Origin: Eledone cirrhosa
Lineage: Eukaryota
NCBI GenBank assembly: GCA_964016885.1
Contig: OZ024742.1
Coordinates: 26,474,001 to 26,538,000 of the forward strand
Length of the DNA stretch: 64,000 nucleotides
Reading direction: 5' to 3'
Positions 1 through 64,000 of this stretch are shown here, piece after piece. The position numbers and the translations under genes were made by a program. Under the pieces are notes generated by a model. It made no database searches. It was not told where the DNA came from and saw nothing but the letters and a program-made list of their open reading frames with translations. Positions within the stretch are counted from its first letter, which is position 1. Each line of letters opens with the position of its first letter.

Positions 1-638
1 TTTCTTAAGTTAACAGAAGGAAATGGGGATAGTGGTGGTAGCAATGAAGGAGTGGTGGCGGCAGTGATGGGATAGTGGTAGCAATGATGGATGGAGTGGT
101 GGCGGCTGTGGCGTTGTCGTTACTGAGTTATGTAGTTTGTTTGATCTGTAGTATCTATGCGTTTGTGTCGCGTATGTTTAATATATGTGTTGACATATTC
201 CTTAAATATTGGAATTAAACATTTTGTTAAAACTTGAGACAATAATAATAGTAATTATTATTATGATGCTAGGATTGTTGTTGGTGGTGGTGGTGGTGGT
301 GACATTGACGTTATCGGGTGATTGCCGTTATCTGGTGAAATTGCCGTGATTTAGTGTACACAGCGGGGTGATGGGGTAGGTCGAGTATCTAGATTCTGGT
401 GTTGGTGAAATTGCTGTTATTTGGCTGTTCTATATAGTGTAGACAGAGGGGGTTTTCTTCCATTTATAACCATTTTCTTTTTTGAATATAAAATATATAA
501 TACAAAATTGGATATTTGAGCGATATAACAATATATTATGGATCCGAATTTTTATAAGACTTGATTCGGTGATTTATGCATCATTTGTACTAAGAATTGT
601 TATTTCACAATTGATTTAAATATGCTAAAAATCAAAAA

Positions 639-664
639 TATTATTATTATTATTATTATTATTA
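639..664. repeat. (TTA)n tract: 3' tail/target of the R4/Dong element
   Basis: Direct sequence. Confidence 0.9.
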
Positions 665-3075
665 CTCTTTGAGTCTCAGTCATTGATGTTAGTTAACTGG
701 AAAGTTTGTTAAAAGGAATATCATGCCACTACCCGCAGCCTCAGATATTCAGGACGTATCGGAGGGTTCTTGCTGTTCCCAGCAAGCATGCCTTTTGAAG
801 TGTTCCAAAAAGCGTGAAGGGGCCAATTTTCTTTAACCATCCCTGGAAACTTTTTGAGATAGTCCCTAGTGGGCATATGACAATCGGGATCACTTTGACT
901 TCATGGCAGTTCCAAATCCGTTTTACCTCCCACTTTAAGTCCTGGTATCGGTTAATTTTCTCCCTCTCCTTCTCTAGCACTCTCGTGTGGAATGGGCAGG
1001 CCACATCCACAATCAGGCACGATCTTTTTTCTTTGTCCACAACCACCAGGTCAGGTCTATTGTGTTCCAGTTTCTTGTCCGTCTGCATCCTAAAATCCCA
1101 CAGCACCTTCACCTGATCGTTTTCTATCACCAACTCTGGCTTATGCTCATACCACTTCTCAGAATGTGGTAAATTGTTTACTTTGCATAGTAGCCAGTGG
1201 ATCACCCTGCCCATCAAATCAAGTCTCCAGCCTTTATAGTGAGTCTGGGCTAGGTCTTTACACTCGGATACAATGTGAGCCACAGTCACCTCTCTCTCTC
1301 CACAGATCCTGCACAGTGGGCTAGCCTCCTCCTTGTAAATATGGTGTTTCAAAAACTTCGTTTTGAGGGCCTGCTCGTGCGCAGCCATTAACATTCCTTC
1401 TGTAGCCTTTTTAAGGTCTCCTCTTTTCAACCAGTTCCATGTCTGTGGATCTCTAAATTCAGTTTTCTCAAAGAAGGTACTATGAAGGGATTTTTGCTGA
1501 AGGCTGCTCTTTCTCCTTGATGTTATATCCTCCTTGGACATCCCCTGGCCTATTGTCCTCTCCTTCAGTACAGTTCTGAGCATTGGCTCCTTACTATCAG
1601 TCACGTATTTGTGTAGGTTGTTTGTCTCCATCTGAACACAGTCCTCTATGCTGATAAGACCTCTTTCACCTTCAGATCTCCTTAAGTAGAGTCTATCGAC
1701 ATCGCTCCTCTTGTGGAACATGTTGTAGATAGTCAATAGCTTCCTAGTCTTCCTATCCATTTCTTTTTGTTCAGCAACATTCCATCTCAGAATTCCCGCA
1801 CTGTACCTAATAATAGACACAGCTCGGGAATTTACTGCACTTATGGCATTCCTACTGTTCAGATGTGACTTTAATACGCTCCTTACTCTCCGAATGTATT
1901 CAGTTCTTATCAATTCCTTCATTTTTTCTTCTTGATGTCATCAGCCTCCAGAACACCCAAATACTTGTATCCTTCTTCAGAGTCAATTTCCTTTATCATC
2001 TCACCTGTTGGTACCTGGATTCCGTTGCTTCTGCTCAATTTACCCCTCTTCATCACAAGGACTCCACACTTACTAATACCAAATTGCATACATATATCAT
2101 TGCTGAAAATACGGACAGTGTCAACAAGCACATCCAACTCCTTCTCACTCTTCCCGAAGAGCTTAAGATCGTCCATGAAGAGGAGGTGATTGATGGTAAG
2201 CGCTCCCTTTCCCAACCTGTATCCTGCTCTCACTTTTCGCAGTACACTGGTCAGGGGCATCAGGGCAAGGACAAACAACAGAGGGGACAGACTATCTGCA
2301 TGGAAGATACCTCTCTTGATCTTCACGCTTCCCAAGGATTCTCCAGTTGATGTTAACTCTGTTTCCCAGGACTTCATACTTTTGCCCAACAACTGTCTGA
2401 TGTTATCTGCCACCTTGAAGATCTCCAGGCTTTTGGTGATCCAAGAATGAGGCACCATGTCAAATGCCTTTTTGTAGTCTATCCATCCCATGGCAAGACC
2501 AGTGTGTCTCCTCTTGCAATTCCTCATTACCATCTTATCAATAAGTAACTGGTCCTTTGTACCACGTGACTTCTTTCGGCATCCTTTCTGTTCGTCCGGT
2601 AACAAGTTGTTTGTGTGGAGGTGATGGTAGATTTCCTCAGACATAATGCTTGTCAACAGTTTCCACATTACGGACACACATGTGATAGGTCTATAGTTGG
2701 TAACATCATTACCCTTGATTGGGTCTTTCATTATCAGAACTGTGGTACCTTTTGTCAACCACTCTTGTACCTCACCTGACATCAAGCAGTCATTGAACAT
2801 GGTTGTCAGTTTCGGGTGGAGGGATGTTATATTTTTAATCCAATACCCCTGCACACCATCTGGGCCTGGTGATTTCCAGTTGGTTAGTTTTTTGGCCTGC
2901 CCCTTAAGAGTTTCAACTGTGATACTCAAATCAGTTTGTTGGTGTGCCTGTTCACTAATCTCCTTCTGTACTGTCTCAATCCACACTGCCTGGTCATTAT
3001 GTTTAACATCCTGCTCCCATATTCCTCTCCAGAATGTTTTAGTTTGTTCCGCCTCAGGGATCAAGTCGTTGCCTC
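665..3075 (-). mobile_element. 5'-truncated R4/Dong-clade non-LTR retrotransposon (RT + CCHC + restriction-like endonuclease)
   Basis: RT motifs (KSPGPDG, YRPITC, WIDYKKAFDMVPH, HLLFMDDLKL, YKYLG) in ORF 1919-3157. CRIC..ETVAHIVSEC-like zinc knuckle and RPDLVVVD..IVDVACP REL motif in ORF 741-1922. Short 3' UTR; (TAA)n on both sides. Confidence 0.92.
741..3075 (-). pseudogene. R4/Dong RT-REL polyprotein, 5'-truncated, one frameshift at the T-run ~1922-1930
   Basis: Two abutting ORFs (412 aa and 393 aa) join into the canonical single ORF. The poly-Ile N-terminus of the 412-aa ORF is translated microsatellite. Confidence 0.88.

Positions 3076-3119
<44 letters not shown>
3076..3119. repeat. (TTA)n tract between the R4/Dong element and Tx1 element 1
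   Basis: Direct sequence. Confidence 0.95.
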
Positions 3120-3330
3120 GGCGACCTACGTAGTAAATCGTATAATCGTGAGCTCATAAAGGTTTGTTATTTTCAGTTGTTCAAAATTGCCATTCATGGA
3201 AAATTTTATTGTTAACTGTATATAAGCTCACATACATTGTTATCTGAAAAGGACGCCCAAAAAGATTGGTCCTTGAGCCCAAAATTTAAACTTTTATAAT
3301 TCTCAAACAAACATTTTTCTTTGAAACATC

Positions 3331-5255
3331 ATGGCTGACTCAGAGTCACTCCTTTTTCACAAACTAACACCTCACACCAACACCACCATTGTAAATATTA
3401 CTACGTTTGCCAACACTAAAAATATAAACAGTAGCAATATTTTAAATTTGTCTCAGACAGACATTCATTTCCCGCCATTACCAATGACTGCAGGTGTTAA
3501 AGCCGCCGTCCCCACCACCACCACCACCACCACAGCGACAACAGAAACAATAGAAAAAAATAAATTAGCAAATGATATCGAAATAAATTCAACCAAAATG
3601 AACTCTTCCACACCGAACACCACTGACTCCACCACCACCACCACAACTGTAACTAAAATAAATAATAACAAAAATAACGATAACAACAACAGCAACAATG
3701 ACATTAAGAAAACCACCCTGAGTTTTGCCAAAGTAGCAAAACAGTGCGAAGCATTTCAGGTAGCTCAGGAGGAATTAGAAGAAGCCAAAAAATGGTAAAG
3801 AAAGATGGGTACATGGTCAGCCCCCCCCCCCCCCCCCCCACACACACACACCTAATAAAATGGAGCATCGGCACCGTGTCTTATCGAACAATTAATATAA
3901 CATCGCGTCGAGTGGAACGGGCATCCGAGTCCCAAATCCAAAAAGCTTTGGGACATGTGTGGGTTAAAAAAAACACACCAGAAGTGGGCAGAAGTATGGA
4001 ACTGTGGACGTGTTCTTTGAAACACCACAGGTGGCTAGAGAACACTCCATGGCCCCATTAAGAAGTGACGACTTCACACTCGTCCCAAGCTATTGTGGCC
4101 ATAGACACGTTCCACCGGCCATCGAAATTCCCTGGCTAATAGCTGCCGTCCTCGCCGGCATCGAAGCCAACACCAAGATAATCGAAATAGCGAAAGAAAA
4201 GCAGTAGAACTGGTCCGGATCTGGGATGGAGCTCCTGATCCAAGCAGACCAAAAAGGCATTGAGCAGATACCAGAGGTAATAGACCTCACTGACGGCAGC
4301 CACCTCACCGTAATTGTCGAGGGCAGAATGCCTAGGTGTGTCGTTTGCGGTGAAGGAACCCACCTAAGGGCTTTCTGCCTTCAGGCTAAACGGTTGAGGC
4401 CACCTCTCCTACCCACCCCAGTGACTCAACCATCAGCACCACCAGCAGCAGAGATGGCAGCAAAAGTTGTAGCAGTAACAACAGAAGCAACTGTAATAGC
4501 AACAACCCCAGCAACAGTAGCAAAACCAACACCACCAACACCCAACGCGCCAGAACTAGCACCAGCGCCTACACCATCCACCACGCCACAACCAAAACTA
4601 ACGCATGTGGAGGATTTTCCACTCCCCGGCCTATCACAACTGGAGACAGATTGTGACGACGAGGAGTGGGAAACGGTATCAGAAAAAAAGAAAAAAAGAA
4701 ATCAAAAAAGAAAAACATTCTCTTCCTTCCCCACCAAAAAGAAAATACAGAGGGAAACAAATAAACTATCAAACAAAAAAGTTAGGACAGATATCCCACC
4801 ATCCACACCAGCATCACCAACCTCATCACCCCAAACACCAACACCATCACCATCATTAACCCCTAACACCACAATCACCTACACCACAAAAGTCACCAAA
4901 AAGCGAAACAGAAACAAACCCACAACAAACACAAACAAAACAAAACAACCAAAACGAGACACACTCCACAACATTAAATTTGAACAACAACCAATTATTA
5001 CACTACATCCAAAACAACACCAGCATCACAGAAAAAGACTACACAACAACCCAAATGTTCACACCACCTCCACATATACAAATCACTCGCATCACACAGA
5101 AAACATACATGACACTAAAACAAAAATTCGCCAAAGACATCGGAGACTTCCGACATGCACTCTCCAGGAGGGTTTATAAGGACATCCTTCCTGAGAAGGC
5201 CACAAGCAGTGAAAAGGATGGAGAAACCGTCCTTCCTCTACGAGAAGTAAGGTAA
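3331..5255 (+). pseudogene. Tx1 ORF1 (gag-like, zinc knuckle), frameshifted
   Basis: Overlapping ORFs 3331-3798, 3744-4061, 4004-4207, 4226-5179 and 4980-5255. Thr/Asn-rich N-terminus, LSFAKVA motif, CVVCGEGTHLRAFC knuckle, Pro/Thr-rich and basic regions. Confidence 0.75.
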
Positions 5256-5289
5256 GTGGTCTTTCCCATCTTTTCCACTCCATTTCAAC

Positions 5290-8200
5290 ATGACCTCACT
5301 CAGAATAGGCAGCATAAATGCGCGTGACTTGGGGTCGTCATGGAAGCAGGGCCACCTGCTCAACGACCTCAGGTCACTAAACATAGATGTAGTGGCCATC
5401 AGCGAGACCAGAATCTCTGAAGCACGGGCCTTCGCACCAATCTTCGGCAGGCTACGATGTGTACGAATCTCCCAGCCGTCCGGGATCGGGGGTGTAGGAG
5501 TTGCTGTGCTTTTTCGGAGAGTTTTGGGTCGCGCCATACGGGCCATCTTCCTGGACACAGAAGGTAAGTTGGTGGTGCTGGACGTAAACCAGCGGAGACG
5601 GGAAAGCTTTGAGGCTAGTGGCCGTCTATGCCTCTACAGGAGCAGTGCGGCCTGATTTCCTCCGGCGTCTGGAGACCTTTCTTGGAACGTCCCGCTCTTT
5701 AGTGTTAGTGGGCGACTGGAACGGGATCTTAGATGCACGCTGGGACTGTGTGGGATTAGCGGATGGAGAGGAGGGTGCAAGTGTCTCACCAACCTGCTCA
5801 GGCGTTTTGAACAGTCTGATAGGTACCGATTTGATTTCCCGAATGTGCCAATGTGGACTTGGACAAATCGTATAGGGTCATCCAGATCATATCTAGATAG
5901 AGTATTTTGTAGGGAAATAGATAGGTCTAGCACAGGCCGTCCACAATTCAAGATAGTCGGCTACACGGACCACAAATTCGTGATCTGTGTGCTTGACTTA
6001 GATAGGCTTCATAGACGAGGACCCGCCTACTGGAAGCTAAACGCGTCCTTACCAGCGCGCAAGGCTTACAGAGACCAGATTAGCGAACTAGTTAAGCGGG
6101 CGTTGACGGGGGCCATCGTCAACAACAAGTGGTGGTTTGCTCTGAAAAGAGCAATTAGAATAGAGTCCATTAGGTTTAGTACGGCTTTAATAATAAAGAA
6201 AAATAAAGCAGAGGGAGAATTAGTTAGAAAATTAGACGAGGCGCTTAGCAAAGGCATCGTGACCGACGTACTTGCGGCGAAATTGGCCCTTGACCAATTC
6301 TTCAATGCAAAGCACGAAGGCTGCGTTGTCAGAGCTAGGGTGCGTGCTCTCAGACACGAGGGGAAGAAAGCCGTTCAATGGGCCCGAGTGGCGGAATCGC
6401 GTCGTGTCAACAAAGCACGATCCGGTCTTTGGTGGACCACGACGGGCGCATGCTACACGATCCCGCCAAATGTGTGAAGCTTATCTGCGACACTTCGCAC
6501 TGATGTTCGGGGGCAGAGGCTGGCCGGATCGAGGGATGGATTTTAGTGTCTACATCGACGGACTGCCCCGGCTCTCGGCCACTGAGGCGGGGTGTTGCGA
6601 AAAGCTGATATAGCCGCTGAAGTACGAGAGACAATGACTGGCTGCACAAGGGGTAAATCGCCTGGTTTGGATGGTCTGCCGTATAAACTTTACGTACAGA
6701 TGCCAGACTTGTTCGGAAGCCTCTTGGCGGACGTCTACTGCAACTGGCAACAGAACGGGAGAATTCCCAGCTCTGTGAGCCGAGGAGCTGTGGCGCTGCC
6801 GAGAAAGGATCCGAACGAGGGGGATAACATAGATAATTTCAGGCCCATAACTCTGCTAAACACAGAGTTCAAGATTTTGGCCAAGGTGCTAGCAAAGAGG
6901 TTGGCACTTGTCGTTGGTGGTCTGGTGGGAGAGGCGCAGACGTGCGCCATTTCCGACAGATCCATCCACGACAACCTCCACCTCAGGCGATACATCGTAG
7001 AGAGGGTAGCTATGGAACCTGGCACAGGTGGGTCCTTGATCAATTCAGATCAGTCGAAAGCTTTCGATAGGGTTGACTATCGTTACCTAGCGGTAGTCCT
7101 GAGGGCGGCTGGCTTTGTGGGCCCGTCTTCAGAGGCTGGATCGCTGCCACGCACAGCGAGATCTGCTCTGTAGTGAGAGTGAACGGTCACCTTTCGGAAC
7201 CGTTCAACATCATGCACTCGGTCCGCCAAGGATGTCCCCTCTCATCCCTCTTGTACGTATTGAGCCATTACTTCACAAAGTGGAGACGTTGACGGGTGTC
7301 CCGCGCGAACTAGGATGCGGAAGATCCGTGTCAGCATATGGGGACGATGTCACCGTAGTGGTGTCGAACGCCAAATACATCGAGGCGATCGGCACTACAC
7401 TAAGATAATACGAAGCGGTGATAGGAGCAATGATCAACCAGGAAAAGTCAGTGGGCCTGCAGCTCGGCACCTGGAGAGGCAGGTCCATGCCGTCCAACAG
7501 CGAAGTCGGGCGCTGGATGACGGAGCGGTAAATTGCTAGGGGTCTGGTTCGGTCCGGACCTCCAGACAGACAAAAACTGGGACGAGGTGACGAGCAGGGT
7601 GGCTTCTCTCACCCAGAAATGGGCTGAGAGGAAGCTATCCTTGAAAGGTCGAACGGAGGTGGCTAACGCGTACATCGCGTCCGTCATCCACTACCGCCTG
7701 ACCGTCGTAACTTGTCCTAAGCCCCGCCTGACTGCGCTGGAGCGTTTGATCTTTCGCTTTTTGTGGAAGGGACGCGCTCCGATGGTCAGGCGGTCCATCT
7801 GCTGTCAACACACGCTACGTGGAGGGCTGGGCATGTCGTGGCTGATGATCCGCAGACACGCGCTCAGGCTACGACATCTCCACCTCTTCCTCGACGGTGA
7901 TCAGGTGTGGTCGCCGTTTGCTAGACATGTCTTTCCCCAGCTCGTCTCCTTGACGGAGCTGCAGTCCTGGGTGAAGCGAAGACCGAGATGGAGCGCTTGG
8001 AGACTGGAATGTCTTCAGGTGCTCACATCCCTCGACCAATCGAGCAATGTGATCGGTGGAAACTCCACCTTGGCGTTCTATAGAGGATTAGTGGAGGGGA
8101 AGAGCGACGACATACTTGGAGAAACTCTAGGCGTCGACGAAAATCAACTAGCCAATCTCTTCGGAAGGACTTTCGGGCCGAGGTCTATGGACAACTTCCA

Positions 8201-8700
8201 GAAATCCCTGGCTTAACAGTCTACGGAAGAGCTTTGCCAGTTCGGGATAAACTCTAAAGGCATGGAGGTGCCGTCAGCCGGGAATGTCCGTGATGCGCGC
8301 AGGGCGACGAAACTGTCCTGCACGGACTCGTTCAGTATCCGAGCATTGCTGACTTGTGGGTTTATTTCGAACACCTGCTGTTACGTGTAGGACGGATCCG
8401 GCTATCAGCTGAGTCCATCGTGAGGATTGTCCCGCCCTCTTCCTTTAGCCGGGAAGGGCATCAGTTTTTATCTGTCAGGTGGCCATGGCGGAAGAGATAG
8501 TATGGTGGACACGTTTGAAAGGGCTGAAGACGAGCACTTACCTCTTCGGTGATGCCCTGATTAATTTTTTCAAATTTCATTTGAAAAAGGAAATCAGGGT
8601 AAAGAGGGAAGTGCTTTCTTCCCAGCATTTTGTTGAAAAATGGGTGAGAGAAGCAAGTATGGCCCGAGTGAATGGGCCTACTCTGAGTATGTGTCTGTAA
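5290..8700 (+). pseudogene. Tx1 ORF2 (APE endonuclease + reverse transcriptase), multiple frameshifts/stops
   Basis: APE: IGSINARDL, AISETR, VGDWNG, YLDRVF, TDHK, YWKLN. RT: KSPGLDGLP, FRPITLLNTEFKILAK, DQSKAFDRVD, RQGCPLS, AYGDDV, LGVWFG. Confidence 0.9.
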
Positions 8701-8947
8701 ATTAAATGTAGAAAACTGGGAGAGGGCTCTTGCCCTGGTGGTCAGGGTCACTGTGGCCTTTTAATGGGCTTTCTCCACAAATGTCGCTCCGAAGATCCCC
8801 CCCCTATTGGGGAATTTTTCATTGTTATTTTTTATTACATCCTCTGTTTTGTTTACACGCAAAAATGCCCATTTGTACCGTCCTGTATTGTCCTGCACTG
8901 TCATTAATGTCTAATTTATGTAAACCCTTGTGGTTAATAAAGAAAGC

Positions 8948-8965
8948 ATTATTATTATTATTATT
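8948..8965. repeat. (ATT)6 spacer between the two Tx1 elements
   Basis: Direct sequence. Confidence 0.9.
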
Positions 8966-11697
8966 GGTCTAAGCGGTCGTATTTTGCTCGCTCACAGTAA
9001 GTCGCTTTATTTGCCTGTTTAAATTATTTGTTGTTAAATATTTCTTGTTGTGTAAGGGATATAAGCCCTTAGACTTTGCCCGTGAACGGGAAAGTATAAT
9101 ATTTGGGCCTTTTGACCCAAATATTTGAACTTTTTTTACATGTTAAAAAATTTACGAAAAAAAAAAACATGGCTGTGCCACGCATCCTGAGGATATGTCG
9201 GCTGTCGTGCGACAACAACGTGGAAGTTGAGAGGAGCGCTACAGCGAAATTAACACGCATTGATAACACATACACCACCACAAACAAGGTAAACAAAGAC
9301 ACCAATAATACCAATAAGAATTCTAAATTGAAAAAAAATGACAGTAACAGCGACAACGAAAATACAGATAACAAACAAAAAAATAACAAATACAACAATA
9401 TCAACACCACTAACATGAAAACAAATAGCGACAACACCAACAGCAACAATACGAACTGCACCAAAAACAACGGTGGCAGCAAAGACAACAATGATAACAG
9501 CGACAGTGCTAACAACAACACCAACATGAACAACGTCAACAACACTCCCAACAAAAACAGACCACTTTCGCTGCGGCAACAGCAAAAAAGAGGCCATGCT
9601 TCAACATGGACCTCTCAAACAAAGATGAAAAGTTGGCCCAGGCATGGAAGCTCATCAAGCAAGAGCAAACCTGGGCCAACTTAACTGTCCCGGTAGAAGC
9701 TATTGGGGCAGTGGAGCGCAGAACGGTGCATTATAGATGCATCTCAGCACAAACCAAAAGGGCAACTTTAATCCCACAAGCAGATGTCGAAGTCGCGCTG
9801 AGGTGCATCAGAGAAGACACCGAATATATAGAGAGGGGCAGACAGTACGGCACCATTTCGGTGCTGTTCAAGTCAGAAGCCCTCGCTATGAAACACGCTA
9901 TGACTCCTTGCAAAACCAGCAAGGTAATAATGTACCCCTCCCACATGGAACGGCCCGTCTCCGCATTCCCAGAATCCCACCAGGACTTGACATGTGGTGG
10001 CTTCTGGGATGTGTGATTGTGGAGGGGACGGATACAGTCCCTATAGAAGTGACCAGAACGGCCAGAGAGGACTGGTCCTGGGTTGACCTTAATATCCTTC
10101 TCCAGATCAGGCCCGAGAATGTGAAGACGCTCCCAGACCACATCCGCCTTCAGAATGGGACTGTCATTCACATTCTGAAGGCGGATGTGGTCTGGGATTG
10201 TCTTCACACTCTCGGGCCTGATCTGGAGAAGGCAAAAGGCCGCAGTGTTTTGTTTGTGGGGAAAAAACTCCAGGTGGATAAGAATTGGGACGAGGTGACG
10301 GGCAGGGTAGTCAGACTCACCCAGAAATGGGCTGGGATGAAGCTATCACTGAAAGGTCGGGCGGAGGTGGCGAACGCGTACATCGCGTCCGTAATCTACT
10401 ACCGTCTGACTGTGGTCCCTTGCCCCCGTTCGCGCCTCGCCATCTTGGAGCATCCTCTCTTTAAATTCTTGCGGAGGGGTCAGGTTCAGCTGGTGAGGCG
10501 GTCCATCTGCTGCCAGCACCCTCTACGTGGAGGCCTGGGCATGCCGTGGCTAATGATGCGCAGACACGCGCTGAGGCTGCGGCATCTCCAGATATTCTGC
10601 CAAAACGGTGAACAGGTGTGGTCGCCGTTTGTCAGACGGGCCTTTCCGCAGCTCGTTTCTTTGACTGAGTTGCAGTACTGGGTCAAGAAGAGACCGAGAC
10701 TGGGAGACTGGCATCTGGAATGTTGCCAGGCACTCACTGCCCTCTACCAGGTGGGCAATGCGGTCAGTGGAACTTCCACTCTCGAGTTCTATAGAGGATT
10801 AGTGGTGGGTAAGTGCGACGACGCACTCGGAGAGCTCTGGGATTCAACGAAGTCGAACTAACCAGTCTGTACCGGAGGACTTTCGAGCCGGGGACGATGG
10901 ATAATTTCCAAAAATCCCTCGCTTGGCAGTGCTACCGGGGGGCACTACCGGTTCGAGATAAACTCTACAGGCACGAAGTGCTGTCAGACGGACCTGCCCG
11001 AGATGCGCGCAGAGCGTCGAAACCGTTCTGCACGCACTCGTCCAGTGTCCGTGCATTACTGACTTGTGGAGTTGTGTTGAACAGGTGTTGTCGCGTATAG
11101 AACGGATCCGGCTATCGGCCGAGTCCATAGTGAAAATCGACCCGCCGCCTTCTTTGGGCCAGGAAGGGCAGGCAATTTTCCTCTCTCTGGTGGCAGTAGC
11201 GAAAGAGGTTGTATGGTGGACGAGGTTGAAAGGACTGAAGACAGACACTTTTCTCTTCGGCCAATCCCTCATCAACTTTTTCAAGTTTCACTTGGAAAGG
11301 AGGGTGAGCGTGGAGAGAGAAGTGTCCCCCCCCCTTCCCAGTACATTTGCTGAAAGGTGGGTGAATGTGGCGAGAATGGCCCGAGTGAGTGGGCCTAATC
11401 TGGTCATGCGGCTGTAGGTAGGTAAATTTGAAGAGGAGAGGGGCGCCCTTCCAGGGTGCTCTCGAAGCGTCGGGACGTTCAGGACTGGTGGGGTACGTGA
11501 GCGAACCCTAGTTGCTCATCCGCCACTATTCGGGAATGTTTTCTTGTTGTAATTTTCTTGTTACTTTATTGTTACTTTGTTATTGTTATTTTGTTATTGT
11601 TATTCATATTGTTTACTCAATTTTTCTGTAATCCCCACCGTCCCAGTCTTTTGTATTGTCCCCTATATATCGGCCCTTGTGGCCAATAAATGAAATC
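8966..11697 (+). mobile_element. Internally deleted Tx1/L1-clade element 2 (ORF1 5' part fused to ORF2 C-terminus; APE and RT core missing)
   Basis: Asn/Thr-rich ORF1 start; half knuckle EGKRPQCFVCGEK at ~10228-10266. This joins directly to LQVDKNWDEV..., which is homologous to element 1 ORF2 from ~7560. The 3' end CCCTTGTGG..AATAAA.GAAA.C is shared with element 1 and followed by (ATT)n. Confidence 0.88.
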
Positions 11698-11721
11698 ATT
11701 ATTATTATTATTATATAATAC

Positions 11722-11970
11722 GTAAAGGCGATGGATTAGCAGTATCGGTAGAGGGTCTGGCGCCATGGTTTGCAGCAAAGAGTTACGGCCCTTTGTGGTC
11801 TGAGTTCAAATCCCGCCGAGGTTAACTTTGCCTTTCATCCTTACGGGGTCGATAAAATATAGTATTATAATAGTCAAGTAATAAGGTCGATACAATTGGC
11901 TTTACACCCCACGTCACACACATGTAAACATTCCCCGAAATTTTTATTCTTGTGCCTAAAAAATGGGTCC
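11722..11970 (+). mobile_element. tRNA-derived SINE (octopod-type)
   Basis: B-box-like GAGTTCAAATCC, core ACTTTGCCTTTCATCCTTACGGGGTCGATAA, 3' CTTGTGCC..AAA. Related copies at 23.6 kb and 34.8 kb. Confidence 0.75.
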
Positions 11971-12002
11971 TTATTACTATTGCTCTTATTGCTATCTATA
12001 TT

Positions 12003-12075
12003 GTAGTAGTAGTAGTGGTAGTAGTAGCAGCAGCAGCAGAAGCAGTAGTAGAAGTAGTAGCAACATCAGCAGTAA

Positions 12076-12108
<33 letters not shown>

Positions 12109-12240
12109 CAACAGCAGCAGTAATAGTAGTAGTAGTAGTAGTAGTAGAAGTAGCAGTAGCAGCAGCAGCAGTAGATGTAGCAGCAGCAGCAGCAGCAGCT
12201 GTAGTAGTAGTAGTAGTAGTAGTAGTAGTAATAGCAGTAA
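12003..12240. repeat. Compound (AGT)n/(AGC)n microsatellite
   Basis: Direct sequence. Confidence 0.95.
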
Positions 12241-12580
12241 AATAAACTTGAAAATGTAAAAATGCATATAAAAGTAAGACAACAAAAGACAAAAGACAAT
12301 ATACAATTTTGATCGATTTTTTCTTTGATATTTTTGTTTGAATGTTTCATTATTTAACAAAAAAATAAGTTGTATGCTATTAAAAGCGGGAAATGTATTT
12401 GTTTTTTTCTACTTTTTCAAAGTAGAAACGTGTTTATATAATGAAATATTTAATGTATAAAAATGTGTGTTGTGAAGCAGGCTGGCGTAATAATAGGAAA
12501 CTAGTTGAAATACAGATCAAGAGAAGAAAATAAGTATATATGTATGTATTTAACCATATATACAGACACGTATATATAAT

Positions 12581-13003
<423 letters not shown>

Positions 13004-13212
13004 CTTAAGCATTATAACATGAGAAAAAAAAAATGTTAAGAAATGGTTCAAAATATAAAGTAACTTAAATCAAATCAAATAAAATCAAAGAAAATCTTTC
13101 AGGAACCTAGTTTGAACAACATGAGCAAACACACAGGAAAATCAAAATAAGATCGGAATCTTGGTTCTCTTTGTTACCTTTTCGTATTTATGTTCATTAT
13201 CTATTGGTGTAG

Positions 13213-13501
<289 letters not shown>

Positions 13502-13791
13502 ATTTCTGGAAACTAGAAAATGAATTTCATGCATGAAGTGAAAAATATTGGAATTGTGTTCAGTCGAGTGGAAAAATATCGCATTGATATATAAGGAATT
13601 TCCTCGAATATTCTACTTTGTACTTTATTTTTGTATATATTTGTTTTTCATATTGTAACTTTTATTTTATTTTTTGCTTTAGTTAGACGTTCTGTCATTT
13701 TTTTTGTTCGACTTAGGCTTAAGTTCAAAGTTTCATCGCTCAATCAATGTAGTTTAATATTTAGTAAATCTAATTCGCTATTCGATTAATA

Positions 13792-14538
<747 letters not shown>

Positions 14539-14852
14539 AAGCATATGTGCTTATTACACACCGTGTGAGATAGGAAATTGAATTAGTATTATAAGATTTT
14601 GCCGTATTTTTATCCATATAGAATATTTTAATACAGGATATATAAAACCCCTAAACGGAAGAAAGTTGGGCATCAGCGCACATGAAGGGTGTAACACTTC
14701 TTTTTGCCTCAAAAAGGGCGATGAAGCCCTTCATTTTCAGTTCAGTGGACTGAAATACCCGATACTGGATTGTTAGGTTATTTCAAAGAATAAGGCTAAA
14801 TATTCTAATTCTAATTAAATTTCATAAATATATTATGTATATATATATATAT

Positions 14853-15436
14853 CCTAGTCTTAGTCTTAGATTCTTCCGCGCCGTTCGGCGTATCGAGCAG
14901 TGAGTACTCGCCAACCGTCTCGATCAGCGGCAACTTTTTCGAGACCGTGCCAGGTGATGTTGGCTGCCATTAGGTCTTCCGGAACGTTCGTCGCCAGGTG
15001 ATCCTTGGGCAACCCCGCCTCCATTTACCATCACTATTTTCCAACGCCATTCATTTGGCAGACGCAGAATATGGCCAGCCAAACGGCACCGACACTCCGT
15101 GACCCCTCTCTGTAGCGTCCACGAGTCGCCTCTCCGCAGGATCTCGTTTCGCACTCTGTCGCGCCAGGACACACGAAGGATCTTTCGCATGCACCGCTAG
15201 TCGAAAGCGTTCAGCCGTCTCTCTATTTTTGCCGTACTCTTCCAGGTCTCGCTCGCATAAAGCACTGTCGGCAGCATGATGCTCTTGTTCAGGCGGGGCT
15301 TGGTCTTGGTGCTAATGCATGAAGACGACCAGACTGGGCACAGCCGCTGGAAAACTGCAGCTCATTTGCCGATCCGACAGTTGATGTCGAACTCCCAGTC
15401 GCCGTTGCTTGTTAGGATGCTGCCCAGATAGGTGAA
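14853..15436 (-). mobile_element. RTE-clade LINE 3' fragment
   Basis: Minus-strand translation FTYLGSIL..RIGK..LYASETW..RCMRKILRVSWRDRVRNE..RLAGHILR; (AAGACT)n tail; (TA)n flanks. Confidence 0.85.
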
Positions 15437-15464
15437 ATATATATATATATATATAATATATAAT

Positions 15465-15534
<70 letters not shown>

Positions 15535-15732
15535 TATATATATATACGATATTAAATAAATGGAAACTATATTTATAAAACCATATTTATTTCATTATAT
15601 ATATTTCAGGGATATCATATTAAAAATATGTTATGCCTTCCTCAGACAAAATACAATATAAACAGTCTTATAAATAGATAGATTTGACATACCTTTCAAC
15701 TTCAACATCCATTTAAAAAGTTGATTTGCTAG

Positions 15733-17264
15733 TGGAAGGGAACTGGAGAGGTTATTGAGTGGTTTAAAGAAATTAAATATAACAATAATAATAAGTTTAT
15801 TCAACTAGATATTGCTAACTATTATACATCTATTACCCCTAATCTACTAAATAAGGCACTAAATTACGCATTCAAATATACAGACCTAACTAGCAATGAA
15901 ATGCACATTATATTATCGGCTAGGAAAACATTGATAGAATTTAATGACCAACTATGGACCAGAGCAGATAGAGATAACAATTTCGACATTACTATGGAAT
16001 CATCCGACTCAGCTCAGGTAACTGACCTTGTGAGCCTATTTTTAATCAATTCGCTGCATAGGAAAATACCCGGTGCTACCGGAGGTTTATATAGAGATGA
16101 CATGCTTTTACTTATTGAAAATAATAACTCTGAACTAAATAGAAAAAGAAAACAAATTACACAATTTTTTAATTACTTTAATCTAAAATTAGAAATTGAG
16201 AATAACCATAGAATAGTCAATTTCCTAGATGTAACATTAAATCTCAACACATGTCTTCACTATCCATTTCACAAGTTGAATGAAAACTTAAACTATGTCA
16301 GCTTTAACTCTAACCACCCCAGATCTGTTAAAAATACTATAGTAAACTCTGTTCAAAAACGTATCTCTAGAATCTCATCTAATAAAAAGATTTTCGACGA
16401 AAAAGCCCAGTATTACAATGAAGCGTTAGCTAGAGCAGGATATAGTGATAAAAGTATGTACATAGATAATAATAGACAAACTAACCAAAAAAACAACAAT
16501 TTTAATTACGGCAACAACTTTAACAACTATAATAGAAAGCATTACAATAATTGCAAAAGCCAAAAAAGAAATAGAACTAGGAATATAATATGGTTTGCCC
16601 CCCCCCCCCTTTCTCACTAAACATTAAAACCCACATCGCTAAACTATTTGTTAATGCTCTTGAAAATCGCTTCCCTAGAACACATAGGTATCACTCAATT
16701 TTCAATAGACATACTATAAAATTAACCTACTCATCCACCAAAAATTTAGCACAAAATATTAATAGAATAAATAATAGGAATTTAAAACCTAGCCAAAATA
16801 CCGATAATAGCATAAATAATATCCAAGTAAACAAATGTAACTGTAGAGTTAGATCTAAATGTCCGTTAAATAACAATTGCTTAGTTAAAAATATAATATA
16901 CAACTGTAATGTTAAAACGGACTTAAATTCATTTAACTATGTTGGTTCCACCTCGACAGAATTTAAACTTCGCTATAATAACCACAAGAATTCTTTCACA
17001 GATCCAAGCAAAAAATCTTCAACATCACTATCAGGCTTACTCTGGCAACTTAAGCATGATAACGTTGGATATTCGACGGCTTGGAATATAGTCTCAAGAG
17101 GGATTCCTTTTAATTCATCCTCTGAGACATGTGACCTCTGCGCGGAGGAGATATTCTTTATACTAAAATCTAAAAATTCCCTTAATTTACGGACAAATTT
17201 ATTCAGTTGCTGCAGACATAGATTGAACTCAACTTTTAAATATAAATATAAATTTAAAATGTAG
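15733..17264 (+). pseudogene. PLE RT + Zn finger + GIY-YIG endonuclease, truncated, frameshift in poly-C ~16598-16609
   Basis: FIQLDIANYY, FDITM, GLYRDDM, NFLDVTLNL, SNHP, CNCRVRSKCPLNNNCL, IIY..YVGST..FKLRYNNH, CDLC..E, CRH. Clearly homologous to the 820-aa ORF. Confidence 0.9.
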
Positions 17265-18333
17265 TATATTTAATTTGATTTATAATTATTTATGAAACTC
17301 GCCGATAAATCTTTCGATTTCTTTTTTATTTTAAACATTCTTCATGAATAATTAAACTACCCTAAAAGCTGATGCTCCAAATATACCGAATACATTTTAC
17401 ACTAGATAAACTTCTATATTAAATATAAGACCATCTGTAGATCAAATGGGTATCCTAAACTTTTGGAATGATTTCTGCTAGACAGGATTTGGTAAATAAT
17501 TTTGGTTTTGTTTGCTTTTAATTCTGATGCTTATAACGAACTTGGCAATATATTGTCAATTAACTTTGAAGGGTTGATCTCTGTGGTTGATTTGCGGGGC
17601 ATACTATGTTTTATTTTTATTTTTAATTTTTATTTTTATTTTTAATATTTTTAATATTTTTATTTTTAATATTTTTTGTTTTTTTTTGTTTTTTTATTTT
17701 TTTATTTCTGATATTTTTATTGATATATTGATATCTGTTCTCTATTTATACTTGAACGATAATCATGTAGAGTAAAGACAAGAATAGTATTGTTAAAATT
17801 AATGTAGACTCTATATATATTTGTGTGTATGTACACATATATGTATACTAGAATTTTTATAGCACAATGAGAATGTTTTCGTGTGAAATAGGAATTTGCA
17901 GAGTTGATCACGTAAATTCACATAGATATCTATAGTATCGAATCTGGGATAACCTTCTATTTTATCTCAACTCTGATATAAACCTAGGAATTTTAAACTA
18001 GACATATGATCATTATTTTTCACACATTATCGATACGTGTCTCATTCATGAATACTGATATTTACATTATAATGCCTGATTTATACGAATTGATATTTTT
18101 ACATTGATGAAACATAATGTTTTAAATCTGCCTCGTTTATGTCTGGATATTTTTCTTTTCTCTCTATGTAACGGCTGTTTTCTCTCCTAACCACATATAT
18201 CTCTCTCTACATTAATACTAGAGCTAAATAAATAAATAAATAAATAAATATATCATTGATACGTCATTCAACTGGTGCCCAACTACCTATTTTCTTTCTC
18301 TCTATCTCTATCTATATCTATCTCTCTATATTT

Positions 18334-18371
<38 letters not shown>

Positions 18372-18630
18372 CTCTATCTATCCCCCTCTGTGTTTTTTCC
18401 TCTCTCTATATATCTCTCTCTGTTTCTTTACATGAATTTCTTCTCTCTATCTATCTCTCTATATCTATCTCTCTCTATTTAGTTGCATGCATTTCTTCTT
18501 TTTCTTCGTTTTTTCTTTATTTCTTTTTATAACTGTCCCTAATATTTTTCACTACCAAATCAACTTTTTAAATGGATGTTGAAGTTGAAAGGTATGTCAA
18601 ATCTATCTATTTATAAGACTATTTATATTG

Positions 18631-18696
18631 TATTTTGTCTGAGGAAGGCATAACATATTTTTAATATGATATCCCTGAAATATATATAATGAAATA
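18631..18696 (+). ncRNA. Minimal type-I hammerhead ribozyme in PLE pLTR (inverted copy at 15588-15653, minus)
   Basis: TATTTTGT-CTGAGGA-stemII-GAAA-TATATA-TA-ATGAAATA: stem I complementary with G-U pairs; palindromic stem III. Confidence 0.72.
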
Positions 18697-18822
18697 AATA
18701 TGGTTTTATAGATATAGTTTCCATTTATTTAATATCGTAAATATACTCCAAATACTTGTTGAGTGCTTTTATATCAGTTATAAATATTTACTCGTTGTAA
18801 CCCAACAATTTAAATAAAACTT

Positions 18823-18882
<60 letters not shown>

Positions 18883-19000
18883 AATATATACAGTATTTTC
18901 CGTTGTGTTGTAATATAAATATTACACACAGTAGATTATCAGCTCACGTAGAGTTTGCTCGACGGTTCCAGTTGTAGTTCCAAAAGTAATCCGGAGAAAA

Positions 19001-19097
19001 ATAGAAAGATTTGAATGGATACAGTTTAGTTGAAAGGAATTTATTGACACGTGTCAATAAATTCCTTTCAACTAAACTGTATCCATTCAAATCTTTC

Positions 19098-19100
<3 letters not shown>
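19001..19100. repeat. Perfect 100-bp palindrome (fold-back), no spacer
   Basis: ATAGAAAG...TTGACAC|GTGTCAA...CTTTCTAT, centre 19050/19051. Confidence 0.95.
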
Positions 19101-19148
<48 letters not shown>

Positions 19149-19180
19149 CATTATAAATATATTACATATACATATATATA

Positions 19181-19426
19181 TAGTTATGTAATAAACAACA
19201 TAAGGCAATTATTTCATTTACCAGTGGTTTCTTAAAAGCAAAACATTTTGCTTTCAATCAACAGAATGAAAAAATCCTGGCGTATTTATTGACATTGGAT
19301 TTTAAAATCCAATGTCAATAAATACGCCAGGATTTTTTCATTCTGATGATTGAAAGCAAAATTTTTTGCTTTTAAAAAACCACTGGTAAATGAAATAATT
19401 GCCTTATGTTGTTTATTACATAACTA
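19181..19426. repeat. ~246-bp near-perfect palindrome made of two inverted hammerhead-containing arms
   Basis: Centre 19303/19304; the arms differ at about 4 positions. Confidence 0.93.
19336..19395 (+). ncRNA. Hammerhead ribozyme motif (mirror copy 19212-19271, minus)
   Basis: TTTCATT-CTGATGA-TTGAAAGCAAAA/TTTTGCTTTTAA-aAAA-CCACTGG-TA-AATGAAA. The mirror copy has intact GAAA but CTGTTGA, so the consensus of the two is canonical. Confidence 0.75.
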
Positions 19427-19491
19427 TTAAGCTCTGTTACCTACATAGAGCACTCTTTTTTCCTGGACTTTTCCGACGGAATTACTTCATT

Positions 19492-19545
<54 letters not shown>

Positions 19546-19710
19546 CTATTAATTGTACTATTTATGGTTATGAAAATACAAAAACCTTTTGCACTTATAT
19601 GTATTTTTTATACAAACCCTAAATAGGGGTAGGCAGTAATGTATTACTACCTTATTACCAGTAAGTTAAGTAGCTCAATGTAAAAACATCACATGATTTA
19701 CAGAGCAGTT

Positions 19711-22084
19711 ATATGAAATATAAAAATCAAAGACCTGTTCAAAACATTATTGTGCTTACACCTGTTTCCTCCAAACCGAGGTTTGGATTCTTCGGACCAA
19801 TTTATTAATGAATGGACATTTATATGACCTCCTTTTCAGCCAAGAGACATACCGATACATATGCAAATATTGTGAGTCAACATTTATTACAGCATTTAGA
19901 GTGGCAGTACACACTTCGAGATTACATTCATAATAAAAGGAACAATCAAAAATCAAAAATACAGGTTAAAATACAACATGAAGATAAGCGGTTATATAGT
20001 GCAAATGTTATATGTGTGGCAAGCTCGTGCGTCTTGTTTATATAGTGTGGCAGAGAGATATGTGTGGTAGGAGCACTTAGGTAGGTAAAGAAGAGTGTTA
20101 GGTTGGTTGATCTGGTGGCAAATTCTTTATATGATTGTTATAGTCTGTGTGTGGAGAAATGATATAAGCATTAAAAATAGTGCAAGCATTAAAAATATTA
20201 AACGTATTGGAGATGCACAGCGAAGGGATGACAAGGACCTCATGTACTTCGACATTTTCATGGTCAGGGGAGTGTATTCTTCGATTATATGCCCCTCACA
20301 TAATCCACTGCAATTCTATATTGAGCGTTTGACAATCCAGTTAGAGAATCGTAGTCCGATGTTCTTTAGTTCAATACAGGAGGCTGTTACGTTTCGCGAA
20401 ACGACATTGAATACTACCCGGAAGTGTGTGTGTGGCTAAGGGGAGTTAATGCATGAGGGGAGGTAACTCCGGGGTTTCTATACCTAGCTATTGAAATGTC
20501 TCAATATAGACCCTAATTTCTATGGTTATGCGTAACTTCCAAAAAATTTCTAAAGCATAAAGTGTTTTAACTATAGAGTAGTTTATTAAGTTGTGCTGAA
20601 GGTGTTCGTATTATTATGGTGAATTAACCCCCATCTTAGGGTACCACAAATGAATATTATAGACGATGAGCGAGGATTCTAAATTAATGATCTCTGTGGT
20701 TGTAGTCTACCGATAGGACCAGGCGCGGTGATTGCAGGATCACTTCAAGACACAATGATCTCTGGTAAGTTCTGGGTCATCGCTTGCTACATTGGATGTC
20801 GAAAGATAATCATCATCAGGGCCGGCCAGAGGTCATTCCGCAGTCCTCATGACCCCACTCTGACCACCAAATCATCCATATATGTACAACCCGCACGCCA
20901 GTTGCAATACATTCATTCTCTGCACTCAGTGTCCTGGTCCTACTGCTCAACAGCGTTACTAGATTAAATCGTTTTTCATCTGTCTAAGGAAGGCACTTCC
21001 TCCGCACAACACCACCACACTAATCAATTCATGCTTAAATTACCTATAGAGTGGTGTAGTGCAGTTCAAGTGGGTGGATGTTGTCACTCCTAACGTAGAG
21101 GTATAAATGGGTATTCTCCCAGCGAAGGGTTCCGGAGGGATGTCGTAGTTTGTGTTATATTAGATCAGTTAGTGTTGTGTATGTGGTATAAGGTGTGCCC
21201 CTGGTGTTTGATGCTAGATGTGGTGTTTGGTTCAAGACCAACACTTTATGCTTTAGAAATTTTTTGGAAGTTGCGCATAACCATAGAAATTAGGGTCTAT
21301 ATTGAGACATTTCAATAGCTAGGTATAGAAACCCCGGAGATACCTCCCCTCATGCATTATCTCCCCTTAACCACACACACACTTCCGGGTAGTATTCAAT
21401 GTCGTTTCGCGAAACGTAACAGCCTCCTGTATTGAACTAAAGAACATCGGACTACGATTCTCTAACTGGATTGTCAAACGCTCAATATCGAATTGCCGTG
21501 GATTATGTGAGGCGCATATAATCGAAGAATACACTCCCCTGACCATGAAAATGTCGAAGTACATGAGGTCCTTGTCATCCCTTCGCTGTGCATCTCCAAT
21601 ACGTTTAATATTTTTAATGCTTGCACTATTTTTAATGCTTATATCATTTCTCCACACACAGACTATAACAATCATATAAAGAATTTGCCACCAGATCAAC
21701 CAACCTAACACTCTTCTTTACCTACCTAAGTGCTCCTACCACACATATCTCTCTGCCACACTATATAAACAAGACGCACGTGCTTGCCACACATATAACA
21801 TTTGCACTATATAACCGCTTATCTTCATGTTGTATTTTAACCTGTATTTTTGATTTTTGATTGTACCTTTTATTATGAATGTAATCTCGAAGTGTGTACT
21901 GCCACTCTAAATGCTGTAATGAATGTTGACACACAATATTTGCATATGTATCGGTATGTCTCTTGGCTGAAAAGGAGGTCATATAACTGTCCATTCATTA
22001 ATAAATTGGTCCGAAGAATCCAAACCTCGGTTTGGAAGAAACAGGTGTAAGCACAATAATGTTTTGAACAGTTCTTTGATTCTT

Positions 22085-22094
<10 letters not shown>
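19711..22094. mobile_element. Long inverted repeat (~855-bp arms 19711-20566 and 21240-22094, ~670-bp spacer); probable PLE-type fold-back element
   Basis: Mirror-image ORFs (20095-20439 + / 21367-21711 -; 19812-20045 + / 21761-21994 -). Hammerhead-like motif near each outer end; right arm ends in (TA)n. Confidence 0.7.
22005..22057 (+). ncRNA. Hammerhead-like motif with CCGA core (mirror copy 19749-19801, minus)
   Basis: ATTGGT-CCGAAGA-aTCCAAACC tc GGTTTGGAa-GAAA-CAGGTG-TA-AGCACAAT; stem I imperfect. Confidence 0.55.
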
Positions 22095-22146
<52 letters not shown>

Positions 22147-22158
22147 ATATATTTATAA

Positions 22159-23280
<1,122 letters not shown>

Positions 23281-23282
23281 GT

Positions 23283-23540
23283 TTGCTTTTCATCTTGAGT
23301 CATGCCTCCATCACCGGTACGCATTCACAAAATTACTGTTCCCTACTTCCCGATCTCTCATCAAGATCTCGTCCAGTGAGGTCCGTGTCCCTCATCAGCA
23401 GTGTCTTAAATGTTATGTCCAGACGTCTTACTCGGCGTTTTGTATCTGGTGACCAGAGAAGTAGTTTCGCTGCAGGTTTATCGTGGAAGGGAAACATGAC
23501 CAGCAAGAGCCAAGTGACAGCAGCGAAAGTTCGCTGAAAC
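23283..23540 (-). mobile_element. RTE-like LINE 3' fragment
   Basis: LALAGHV..KPAAKLLLWSPDTKRRVRR..RDT; resembles the RTE C-terminus at 30311. Confidence 0.6.
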
Positions 23541-23571
23541 TTGTTTCTGATCACCATAAATAATATTATAA

Positions 23572-23757
23572 TAGTTTGTGCTTTTGGCACAAGGCCAGTA
23601 ATTATCCAGTGGATCACTGGTACTTTATTTTATCGATCTCGTAAGGATGAAAGGCAAAGGTAACCTCGGCGGATTTGAACTCAGAACGCAAATGGCCATA
23701 ACTATGCTGCACATCATGGTGTCTGGCGCTCTACAGATACCGCCAAACCACCGCGAT
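23572..23757 (-). mobile_element. tRNA-derived SINE, same family as 11722
   Basis: Reverse complement of the TTTGCCTTTCATCCTTACG core and GAGTTCAAATCC. Confidence 0.75.
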
Positions 23758-24189
23758 TTATAATGCGATTTGCCAAGGAATGTTGAAAGCCACACGTAAC
23801 ACCATGGTTTAGGAACCATCAAATCCCCTTGAGCGAGCGAAGCTGACACTCCAGGATTCTGAACTATGTAGTAAAATGAATATCTATGCCAGATTAATCC
23901 AACTATGTTTTGGTAAATTACGAATCTTAATCGTGCGATATAGTTAAAATGGTGTCATGGGAGTATACAATATACATGTTGGCACTCGCCACATGACTTG
24001 GAAATGGGAGACTATATGGAACTGTGATCCAAATCAAAATATAAATGGGTAAACCTTGTTAAAATTCAGTTCTAATAATGGGCACTCTATGTTGAACAGT
24101 TTCTTCTAACAAAGACGTCCACAACAGTCCATTTTATACGTGAAATTGAGAAAAGGAAACAGAACTTGATATTGTTATTACCTCTGATC

Positions 24190-24480
24190 TCTCACTTTTA
24201 TGCTGGATGTCCGTGTTCAGAGGCGGACTGACCTATTACTTTCTCGACGTATACTTATGTGCAGACTGAGAATACTTAAAACAAAGAAAGTCGCCAAAAC
24301 TGGCAGGTTCAGCTCGAACTTCAAGAGAATTTGGGAAACGATGATTAAAACGGGTGTTAGGACAAGGTATATGGATACTATTGCATCCAAATTCAGAGAA
24401 CTCTCTGAACAAACTGGGGACGTTGAAATGGAGTGGTGATTGTTCAGACTGTGCTTCTACTAATGAATGCTGGGAGCGAA
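24190..24480 (+). mobile_element. Possible decayed LINE (RTE-like) internal fragment
   Basis: LDVRVQR..D..ILMCRLRI..GDVEMEW resembles the APE C-terminus/linker of RTE ORFs. Confidence 0.35.
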
Positions 24481-27033
24481 AGCGATTTGGTGTTGTGTCG
24501 GGTTTAGATGTAGGTTTACAAAATTTGTCGGGGAAATAAGCCCTCATTCTTGCATTTGCGGTGTGTATGTATGTGTGCGTGTATATATGTGTGTATGTAT
24601 GTATTTTGTCAGTGAGTATAGGTGTACTTATGTATTTATGTGTATGAGTGTATATATGGGTCTGTATAGTATTATGTATGAAAGTATTGTATGTATAGGT
24701 GTGTATAATTGCTTATGTAAAGTTAGATGAAGACATGAAACACACAATGTTGAATAAACTCTTTCGACGATCAAAACTTCAACCAAAGCTCATTTTACTG
24801 ATGAACACTTAAGAAAATAGTCAAACCTTTATTATATAAATATTTTGTTTTATGTCGGCCACACACATACTTATTTAGTAATTTATCTCATTCTTTTTTA
24901 TTTAATTGCCATCACTTAGTGGGCTGGTATTGGATAATGACGACAATTCTGTTGATTTTAAACAAAGATAATTGATACATCTTTATAATATTGTACGCAT
25001 TACAGATCGTTATCAATAGTTTTCTGTTTCAATATATCGAAAGCTCACTTATTCTGAAAATTCGTTTGTCTTTTGGTATTTTTTTCTCACTTCTAAAATG
25101 AAGTTATCCTTTGCTTTATTTTCTTCCTCTTAATCTTTACACAATAACTTAAGTATATATAGAAGAAAGTTTGAAATATCGATATTGATGATAACACGTA
25201 TTGAATGAGAAACAAACAACACGCTGGGTTTTATTTTAGAACCTAATCTGGCTAATACACGTCTAAAGATTCTGCAATAAGTTTTGTGATATGGATTTCT
25301 CTCTCATTTTAACTGCCACTCTTCAATTATCTCACATATTAAAACATCTAGTAGCGCAATAACATCAAAATGAAACAAAAAAAAAAACACATAGAGAGAA
25401 AAAATCACTACTATGATATTAATCAAATTCTTCAGAGATAAATATAAAACATGATAAGGTTTGACAAATATATCCCCATATTTGAAAATGAAAATATGAA
25501 TGTCCTGTTCTTCTTTTTGTTTTTATATTGCTATATATTTCCATATTTTTAGAATAAATGGTAATATATAAAATTCGATAAGAGAATATGAATTTTGTAG
25601 AATCAGAAACGCGTTCGGTGTTAATTCGTGATAATGCCTCTCAGAATACAATATGAAATTTAGTATGAGATTTTTATTATTTTTTATGAAATAATCGTAT
25701 ATTTATAGTGGGTCCTATGGTTGCCTGTTGAAATAAGATATATTAAAGTTTCATAATCATTCCTAGAATTGCATTGTTTATTTTTAAATATATTATTTCA
25801 GGTATTTTATTTTTTACTAAACAATTTCGAAATGTAGAATTTTTTTTTTTTCCTTCGTACACTATTATTTTTTCAGATTAAATAACGTAAAAAGAAAAAG
25901 AAATTAAAAACATAAAAAAGTTTTAACAACTAAAATAGAATTTTCCAAAGTCAGCGACCTAAAAAATACCTCTTCTTTTTCTTCAGTAACCTTGCCGATA
26001 AATGGCGGGTATTAAACGCTCTTTTAATATCTCGTCCATTATGTGATGTTGAATATGGAGCGAGATAAAGGAAAATCGAAACGAAATCGATTTAATAATC
26101 TTTACGGTGCTAAAGAATTTCAAAACTATATAATATGGTTAATTTAATACCAACTTGATAAGCGGGAATCGATGATAGTGCTAAACACTATTGGCAGAAT
26201 TTATGTATTATTCCGATCGTGTGGTAATGTGAGAGAGAGAGGAGGCGAGTATATGAAGCTCACTTTCAGGCTACATACGTCACAAGAGTTTGATTCCCAA
26301 TATGACTATTCCGTCTCATATATCTCCTTAATACGCGTAAAAAGCCATGAATATTATGATTTCCATGGTTGAAATCATTTCACTGAAATACTACAGCACT
26401 GGACTAGAAGAATAACAATCGGTATTTAATAACCAATGAGTATGTCCCTACATGATCATTCGAAATGCTAAACATAATAGTTACAAATCTTTCAAACCAC
26501 ATTGCAGGAAGTTTAAAGGGAACACGTTTCTCTGGGCATAAGAAAAGGAGGGAATGGCCTGGGCTAGAAATTCTTTGATGCCAACCCAGAGCATTCATGA
26601 CTGACCGCAGGCTAAACAACTCCAATAGTCGTTAGGGTGAAGTAGGCCACAACGGAAAGTCTACAATGTCTGTCAACCTGTTACACATGACAGCTCGAAA
26701 TCGGGTAGGCCAGATATTTTGGCTTTATTCACTTCCCATGGAAGATGTACAAAATAAACGCCGCTGCAAAATAATGTTTATTAAATAGAAACCTGACGCA
26801 AACAGAGGAGAAAAGAAAAAATCAGCGACAGCGAGAACTAGAAGGAGATATTTGTATTGAGTGGCATAAATAAAAGAAAAAGATATCTCTAGATATGAAT
26901 ATATCGCAGTTTTTCATCACTGAGTTGGTAGGTTGGATCACACCCGGTATATCAGACATTTTCACACTGATAATTATAGAAGGAAAATAATGATGTACAC
27001 ATACATAATTACACACACACACACACACACACA

Positions 27034-27078
<45 letters not shown>

Positions 27079-27715
27079 GTGTGTGTGTGTGTATGTATAT
27101 CAACATACATATATATATCTTTGTTTTTGTTTACCTCAATCAGAAAATACATACGTAACAGTGTATATATATAGACTAAGAGATTTATCGAAATTTCCCA
27201 GCTAAAACACTTCTCATGTACTATTATTATTAATATTATGAGTTTTTATAGGAAATATTCTTTCTCCACTTCACGCTTCTTTTCAAAATAAATCTGGATT
27301 CCGAAGTTTTCTAGAAGACGAGGAATTCTCTTAAAATCTGTTAGGATTAAATGTTTCTCTCGAACGCCATCAATTAATGGATCAGGAATAAACAACGAAG
27401 ACGTCTCCAGTCATTACAGATGATGGATAATCAGGCAAGAAACAGGCGCAATAACATGAATATAAAAATCACAGAAAAACCAAACAAGAAAAAATCACTT
27501 CCTTTAACATACATTATATATTCCGGAATAAATCTAAGATAGCTGGATAGCAAAATATTTCGACAAAATAATCTCGTTGTTTAGGACTGCAAGAAATTAA
27601 ATCCCTTTAAAAGTTTTACATATATAATATACTATAATAGATGTTTTCATCGATTTTGTGGGCATTTTATATCGATCAACAAGTCTAATGCCAAGTATAC
27701 GTTACACGCACACAC

Positions 27716-27985
<270 letters not shown>

Positions 27986-28093
27986 GTGTGTATAATGGTA
28001 GCTCTGGTGCTTCCATAGTCAGTATGCCAAAATTAGCACTTACTATTCATACAGAGCAGTGTGTGAATAGTATAAAAAAACGAAAAGTCAGTG

Positions 28094-28318
28094 ATGCATC
28101 TGGACTCAGTTTATTGCGTGTTACAATTGTTTCGCCGGCAGATAGCTTGAGACATGATCACTGTATGGATGTGGCTGATTCTACGGCTGCAGGTTCCTTC
28201 GGACACATGCAATTCTTTCGGAGCAAATTTTCTCACTCCAGATCCATACAGTGATCATGTCTCGAGCTACCTGCCGGCGAAACAATTGTAACACGCAATA
28301 AACTGAGTCCAAATGCAT
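28094..28318. repeat. Inverted repeat (~80-bp arms, ~63-bp spacer) containing a degenerate hammerhead
   Basis: Arms 28094-28174 and 28238-28318. Minus strand reads TGTGT-CCGAAGG-...CTGCCGGC-GAAA-CAATTG-TA-ACACG. Confidence 0.8.
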
Positions 28319-28434
28319 ACTGATTTTATATATATATATATATACTATATATATATGTATATGTATATATATATGTATATATATATACTATATATATATG
28401 TATATAGTATATACATAATTGTAAATAGTATGTT

Positions 28435-28544
<110 letters not shown>

Positions 28545-28547
28545 CAA

Positions 28548-28715
28548 TATATTAATAAATGGAAACTATATTTATAAAACCATATTTATTTTATTATACA
28601 TATTTCAAGGGCAACCAAGGCAAATTATGGTGCGCTTTTATCAGATAAAATACAGATTTGTTTTATAAATAAATATTGACATACCCGGAATCCCAACAAG
28701 TTAAATATAACCTCT
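28548..28715 (-). mobile_element. Solo PLE pLTR fragment (family of 18550-18826) with hammerhead at 28587-28652
   Basis: Similar to 15546-15700; TATTTTAT-CTGATAA-...-GAAA-TATGTA-TA-ATAAAATA. Confidence 0.72.
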
Positions 28716-28716
28716 T

Positions 28717-28767
<51 letters not shown>

Positions 28768-30312
28768 AGATAAATCTACCAAAATATTCCATAGTGTCCA
28801 ATCCGTATGAAGAACTCAATGTAATCCAAATATCATGAAAATAGAAGATGTATTCAACATGTTTTCGATTAAAGACACAGGAATACAGAGTCAAGATAAA
28901 TTAATAAAAATAATGAATAAAAACAAAGAAACAGTTCCTTATATTAAAAATTCATCATTTTACGATCGTTTCTAGGATATATATGTGTGTGTTGGTATGT
29001 ATATCATATAGATCTATGTAAAAATTTTACAAACTATCAGAGGGAATATACATACCTACACATATATATGCTGTCTTCAGAAATAATGATATTTGTTTAT
29101 TGAAAAAAACCAACAAAGATTTAATATAACATGTCTGTTTGCGAACAGGTTTTGAATTGACCAATAGAAAAATAGTAAGTGGTCAAGTTGATAGAATAGT
29201 AGTAATAGAAATTTAATTTAGGGGTAGAGGAATGCAGACTTCAGTTTTGAATGGAAAGAGTATTTTGAATGAAAAGATTACTTTGGGATGAAAATAGGTC
29301 AAGCCGGTGAAAGGTACACGAAAATTTGATGTTATTAATGAATAATGCTAATGTTAAAATCTAAGGAGAATAAAATGTTACGATAAATGTGTTAGTGAAA
29401 AATATCAATCTTATTTAAAACATAAGGAATTTAGATCTATAAAAAGAAATTAAATTAATATAATTGATAGGTATATTTATAGGGATAAATTTATATTAAT
29501 TCGTATAGATATGATAAATAAGAGTTAGGTGTTATTAAAGAATGTTGTTAATAACGAAAGAAACACATTTTCTTTTTTTTTTTGGGGGGGGGGGGATAAA
29601 TGTATTTGTGAGAAATAACAAACTTATATAGATTACAAGGAATTTAGATTCATAACAGGAAATTAAAATAGTTTATATGTATAATTATTGGTATAAATTT
29701 TAGGAAAAGATAGCTGTAAAGGGGAAATAAAATTATGCAGTTCTTAGTAGTAGAATATTAATTATAGGTTAACTAATTTTTAAAAATGAATTATAATAAT
29801 TTGTAAAATATAAGTGTATATTAATTAGGTTTATAATATTTGAAAGTAATTCTAATTCTATGATTGCACGATATAATTAATTCTTGTCGCTTATTTAATA
29901 GGATATTCTTAGATTTCATTATTTCAAAAAATTCCTGGGAACATAATCTACATTCATATCTATTATTGTGATGAGGGGTGGCCCTTTTGAGCACACTCCA
30001 GGTCAGATTATAATCGATATTCTTTTTTCTATAATTATAATTATTTCAGCTAAGGATGTTGTATTAGCTAATGCGGCATTTTTAAAACTGTGTTTGTGGG
30101 TATTAAATCTTATTAATGAGGCAATTTATTTTAATGGGCAATTGAAAGGAAATTGCCTTATTAGTATATAAATTATTAGTATATAAATTTAAAATTAGCA
30201 CTGAGGACTCAACTTATTCATATATAGGAGCTACTTCTAACCAATTTAAAGTAAGATTTAATACCCACAAACACAGTTTTAAAAATGCCGCATTAGCTAA
30301 TGCAACATCCTT
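28768..30312 (-). mobile_element. Naiad-type PLE 3' fragment with 5' inversion
   Basis: Minus strand 29821-30112 encodes RFNTHKHSFKN..TSLAE..ECRLCSQE..LNKRQELIISCNHR. Plus strand ~30125-30312 encodes the upstream GNCL..VYKFKI..YIGATSNQFKVRFNTHKHSF. 30052-30112 and 30252-30312 are inverted duplicates. Confidence 0.8.
28952..29089 (-). ncRNA. Canonical type-I hammerhead ribozyme with long stem II
   Basis: TCATTATTT-CTGAAGA-[~100-nt hairpin]-GAAA-CGATCG-TA-AAATGATGA. Confidence 0.78.
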
Positions 30313-30686
30313 GGAGAAAAAGCTAGACGGGGCATACACACGGATGCTCCTTGCTGCTTTAAACGTGTCTTGGAGGGAACACCCAACAAATAAGGATCTC
30401 TATGGCAATACACCACCTATCAGCACTTCAATACGGAGACAGAGACACAGATTTTCTGGCCACTGTTGGCGCAGCAAGGTAGAAATAGCAGGCGTTGTAT
30501 TGTTATGGAGTCCATCTTATGGAGCAAGAAACGCTGGTCGTCCCAAGAAGACATACGTCAAGCAACTTGAGGACGATACTGGATGCATTGCGAAAGAAAT
30601 GGCAAACGCTGTGAGAGACAGAGATGGATGGAGGAAACGTGTCGTAGAAAGGCGAGCAAGCTCGACCTGATGATGATGATGATGAT
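30311..30686 (+). mobile_element. RTE-clade LINE 3' fragment
   Basis: LDGAYTRMLLAALNVSWREH..RFSGHCWR..GRPKKTY..RDGWR; (TGA)n tail. Confidence 0.88.
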
Positions 30687-30699
30687 ATATATATTGTAT

Positions 30700-30809
30700 A
30701 TAGGAAAATGATTGACTCCGCCGGCAGAGCTCAAGCCGTTTCGACTGTTATTTCTGAAATAGGCGTCGAAACGACTTGAGCTCTGCCGTCGGGCCAAACA
30801 TTTTCCTAT
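30700..30809. repeat. ~110-bp palindrome; each arm carries a hammerhead 3' half
   Basis: ATAGGAAAATG..GTTTCGAC / GTCGAAAC..CATTTTCCTAT. Arm consensus GAAA-CGGC-TTGAGCTCT-GCCG-TC. Confidence 0.75.
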
Positions 30810-33375
30810 TACCCACTCTACTACTCTAAGTATTGAGTACTCTGGTGCGTTATTGTCCATCTGGTTCCTTACCACACCTCCTTCGTTATATATTGTATAT
30901 ATATATAGATGATTGTGTTCGTGTTTATTTATTGATGTATATAACGAAAACTTTTGATCTTCTATTTGCCTTATATTATGGCAAAAAATATAATTTGTTT
31001 CTTTATTGATACTTCTGCTACTTTGGGAGATTATTCCAAGGGTTTGCAGACGGTAGCTCACTTTGATGATAGTGACTTGGGGGAGGTATAAATTAAATTG
31101 TTTTGAAATTAAACGCTGAATATTATCTAATCCTTTTTTTTTTTTTGTTTGTTCATAGTAGAAATATTTTAGCCCTAGATCCCGAGAAATGATTAATTGC
31201 TTGCAAGTCGTGATCACCCAGCACATTTCGAGTAAATTGTGTACCCAATTCTATATGAAAACCTTCGTACTTCTTCTCTAAAGTGGCATGGATGGATTTA
31301 AGTGATTTGGCTAATATGTCTTCAAAGTAATGGGTTCAGTGCCTTCCCTTCCTTTTCAAAATTCCTATGCTTTCCATATCATGATTTGTATCATATCTAT
31401 TTCATAACACGTATTCACTATTATCCATTTCCTATTATGATGTGACTGCTGTATATCTCAGTTTAATGGAACATGCATTGTTAATTTGTTTACATCTTGA
31501 GGATTAGCCTTATATCTAGGAGAAATGAATCTTGAAACATTCTCTCTGACATAGTTCTCGTTATATTTGTAAATACCATTTACAGAACGTGGGCAAGTTA
31601 TGTATTCACTATATACACAAATGAGAATTGAGACAATTTCCAACATTGTCCCCGGCCACATGGCATCAATATATTTAATCACACAATACAGAGGTACTTA
31701 TTTAATTAAAGAAACTAGCATAAATGAAGGTAACAACACCCACAATGTGTAATCAGCAGCTAGTATTTACGTTACTAAGAGATATACTCAGAAATGTATC
31801 ATCTTTTCATAGGTTCATCTTTTCATCCACAATTTCTATATCTTGTTGTAATCACTAGAGAGAATAATATAGGCACTTGTGCGTTCCAAATTCCGTGAAT
31901 CTCTCGTAATATATCTTTGTCGATATGTCATGTCTTAGTTCCTATAGAAGATTTAACAAAAATATATAATTTACTGGGGACAAATTACATCTGCCGAATA
32001 TTTTGGCATTACCTAAGCCAATGTTTGAATCTCTACTATAACATTCTCACTCAAATTAAACCATAAACTCCCAAGTGTAAAATAAAAACAACAAGATATT
32101 CCCTAGAAAGGCCGAATGTCAATGAGAGTTACAGTGCCATACATACTTACGTATGTTACAAACATCCACTAACAGGCCAGCTGGATAAGACTAGAATGTC
32201 CTATGTTCATTGTTTAGTTAGGAGAAGGGTGAATTGGGGTTAAAATAAGCTACAAATATAACCAATTCCAAGGAGAAAATAATATGAACTCTTCCTTCCT
32301 AAGGGGAAATATTGCAATAAGTGACAGGCAATATATTTACCATTGATTAGTTAGGCTAGCGATATTAAATTTACGGGGGATAAGGTGGGGAGTTCAGATA
32401 TTGGAAATTTCCAGTTAAACCGTACCCAACAATAAAAGTTGTCTTTAAGACTAAAGAATCGACCGAAGTTTGACACTTAGTCAATGTATTTTATCGGAAT
32501 GACATCTTCAACTTCACCGCTACAACCACCATAAAAAAAACGATGATAATAACAATAAAAGAAATAACAACAACAACAACAATAATAAAAATAATAATAA
32601 TAAAATAATGATGCGTTTTGTTTGCTGGAAAAATCAATGAAGACTGTTCAAAGGACGGGATACGACACACTTTTTACATATAACGTACTATAAACGTATG
32701 ACGAAAACAAACTGTTAACAAATGACCAACATAGACATTTCCCCAGTAGAAGGCAAAGGTAACCCTGGCATATCAATGAACTACGCAGTTCCAGTGTTAC
32801 CATTACCATAAAAGGAGAGAGTCCGTCGTCAGATTTCAAAAGCATGCACAGCTTGAATCAATTTATTTGCGGCATTGTCACAACTTTTCAAAGATTTACA
32901 TGGAGTTCCTCGGCCTGGTCTTCATGTAATTCATATATATACATATATGTAGATATAGATATAAAGAGAGAGGGAAAGAATGACACACATACTTACTCGC
33001 ATTCACACACACACAGACCCACGTATACACATTGTATACGTATGTTAGGTGTGTAACTACAGTTACAGGCTGCGCGTATTTCAAAATACTCAATGACGTT
33101 ACGAGGTCCGACTCATGTTGGGTCGTATTACAGAGTGAGGGCAGCTGTAGTGTATATATATATATATATATAATTTTATATATATATATATGAACACAAT
33201 GACTTATATGGTTTGGTGATTATTCAACAAAGTTAATTTTACAACAGCTTAGAAGTACTCTACAGTATTTATCTCTGGAGTATCATTAATATTAAGAATA
33301 TTAATAAATATATATATAGTGATAATAATAAATGTGAAGACTAAAATCCATAAGGATAAATAATCAGTTATTTTA

Positions 33376-33423
<48 letters not shown>

Positions 33424-33669
33424 CTGTGTGTGTGTCTTCTTTTATGGTCTTCTCTTTATCCTATGACATAAGCACAACTGTTTGAGAGAGAGATCGAGAT
33501 TGTTGAGCCAGATTAAGGCGTCATTCGTAGTAATATGGATTTCCTCCAGCCAATACCCAACAACATGCAGTCCTGTCTGGTCGGGGTCCCCATTTTCACA
33601 TGTTGGGTTGACTTTCCTTGATGGAGATGAAAGGTTGCCCTGGCTTGTATTATGCTGATCCAATTAAGG

Positions 33670-33830
33670 GGCTCCTACTTATGATGGTGAAGTTATCGTT
33701 TTCTACCGCTGGTACGCATTTTCAGCTGAATAGATAGGAGCAACGTGAAATGCAGCGTTTTGCTCACAAACACAACACAGGAATCGAACCCATGATACTA
33801 TGATCGTAACTACAACAACTTTCCCAGTTG
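33670..33830 (-). mobile_element. Degenerate tRNA-derived SINE (second family)
   Basis: GGGTTCGATTCC B-box on the minus strand followed by TGTGTTGTGTTTGTGAGCAAAAC. Confidence 0.5.
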
Positions 33831-34721
33831 AGGCTTATTTAATTGTCAGAGCAACTGAAAAATCAGTGAAGAATCTAATATAGCCCTATTTTCGATCGTA
33901 CGAAGTATTGAACTTCAATACTGTTTTTGTTTGAGGTCGTATTTGAAGGAGGGGGAGGAGGGGGATGTGGCTATCTGGTCGCTGTGCTGGTTATAACCGA
34001 TACATCAATTTCTGTAAGTGGCATGTGATTTATTGAAAATGCAAAAGATTACTTAAAAAGGAACACCTATAAAAAATATTATTGACTACTAAAGAGAAAA
34101 ATAATTTTTTTTTAAAATGTAAAAACCGTGAAACTGCAGATTAAAAAAAAATCGTGAAAATGCGTTAACGTGCAAATTCAAAAATCCGAAAATTTTGTGA
34201 AAGTGTAAATAAATGAATTTTAAAAAATTGCTAAGAATATGAAGGCTAAAACTGAAATATTGGAAAATTATAATTATGTTGAATGAATATCTAAAAATGA
34301 AGAGGTGCACTCTTGTGAATTATCTGTTAGTAGTAAGCGTTTTAATCCAATGTGCAAAAACTATCACGAACATATTGGAAATTTATTGAAGTTTCACTTG
34401 CCACGTCTCAGTTTTGAGAAAACACCCTGAGCAATGAGGTAAAATTGTAAAATATACACGTAAGTCGATGGCTGTTGATTATCACATTGAAAAGCTCTTG
34501 TTAAAATATATCTCAAGGAAATAGGAAAACATTTGGAAGCTGGCAAGGACTGATGTAATGAATACATAGCTGTAGTATATAGAGATATTCATTAGATCTG
34601 GGGATCAAAACGAATGGGAGCAATATTTTTTAAGATGGAAGTAGATTACATAGTTAAAATAATTAGCATAAATGTTCATATTAAAGATAAAGTATAATAA
34701 ATATATAATATAATAATAATA

Positions 34722-34890
34722 ATTGTTTCTACTTTTGGCACAAGGCCAGCAATTATCCAAGTGCATTTGTTCGACCCCGTAAGGATGAAAGGCAAAGTTA
34801 ACCCCGGCGGGATATGAACTCAGACCGTAAAGGGCCGTGACTCTATGCTGCAGAGCCTGGCGTCAGTCCCTCTTCCGATACTACCAATAG
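34722..34890 (-). mobile_element. tRNA-derived SINE, same family as 11722
   Basis: CGACCCCGTAAGGATGAAAGGCAAAGTTAACC..GAACTCAGACC; (TAA)n tail on the left. Confidence 0.78.
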
Positions 34891-35809
34891 TAATAACGTC
34901 AGGTCGGGCTTGTGCCTGCTACTTGTACCAGGTACCCCAGTACAACCTGATTCATTGTTGAGTAGACGGCATCTAAACTGGCTCCCCCACAAAATAATGG
35001 TCTGGAGAGGAGAGTAAGTGGAACTCCAACAGCGCAAAAAACGAGAGCTCTTAAAATAGTGGATGAACTCCATAGTGTCAATGGTCATCCACCTCAACTA
35101 TGAGTTAACATTTTAGCATTTGAACCGGCCACATCTGGCCAAAATTCTATCACCTCTGTCTGTAAGCTGACCGTAACCGGTGGCTCATACTTATGTTAAG
35201 GTAATCTTCACTAAATAAATAATATCAAAATCTCATAGATTCGATATTATGTGAGATAAAACCTTTACTGTTAAAATACAATCGTAAATACTAAATACTA
35301 GAGAAATGTAAATGTTAAATAGCCTCAACATCCCGCAATTGGCTAAGCGCAGTGAGTACGACACCTATGACATTTCCAAAACCAAACAGAAAGTGGAGGA
35401 GCTCAACCAGAGAGGGACTCTTCCAACAGGAGTGAAACGCCCTTGGAGTAAATTCCGAATCGGGATTTTCGTTATATCCTCGACCAAGACACTTTTTTTT
35501 GCGTTGTTCCTTCTGCCTCGATTTGCGCACTGTAGAGAATAGCAGTAAGGGTAAGTTCAATGGAAACATTGTTTCATTGGTCGATTTGACGAGGTCCACC
35601 ACATTCTCTGAGCAAATGAGTTCCGGGTTCTTGTCTATTGGTTCTGTATCTTGCTCAATTAAAGAAACACTATTTCTGCGATATTAGGACACATATTTAA
35701 GTCGGGGAGGGTATAGTAGATGATATGCGTCCAATGTACCAAGAAACTACGAGGTAGTGGTGAGAAAGTTTTATACTCATACTTATACAGGTTTATTAAT
35801 GTCCATATA

Positions 35810-35869
<60 letters not shown>

Positions 35870-35874
<5 letters not shown>

Positions 35875-36660
35875 AGTGAGGTTTTTTTTAACAAAATGAA
35901 AATTAACCGAGGTGTCCTACACGAGTGAAAGTATAAAGAAAAAAGATGAAATCGAAAATGCAACTGGAGTCTTATTTTTTTTTAAATATATATATTTATT
36001 TGGTTCCTTTATCGGTTTCGTAGTTCTTCTGCTTTTCAAAAGTAGAGTTGAGATGGAGGGTCTGTGGTTTTTCTCACATCTGGTTGGTCTCTGAATGTTA
36101 CTTCTTTTATATGGAAAAAGTGGTTCGAAATGCCAGGTTTTTCGGGAAGTAATTTGATTGGTTCGTCAATAATTATAATAAATTTCGCGCTAGTTCGCGT
36201 TACAATAGTTCTTCAAATAAGAGGGGTGGGGGGTGTCACAGGTTGTTTTTTCGTATATAAGTGTTTGAATTTCTTTTTACTTGAAAGAAGGGGCTCACGA
36301 AGGCTTTTTTTTTAAATAAGCATAATTTGATTGGTTATAAATGAAATTATAGCTGTCACGCGAACAAGTTTTCATTAAAATTTTCGCGCCCTTATTTGGA
36401 AATCCATGCTGTAGCCTTTTTAGAGAATTTTATGATAAGTAAAAGATAATGGTCAAGAGAAATTGGATGGGAGAATTGTTCTTGTTCAGGGAATATGGTT
36501 AGTTCGCTGGGGTGTCAGAATTCAGATTTTCTATTGAATAAAGAATGTAAAGATATGTATGTTTATTTGTGTGCTTGTGTGTGTGTGCGTGTGTGTGTGT
36601 TGTGTGTCTGTGTTTGAATTTCTTTTTACTTAAAAAAAAGTGGCTCACGAAGGCTTTTTA
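35870..36660 (+). repeat. Dispersed ~750-bp repeat, copy 1 (follows (TA)n)
   Basis: Colinear with 60288-60990; partial inverted copy at 61545-61782. Confidence 0.85.
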
Positions 36661-37657
36661 TATATATATATAAGTATGTATACGTACATACATATATGTA
36701 TACAGACGTACAGTAGTACGTATATATATATATATACATATATGCACACATATATATATGTACGTAGGGATTCACAGGACATTTATTATAATGCTCGGTG
36801 TGTTTGTAAACAAACATCCCGAATTAAGCCGTACAATGTCTATCAACGATCGTTGCTCATTTGTTCAACGCTGACAAAGAAACGCTGTACTATTTTCAAG
36901 CTTATTAGCTATCGTCAGCAACGTATACCTTCCTACCAGATGATTGAACGTCTGAAAGTATATACTTTCCTTATGCATATTAACGGCTGAGCAGTCTAAT
37001 TTGCATATCGAGTGAGTTAATTGGCCGGGGTACCGAACACGTCTGTATACATATATGTATGTACGTATACATACTTATATTTAAGTAACAGCCGTACTAA
37101 GAGTGAGAAATGAAATTTCGTTTCATTTTTGCCGTTTATCGTTTTCGGTACCCCTGTGGTTTAACCGTGCGATCGGGTGTACAGCCCGACTATTTCTATG
37201 TCCCCGGGCATATATATATATATGCCGCACATATATCTATGTGTGTGTGTTTGTATTTGTCTCAATATTTGTTATACCTGATAATATAGGAGTTTTCATA
37301 GCATTGTGTCATATATTGCCAGGCTGTGAAATGTCAAAATCTCGCCACACCGTTCATCCATCTGCTAGCTAGGAAACTGGTTGCACAATATGATAGAAAT
37401 GATACACCGTGGCCACTGGCAACCAATTCATTTGCATAATAATTCACAATGTGGAACAGCGTACAACACATAAATAGTATGCTAAAGGTCACATTGGTGG
37501 TGGTCTACAATATGTGTGTATTTGTTATTCAGATGATGTTGATATACAACAGTGACTCTTCTAAATACATAATGGCCATACACACATAGACACATTTGAA
37601 AGCACATCCATCAGTATATAGCCGCACACACACATATACACATACATATGCCTATTT

Positions 37658-37715
<58 letters not shown>

Positions 37716-37724
37716 GTATCTGTT

Positions 37725-37856
37725 TACAGAAGCGAAAAAACAACCAACAGTGAGTGTGTTCTGTTATTATATCTGGCAATATTACAAAAAATATGGCCCT
37801 CCCCAAGCATAACAATATTTGTTTCGACACACGATTTCCTATCAGAAACCTTGCAA

Positions 37857-37860
<4 letters not shown>
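37725..37860. repeat. Short dispersed repeat; inverted copy at ~43324-43430
   Basis: Shared GTTTTGC.AGG..ATCGTGTGTCGAAACAAATATTGTTAT.CTTGGGGAGGG; both copies lie in or next to (TA)n. Confidence 0.7.
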
Positions 37861-37931
<71 letters not shown>

Positions 37932-37952
37932 TTATATATTTATATATATATT

Positions 37953-38063
<111 letters not shown>

Positions 38064-38812
38064 TTATATATATATATATATTTATATATATACACACACA
38101 TAATCATATATAGTATAGAAATATGATTTACATAATTGCAAAATCTTCGTTTGAAACCTTTATTCCATAATTTGAAAACCATAACCAGTTCCATTATATG
38201 AAATACATCATTTATATATATTCTATACACGATCAGGTTGACTGAGAGTATGTTGTATTTAGAGTGGGTGTTCAAACATTAGGTTATTGAACTAGTTACC
38301 TGGATGTTTACAGATAAAATTAATTGTAAGGTGAAAGCATCTAGTAAGAAATACTTTTTTCTGTAACGATATTATTTTCTACATTGTGATGCGTAATTTA
38401 CATTTGAATAAACATTTAAGATATTTATAAATTTTAAAAAGTATATCTAAATATGTTTCTTATATTTCACCTTTGTTAAAAGATTTATAGCATTTGTCTC
38501 ACATGCATACAATAAAAAGTATTTGTTTGAACAAATTAATTAAATATAAATATATTTTCTTTACACCATTCTCATTTCTCGTTGATCGCAAAAGGTGGGG
38601 TTAATAGATTTGTAAACAGACATTTCTACATTTTGTGTCGAAATCGTGTGGTTCTACTTCATTGTGGTAATACAGCATACACACAAATAAACTCAAACAC
38701 TCAAGCACGCATACACATATATGTATGTATGTGTGTATGTATATATTGGCATACATATATATGTATGTATATATACGCATAAATGCGCGCACACACACAC
38801 ACATATAAATAC

Positions 38813-38908
<96 letters not shown>

Positions 38909-39644
38909 CTATATATATGTATGTATGTGTATATATATATGTATATATATATTTTTTTTTTATTTTTATATGTATATTTTATATTTGTGCGTGCATCTGA
39001 GTGTGAATGTTTGTGAATATATAAAGATAAGAATACCTATTTGACTTTTTTTTTTTTTTTCCGATTCTCGACAATATTTTTATATGTATTTTTTTTTTTT
39101 ACGTTTTCTAAGTTGATTCAAAGAATTCTTCTTTGATAGAATTGAATTGATCTAATAAACACAGATTTTCCTCTAAACATGAATCAGTTCTCTGTATAAT
39201 TCTGTTACCATTAATTTACTTATTTCTTCAAACTATCACCGTGCCGTCGTGACAAAGTGCGAAGATTTCAGTTTTAGCTGAAAATGTGTGAAAACCTTTG
39301 CTTGAAGTAATAAAGAATTTGTAAACTGGTATATAATCAATATTGAAACAACAAAATCAAATATCAAAGACAAAACAAATATAACATAGTTCCGGAGGTA
39401 ACAACAACATAAACAATGACAACAACATAAATGTTATAAAATATATAAAAATAGACAAACGAGAGAAAATGTATTAAAAAAAATATCCATTACAAAATGC
39501 ACATATATACATATATATATATATATATAGATATACACTTAAATATATGTGTATGTGTTTCAATGTGTGTCCGTGTGCTTATGTATATATGTAAATACAA
39601 CTTACTCTATTTCTCTGAGTGGTAGCCTGTGTGCATATAGACGG

Positions 39645-39678
<34 letters not shown>

Positions 39679-39841
39679 CATACGTATATATATACATATA
39701 TATATATATGCCTATATATGTATGCATATATATATTTTTAAGTACACATATTGACTATGTATTGTATATATATATATATGTAGATTTGTGTTTGTATTTA
39801 TATATACATGTATGCATGTATGTGTGTATATATTTTTTTAC

Positions 39842-39897
<56 letters not shown>

Positions 39898-41150
39898 ATA
39901 TGCATGTATATTAACTGTCAAAAGTTACTGTCGGCAACTTGAAATAAATTCGGCAATGATTATCAAGTTAGCTGCTACTCAACTCCTGATTCTTTTCTAA
40001 TTAAATACATTGGCATTGATTAAACATTTTCACTACTTTGCTTTACCATTCACCTCTCTTCCACATGTTCTTTCTATCTCACTCTCTCCCTTACACCTTT
40101 CCCTTTTTCTCTTTCTCCCACTTTCCTTTCCTCCTTTCTTTTTCTCCCTATTCGTCTTAATGTTTTTCACCCTTTCCCTAATATATTAATTTGATTTTTC
40201 TTGATTAGCATGAAAACAACGATCGCTTGATTTCGTTGCTTCCAAATTTTTGTATCATTTTCTCTTGATTGATTTAATTTCCGTCCAAGATGTTTAGGCC
40301 ATCGACTAAAGCATCGGCAAAGATTTCAATCTCTACTACTATTAACAGAAAGCTAGAACGTTATTGATTAATTCTATATATTAAAACATATAAAATAAAT
40401 CATAAAAGCACATAAAATTATACAAAAATACACGTCTATAGGATATTTTTCTCCCCCTCTCTCGTTCACTCTTTATATTTTGTTTCATTAGAGGTTTGTT
40501 TTGTTACGACGAAATTTATTCACATCTGGGGACAAACTTTACTAGATTTCATTATAAAACAAATAAAACCAGCCAGAAGAAAATGGCAAAATGATGTAAA
40601 AACTATATAAACAACAATATAAAATATAAAAGTAAAATGTAAATGCATAATACGAATCCTGCGTTGAAAATCCTTAAAACTAATACGGGTTTAATTAATT
40701 TAGAAATTGATTTAAAGATTGTGATTGCCCTTACAACATTCTTTTCTGAAACAGTTTTGCTAATTTTGTTTTGTTGAATTTTCTTTTAATTCGTGAATCA
40801 CATTTATCAATTGACACTATCTATATTATATTCACGTCTAATAGATTTCGATCCAGCAGCCATATGCCGTCAAATTACTCATCAATTTTGAATCAATTCG
40901 GTACTTCAGCTATCATCAGTTCATTTACCCCCACAACTATTTCCCCCATCACTCATATTTTTTAAAATCTCCAAACCTCACGGTTTATCTGTCTTATTGC
41001 CAGGCAAGTTCAGTATTATGTATTCCAAGATGTATTCAAAGATCAGAACAATAAATTGGATGGGTATTTACCACTTTGTATTGTATCAGAGAGCTACGCA
41101 CCAAACCTCCGCCTATTTAAATTCTCATCATTTTTTTTCAGTCAATCATC

Positions 41151-41267
<117 letters not shown>

Positions 41268-43256
41268 CCTCTCTGTCTCTCTCGTTTGTGATGTCTTGAT
41301 ATTAAAACATGGGAAATTATTTTGACTACTCATCACAATTTGCTTAGTAAATCATCAACTTTCTCTTCTGATTGTTTCCTATTAAGTCAGAGGAAGCTAT
41401 TACTTTGAAGTGTGTCATTTAAATGATGACAATTATACGCACAGCGTCAGGAATTTTTGTAGGGAGGATATCTTGAATACATCACTTCTTTCGGGCATGT
41501 CTGGATACTTTCTATCAGAAAACACTAGAAGGATAAATGGCGAATTTCAACTAGATATGATTTGATCTCAGAACGTAAACAAGCAGTGCATTATCCGACG
41601 CTGTAGCGATTGTACCAATTCAACATAACACCAATATTCCAGTAATATGAGACCTTCAGATTTGTACAGGGTTTTCTGCCGATATAAATATGTGTGAGGT
41701 AAAATATGTGGGTTTAAAACCTAATGAGACATCCAGAACAATGACAAGAGAAGTAATTCAACATCAAAACCAGGGTTAAACGGAATACAACAACAAAACT
41801 GGGAGAAAGCGGAAATTCTACGTTGTCAACAAAAAGGAATATTGTCACGAAGAATGATATGTCAATAAGAAGGTTTAGTTTTTCCAAATTACCAGTTGTG
41901 ACGAACAATTTTTTTAAGGAGACCGTGTATTTCGGATGATAATGTCGACTATTTCTTAACAATCTTATTCTTGAAATTATTTTTTTAATGAAATTGTTAA
42001 CTTTATTCTGTTTATAATTAAAGCAAGTGTTATACATGCTAATTTTAACGTTAATTTTTTATGTTTTATTTACTCCCCTTCCATACCCAATCACGACCGT
42101 CTGTAGAAACTATAGAGAAATAGAATGACTCGTGATTTTAACAAAAAAGATCTTCATAACATCTAAGTAATTCTCCTCTGCTCCTTGTTTAACTCATTTG
42201 TTTCTGTCAGTGGTATTTTTATTTAGCGACACATGATATGATTCTACCTCGCTATATTGTTATATTTGGTTAAATAGCACTGCTGGATTTTACCGGCACA
42301 TTCTAGGAAGTGACAGAATATATTCAGCTGAATAGGGAAATATATAAAAAAAGAGAAATTGTAAAGAAAAGCAATATAGCACATTGCACATTATAGCTGA
42401 ATAAAGCACAAAGACAAGCGATAGCAGAATATAATATAAATGCAATACAACACACGTTAGAATCATGCTGAGACAAAGTAAGAGTAAACAATGAACAGAC
42501 AGCATCAAACCATGCTAAAACATATAACAAAACCTAACAAAACCTATTAGTGCAAACACATATGAATGAATGCAAAGACTAAGAAAATATGACGGATGAA
42601 ATTAACAAAAGTTTACGAGAGGAAACTTATACACAATGATCACAAGCTACAGAGCGACAAAATAATAAACAACATAAAAATCATCCCTAAACAAACAAGC
42701 TAGAAATGCTATAAGAAGGATTATTGAGCACATAAAGAACTATATATCTAACGGCTTAAAATCAAATACAGTACGACACGGCATGCTCGATATCCAGAGT
42801 AACAAATCGCGAAACAAGGGAGGCAATTTGTAGATATTAATGGAATTCTAATTCAAAAGAAAAATATTCAACAGCGACAAATTGCAAGAGTAAAGCTAAA
42901 GTTAAAATGGAATGTTGATTAAAAAAGGGTTATAGCATTATTACACTACAAAACCAATATTACATAGAATATTGATACATCACTAAAATAGGATAACATA
43001 TAGGATAACATAAACCATAAAAACCATAAAATAGGATAACATAAACCATTCAAAACAAAGTAAATCAATTTTTTCCGAGCGAGAATCAAATAAAGAGATT
43101 TATAAGCCGAACCGAATATTCGAGTTCAAATAGTTCGTGAAAAGAAACGAAATCATTGTAGAGAATTAGATAACACAACACAAGTATAGAATCTACCAAA
43201 GGAAGATGAGCTGGAAATATAGGTTATCACTTAAAATTAATTCAATAACCTACATC

Positions 43257-43310
<54 letters not shown>

Positions 43311-43823
43311 CGGCAAAGAATTAGTTTTGCGAGGTTTTTTATCGTGTGTCGAAACAAATATTGTTATACTTGGGGAGGGACATATTTATGTAATAATATT
43401 GCCACTGTTTGGATGGTTTTCGCTTCTGTGTCTTTTATATCGGTTAATTTAATTTATTCGGTCCTCAATGTTATCATTGACTGGCCAGCGGTCTAAAACA
43501 CAGATATATTATAGACACAAACACATATATATAGTCGAACAAAGTTTTTTCGTTGCACATCTGCAACATCGTCAGTGGTGCTATTATGTTTCCTCCTGTT
43601 GTATTGTATGCCTACGCCATCTTTATTTAGTCTATTTATTTATTTATTTATTTTTGCCTTCTTCTCTGCGCATGCGTTTCCGTGTGTGTTTTGTGTTTGG
43701 ACGACTGTGTATTGGTTATTGTATTCTATCTTAGTTTTTTAGTGTGTGTTTATATGTGTTTGTTGTTATTGTACTTGTGTATGTATTTATTTATTTATTT
43801 ATTTATTTATTTATTAATACTTC

Positions 43824-44162
43824 TTAGGTCAGTATTGGTGTTTGGGTGTTGTTGTTATTCCATTCATTTGTTCTGTTTAGCCTTGGCCTTCTAGGTTCGC
43901 TGGCCTCTCTGATATGCCTATCTGCTGGATCATTTCTATGTTTAGATATTATTTTAATTTCTTTGTTGTGTATGTTACCGTCGTGTTGTTTGGCATGTTC
44001 GTATAGTACTGAACCGTTTTTTCGTCCTTTTAGTTCCCCCCAGTGTTGGTCTATCCTTTCACCTATGCTACGAGCTGTCTCGCCTATGTATGTTGTTGTC
44101 ATGTTTCTGCAAGTACCCTCTGTACATCTTATGCTATAGACTACGTTTCTACACGAATACAT
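43824..44162 (-). pseudogene. GIY-YIG endonuclease fragment of a non-Naiad Penelope-like element
   Basis: CRNVVYSIRC..C..YIGETARSIGERIDQH..SVLYEHAKQH..REA..LNR. Confidence 0.8.
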
Positions 44163-44169
44163 ATAATAT

Positions 44170-44915
44170 AAAAACCAGCGGTATGAATAAATGAGTACAA
44201 ATTATCCGCAAGTAAACATACATAAAAGCGGCTCAGGGACAACAGAATATATCTGGAGTTGAAAACGCAAGTGACACAGTATTATCAGGTAGTTAAAGAA
44301 AAGGGGGAAGTAAAATATGTAAAATTGTGATAATATAAAGTAAATCAAAAAGCAGCGTGGGGGGGGGGGGGGGGGCCTACTGATGCATGTGAAGTAAAAA
44401 TAAAGTTAAAAATAAAAATAAAAATACAAGTAAATCAGAAAGAGAAGTCTGTAAACAAGGTAAGTTTAGGAAACTGAAGAATAAGGGTTTATGGAGGATA
44501 AGTATCTGAAAGTGAGTTAAGTTTATATGAGCTGGAAAGCAAGTGTGATTTCATGTGTGGGCAACTGGTGAAAACATCTGTTTTTGCATTTAGGCAGGTT
44601 TTTGTTGATTTAAGGTTCTGTAAAATACAATATTTTTCACTTATGCAGTGTGTGCATCTGCTTTTTCCTCTTGCATATTCTTTAGATTGGTTCAACATTG
44701 ACCAATCTAATTTATATTGGATACCTTGGTCTTTCAAATCACATATTCTGCTAGCCAGAGCTGTTGTAAATCTTTTTTCAGGATGTTGGAAAGATGCGAC
44801 ATGTGAGTAATAACGCGTTTTCAATTTCTCTTGTGTATTACCCACATATCGTTCGCTGGTGGCTGGTAGGTTGTTGCTGGTGGTTGTCACTTTAGCGGCA
44901 TATACAATGGCTTTT
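44170..44915 (-). mobile_element. Naiad-type PLE 3' fragment (GIY-YIG C-terminus + 3' UTR), truncated at (TG)n
   Basis: AIVYAAKV..YVGNTQEKLKTRYYSHVASF..TALASRI..RCTHCISEK..LNAKTDVFTSCPH. Confidence 0.82.
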
Positions 44916-44934
44916 GTGTGTTTGTGTGTGTGTA

Positions 44935-45010
<76 letters not shown>

Positions 45011-45018
45011 TGTGTGTG

Positions 45019-45101
<83 letters not shown>
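44916..45101. repeat. (TG)n microsatellite
   Basis: Direct sequence. Confidence 0.95.
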
Positions 45102-45102
<1 letters not shown>

Positions 45103-45454
45103 ATTAGTAAATTCACTAACAAAAACCAAAATCTCACATACAGACACACAGAAAGAGAGGCAGACAGAAAAATAAATAGGTGGACAATCACAAATACTGT
45201 GAACTTATAAAATAGGTTCAGATTAAAACGGGCAGAGCCTCTATATTCATCTATCTAATCAGGACTCTCAAATGTCTAAAATACAGCAAAACATACATCA
45301 CAGAGAACTTTTATAAAGCAACATAACTGCCGAACTGCTTAACATAACACACACTCTGCATATGAATATTTGAAAGATATATAGATATGTGTATGCATGT
45401 ATGGATGGTTAGACGTATATCTGTATGATAGATGTATGTGTGTAAGTCTGTATG

Positions 45455-45533
<79 letters not shown>

Positions 45534-45816
45534 AGCAATATCCATAAGTGACAAATGGAAACAGGAAAACGGTCAGAAATATTATATTATCTATTTTTGT
45601 TCATAAACGGAACAGACGTGGTAGCCAAATTTTCAATCCACAAATTTCAACATATCTCCAGAATACAAGTGTCATAAAATGTGTGAGATCGTATAAACAC
45701 ACGAAGAACTATCATAAATGTTGTGCTATTGAATTCTGGAGGTTACTTAAAAGCAGAGCCTTGAAACTTTAGTTAGCGAATTTGTTCCGTGTATGAACGT
45801 AAATGAATAATATATA

Positions 45817-45983
<167 letters not shown>

Positions 45984-46004
45984 AAACATACATAGATATA
46001 TGAA

Positions 46005-46196
46005 ATCATATCCGCTCTCTGGCTCTGGAGCTCTGACTCCAGCCTGACTAGGAGTAGGAAGCTGTCATTCCCTGACGTTATCTCTAGGGATACGGGAATC
46101 AGCAAACGGGACCTGGGGGCAGCGATGGGGGACAGGGGATTCTGGGGCATGAGAGTGAGATCCATCATCTCGACAGTAGTCGACCAGTGATGATGA

Positions 46197-46200
<4 letters not shown>
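46005..46200 (+). mobile_element. RTE-like LINE 3' end with (GAT)n tail
   Basis: [26 protein letters not shown]; (TGA)n tail. Confidence 0.6.
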
Positions 46201-46261
<61 letters not shown>

Positions 46262-47512
46262 AGAATATTTTCGAAACAGCGAGTGGGTTTGAAATTATTA
46301 GAAATGTAAGCTATTGCCGTATTTTGACTAAAGAAATTAAAGAAATTATTTAGCCTGATAGTGAAGTTAAGAACATTCGGAGAAATGGAAAAATATGAGT
46401 ATTGATGTACATGTACGTCAATACTCATCTTTTATGATTACCTGTCACATGTTGTGTTTCCCGTGATCAATTGTATCATTTTGAATCATATAAATTTATT
46501 AAATCAGAACAAACGAGATAAATGTGCTTTAAAGTCGAACCAGTATTAATATGGTGACGTCATACCTTCATGATATATGATATAGATTCTATACTAAAGT
46601 TAATTTATTATCCAAAGGCATTTACGTTTTGACGCTTACAACATTAAATAATGTTTAATCATTTATATATATATTGAAATATTAGAAACAATGTGGTATT
46701 TTAAATGTTCAAATAACGTACAGCTGCAATTCTGCAAATATTTTATGTTATTTATTATGAACTGGTGAATGAGTAATTCTTGAATACGTTGACTAACTTG
46801 AACCCACAACATAACACAACACACACATACACACACATATATATATATTTATATATTTCGGGGTCCTCACTCTTTTCCTATGTATATATATGTACAGTTC
46901 CCGTTAAACAATTCGAACACAGGCATACAAAACACAAAATATCATTAGTTTCGCACTGTTTAGAAACAGGTGTGAATGTTTCAATGTATCGGATGTTAGC
47001 CCGTGATCATGACAAATCAAATATAAAGATAGACATCCATACCCCACGCTTATATATATCCGCAGAGGCTAAAGAACACAAGACCTGTTGAAGAAGGAAA
47101 TCCTTTGTTCTGTAGTAAAAAACCATTAACTTGCAGACCCCTGCAAGCGGAATTTGTCGATCTTGGATTTGCAGAAACCTAGCGCTGATGTTGTGTGCTG
47201 TATGTGATGTATATAGTGTTCTATACGATATGCATTATATATTTTGCATTCAGTCCCACCGTTTTGTCCAGGTCAGTCTAAAATATTTTCCTGAGTCCTG
47301 TATTTTTGTTGCTCTGGTGATGCGGCTGGACTGCCGATCGCTATATTTCATTTGCTAGGCTGTCTAAACGTATTGTTATTACTCTGGGGTACTTTTCCCC
47401 ATTCGTGTGCTAAAGCTACATACAGAATTTGCATTAGTTAGCTTAGCCGTGATCTAAAGCTTCGTTAATGCTGTACTAAAATTTATATATGTATATATAT
47501 ATATAAATATAT

Positions 47513-47900
47513 AAAACCTGCCTAAATGCAAAAACAGAAATTTTCACCAGTTGCCCACACATGAAATCACACTTGCTTTCCAGCTCATATAAACTTAACT
47601 CACTTTCAGATACTTATCCTCCATAAACTCTTATTCTTCACTTTCCTTAAATTGTCCTCTTTACATATTTCTCTTTCTGATTTACTTTCATTTTTAACTT
47701 TATTTTTAACTTTATTTTTAATTTTACTTCACATCCACCAGTAACCCCCCCCCCCTACTTTTCGATTCACTTACCTAATATCTTCACATTCCCCATTTTC
47801 TTTCACTACCTGATATCACATGTCACTTGCTTTTTCTACTCCAGATATATTCTGTTGTTTCACAGCCGATTTTATATTTGTACTCATTTATTCATATGGC
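47513..47900 (+). mobile_element. Second, shorter copy of the 44.2-44.6 kb Naiad 3' end in the opposite orientation
   Basis: AAAACCTGCCTAAATGCAAAAACAGA..CTTATCCTCCATAA matches the reverse complement of 44489-44602; similarity continues in the UTR. Confidence 0.82.
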
Positions 47901-48165
47901 CGATTTATAATCGGTATCTATGTGTCTGGGTGTGCTTATGTGTGTATACGTTCTGTATATGTATACGAACGCCTCCGTATGTGTGCGTCCGTACGTATAT
48001 ATGTGTGTATGTGTTTTTTATATCTAGATTTTTTATATCTATGTTTTTAACATTCTTATTTTTACGTGTGTGTATGCGGGTGAATGTATGTGTATGTGTA
48101 TGTATATGTGTATATATGTATATGTATGTATGGGTGTGTATGTATATGTGTATATATATATATAT

Positions 48166-48755
48166 GCTACTGGTAACATGTATCCCAGTACAACCTGTCT
48201 CATGGTCGGGTCGTTGGCGACTAAACTGGCAACCCCACCAAGGTTTCTTGGTGAGGAGGGTGACTTTGGACATCGTGCAGGATTAAAAACAAAACCTGTC
48301 AAAGGGCAAAGGAGCTCTATAGAGTCAATGGCCATCCAAAATCACTGGGAGAGATGACCCCTTAGCCTTTGTCAAGGCAGAATTCTAGGAGAAGGAAAAC
48401 TCTGATATAACACCTGCAACCCTGATGGTATCCAATGATGTTGACTTGTTCTTCTTTTTGGTAAATATCATCTTGGTTAAGAGAGTGGGACTGGCTTTGT
48501 GCAGTGCCTTTGCTCACTATAAAAGCTTCACGGCACAGGCATTGCTTTACATCTGGAGATCTCTCTGCACTTGTCGTCACATGGTACCAAAGGCAAAGTA
48601 CTATGTGTCAATAATTGTCACAAGTGTAGTGTTTGTACCAGAGTTTTCAAGTCGCTGGCTGGATTAAAAAGTCACACTCGTTCAGCGCATCGGTAGGGGT
48701 TCTCCTACATGGATATAAAGTAGTGGCCGTACTCGAAAACGAATTGGCAGCCACC
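48166..48755 (+). mobile_element. RTE-type 5'-UTR-like repeat; related diverged segment at 34918-35100
   Basis: Both share GCTACT..CCAGTACAACCTG..CTAAACTGGC..CCCAC..AG.GTCAATGG.CATCC. Assignment to RTE is inference. Confidence 0.45.
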
Positions 48756-49417
48756 ATATATATATATAGTCGCGTACGTACGTGTGATTAGATATACATG
48801 GGGCGATACATATATATGTACGTGCCTCGTGTGTATGTATGTACGCATACATGCGCTTTTGTCTGTACGTATTTGTGTGTATAAATATTTTTTATATATA
48901 TATGTGTATGTACGTGCGTACCTATGTTTGTTTTCTTTTCTCTAGTGTTAATTGATTACTTTCTCTTTGATTTAAACATTTTTCATTCTCATATATGGTT
49001 TCATTTTTATACATATATCGAGAATGACACTTCTTTTTATTATTACACTCCCTTCCCCCTTTATATTCCGCATATAAGTGACCGCGCGTGTATGTGTGTT
49101 TATACGCCCGCTTTCATACTCGTATGTGTATTTAATACCTGTATCTGGATGCGTGTCAACTATATTATCATACATTTTCTTTTTCAACTCATATTATATA
49201 CGTATTTGCCCTCATATATGTACTTACGCACACATTTTCACCATACACATGCATTGGTACATACACACATATGTACATTTGTGAGTGTATATACATACAT
49301 ATACACATACCTTAACTATATTTCCTTATATATTTTTATATATCACTTTTCATTACTTTTATTTATATATTTGTTGCATTTCTTGAGGAGACTTTCCAAA
49401 TATTTCACTATGTTTTA

Positions 49418-49495
49418 AATTGCCTTGTCCGACAAACGAATGACGACGTTTTTCGTATTCGTCTTATTCGGGAAACCTCTGGTAATGAGGTAATT
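49418..49495 (+). ncRNA. Hammerhead-like motif with CCGA core in a solo pLTR-like segment
   Basis: AATTGCCTTGT-CCGACAA-stemII-GAAA-CCTCTGG-TA-ATGAGGTAATT. Downstream ACATAGAGCACTCT tail is shared with 19443-19456. Confidence 0.55.
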
Positions 49496-49731
49496 ATATT
49501 GTATTGTTTATTATACATTACATTTTGTTCTGGTACTTACATAGAGCACTCTACACTCCTCTGACTTTTTCAATTATGAACGGAAACTTCAATACTTATA
49601 TATATATGTAGGAGGTGAGTTTTATTGTAGTACAATAAAGCAATGCAGATATCGGATAAGAAGCACTCTACAGTTTGTGGGACTGGAGTATGCATAATAT
49701 AAGATCAAAAGATGGTTAAAGGAGTTCAATA

Positions 49732-49802
49732 TATTTTATTATGCGCATTTCAAAAACAAACATCATCAAATAATAATATTTGTGTTTTCATCAGATAAAA
49801 CA
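49732..49802 (-). ncRNA. Minimal type-I hammerhead ribozyme, array unit 1
   Basis: TGTTTTAT-CTGATGA-AAACACAAATATTATTA..TGATGATGTTTGTTTTT-GAAA-TGCGCA-TA-ATAAAATA. Confidence 0.85.
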
Positions 49803-51041
49803 GGAGAACATGATATGAAGGCTAAAAAAACACTTGTTGATAGTGCAGTTTTAAATCAACATATGAAAAGTGGTTTTAGATTGATGTGTGATATTGGGAA
49901 AAATATTTTATTTAGAGAGGGGGGAGAGAAAAGGATGAAAAGGGAAGGAGATGAGAGGGAGAGATGGGTGATAGAGAGAAAGAGATAGTTTTTATAACAG
50001 AGAGGAGATATATTTTATATAGAGGGGTTGAAAACCGTTGGAAGATACTGTATAAATTAAAAATTTTGAAAATTAACGAAGGGAGGATATGTGCGAGGAA
50101 AAAATATATTATATTTAGGGAGGGGTGGGGGTGGAAAGGATGAAAAAAAGGGGAGGAGATGAGAGTGAAGGTGGAAAGGGAGAGATGGGTGATAGAGAGA
50201 AAGAGATAGTTTTTATAACTGAGAAAAAGATATAATGTTTTAATATAGAGAGGTTGGGAACCGTTGGAAGATAATGTATAAATTAAAGGAATTTGAAAAT
50301 TAACGAAGGGAAATTATGTATGGAGATAGAGAGAAAAAAATAACGAAGGGAGATTATGTATGGAGATAGAGAGAAAAAAATAATAATAATTGTGGGTGAA
50401 TATTCTAACGTCAAAAGGAGAAATGTAGGAATTTTAAAATTAGCAAAGAGAAAAAGTTTATGTGTAGGATTTGAGAAAAATAATGTGAAGTTAAAGTTTT
50501 TATATTGAATTCATATGTATTAATAATGAGTTCGTTGATGGGGAGAAAAAAATAATAATAAATTAGGGATGAAATTGAGATTAAAAAGATTGATGATAGA
50601 GAGAAAAAATAATAATGATTGCGGATGAATACTCAAAATGTCAAAAACAAATGTTATTGTTTTACGAGGAGATATAATGAGGGTGATGAGTAAACGGGTA
50701 TTATAGAGTGTATAATGCCCTTTAAAGTAAGGTAGATGGGTATATTTTAAAGAATATATGAGTATATATTAAAAAAAATATATATATAATAATAAATTAA
50801 GGATGAAATTGAGATTAAAAAGATTTATGATAGAGGGAAAAAATAATAATGATTGCGGATGAATATTCAAAATGTCAAAAACAAATGTTATTGTTTACGA
50901 GAAGATAGGATGCGGGAAAAGAGTAAACGAGTATTATAGAGTGTATAATGCCCTTTAAAGTAAGGTAGATGGGTATATTTTAAAGAGGTGTATGTATATG
51001 TGCCTTTGAGAAAAGATTCTAAATTGATAAAGAATTGAATA

Positions 51042-53504
51042 TTAACTGTATACTTTGTGAAAAGTTCTATGGAATTTATGCAGGCAGATGGAAAACAAAT
51101 CCGAGCGTCTATTTATTATGGATTCTAGGTTAGAGATAATGGTAAATTTTTCATTTAGGCAAAGATTACAGATTTTAGATAGGGAACTGTTCAAGTACGA
51201 GGATGCAGAAGAAATCTTTTTCCAAAAGATGTTATATTTAATGTTTTTGTCTTTTAAGGACCATATGAGTTCTGAGAGAGCAGTGTTAGTTTTTTTAAGT
51301 TTGTATTTGAAAGATGAATGATGATTATAGAGACGAGCTTTAAAAGAGGTGGAAGTGGAGCCAAAATAGGTGAAGGAATTGGTGCTAGTTATAATTTTAC
51401 ATTCATAGATTAAGTTTTTATCGAGGCAGTGGTTGTTGAGAGGACATTTATTTTTAATGCGGCAGTTGCAATTAGAGAGATTATTAATGAGTGATCTAGT
51501 GTTATCTATAGAAGGAATTGGATTGGAGAAGTTGTTTGCGATAGGAATAATAGGAATAATAGTTTCTTGATTTAGAGTTGGATTATGAACATTTAGCGAA
51601 GTTGTGTTTGACGTTGCATTTGGGTTTACAGAAGTTAGCCTAGGGTTTACAATGACGTCAGGAGTACTATTATTGTTATTATGAGATTCAATATTGGAAG
51701 GAAGAGATTTAGTATTTAATATTTTGTTGTTGTGTTTAGAAATGATGTTGGAAATATTGGAGGATGTAGAATACGAAAATTTGATGGTGTGTTTGTTAAA
51801 TATTTTACTATAGATATGTGAGGGAGGGAAGCATTTATTTAAGGCACTAAAAAATAATTTAGGAATATTGTTATTAATAGAGATGGAGAAAGGAGCATTA
51901 TACCAGATTATGTTTTTGTATCTAGGTCTTTTATTAAGATTATTGGAATGGTTATGATTAAATATTCTACTGTAAGTTTTCCTAGAATTTGTTTCTTTAT
52001 TATATTTGATTTTATCTGGATAGCCGGCTTTAGAAAGTGCGTTATTATAGTAATTGGCGTTAGCATCAAAGATGTTTTTATTAGAAGATATGTTAGATAT
52101 TCTATTTCCAATATTATTAACTATAGCATTCTTGATATTGGTAGGATGGTTAGATTTAAAGTTAACATAATTAAGATTCTCATTGTTTTTATGGTAAGGG
52201 TAATATAGGCCAGTGTCAAGGTTAAGAGATACATCCAAGAAATTAGCTAGTTTGGTACTATTATCAAATTCAATTTTTAGGTTATGTTGGTTAAAGAGAT
52301 TACGTATATTGTTCTTAATAATATTAAGTTTAACTATATTGCAATTTAGGATAGTAAAGAGTCCATCGTCACGATAAATTCCACCGCGAAGTTGAGGAAT
52401 TTTCCGACTCAAAGAGTTCAAAATGAAGATACCAATTAAATCAGTCAATTGGGATGAATCGGATGCTCCCATTGTGATGTCGAAGTTGTTAGAGGTATCG
52501 GCTCTGGTCCAATATTCGTTGTTGAACTCTAGGATGGTTTTACGTGCGGTGAGGATGATGTGAAGTTCATCTGTGGTGATGTCAGAATATTTAAGTGCGA
52601 AAGATAGAGCATTATTGAGAAGTGAAGGCGAAATGGAGGAATAGTAGCTGGCAATATCGAATTGAATAAATTTTAGTTTGTTTTTATTATCCAATTTGTT
52701 GAACCAGCCAATCACTTCAGAAGTACCAAACCATAAATTTAGGTTTAAAGAAGAGCAATTAGAACTAACCTGTGGGATAATCCTATCCAAGATGGCTTTA
52801 CTAACAACCCCCAGATCAGATTTAGAGGGGGCGATTAATCTAACAGGTAGTTCAGTGCGAAAATTGTTTTTGTGATCCTTGAGATTTATCCTCGGAGTTC
52901 TTGGGAGGAATGGTTCGGTCTTTTTTTCAATGCCAAGTTTTGACATAATCTCATAGGCTTCAAGGTTTATGCATTCTAAATTTTCATGGTTGGTTTTACG
53001 ATACTTTTTCCTAAGTTCCTTTAGGATAAGGTTGTTATAATTATCCTTGGAAATACCATATAGGTTATTGGTTTTGTCAGAGTGGACTAAAACATTTTTT
53101 GAGGAATTTAGGTTAGAGATTGTGTTCTTGAGATTTACAAGGTGCTCTTGTCCTTTGTAAGGGTATCTCTTGAATTTAAGATTTTTTATAATTTTAGTTA
53201 ATTCTTCCTCGAATTGTGCTAGATTTTTGTTGGAAGGAGGATTTCGTCTGGAATTAAAAAGATGATCGAGGAAGTTGTGTTCTTTGGTATGAAAGTTCCC
53301 TTTTAGGCGCTGGTCATAGAAATAGGCTGTCCATCTAAGTCTTCTTACGAAGGAGTCAGTTTTTTCAATAAGAAGTTTGGTGAATTCAGATTTACCAGGT
53401 ATAGGAATGTCTTTAGTAGAATTGGTTATGTTGTAATAATCCATGTTGTAGAAGAAGAGGTGAAGGACCATCAAAAGGTATCCAATATGAGAGTAAGCGC
53501 TCAA
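51042..53504 (-). CDS. Penelope-like (Naiad-type) reverse transcriptase + GIY-YIG endonuclease, intact, copy 1
   Basis: 820 aa with no stops: STKDIPIP, SDKTNNLY, KDHK, RLIAPSKS, FIQFDIASYY, GIYRDDG, NFLDV, SNHP, CNCRIKNKCPLNNHCL, LIY..YFGST..FKARLYNH, CNLCLNEK, CLH. The true start is probably the ATG at 53444 or 53471 rather than the TTG. Confidence 0.93.
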   Translation of the reverse strand: MSAYSHIGYLLMVLHLFFYNMDYYNITNSTKDIPIPGKSEFTKLLIEKTDSFVRRLRWTAYFYDQRLKGNFHTKEHNFLDHLFNSRRNPPSNKNLAQFEEELTKIIKNLKFKRYPYKGQEHLVNLKNTISNLNSSKNVLVHSDKTNNLYGISKDNYNNLILKELRKKYRKTNHENLECINLEAYEIMSKLGIEKKTEPFLPRTPRINLKDHKNNFRTELPVRLIAPSKSDLGVVSKAILDRIIPQVSSNCSSLNLNLWFGTSEVIGWFNKLDNKNKLKFIQFDIASYYSSISPSLLNNALSFALKYSDITTDELHIILTARKTILEFNNEYWTRADTSNNFDITMGASDSSQLTDLIGIFILNSLSRKIPQLRGGIYRDDGLFTILNCNIVKLNIIKNNIRNLFNQHNLKIEFDNSTKLANFLDVSLNLDTGLYYPYHKNNENLNYVNFKSNHPTNIKNAIVNNIGNRISNISSNKNIFDANANYYNNALSKAGYPDKIKYNKETNSRKTYSRIFNHNHSNNLNKRPRYKNIIWYNAPFSISINNNIPKLFFSALNKCFPPSHIYSKIFNKHTIKFSYSTSSNISNIISKHNNKILNTKSLPSNIESHNNNNSTPDVIVNPRLTSVNPNATSNTTSLNVHNPTLNQETIIPIIPIANNFSNPIPSIDNTRSLINNLSNCNCRIKNKCPLNNHCLDKNLIYECKIITSTNSFTYFGSTSTSFKARLYNHHSSFKYKLKKTNTALSELIWSLKDKNIKYNIFWKKISSASSYLNSSLSKICNLCLNEKFTIISNLESIINRRSDLFSICLHKFHRTFHKVYS

Positions 53505-53648
53505 CCGTTAAGGAGCAAGTAAATGTAGGAGGTGAGTTTTATTGTAGTGCAATAAAGCAATGCAGATATCGGATAAGAAGCACTCTACAGTTTGTGGGAC
53601 TGGAGTATGCATAATATAAGATCAAAAGATGGTTAAAGGAGTTCAATA

Positions 53649-53719
53649 TATTTTATTATGCGCATTTCAAAAACAAACATCATCAAATAATAATATTTGT
53701 GTTTTCATCAGATAAAACA
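53649..53719 (-). ncRNA. Hammerhead ribozyme, array unit 2
   Basis: Same sequence as 49732-49802. Confidence 0.85.
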
Positions 53720-54959
53720 GGAGAACATGATATGAAGGCTAAAAAAACACTTGTTGATAGTGCAGTTTTAAATCAACATATGAAAAGTGGTTTTAGATTG
53801 ATGTGTGATATTGGGAAAAATATTTTATTTAGAGAGGGGGGGAGAGAAAAGGATGAAAAGGGAAGGAGATGAGAGGGAGAGATGGGTGATAGAGAGAAAG
53901 AGATAGTTTTTATAACAGAGAGGAGATATATTTTATATAGAGGGGTTGAAAACCGTTGGAAGATACTGTATAAATTAAAAATTTTGGAAATTAACGAAGG
54001 GAGGATATGTGCGAGGAAAAAATATATTATATTTAGGGAGGGGTGGGGGTGGAAAGGATGAAAAAAAGGGGAGGAGATGAGAGTGAATGTGGAAAGGGAG
54101 AGATGGGTGATAGAGAGAAAGAGATAGTTTTTATAACTGAGAAAAAGATATAATGTTTTAATATAGAGAGGTTGGGAACCGTTGGAAGATAATGTATAAA
54201 TTAAAAGAATTTGAAAATTAACGAAGGGAAATTATGTATGGAGATAGAGAGAAAAAAAATAACGAAGGGAGATTATGTATGGAGATAGAGAGAAAAAAAT
54301 AATAATAATTGTGGGTGAATATTCTAACGTCAAAAGGAGAAATGTAGGAATTTTAAAATTAGCAAAGAGAAAAAGTTTATGTGTAGGATTTGAGAAAAAT
54401 AATGTGAAGTTAAAGTTTTTATATTGAATTCATATGTATTAATAATGAGTTCGTTGATGGGGAGAAAAAAATAATAATAAATTAGGGATGAAATTGAGAT
54501 TAAAAAGATTGATGATAGAGAGAAAAATAATAATGATTGCGGATGAATACTCAAAATGTCAAAAACAAATGTTATTGTTTTACGAGGAGATATAATGAGG
54601 GTGATGAGTAAACGGGTATTATAGAGTGTATAATGCCCTTTAAAGTAAGGTAGATGGGTATATTTTAAAGAATATATGAGTATATATTAAAAAAAAAATA
54701 TATATAATAATAAATTAAGGATGAAATTGAGATTAAAAAGATTTATGATAGAGGGAAAAAATAATAATGATTGCGGATGAATATTCAAAATGTCAAAAAC
54801 AAATGTTATTGTTTACGAGAAGATAGGATGCGGGAAAAGAGTAAACGAGTATTATAGAGTGTATAATGCCCTTTAAAGTAAGGTAGATGGGTATATTTTA
54901 AAGAGGTGTATGTATATGTGCCTTTGAGAAAAGATTCTAAATTGATAAAGAATTGAATA

Positions 54960-57422
54960 TTAACTGTATACTTTGTGAAAAGTTCTATGGAATTTATGCA
55001 GGCAGATGGAAAACAAATCCGAGCGTCTATTTATTATGGATTCTAGGTTAGAGATAATGGTAAATTTTTCATTTAGGCAAAGATTACAGATTTTAGATAG
55101 GGAACTGTTCAAGTACGAGGATGCAGAAGAAATCTTTTTCCAAAAGATGTTATATTTAATGTTTTTGTCTTTTAAGGACCATATGAGTTCTGAGAGAGCA
55201 GTGTTAGTTTTTTTAAGTTTGTATTTGAAAGATGAATGATGATTATAGAGACGAGCTTTAAAAGAGGTGGAAGTGGAGCCAAAATAGGTGAAGGAATTGG
55301 TGCTAGTTATAATTTTACATTCATAGATTAAGTTTTTATCGAGGCAGTGGTTGTTGAGAGGACATTTATTTTTAATGCGGCAGTTGCAATTAGAGAGATT
55401 ATTAATGAGTGATCTAGTGTTATCTATAGAAGGAATTGGATTGGAGAAGTTGTTTGCGATAGGAATAATAGGAATAATAGTTTCTTGATTTAGAGTTGGA
55501 TTATGAACATTTAGCGAAGTTGTGTTTGACGTTGCATTTGGGTTTACAGAAGTTAGCCTAGGGTTTACAATGACGTCAGGAGTACTATTATTGTTATTAT
55601 GAGATTCAATATTGGAAGGAAGAGATTTAGTATTTAATATTTTGTTGTTGTGTTTAGAAATGATGTTGGAAATATTGGAGGATGTAGAATACGAAAATTT
55701 GATGGTGTGTTTGTTAAATATTTTACTATAGATATGTGAGGGAGGGAAGCATTTATTTAAGGCACTAAAAAATAATTTAGGAATATTGTTATTAATAGAG
55801 ATGGAGAAAGGAGCATTATACCAGATTATGTTTTTGTATCTAGGTCTTTTATTAAGATTATTGGAATGGTTATGATTAAATATTCTACTGTAAGTTTTCC
55901 TAGAATTTGTTTCTTTATTATATTTGATTTTATCTGGATAGCCGGCTTTAGAAAGTGCGTTATTATAGTAATTGGCGTTAGCATCAAAGATGTTTTTATT
56001 AGAAGATATGTTAGATATTCTATTTCCAATATTATTAACTATAGCATTCTTGATATTGGTAGGATGGTTAGATTTAAAGTTAACATAATTAAGATTCTCA
56101 TTGTTTTTATGGTAAGGGTAATATAGGCCAGTGTCAAGGTTAAGAGATACATCCAAGAAATTAGCTAGTTTGGTACTATTATCAAATTCAATTTTTAGGT
56201 TATGTTGGTTAAAGAGATTACGTATATTGTTCTTAATAATATTAAGTTTAACTATATTGCAATTTAGGATAGTAAAGAGTCCATCGTCACGATAAATTCC
56301 ACCGCGAAGTTGAGGAATTTTCCGACTCAAAGAGTTCAAAATGAAGATACCAATTAAATCAGTCAATTGGGATGAATCGGATGCTCCCATTGTGATGTCG
56401 AAGTTGTTAGAGGTATCGGCTCTGGTCCAATATTCGTTGTTGAACTCTAGGATGGTTTTACGTGCGGTGAGGATGATGTGAAGTTCATCTGTGGTGATGT
56501 CAGAATATTTAAGTGCGAAAGATAGAGCATTATTGAGAAGTGAAGGCGAAATGGAGGAATAGTAGCTGGCAATATCGAATTGAATAAATTTTAGTTTGTT
56601 TTTATTATCCAATTTGTTGAACCAGCCAATCACTTCAGAAGTACCAAACCATAAATTTAGGTTTAAAGAAGAGCAATTAGAACTAACCTGTGGGATAATC
56701 CTATCCAAGATGGCTTTACTAACAACCCCCAGATCAGATTTAGAGGGGGCGATTAATCTAACAGGTAGTTCAGTGCGAAAATTGTTTTTGTGATCCTTGA
56801 GATTTATCCTCGGAGTTCTTGGGAGGAATGGTTCGGTCTTTTTTTCAATGCCAAGTTTTGACATAATCTCATAGGCTTCAAGGTTTATGCATTCTAAATT
56901 TTCATGGTTGGTTTTACGATACTTTTTCCTAAGTTCCTTTAGGATAAGGTTGTTATAATTATCCTTGGAAATACCATATAGGTTATTGGTTTTGTCAGAG
57001 TGGACTAAAACATTTTTTGAGGAATTTAGGTTAGAGATTGTGTTCTTGAGATTTACAAGGTGCTCTTGTCCTTTGTAAGGGTATCTCTTGAATTTAAGAT
57101 TTTTTATAATTTTAGTTAATTCTTCCTCGAATTGTGCTAGATTTTTGTTGGAAGGAGGATTTCGTCTGGAATTAAAAAGATGATCGAGGAAGTTGTGTTC
57201 TTTGGTATGAAAGTTCCCTTTTAGGCGCTGGTCATAGAAATAGGCTGTCCATCTAAGTCTTCTTACGAAGGAGTCAGTTTTTTCAATAAGAAGTTTGGTG
57301 AATTCAGATTTACCAGGTATAGGAATGTCTTTAGTAGAATTGGTTATGTTGTAATAATCCATGTTGTAGAAGAAGAGGTGAAGGACCATCAAAAGGTATC
57401 CAATATGAGAGTAAGCGCTCAA
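54960..57422 (-). CDS. Penelope-like (Naiad-type) RT + GIY-YIG, intact, copy 2
   Basis: Translation appears identical to copy 1. Confidence 0.93.
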   Translation of the reverse strand: MSAYSHIGYLLMVLHLFFYNMDYYNITNSTKDIPIPGKSEFTKLLIEKTDSFVRRLRWTAYFYDQRLKGNFHTKEHNFLDHLFNSRRNPPSNKNLAQFEEELTKIIKNLKFKRYPYKGQEHLVNLKNTISNLNSSKNVLVHSDKTNNLYGISKDNYNNLILKELRKKYRKTNHENLECINLEAYEIMSKLGIEKKTEPFLPRTPRINLKDHKNNFRTELPVRLIAPSKSDLGVVSKAILDRIIPQVSSNCSSLNLNLWFGTSEVIGWFNKLDNKNKLKFIQFDIASYYSSISPSLLNNALSFALKYSDITTDELHIILTARKTILEFNNEYWTRADTSNNFDITMGASDSSQLTDLIGIFILNSLSRKIPQLRGGIYRDDGLFTILNCNIVKLNIIKNNIRNLFNQHNLKIEFDNSTKLANFLDVSLNLDTGLYYPYHKNNENLNYVNFKSNHPTNIKNAIVNNIGNRISNISSNKNIFDANANYYNNALSKAGYPDKIKYNKETNSRKTYSRIFNHNHSNNLNKRPRYKNIIWYNAPFSISINNNIPKLFFSALNKCFPPSHIYSKIFNKHTIKFSYSTSSNISNIISKHNNKILNTKSLPSNIESHNNNNSTPDVIVNPRLTSVNPNATSNTTSLNVHNPTLNQETIIPIIPIANNFSNPIPSIDNTRSLINNLSNCNCRIKNKCPLNNHCLDKNLIYECKIITSTNSFTYFGSTSTSFKARLYNHHSSFKYKLKKTNTALSELIWSLKDKNIKYNIFWKKISSASSYLNSSLSKICNLCLNEKFTIISNLESIINRRSDLFSICLHKFHRTFHKVYS

Positions 57423-57566
57423 CCGTTAAGGAGCAAGTAAATGTAGGAGGTGAGTTTTATTGTAGTGCAATAAAGCAATGCAGATATCGGATAAGAAGCA
57501 CTCTACAGTTTGTGGGACTGGAGTATGCATAATATAAGATCAAAAGATGGTTAAAGGAGTTCAATA

Positions 57567-57637
57567 TATTTTATTATGCGCATTTCAAAAACAAACATCA
57601 TCAAATAATAATATTTGTGTTTTCATCAGATAAAACA
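57567..57637 (-). ncRNA. Hammerhead ribozyme, array unit 3
   Basis: Same sequence as 49732-49802. Confidence 0.85.
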
Positions 57638-58880
57638 GGAGAACATGATATGAAGGCTAAAAAAACACTTGTTGATAGTGCAGTTTTAAATCAACATATG
57701 AAAAGTGGTTTTAGATTGATGTGTGATATTGGGAAAAATATTTTATTTAGAGAGGGGGGGAGAGAAAAGGATGAAAAGGGAAGGAGATGAGAGGGAGAGA
57801 TGGGTGATAGAGAGAAAGAGATAGTTTTTATAACAGAGAGGAGATATATTTTATATAGAGGGGTTGAAAACCGTTGGAAGATACTGTATAAATTAAAAAT
57901 TTTGGAAATTAACGAAGGGAGGATATGTGCGAGGAAAAAATATATTATATTTAGGGAGGGGTGGGGGTGGAAAGGATGAAAAAAAGGGGAGGAGATGAGA
58001 GTGAATGTGGAAAGGGAGAGATGGGTGATAGAGAGAAAGAGATAGTTTTTATAACTGAGAAAAAGATATAATGTTTTAATATAGAGAGGTTGGGAACCGT
58101 TGGAAGATAATGTATAAATTAAAAGAATTTGAAAATTAACGAAGGGAAATTATGTATGGAGATAGAGAGAAAAAAAATAACGAAGGGAGATTATGTATGG
58201 AGATAGAGAGAAAAAAATAATAATAATTGTGGGTGAATATTCTAACGTCAAAAGGAGAAATGTAGGAATTTTAAAATTAGCAAAGAGAAAAAGTTTATGT
58301 GTAGGATTTGAGAAAAATAATGTGAAGTTAAAGTTTTTATATTGAATTCATATGTATTAATAATGAGTTCGTTGATGGGGAGAAAAAAATAATAATAAAT
58401 TAGGGATGAAATTGAGATTAAAAAGATTGATGATAGAGAGAAAAATAATAATGATTGCGGATGAATACTCAAAATGTCAAAAACAAATGTTATTGTTTTA
58501 CGAGGAGATATAATGAGGGTGATGAGTAAACGGGTATTATAGAGTGTATAATGCCCTTTAAAGTAAGGTAGATGGGTATATTTTAAAGAATATATGAGTA
58601 TATATTAAAAAAAAATATATATATATAATAATAAATTAAGGATGAAATTGAGATTAAAAAGATTTATGATAGAGGGAAAAAATAATAATGATTGCGGATG
58701 AATATTCAAAATGTCAAAAACAAATGTTATTGTTTACGAGAAGATAGGATGCGGGAAAAGAGTAAACGAGTATTATAGAGTGTATAATGCCCTTTAAAGT
58801 AAGGTAGATGGGTATATTTTAAAGAGGTGTATGTATATGTGCCTTTGAGAAAAGATTCTAAATTGATAAAGAATTGAATA

Positions 58881-59620
58881 TTAACTGTATACTTTGTGAA
58901 AAGTTCTATGGAATTTATGCAGGCAGATGGAAAACAAATCCGAGCGTCTATTTATTATGGATTCTAGGTTAGAGATAATGGTAAATTTTTCATTTAGGCA
59001 AAGATTACAGATTTTAGATAGAGAACTGTTCAAGTACGAGGATGCAGAAGAAATCTTTTTCCAAAAGATGTTATATTTAATGTTTTTGTCTTTTAAGGAC
59101 CATATGAGTTCTGAGAGAGCAGTGTTAGTTCTTTTAAGTTTGTATTTGAAAGATGAATGATGATTATAGAGACGAGCTTTAAAAGAGGTGGAAGTGGAGC
59201 CAAAATAGGTGAAGGAATTGGTGCTAGTTATAATTTTACATTCATAGATTAAGTTTTTATCGAGGCAGTGGTTGTTGAGAGGACATTTATTTTTAATGCG
59301 GCAGTTGCAATTAGAGAGATTATTAATGAGTGATCTAGTGTTATCTATAGAAGGAATTGGATTGGAGAAGTTGTTTGCGATAGGAATAATAGGAATAATA
59401 GTTTCTTGATTTAGAGTTGGATTATGAACATTTAGCGAAGTTGTGTTTGACGTTGCATTTGGGTTTACAGAAGTTAGCCTAGGGTTTACAATGACGTCAG
59501 GAGTACTATTATTGTTATTATGAGATTCAATATTGGAAGGAAGAGATTTAGTATTTAATATTTTGTTGTTGTGTTTAGAAATGATGTTGGAAATATTGGA
59601 GGATGTAGAATACGAAAATT
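58881..59620 (-). pseudogene. 5'-truncated copy 3 (linker + GIY-YIG only)
   Basis: Matches the C-terminal ~246 aa apart from K>R (KLKRT); joined to the inverted segment. Confidence 0.9.
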
Positions 59621-60100
59621 TATACATTATCTTCCAACGGTTCCCAACCTCTCTATATTAAAACATTATATCTTTTTCTCAGTTATAAAAACTATCTCTT
59701 TCTCTCTATCACCCATCTCTCCCTTTCCACCTTCACTCTCATCTCCTCCCCTTTTTTTCATCCTTTCCACCCCCACCCCTCCCTAAATATAATATATTTT
59801 TTCCTCGCACATATCCTCCCTTCGTTAATTTTCAAAATTTTTAATTTATACAGTATCTTCCAACGGTTTTCAACCCCTCTATATAAAATATATCTCCTCT
59901 CTGTTATAAAAACTATCTCTTTCTCTCTATCACCCATCTCTCCCTCTCATCTCCTTCCCTTTTCATCCTTTTCTCCCCCCCCCCTCTCTAAATAAAATAT
60001 TTTTCCCAATATCACACATCAATCTAAAACCACTTTTCATATGTTGATTTAAAACTGCACTATCAACAAGTGTTTTTTTAGCCTTCATATCATGTTCTCC

Positions 60101-60171
60101 TGTTTTATCTGATGAAAACACAAATATTATTATTTGATGATGTTTGTTTTTGAAATGCGCATAATAAAATA
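60101..60171 (+). ncRNA. Hammerhead ribozyme in the inverted cap
   Basis: Same motif, read directly on the plus strand. Confidence 0.85.
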
Positions 60172-60201
60172 TATTGAACTCCTTTAACCATCTTTTGATC
60201 T

Positions 60202-60287
<86 letters not shown>

Positions 60288-60293
<6 letters not shown>

Positions 60294-61776
60294 GTGAGTT
60301 TTTTTTTAACAAAATGAAAAATAACTGTGGTGTCCTACACGAGTGAAAGTATAAAGAAAAAAAGATGAAATCGAAAATGCAAATGGAGTCTTATTTTTAA
60401 AAAAATATATATATTTATTTGGTTCCTTTACCGGTTTCGCAGTTCTTCTGCTTTTCAAAAGTAGAGTTGAGATGGAGGGTCTGTGGTTTTTCTCACATCT
60501 GGTTGGTCTCTGAATGTTACTTGTTTTATATGGAAACATGTGACTCGAAATGCCAGGTTTTTAGAGAAGTATTTTGATTGGTTGGTCAATAAGTATAATA
60601 AATTTCGCGCCAGTTCGCGTTACAAAGTTCTTCAAGCAAGGGGGGGGGGGGGGCACAGGTTGTTTTTTTCATATATGAGTGTTTGAATTTCTTTTTACTT
60701 AAAGAAAGGGGGCTCACGAAGGCTTTTTTTTAAATAAACGTAATTTGATTGGTTATAAATGAAATTATGGCTGTCACGTGAACAAGTTTTCATTAAATTT
60801 TCGCGCCCTTATTTGGAAATCTATTCTGTAGCCTTTTTAGAGAATTTTATGACAAGCAAAAGATAATGGTCAAGAGAAATGGGATGGGAGAATTGTTCTG
60901 GTTCAGTGAATATGGGGTGTCAGAATTCAGATTTTCTATTGAAGTAAAGAAAGTAAAGATGTGTATGTTTACTTGTGTGCTTGTGTGTGTGTGTGTGTGT
61001 GTGTGTATTGGAAGATGATTCTATTAGTAGAAATGGGGGAGGGAGTTGTGTGTGTGTGTATATTGGTGTTATATGTGTGTGTGTGGGAGTATGTTAAGAT
61101 GGAGAGAATATATATATGTTGTGTGTGTGTATATATATGTGTGTAGGAAAGTGATTCTATTAGTAGAAATGGGGAAGGGAGTTGTGTGTGTGTGTGGGGA
61201 GGTGGGTTATGTGTGTGTGTATGGGTGTTATGTGTGTGGGAGTATGGTTAGCATGTTAAGATAAGAGAATATATATATATATATATATATTGTGTGTCTG
61301 TGTGTGTAGGAAAATGATTCCTTTAGTAGGAATATTTTTGAATGAACATATTTTCCTTACTTATTCGTATTTGTTCTGTTGTATTGTCAGCGCAAACGTT
61401 TGTTAAGGTTTATTTAGTTCGGCTTTTTATTTTCTAAAGTAGCAGGTGTTAAGTGTGTGTTTATATGTCTGTTTGGATGGGTAGCATGTTATGGTGTTGA
61501 AATAATGTATATTAAACCATATTTAATACTGGTCAATATTTTTGAATAAACCAATCAAATTACTTTTCTAAAAACCTGGCATTTCGAGCCACTTTTTTCC
61601 ATATGAAACAAGTAACATTCAGAGATCAACCAGATTTGAGAAAAACCACAGACCCTCCATCTCAACTCTACTTTTGAAAAGCAGAAGAACTGCGAAACCG
61701 GTAAAGGAACCAAATAAATATACATATATATTTTTAAAAGAAGACTCCAGTTGCATTTTCGATTTCATCTCTTTTT

Positions 61777-61782
<6 letters not shown>
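60288..61782. repeat. Dispersed repeat copy 2 plus inverted partial copy, bounded by (TA)n on both sides
   Basis: 60288-60990 resembles 35870-36600; ~60350-60590 is inverted at 61545-61782. Confidence 0.8.
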
Positions 61783-61868
<86 letters not shown>

Positions 61869-61870
<2 letters not shown>

Positions 61871-62175
61871 GCAAAAGTTCTATTTACATTGTTGGGATAC
61901 AACAAGTAAATATTTTTATAACTGATATAAAGAACTCGACACGTATTTGGAGTAGATATACGATATTAACAAATGGAAACTATATTTATAAAACCATATT
62001 TATTTCATTATACATATTTCAAGGATACCAAGTTAAATTATGGTATGCCTTCATCAGACAAAATACAATATATATCAGTTTTATAAATAACCATTGACGT
62101 ACCCTTTCAAAATGCGACCACTACTTTTGGAGGACATCCTGATGTCCTCCAAAAGTAATGGTCGCATTATAAATA
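61869..62175 (-). mobile_element. Solo PLE pLTR (family of 18550-18826) with hammerhead at 62001-62065
   Basis: Reverse complement aligns to ~18590-18826; TATTTTGT-CTGATGA-AGGCATACCA..TGGTATCCTT-GAAA-TATGTA-TA-ATGAAATA; flanked by (TA)n. Confidence 0.82.
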
Positions 62176-62199
62176 TATTAATATATATATATATAAATA

Positions 62200-62332
<133 letters not shown>

Positions 62333-62541
62333 ATATAAATGAAAATAGTGAAATTAATGTAAGCAAGAAGCCAACAGTATTTCATAATATATAAGTGATT
62401 ATAACGTCAAGATGGAAATATATATATATATATATAATATTTTTTTTTTTTTAAATTAAAAATACGGTATATTGCCAAATATACTATACATACATTCATG
62501 TATACATCGCTATTTCAGAGCACCAATCCTAATATATATAT

Positions 62542-63102
62542 ATTAATTAGTTAAGCAAAACAAGACCACAAATTTCACAAGGAAGACATTATTAAAATAT
62601 TGTCAACATATTTTAGTTTGATTTAAGGAATGTAGAGAATAATAATAATAATATTAATAATAATAATATCCGTTTACAATGGTTTCGCTACTCCATATAA
62701 TATTTCTGGATCAGATGACTATATATCATTATTGATCTGGTTCAGTATTATGGCTGACAATTGATACAACCAGGACACCATAGTGAAATACCAATATATG
62801 GAACATTACAAAATGTAACATTCTCTCCTTATCTTAAATTATATTCCTTTGAAGTTCCGATGAGCCGCTCTGTTTTTAAATATATTAATAATGTTCAACT
62901 GAACCAGATCAATAATGATATATAGTAATCTGATCCAGAAATATTATATGGAGTAGCGAAACAATTGTAAACGGACATTATTATTATTAATATTATTATT
63001 ATTATTCTCTACATTCCTTACATCAAACTAAAATATGTTGACAATCTTTGAATAATATCTTCCTTGTGACATGTATAGTCTTGCTTTGCTTAACTAATGA
63101 AT
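62542..63102. repeat. Inverted repeat (~205-bp arms, ~150-bp spacer) with a hammerhead-like motif at 62854-62972
   Basis: Arms 62542-62746 and 62898-63102; GTT-CCGATGA-GCCGCTC...GAGTAGC-GAAA-CAATTG-TA-AAC. Confidence 0.82.
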
Positions 63103-63872
63103 ATTTCCAGCTCTGTGCGCCTAACTTCTGCATGAACCCATCCACATAGCTGCTTTCAACTGCATATTGCACATTGAGCACATGCCTTTACGCTTTGGCT
63201 TTAAACTAATTCACCAATCTCTCCTCTCCTATCTCCATCTCTCTCTTTAAGATTGGTTACTCTTGAACTGTATATATATATATATTAGTAAAAGAAAAGA
63301 AAATGCTGACAATTGTTTCCCTTTGAAAAATAGTTTAATTAGGAATAAGTATAAATTAGTAATAAGTATTGGTTAGTATTCAGTTTTAGTTTTAACTTTT
63401 TACCAGTTGCGCATTTTCAAAAATAATTTTGCTTTTCAAAAATAATTTTGAGTTAAAGTAGCCGTAACGTTTGCTCTAATATAGTTTTGAAAATTCTTCC
63501 TGTTTTATGTGAAAAAAGTGGCTCCAGAGGTATTAAGATTTGGTTGGTTGTTGAATGTCACGTGAATGAGTACTATACATTTCGCGCCAATTCGTGTTGT
63601 AAAAATTCTTGTAGTTAAAACAATTTTGATTGGTCGGTAGAGGTCACGTGAATGTTAAAAATTGATTTTGCGCCAAATGTGGGTTTGTCGAAGAGTGTTC
63701 TTTTTCGCCTGATTCAGAAGTCACTGAAAAATAGGTATTTTAAGACAAATATGTGTGTGTGTGTGTGTGTGTGTAGTAAAGAGGTTCATTGTTGTGATAA
63801 TGGTCAGTAGGGATGTATGTGTGAATTGCAGTCATGTTGAAAGGTCAACACTTCAGGTGTCTATTAAGACAA

Positions 63873-63914
<42 letters not shown>

Positions 63915-64000
63915 CAGCGTGGTTCGTGGTAGAGGGATTCGGTCAGTAGAAATGTGTCTGTGCGTAAGTGGGGGATATTTTTACTTTTTTAAAGATATTA

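What the first reader, a model, noticed from the sequence alone, without database searches (positions are those of the whole stretch)
49606..60207. Very young, intact tandem Naiad-type PLE array with a ribozyme once per unit
Two complete 820-aa ORFs that appear identical plus a truncated third, with only a handful of substitutions between units, in an otherwise decayed landscape. Each unit carries a canonical hammerhead. In transcript orientation the ribozymes of units 2 and 3 lie ~150-220 nt upstream of the next ORF, so a read-through transcript would be cut into ~3.9-kb monomers. The palindromic stem III (AUGCGCAU) is the type proposed to work as dimers. The concatemer fits rolling reverse transcription of a circular/monomer RNA or template jumping (inference). 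Best candidate for an active element here. The DKT, KDHK and CxCx5CP motifs fit the Naiad clade (Craig et al. 2021).
Basis: partly seen in the sequence, partly recalled or inferred. Interest (0 to 1): 0.75.

Follow-up and report, generated by a model that had tools for sequence, protein, structure and literature searches.

The report
Young Hydra-clade Penelope array, twin-primed
This is a young, intact tandem copy of a known kind of jumping gene (Hydra-clade Penelope-like, not Naiad) whose short end motif occurs about ten thousand times in the genome, and the ends of its sister copies show two fixed end points used one per side, which likely means two copying starts on a single RNA, with full-length copies likely made from an endless, possibly ribozyme-cut circular template.

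Summary
It is Hydra-clade, not Naiad: C-terminal GIY-YIG, DKT, CxCx5C, no CCHH. The family is a young burst (10,623 exact 3'-end matches, 46 exact head-to-tail junctions, 36 of 43 full-length ORFs intact). The window's middle unit is a chimera of mutations private to its two neighbours, so it is likely a later one-period duplication, not a turn of rolling reverse transcription. Family-wide evidence is more telling: 47 of 51 and 24 of 25 two-armed insertions use one each of two fixed ends; arms share one haplotype; 36 of 92 ordinary arms stop at a fixed point upstream of the ribozyme and none at the predicted cut, while 0 of 42 arms in full-length insertions stop there; two ribozyme-less mini-arrays repeat one new junction in both arms. 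Likely mechanism: paired priming on one RNA; uncut linear RNA gives short palindromes, an endless template gives full units. No RNA data. The scan already noted Hydra identity, twin hairpins and single templates on other families of this genome.

The parts
49607..60209 (.). whole insertion: 2.55 tandem units plus inverted arm, between (TA)n runs
49607..53523 (-). unit U1 (unit coordinates u1=53523, u3917=49607); ends at the long 'T' end
53524..57441 (-). unit U2; ORF alleles of U1, UTR alleles of U3; likely a later one-period duplication
57442..59621 (-). unit U3, 5'-truncated at u1742 (pseudo-LTR of U2)
59617..60209 (+). inverted arm u3240-3830, ends at the short 'S' end; joined to U3 by about 5 nt of overlap
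51042..53471 (-). ORF, 809 aa (likely start Met10 at 53444): telomerase-like RT, N-rich linker, C-terminal GIY-YIG
54960..57389 (-). second ORF, identical to the first
58881..59621 (-). 3' remnant of the ORF in U3 (linker and endonuclease)
51075..51470 (-). CxCx5C linker motif and GIY-YIG endonuclease with R713, H717, E774, N787, CxxC and CxH (aa 668-799)
51471..51716 (-). 82-aa Asn-rich low-confidence linker; 8-19 aa in 35 of 37 homologs
49734..49800 (-). type I hammerhead motif, predicted cut after 49740
53651..53717 (-). type I hammerhead motif, predicted cut after 53657
57569..57635 (-). type I hammerhead motif, predicted cut after 57575
60103..60169 (+). fourth hammerhead motif, in the inverted arm, predicted cut after 60163
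53777..53787 (-). fixed 5' stop point of short copies (u3654-3664, peak u3660 = 53781; also 49864, 57699, 60039): inferred RNA 5' end
49607..49696 (-). [quoted passage not shown]
53583..53606 (-). predicted hairpin 7 nt past the S end (also 49666-49689, 57501-57524)
53499..53516 (-). predicted hairpin 7 nt past the T end, lying in the next unit (also 57417-57434)
50552..50986 (-). 234-bp internal duplication in the 1.43-kb 3' UTR (repeated in U2 and U3)
49597..49606 (.). left (TA)n target remnant
60202..60287 (.). right (TA)n target run

Best explanation
This is an intact Hydra-clade Penelope-like retrotransposon sitting in a (TA)n run, likely made by two reverse-transcription starts on one RNA, one from each end of the cut target, with its middle unit likely added later by a one-period DNA duplication. 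Shown: domain order and motifs, two fixed ends (u3917 'T', u3827-3830 'S') used one per side, one haplotype per insertion, a fixed 5' stop at u3660 in short copies and none in full-length ones, a chimeric U2. Inferred mechanism: transcription begins at about u3660 in the upstream pseudo-LTR; the protein binds the RNA at two similar hairpins, cuts both strands of (TA)n and primes cDNA 7 nt before each hairpin. The T hairpin lies in the next unit, so T priming would need junction-spanning RNA. On uncut linear RNA both cDNAs run off the 5' end after 170 and 260 nt and are joined into the common short palindrome. When two hammerheads 3.9 kb apart cut (predicted as a dimer) and the monomer is ligated, the template has no end, so copying can pass the junction and yield full units with a pseudo-LTR of any length, as in U1 plus U3. 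My odds: Hydra membership 0.97; paired priming on one RNA 0.7; endless template is a ribozyme-made circle 0.5; U2 a later duplication 0.7.
For: Clade; fold closest to telomerases (5 of the first 8 rows). Ends: 47 of 51 readable two-armed insertions in a sample of all exact hammerhead hits in the first 56.6 Mb of C1 have one T and one S end (p 1e-10 against 0.5); 24 of 25 among full-length insertions; 110 of 114 ends abut TA repeats; the same two ends appear as loose ends in an independent run. One template: 37 differences in 75,953 sites within insertions against 0.47% between them; short T arms pile up near the S start (12 of 23 at u3795-3840). RNA 5' end: 36 of 114 arms stop at u3654-3664, 0 at u3780-3790; 22 such palindromic junctions have 14 different fillers, so they are separate events. 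Endless template: 0 of 42 arm ends that reach that point in full-length insertions stop there, against 36 of 92 (p 1e-7); mini-arrays L021 and L022 repeat one new junction 8 and 4 times across both arms; 11 of 13 T-ended full units differ by 2 or more sites from every other multi-junction array examined. Dimer fold -34.9 against 2 x -11.4 kcal/mol. Two internal RT starts bounding the tail are shown in vitro for a Poseidon element (PMC11167929). U2: private alleles u2232, u2341 are shared with U1 only and u3236, u3354, u3455, u3892 with U3 only; the lineage sisters carry the ancestral state.
Against: No copy end marks the predicted cut (0 of 114 and 0 of 33); the nearest is L022, 3-4 nt off, and the L021 repeat starts 34 nt off. 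In the Poseidon system hammerhead mutants inserted normally, unprocessed RNA was the main substrate, no RNA reads ended at the cut, and the two strands did not differ in start site. The hammerhead alignment has no two-sided changes and does not beat its shuffles. A jump between the two pseudo-LTRs of an uncut RNA explains the missing stop equally well. Same haplotype shows same source locus, not strictly same molecule; L181 has arms of two haplotypes; 4 of 51 and 1 of 25 insertions break the one-of-each rule. The pile-up windows were chosen after seeing the data (7 of 15, p 0.02, in the unbiased sample alone). For U2, all 6 private substitutions fall in the duplicated block (p 0.04, or 0.007 on the shared stretch), and the three units differ at the A/TA run at u2745, so a two-template origin or an assembly error is not excluded.
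Confidence: 0.62

Rival explanations
1. Same element and paired priming, but the ribozyme plays no part in copying: the template is uncut RNA with a pseudo-LTR at each end, and RT that reaches the 5' end jumps by homology to the downstream pseudo-LTR of the same molecule, or long read-through RNA from multi-unit parents is copied.
For: No ends at the predicted cut; hammerhead dispensable in vitro for Poseidon; five multi-junction arrays exist; fits the shared haplotype and the missing u3660 stop.
Against: The mini-arrays repeat an exact new junction 8 and 4 times without once entering sequence upstream of it, while run-off junctions at u3660 are heterogeneous; 11 of 13 T-ended full units have no identical multi-junction array among the five seen.
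Confidence: 0.33
2. The inverted arm is made by fold-back of one cDNA, and the two fixed ends come from endonuclease cuts that resolve the intermediate, as proposed for the tail in Craig et al. 2021 and for self-priming in Arkhipova et al. 2013.
For: Gives one haplotype per insertion and one end of each kind; self-priming is argued in PMC3846280 (passages) and resolution by the endonuclease in PMC8557442.
Against: Short palindromes have both arms stopping at u3660 with variable filler; either end can be on the long arm, and inversion junctions fall at many positions; in vitro the tail is bounded by two RT starts.
Confidence: 0.15
3. The three-unit array in this window is an assembly error that duplicated one period; the real insertion has one full unit, one truncated unit and the inverted arm.
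For: The block from U3's UTR through U2's ORF matches the block from U2's UTR through U1's ORF except at one A/TA run.
Against: No gap in the window; four other loci have two exact junctions; the units differ at u2745 in three ways.
Confidence: 0.15
4. One reading: a Naiad whose three units are successive turns on one circular monomer.
For: Units are 99.4-99.8% alike; the four other multi-unit arrays differ by 0-1 unmasked substitution between full units.
Against: Every Naiad-defining feature tested fails; turns on one circle cannot give alleles shared by U2+U3 only and others by U1+U2 only.
Confidence: 0.03

Closest known systems
Hydra clade of Penelope-like elements (Craig et al. 2021, PMC8557442; e.g. 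Hydra-1_Obim, Hydra-1_Amil)
   Same: C-terminal GIY-YIG, DKT, CxCX5C, CxxC and CxH around E and N, no CCHH, canonical hammerhead near the 3' end, (TA)n target; the supplement's Hydra proteins show DKT and KDHK.
   Different: Unit 3.9 kb against 'generally <3 kb' (longest listed 3,045 bp); RWT for RWK; 82-aa Asn-rich linker; 1.43-kb 3' UTR; tail 87-90 nt against the 30-40 bp described for PLEs.
Poseidon element PAc of Anolis carolinensis (Frangieh et al. 2024, PMC11167929)
   Same: Two internal RT start sites bounding the tail; RNA downstream of the start needed; both target strands extended; AT-rich target; hammerhead in the pseudo-LTR.
   Different: Other clade; starts lie inside the ORF there and upstream of it here; no strand difference in start site reported there, whereas here each insertion uses one of each.
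Naiad clade (PMC8557442)
   Same: Tandem and inverted arrangement, one-sided tail, (TA)n target, similar length (3.4-4.4 kb), very high copy number.
   Different: Naiads have an N-terminal endonuclease, DKA, CCHH and no canonical hammerhead.
Circular-RNA model for PLE tandems (Cervera and de la Pena 2014, PMC4209133)
   Same: Proposes self-cleavage, ligation and more-than-unit reverse transcription; dimeric folds for weak stem III.
   Different: Offered there as a tentative role; here genomic end statistics and mini-arrays bear on it, and show a second, uncut template class.
Asn-rich inserts of Adineta vaga Penelope families (PMC3846280)
   Same: In-frame Asn-rich insert between RT and endonuclease (passage).
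   Different: 1.5 kb there, about 0.2 kb here.

Membership tests
Hydra clade PLE | Single ORF, RT then C-terminal GIY-YIG endonuclease | tested here: met
   RT motifs at aa 271-370, IY..YFG at 688-704, R713 H717 E774 N787 invariant in 37 of 38 rows; telomerase-like fold. Pfam gave no relevant hit.
Hydra clade PLE | DKG modified to DKT | tested here: met
   D132 K133 T134
Hydra clade PLE | RWK motif near the N-terminus | tested here: inconclusive
   RWT here; K in 28 of 38 aligned rows at that column
Hydra clade PLE | Linker CxCX5C; CxxC and CxH around E and N; CCHH absent | tested here: met
   C668 C670 C676; C768 C771; C796 H798; only one, unconserved Cys between GIY and YIG
Hydra clade PLE | Canonical hammerhead near the 3' end | tested here: met
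   same layout as the paper's table; cleavage itself untested
Hydra clade PLE | (TA)n insertion | tested here: met
   110 of 114 ends
Hydra clade PLE | RT groups with Hydra references in a tree | not testable with these tools
   Reference proteins were read in the supplement by eye only; no tree built
Hydra clade PLE | No insertion-in-fingers domain | not tested
   Motif A to B distance is 63 aa but no reference distance was available
Naiad clade PLE | N-terminal GIY-YIG endonuclease | tested here: not met
   Endonuclease at aa 687-799; 2 Cys in the first 250 aa
Naiad clade PLE | DKA motif, CCHH finger, CxC domain before RT | tested here: not met
   DKT; no CCHH; no CxC before RT
Naiad clade PLE | No canonical hammerhead | tested here: not met
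   Four motifs
Non-LTR retrozyme | Non-coding tandem repeat with a hammerhead per unit | tested here: not met
   The array encodes RT; the mini-arrays L021 and L022 lack the hammerhead

The most novel reading that the evidence does not exclude
A Penelope-like element that switches template by its ribozyme: uncut linear RNA is primed twice and yields thousands of short palindromes, while RNA with two hammerheads is cut, circularised and rolled by two coupled reverse transcriptases, the only route to a full-length copy with a new pseudo-LTR. The family would be the first autonomous PLE with a genomic record of both routes, including ribozyme-less mini-circles rolled from both target ends.
Probability: 0.4. 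Interest if true: 0.72.

Novelty: new member of a known kind. Interest (0 to 1): 0.48.

Why it matters
How Penelope-like elements make pseudo-LTRs, inverted arms and one-sided tails, and what their hammerheads do, is open: the one in vitro system found the ribozyme dispensable (PMC11167929) and the circle model is a proposal (PMC4209133). This family has dozens of intact, near-identical ORFs, fixed and countable ends, and a predicted RNA 5' end, cut site and two start sites, so paired priming and circle versus jump can be tested directly. The window itself is an ordinary member, and its third unit is a caution against reading tandem units as proof of rolling.

Tried and rejected
Rfam at gathering score: no match in 64 kb. 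Pfam: one irrelevant weak hit. Strict hammerhead descriptor: missed the four motifs, so its shuffle control is void; replaced. Monomer folding is only mildly better than shuffles (z -2.0; z -1.3 for the 341-nt junction region) and does not give the ribozyme core as minimum-energy fold. Covariation: none two-sided, 345 of 500 shuffles as high. The bacterial promoter scan does not apply. Homodimer prediction of residues 10-495: no verdict. Sequencing runs: no RNA holder listed. Runs under other organism labels hold 99%-like pieces at low depth with no library record; not taken as horizontal transfer. Insertion polymorphism: the left flank is itself an old repeat, inconclusive. Idea that the window array is the parent of its lineage, which would have tested the circle by allele u3892: rejected, sisters lack its private alleles. 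Idea that the mini-arrays are retrozymes: rejected, no hammerhead; back-splicing: no GT after u75 or u88. Idea that the short palindromes are one MITE amplified whole: rejected, 14 fillers in 22 junctions, and they carry lineage alleles of long copies. Selenocysteine recoding: no in-frame stop. Literature searches for a prior report: 'Penelope' + 'twin priming' gave 3 unrelated papers; a five-term circle search from 2020 gave 0; some searches gave the papers cited. Lunse et al. 2017 was seen only as a reference entry and could not be read. Rows left out: L055 and 11 neighbouring pieces of separate insertions, homopolymer sites and pairs under 250 sites; L098 (damaged end); 9 of 34 full-length insertions without two readable ends.
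Full report
Anatomy. The element reads on the minus strand. U1 (49607-53523) and U2 (53524-57441) are full units, U3 (57442-59621) is cut at u1742, and an inverted copy of u3240-3830 follows at 59617-60209. Both ends lie in (TA)n, so no target duplication can be read. The two ORFs are identical, 809 aa from ATG. The model is confident (mean pLDDT 84.5) and 5 of its first 8 structural matches are telomerases. All 70 sequence relatives are at most 40% identical, and the only one with an organism name is from Argonauta hians.

Clade. I read sections 3, 6, 11 and 12, selected passages, and parts of the supplement of Craig et al. 2021 (PMC8557442). Naiads have an N-terminal endonuclease, DKA, CCHH and no canonical hammerhead. 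Hydra elements have a C-terminal endonuclease, RWK, DKT, CxCX5C, CxxC and CxH, no CCHH, a hammerhead and (TA)n targets. The protein has all Hydra motifs except RWT for RWK. It is longer than the listed Hydra families because of a 1.43-kb UTR and an 82-aa Asn-rich linker.

Ribozyme. Four identical type I motifs have a 6-bp stem I, a long bulged stem II and a palindromic stem III. In 45 distinct copies 98.6% of cells pair; 7 of 15 stem II pairs vary on one side only, none on both, and the shuffles do as well, so the family is too young for covariation. Two copies fold together at -34.9 kcal/mol with swapped stems I and III, against -11.4 each alone. Cleavage is predicted, not shown.

Family. The 3-Gb genome holds 10,623 exact matches to a 33-mer at the 3' end, 9,413 to a ribozyme 31-mer and 46 to the head-to-tail junction; five loci, this one included, have two junctions about 3.9 kb apart. 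Of 43 full-length units examined 36 keep the 809-aa frame, with 39 synonymous and 30 non-synonymous variants. Full-length copies differ by a median of 10 unmasked sites. An independent run shows the same steep excess of ends over ORF starts and loose ends at the same two positions.

Two fixed ends, one per side. Insertions end at u3917 (T) or u3827-3830 (S). In 59 loci taken from all exact ribozyme hits in the first 56.6 Mb of contig C1, 52 insertions have two arms; 47 of 51 readable ones have one T and one S end; the three T/T cases each include an arm under 85% identity. Among full-length insertions the count is 24 of 25. A one-sided tail is known, and Frangieh et al. 2024 (PMC11167929, main text and part of the methods read) showed in vitro that it lies between two internal RT starts. 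The strict pairing here implies that both starts are used in one event. Pieces of one insertion differ at 0.05% of sites against 0.47% between insertions (pairs are not independent), and short T arms tend to stop near the S start (12 of 23), as if the two enzymes met on one molecule. Following earlier notes of this scan I folded the RNA past each end: a similar hairpin starts 7 nt after both, and the T hairpin belongs to the next unit.

Two template classes. Of 114 arms in the unbiased sample 36 stop at u3654-3664, 70 nt upstream of the ribozyme core, and none at the predicted cut; a few arms scored at u3645-3647 are probably the same stop. The junctions carry variable filler (14 kinds in 22). 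These copies include the ribozyme uncut, so their template was likely linear RNA starting at u3660. In insertions that hold a full unit, 0 of 42 arm ends that reach this point stop there. Their template did not end there. Two mini-arrays, L021 (u3819-3917 plus u1-88) and L022 (u3788-3917 plus u1-75), repeat one new junction 8 and 4 times over both arms and have T and S ends: multi-turn copying of a tiny template from both sides. A ribozyme-made circle, proposed in PMC4209133 (first part and passages read), explains this; a homology jump between pseudo-LTRs explains most of it too.

The window's own array. Alleles u2232 and u2341 are shared by U1 and U2 only; u3236, u3354, u3455, u3892 and a one-base deletion by U2 and U3 only; none occurs in the 33 other full-length insertions, a search with two of them found only the window's two exact copies among 40 scored of 942 candidates, and the six clear lineage sisters among 35 loci fetched carry the ancestral states wherever they cover these sites. 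Turns on one circle cannot give this. An unequal crossover between u2341 and u2915 after insertion does, in one step. The original insertion would be U1, U3 and the inverted arm. It still runs from T through a full unit and on to u1742, well past u3660, so it belongs to the endless-template class. No daughter of this copy was found, so nothing marks it as the active master.

Other papers seen: PMC3846280 and PMC7761336 (passages); bioRxiv 10.64898/2026.07.22.740005 (first fifth; its supplements not seen). Earlier notes of this scan report Hydra identity, twin hairpins, two fixed ends and single, possibly circular templates for other families in this genome; none matches this family's junction sequence. 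They are unreviewed and are not counted as support.

Verdict. Real feature, new member of the Hydra clade, interest 0.48. The clade call and the rolling reading of this particular array fail; the family's end statistics make the ribozyme and paired-priming questions testable.

Noticed in passing
L021 (G000:C13:36269500-36270850) and L022 (G000:C2:216011650-216012500): Ribozyme-less mini-arrays of 185 and 204 bp spanning the head-to-tail junction, palindromic overall, with T and S ends; L022's repeat starts 3-4 nt after the predicted cut.
   Followed up: yes
window 15733-17264 (+): Older frameshifted Hydra-type ORF, about 65% nucleotide identity to the RT, with the same CxCx5C motif.
   Followed up: no
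window 15596-15645 (-), 18639-18688 (+), 25933-25986 (-), 62009-62057 (-): Four more type I hammerhead-like motifs of other families.
   Followed up: no
window 30146-30670 (+), 43824-44201 (-), 44489-45103 (-): GIY-YIG-like endonuclease remnants of other Penelope-like families, judged by eye from translations.
   Followed up: no
window 741-3166 (-) and 4208-11417 (+): Decayed non-LTR retrotransposon frames of two other kinds, judged by eye.
   Followed up: no
window 60220-61006 and 35805-36600: A 0.8-kb repeat pair, 91% alike, the first directly beyond the right TA run.
   Followed up: no
window 49350-49596: The left flank is itself an abundant older repeat ending in (TA)n, so the insertion is nested at the end of another element.
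   Followed up: partly
L061, L062; L058, L059, C5:0.59, C13:33.30: Two S-ended arms stop after exactly one unit length (u3824-3827) and four stop at u1, the T start: possible collisions with a primer on the same template.
   Followed up: partly
L181 (G000:C3:141225900-141230500): The two arms carry different haplotypes, an exception to the one-template rule.
   Followed up: no
L035 and L129: Near-perfect palindromic insertions with S at both ends, possibly DNA-level fold-backs.
   Followed up: no
L158, L164, L172: Substitutions private to one insertion but present in both arms; template-borne variants or arm-to-arm conversion.
   Followed up: no
runs X4, X5, X7: Contigs about 99% alike under other organism labels, at low depth, library not on record.
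   Followed up: partly
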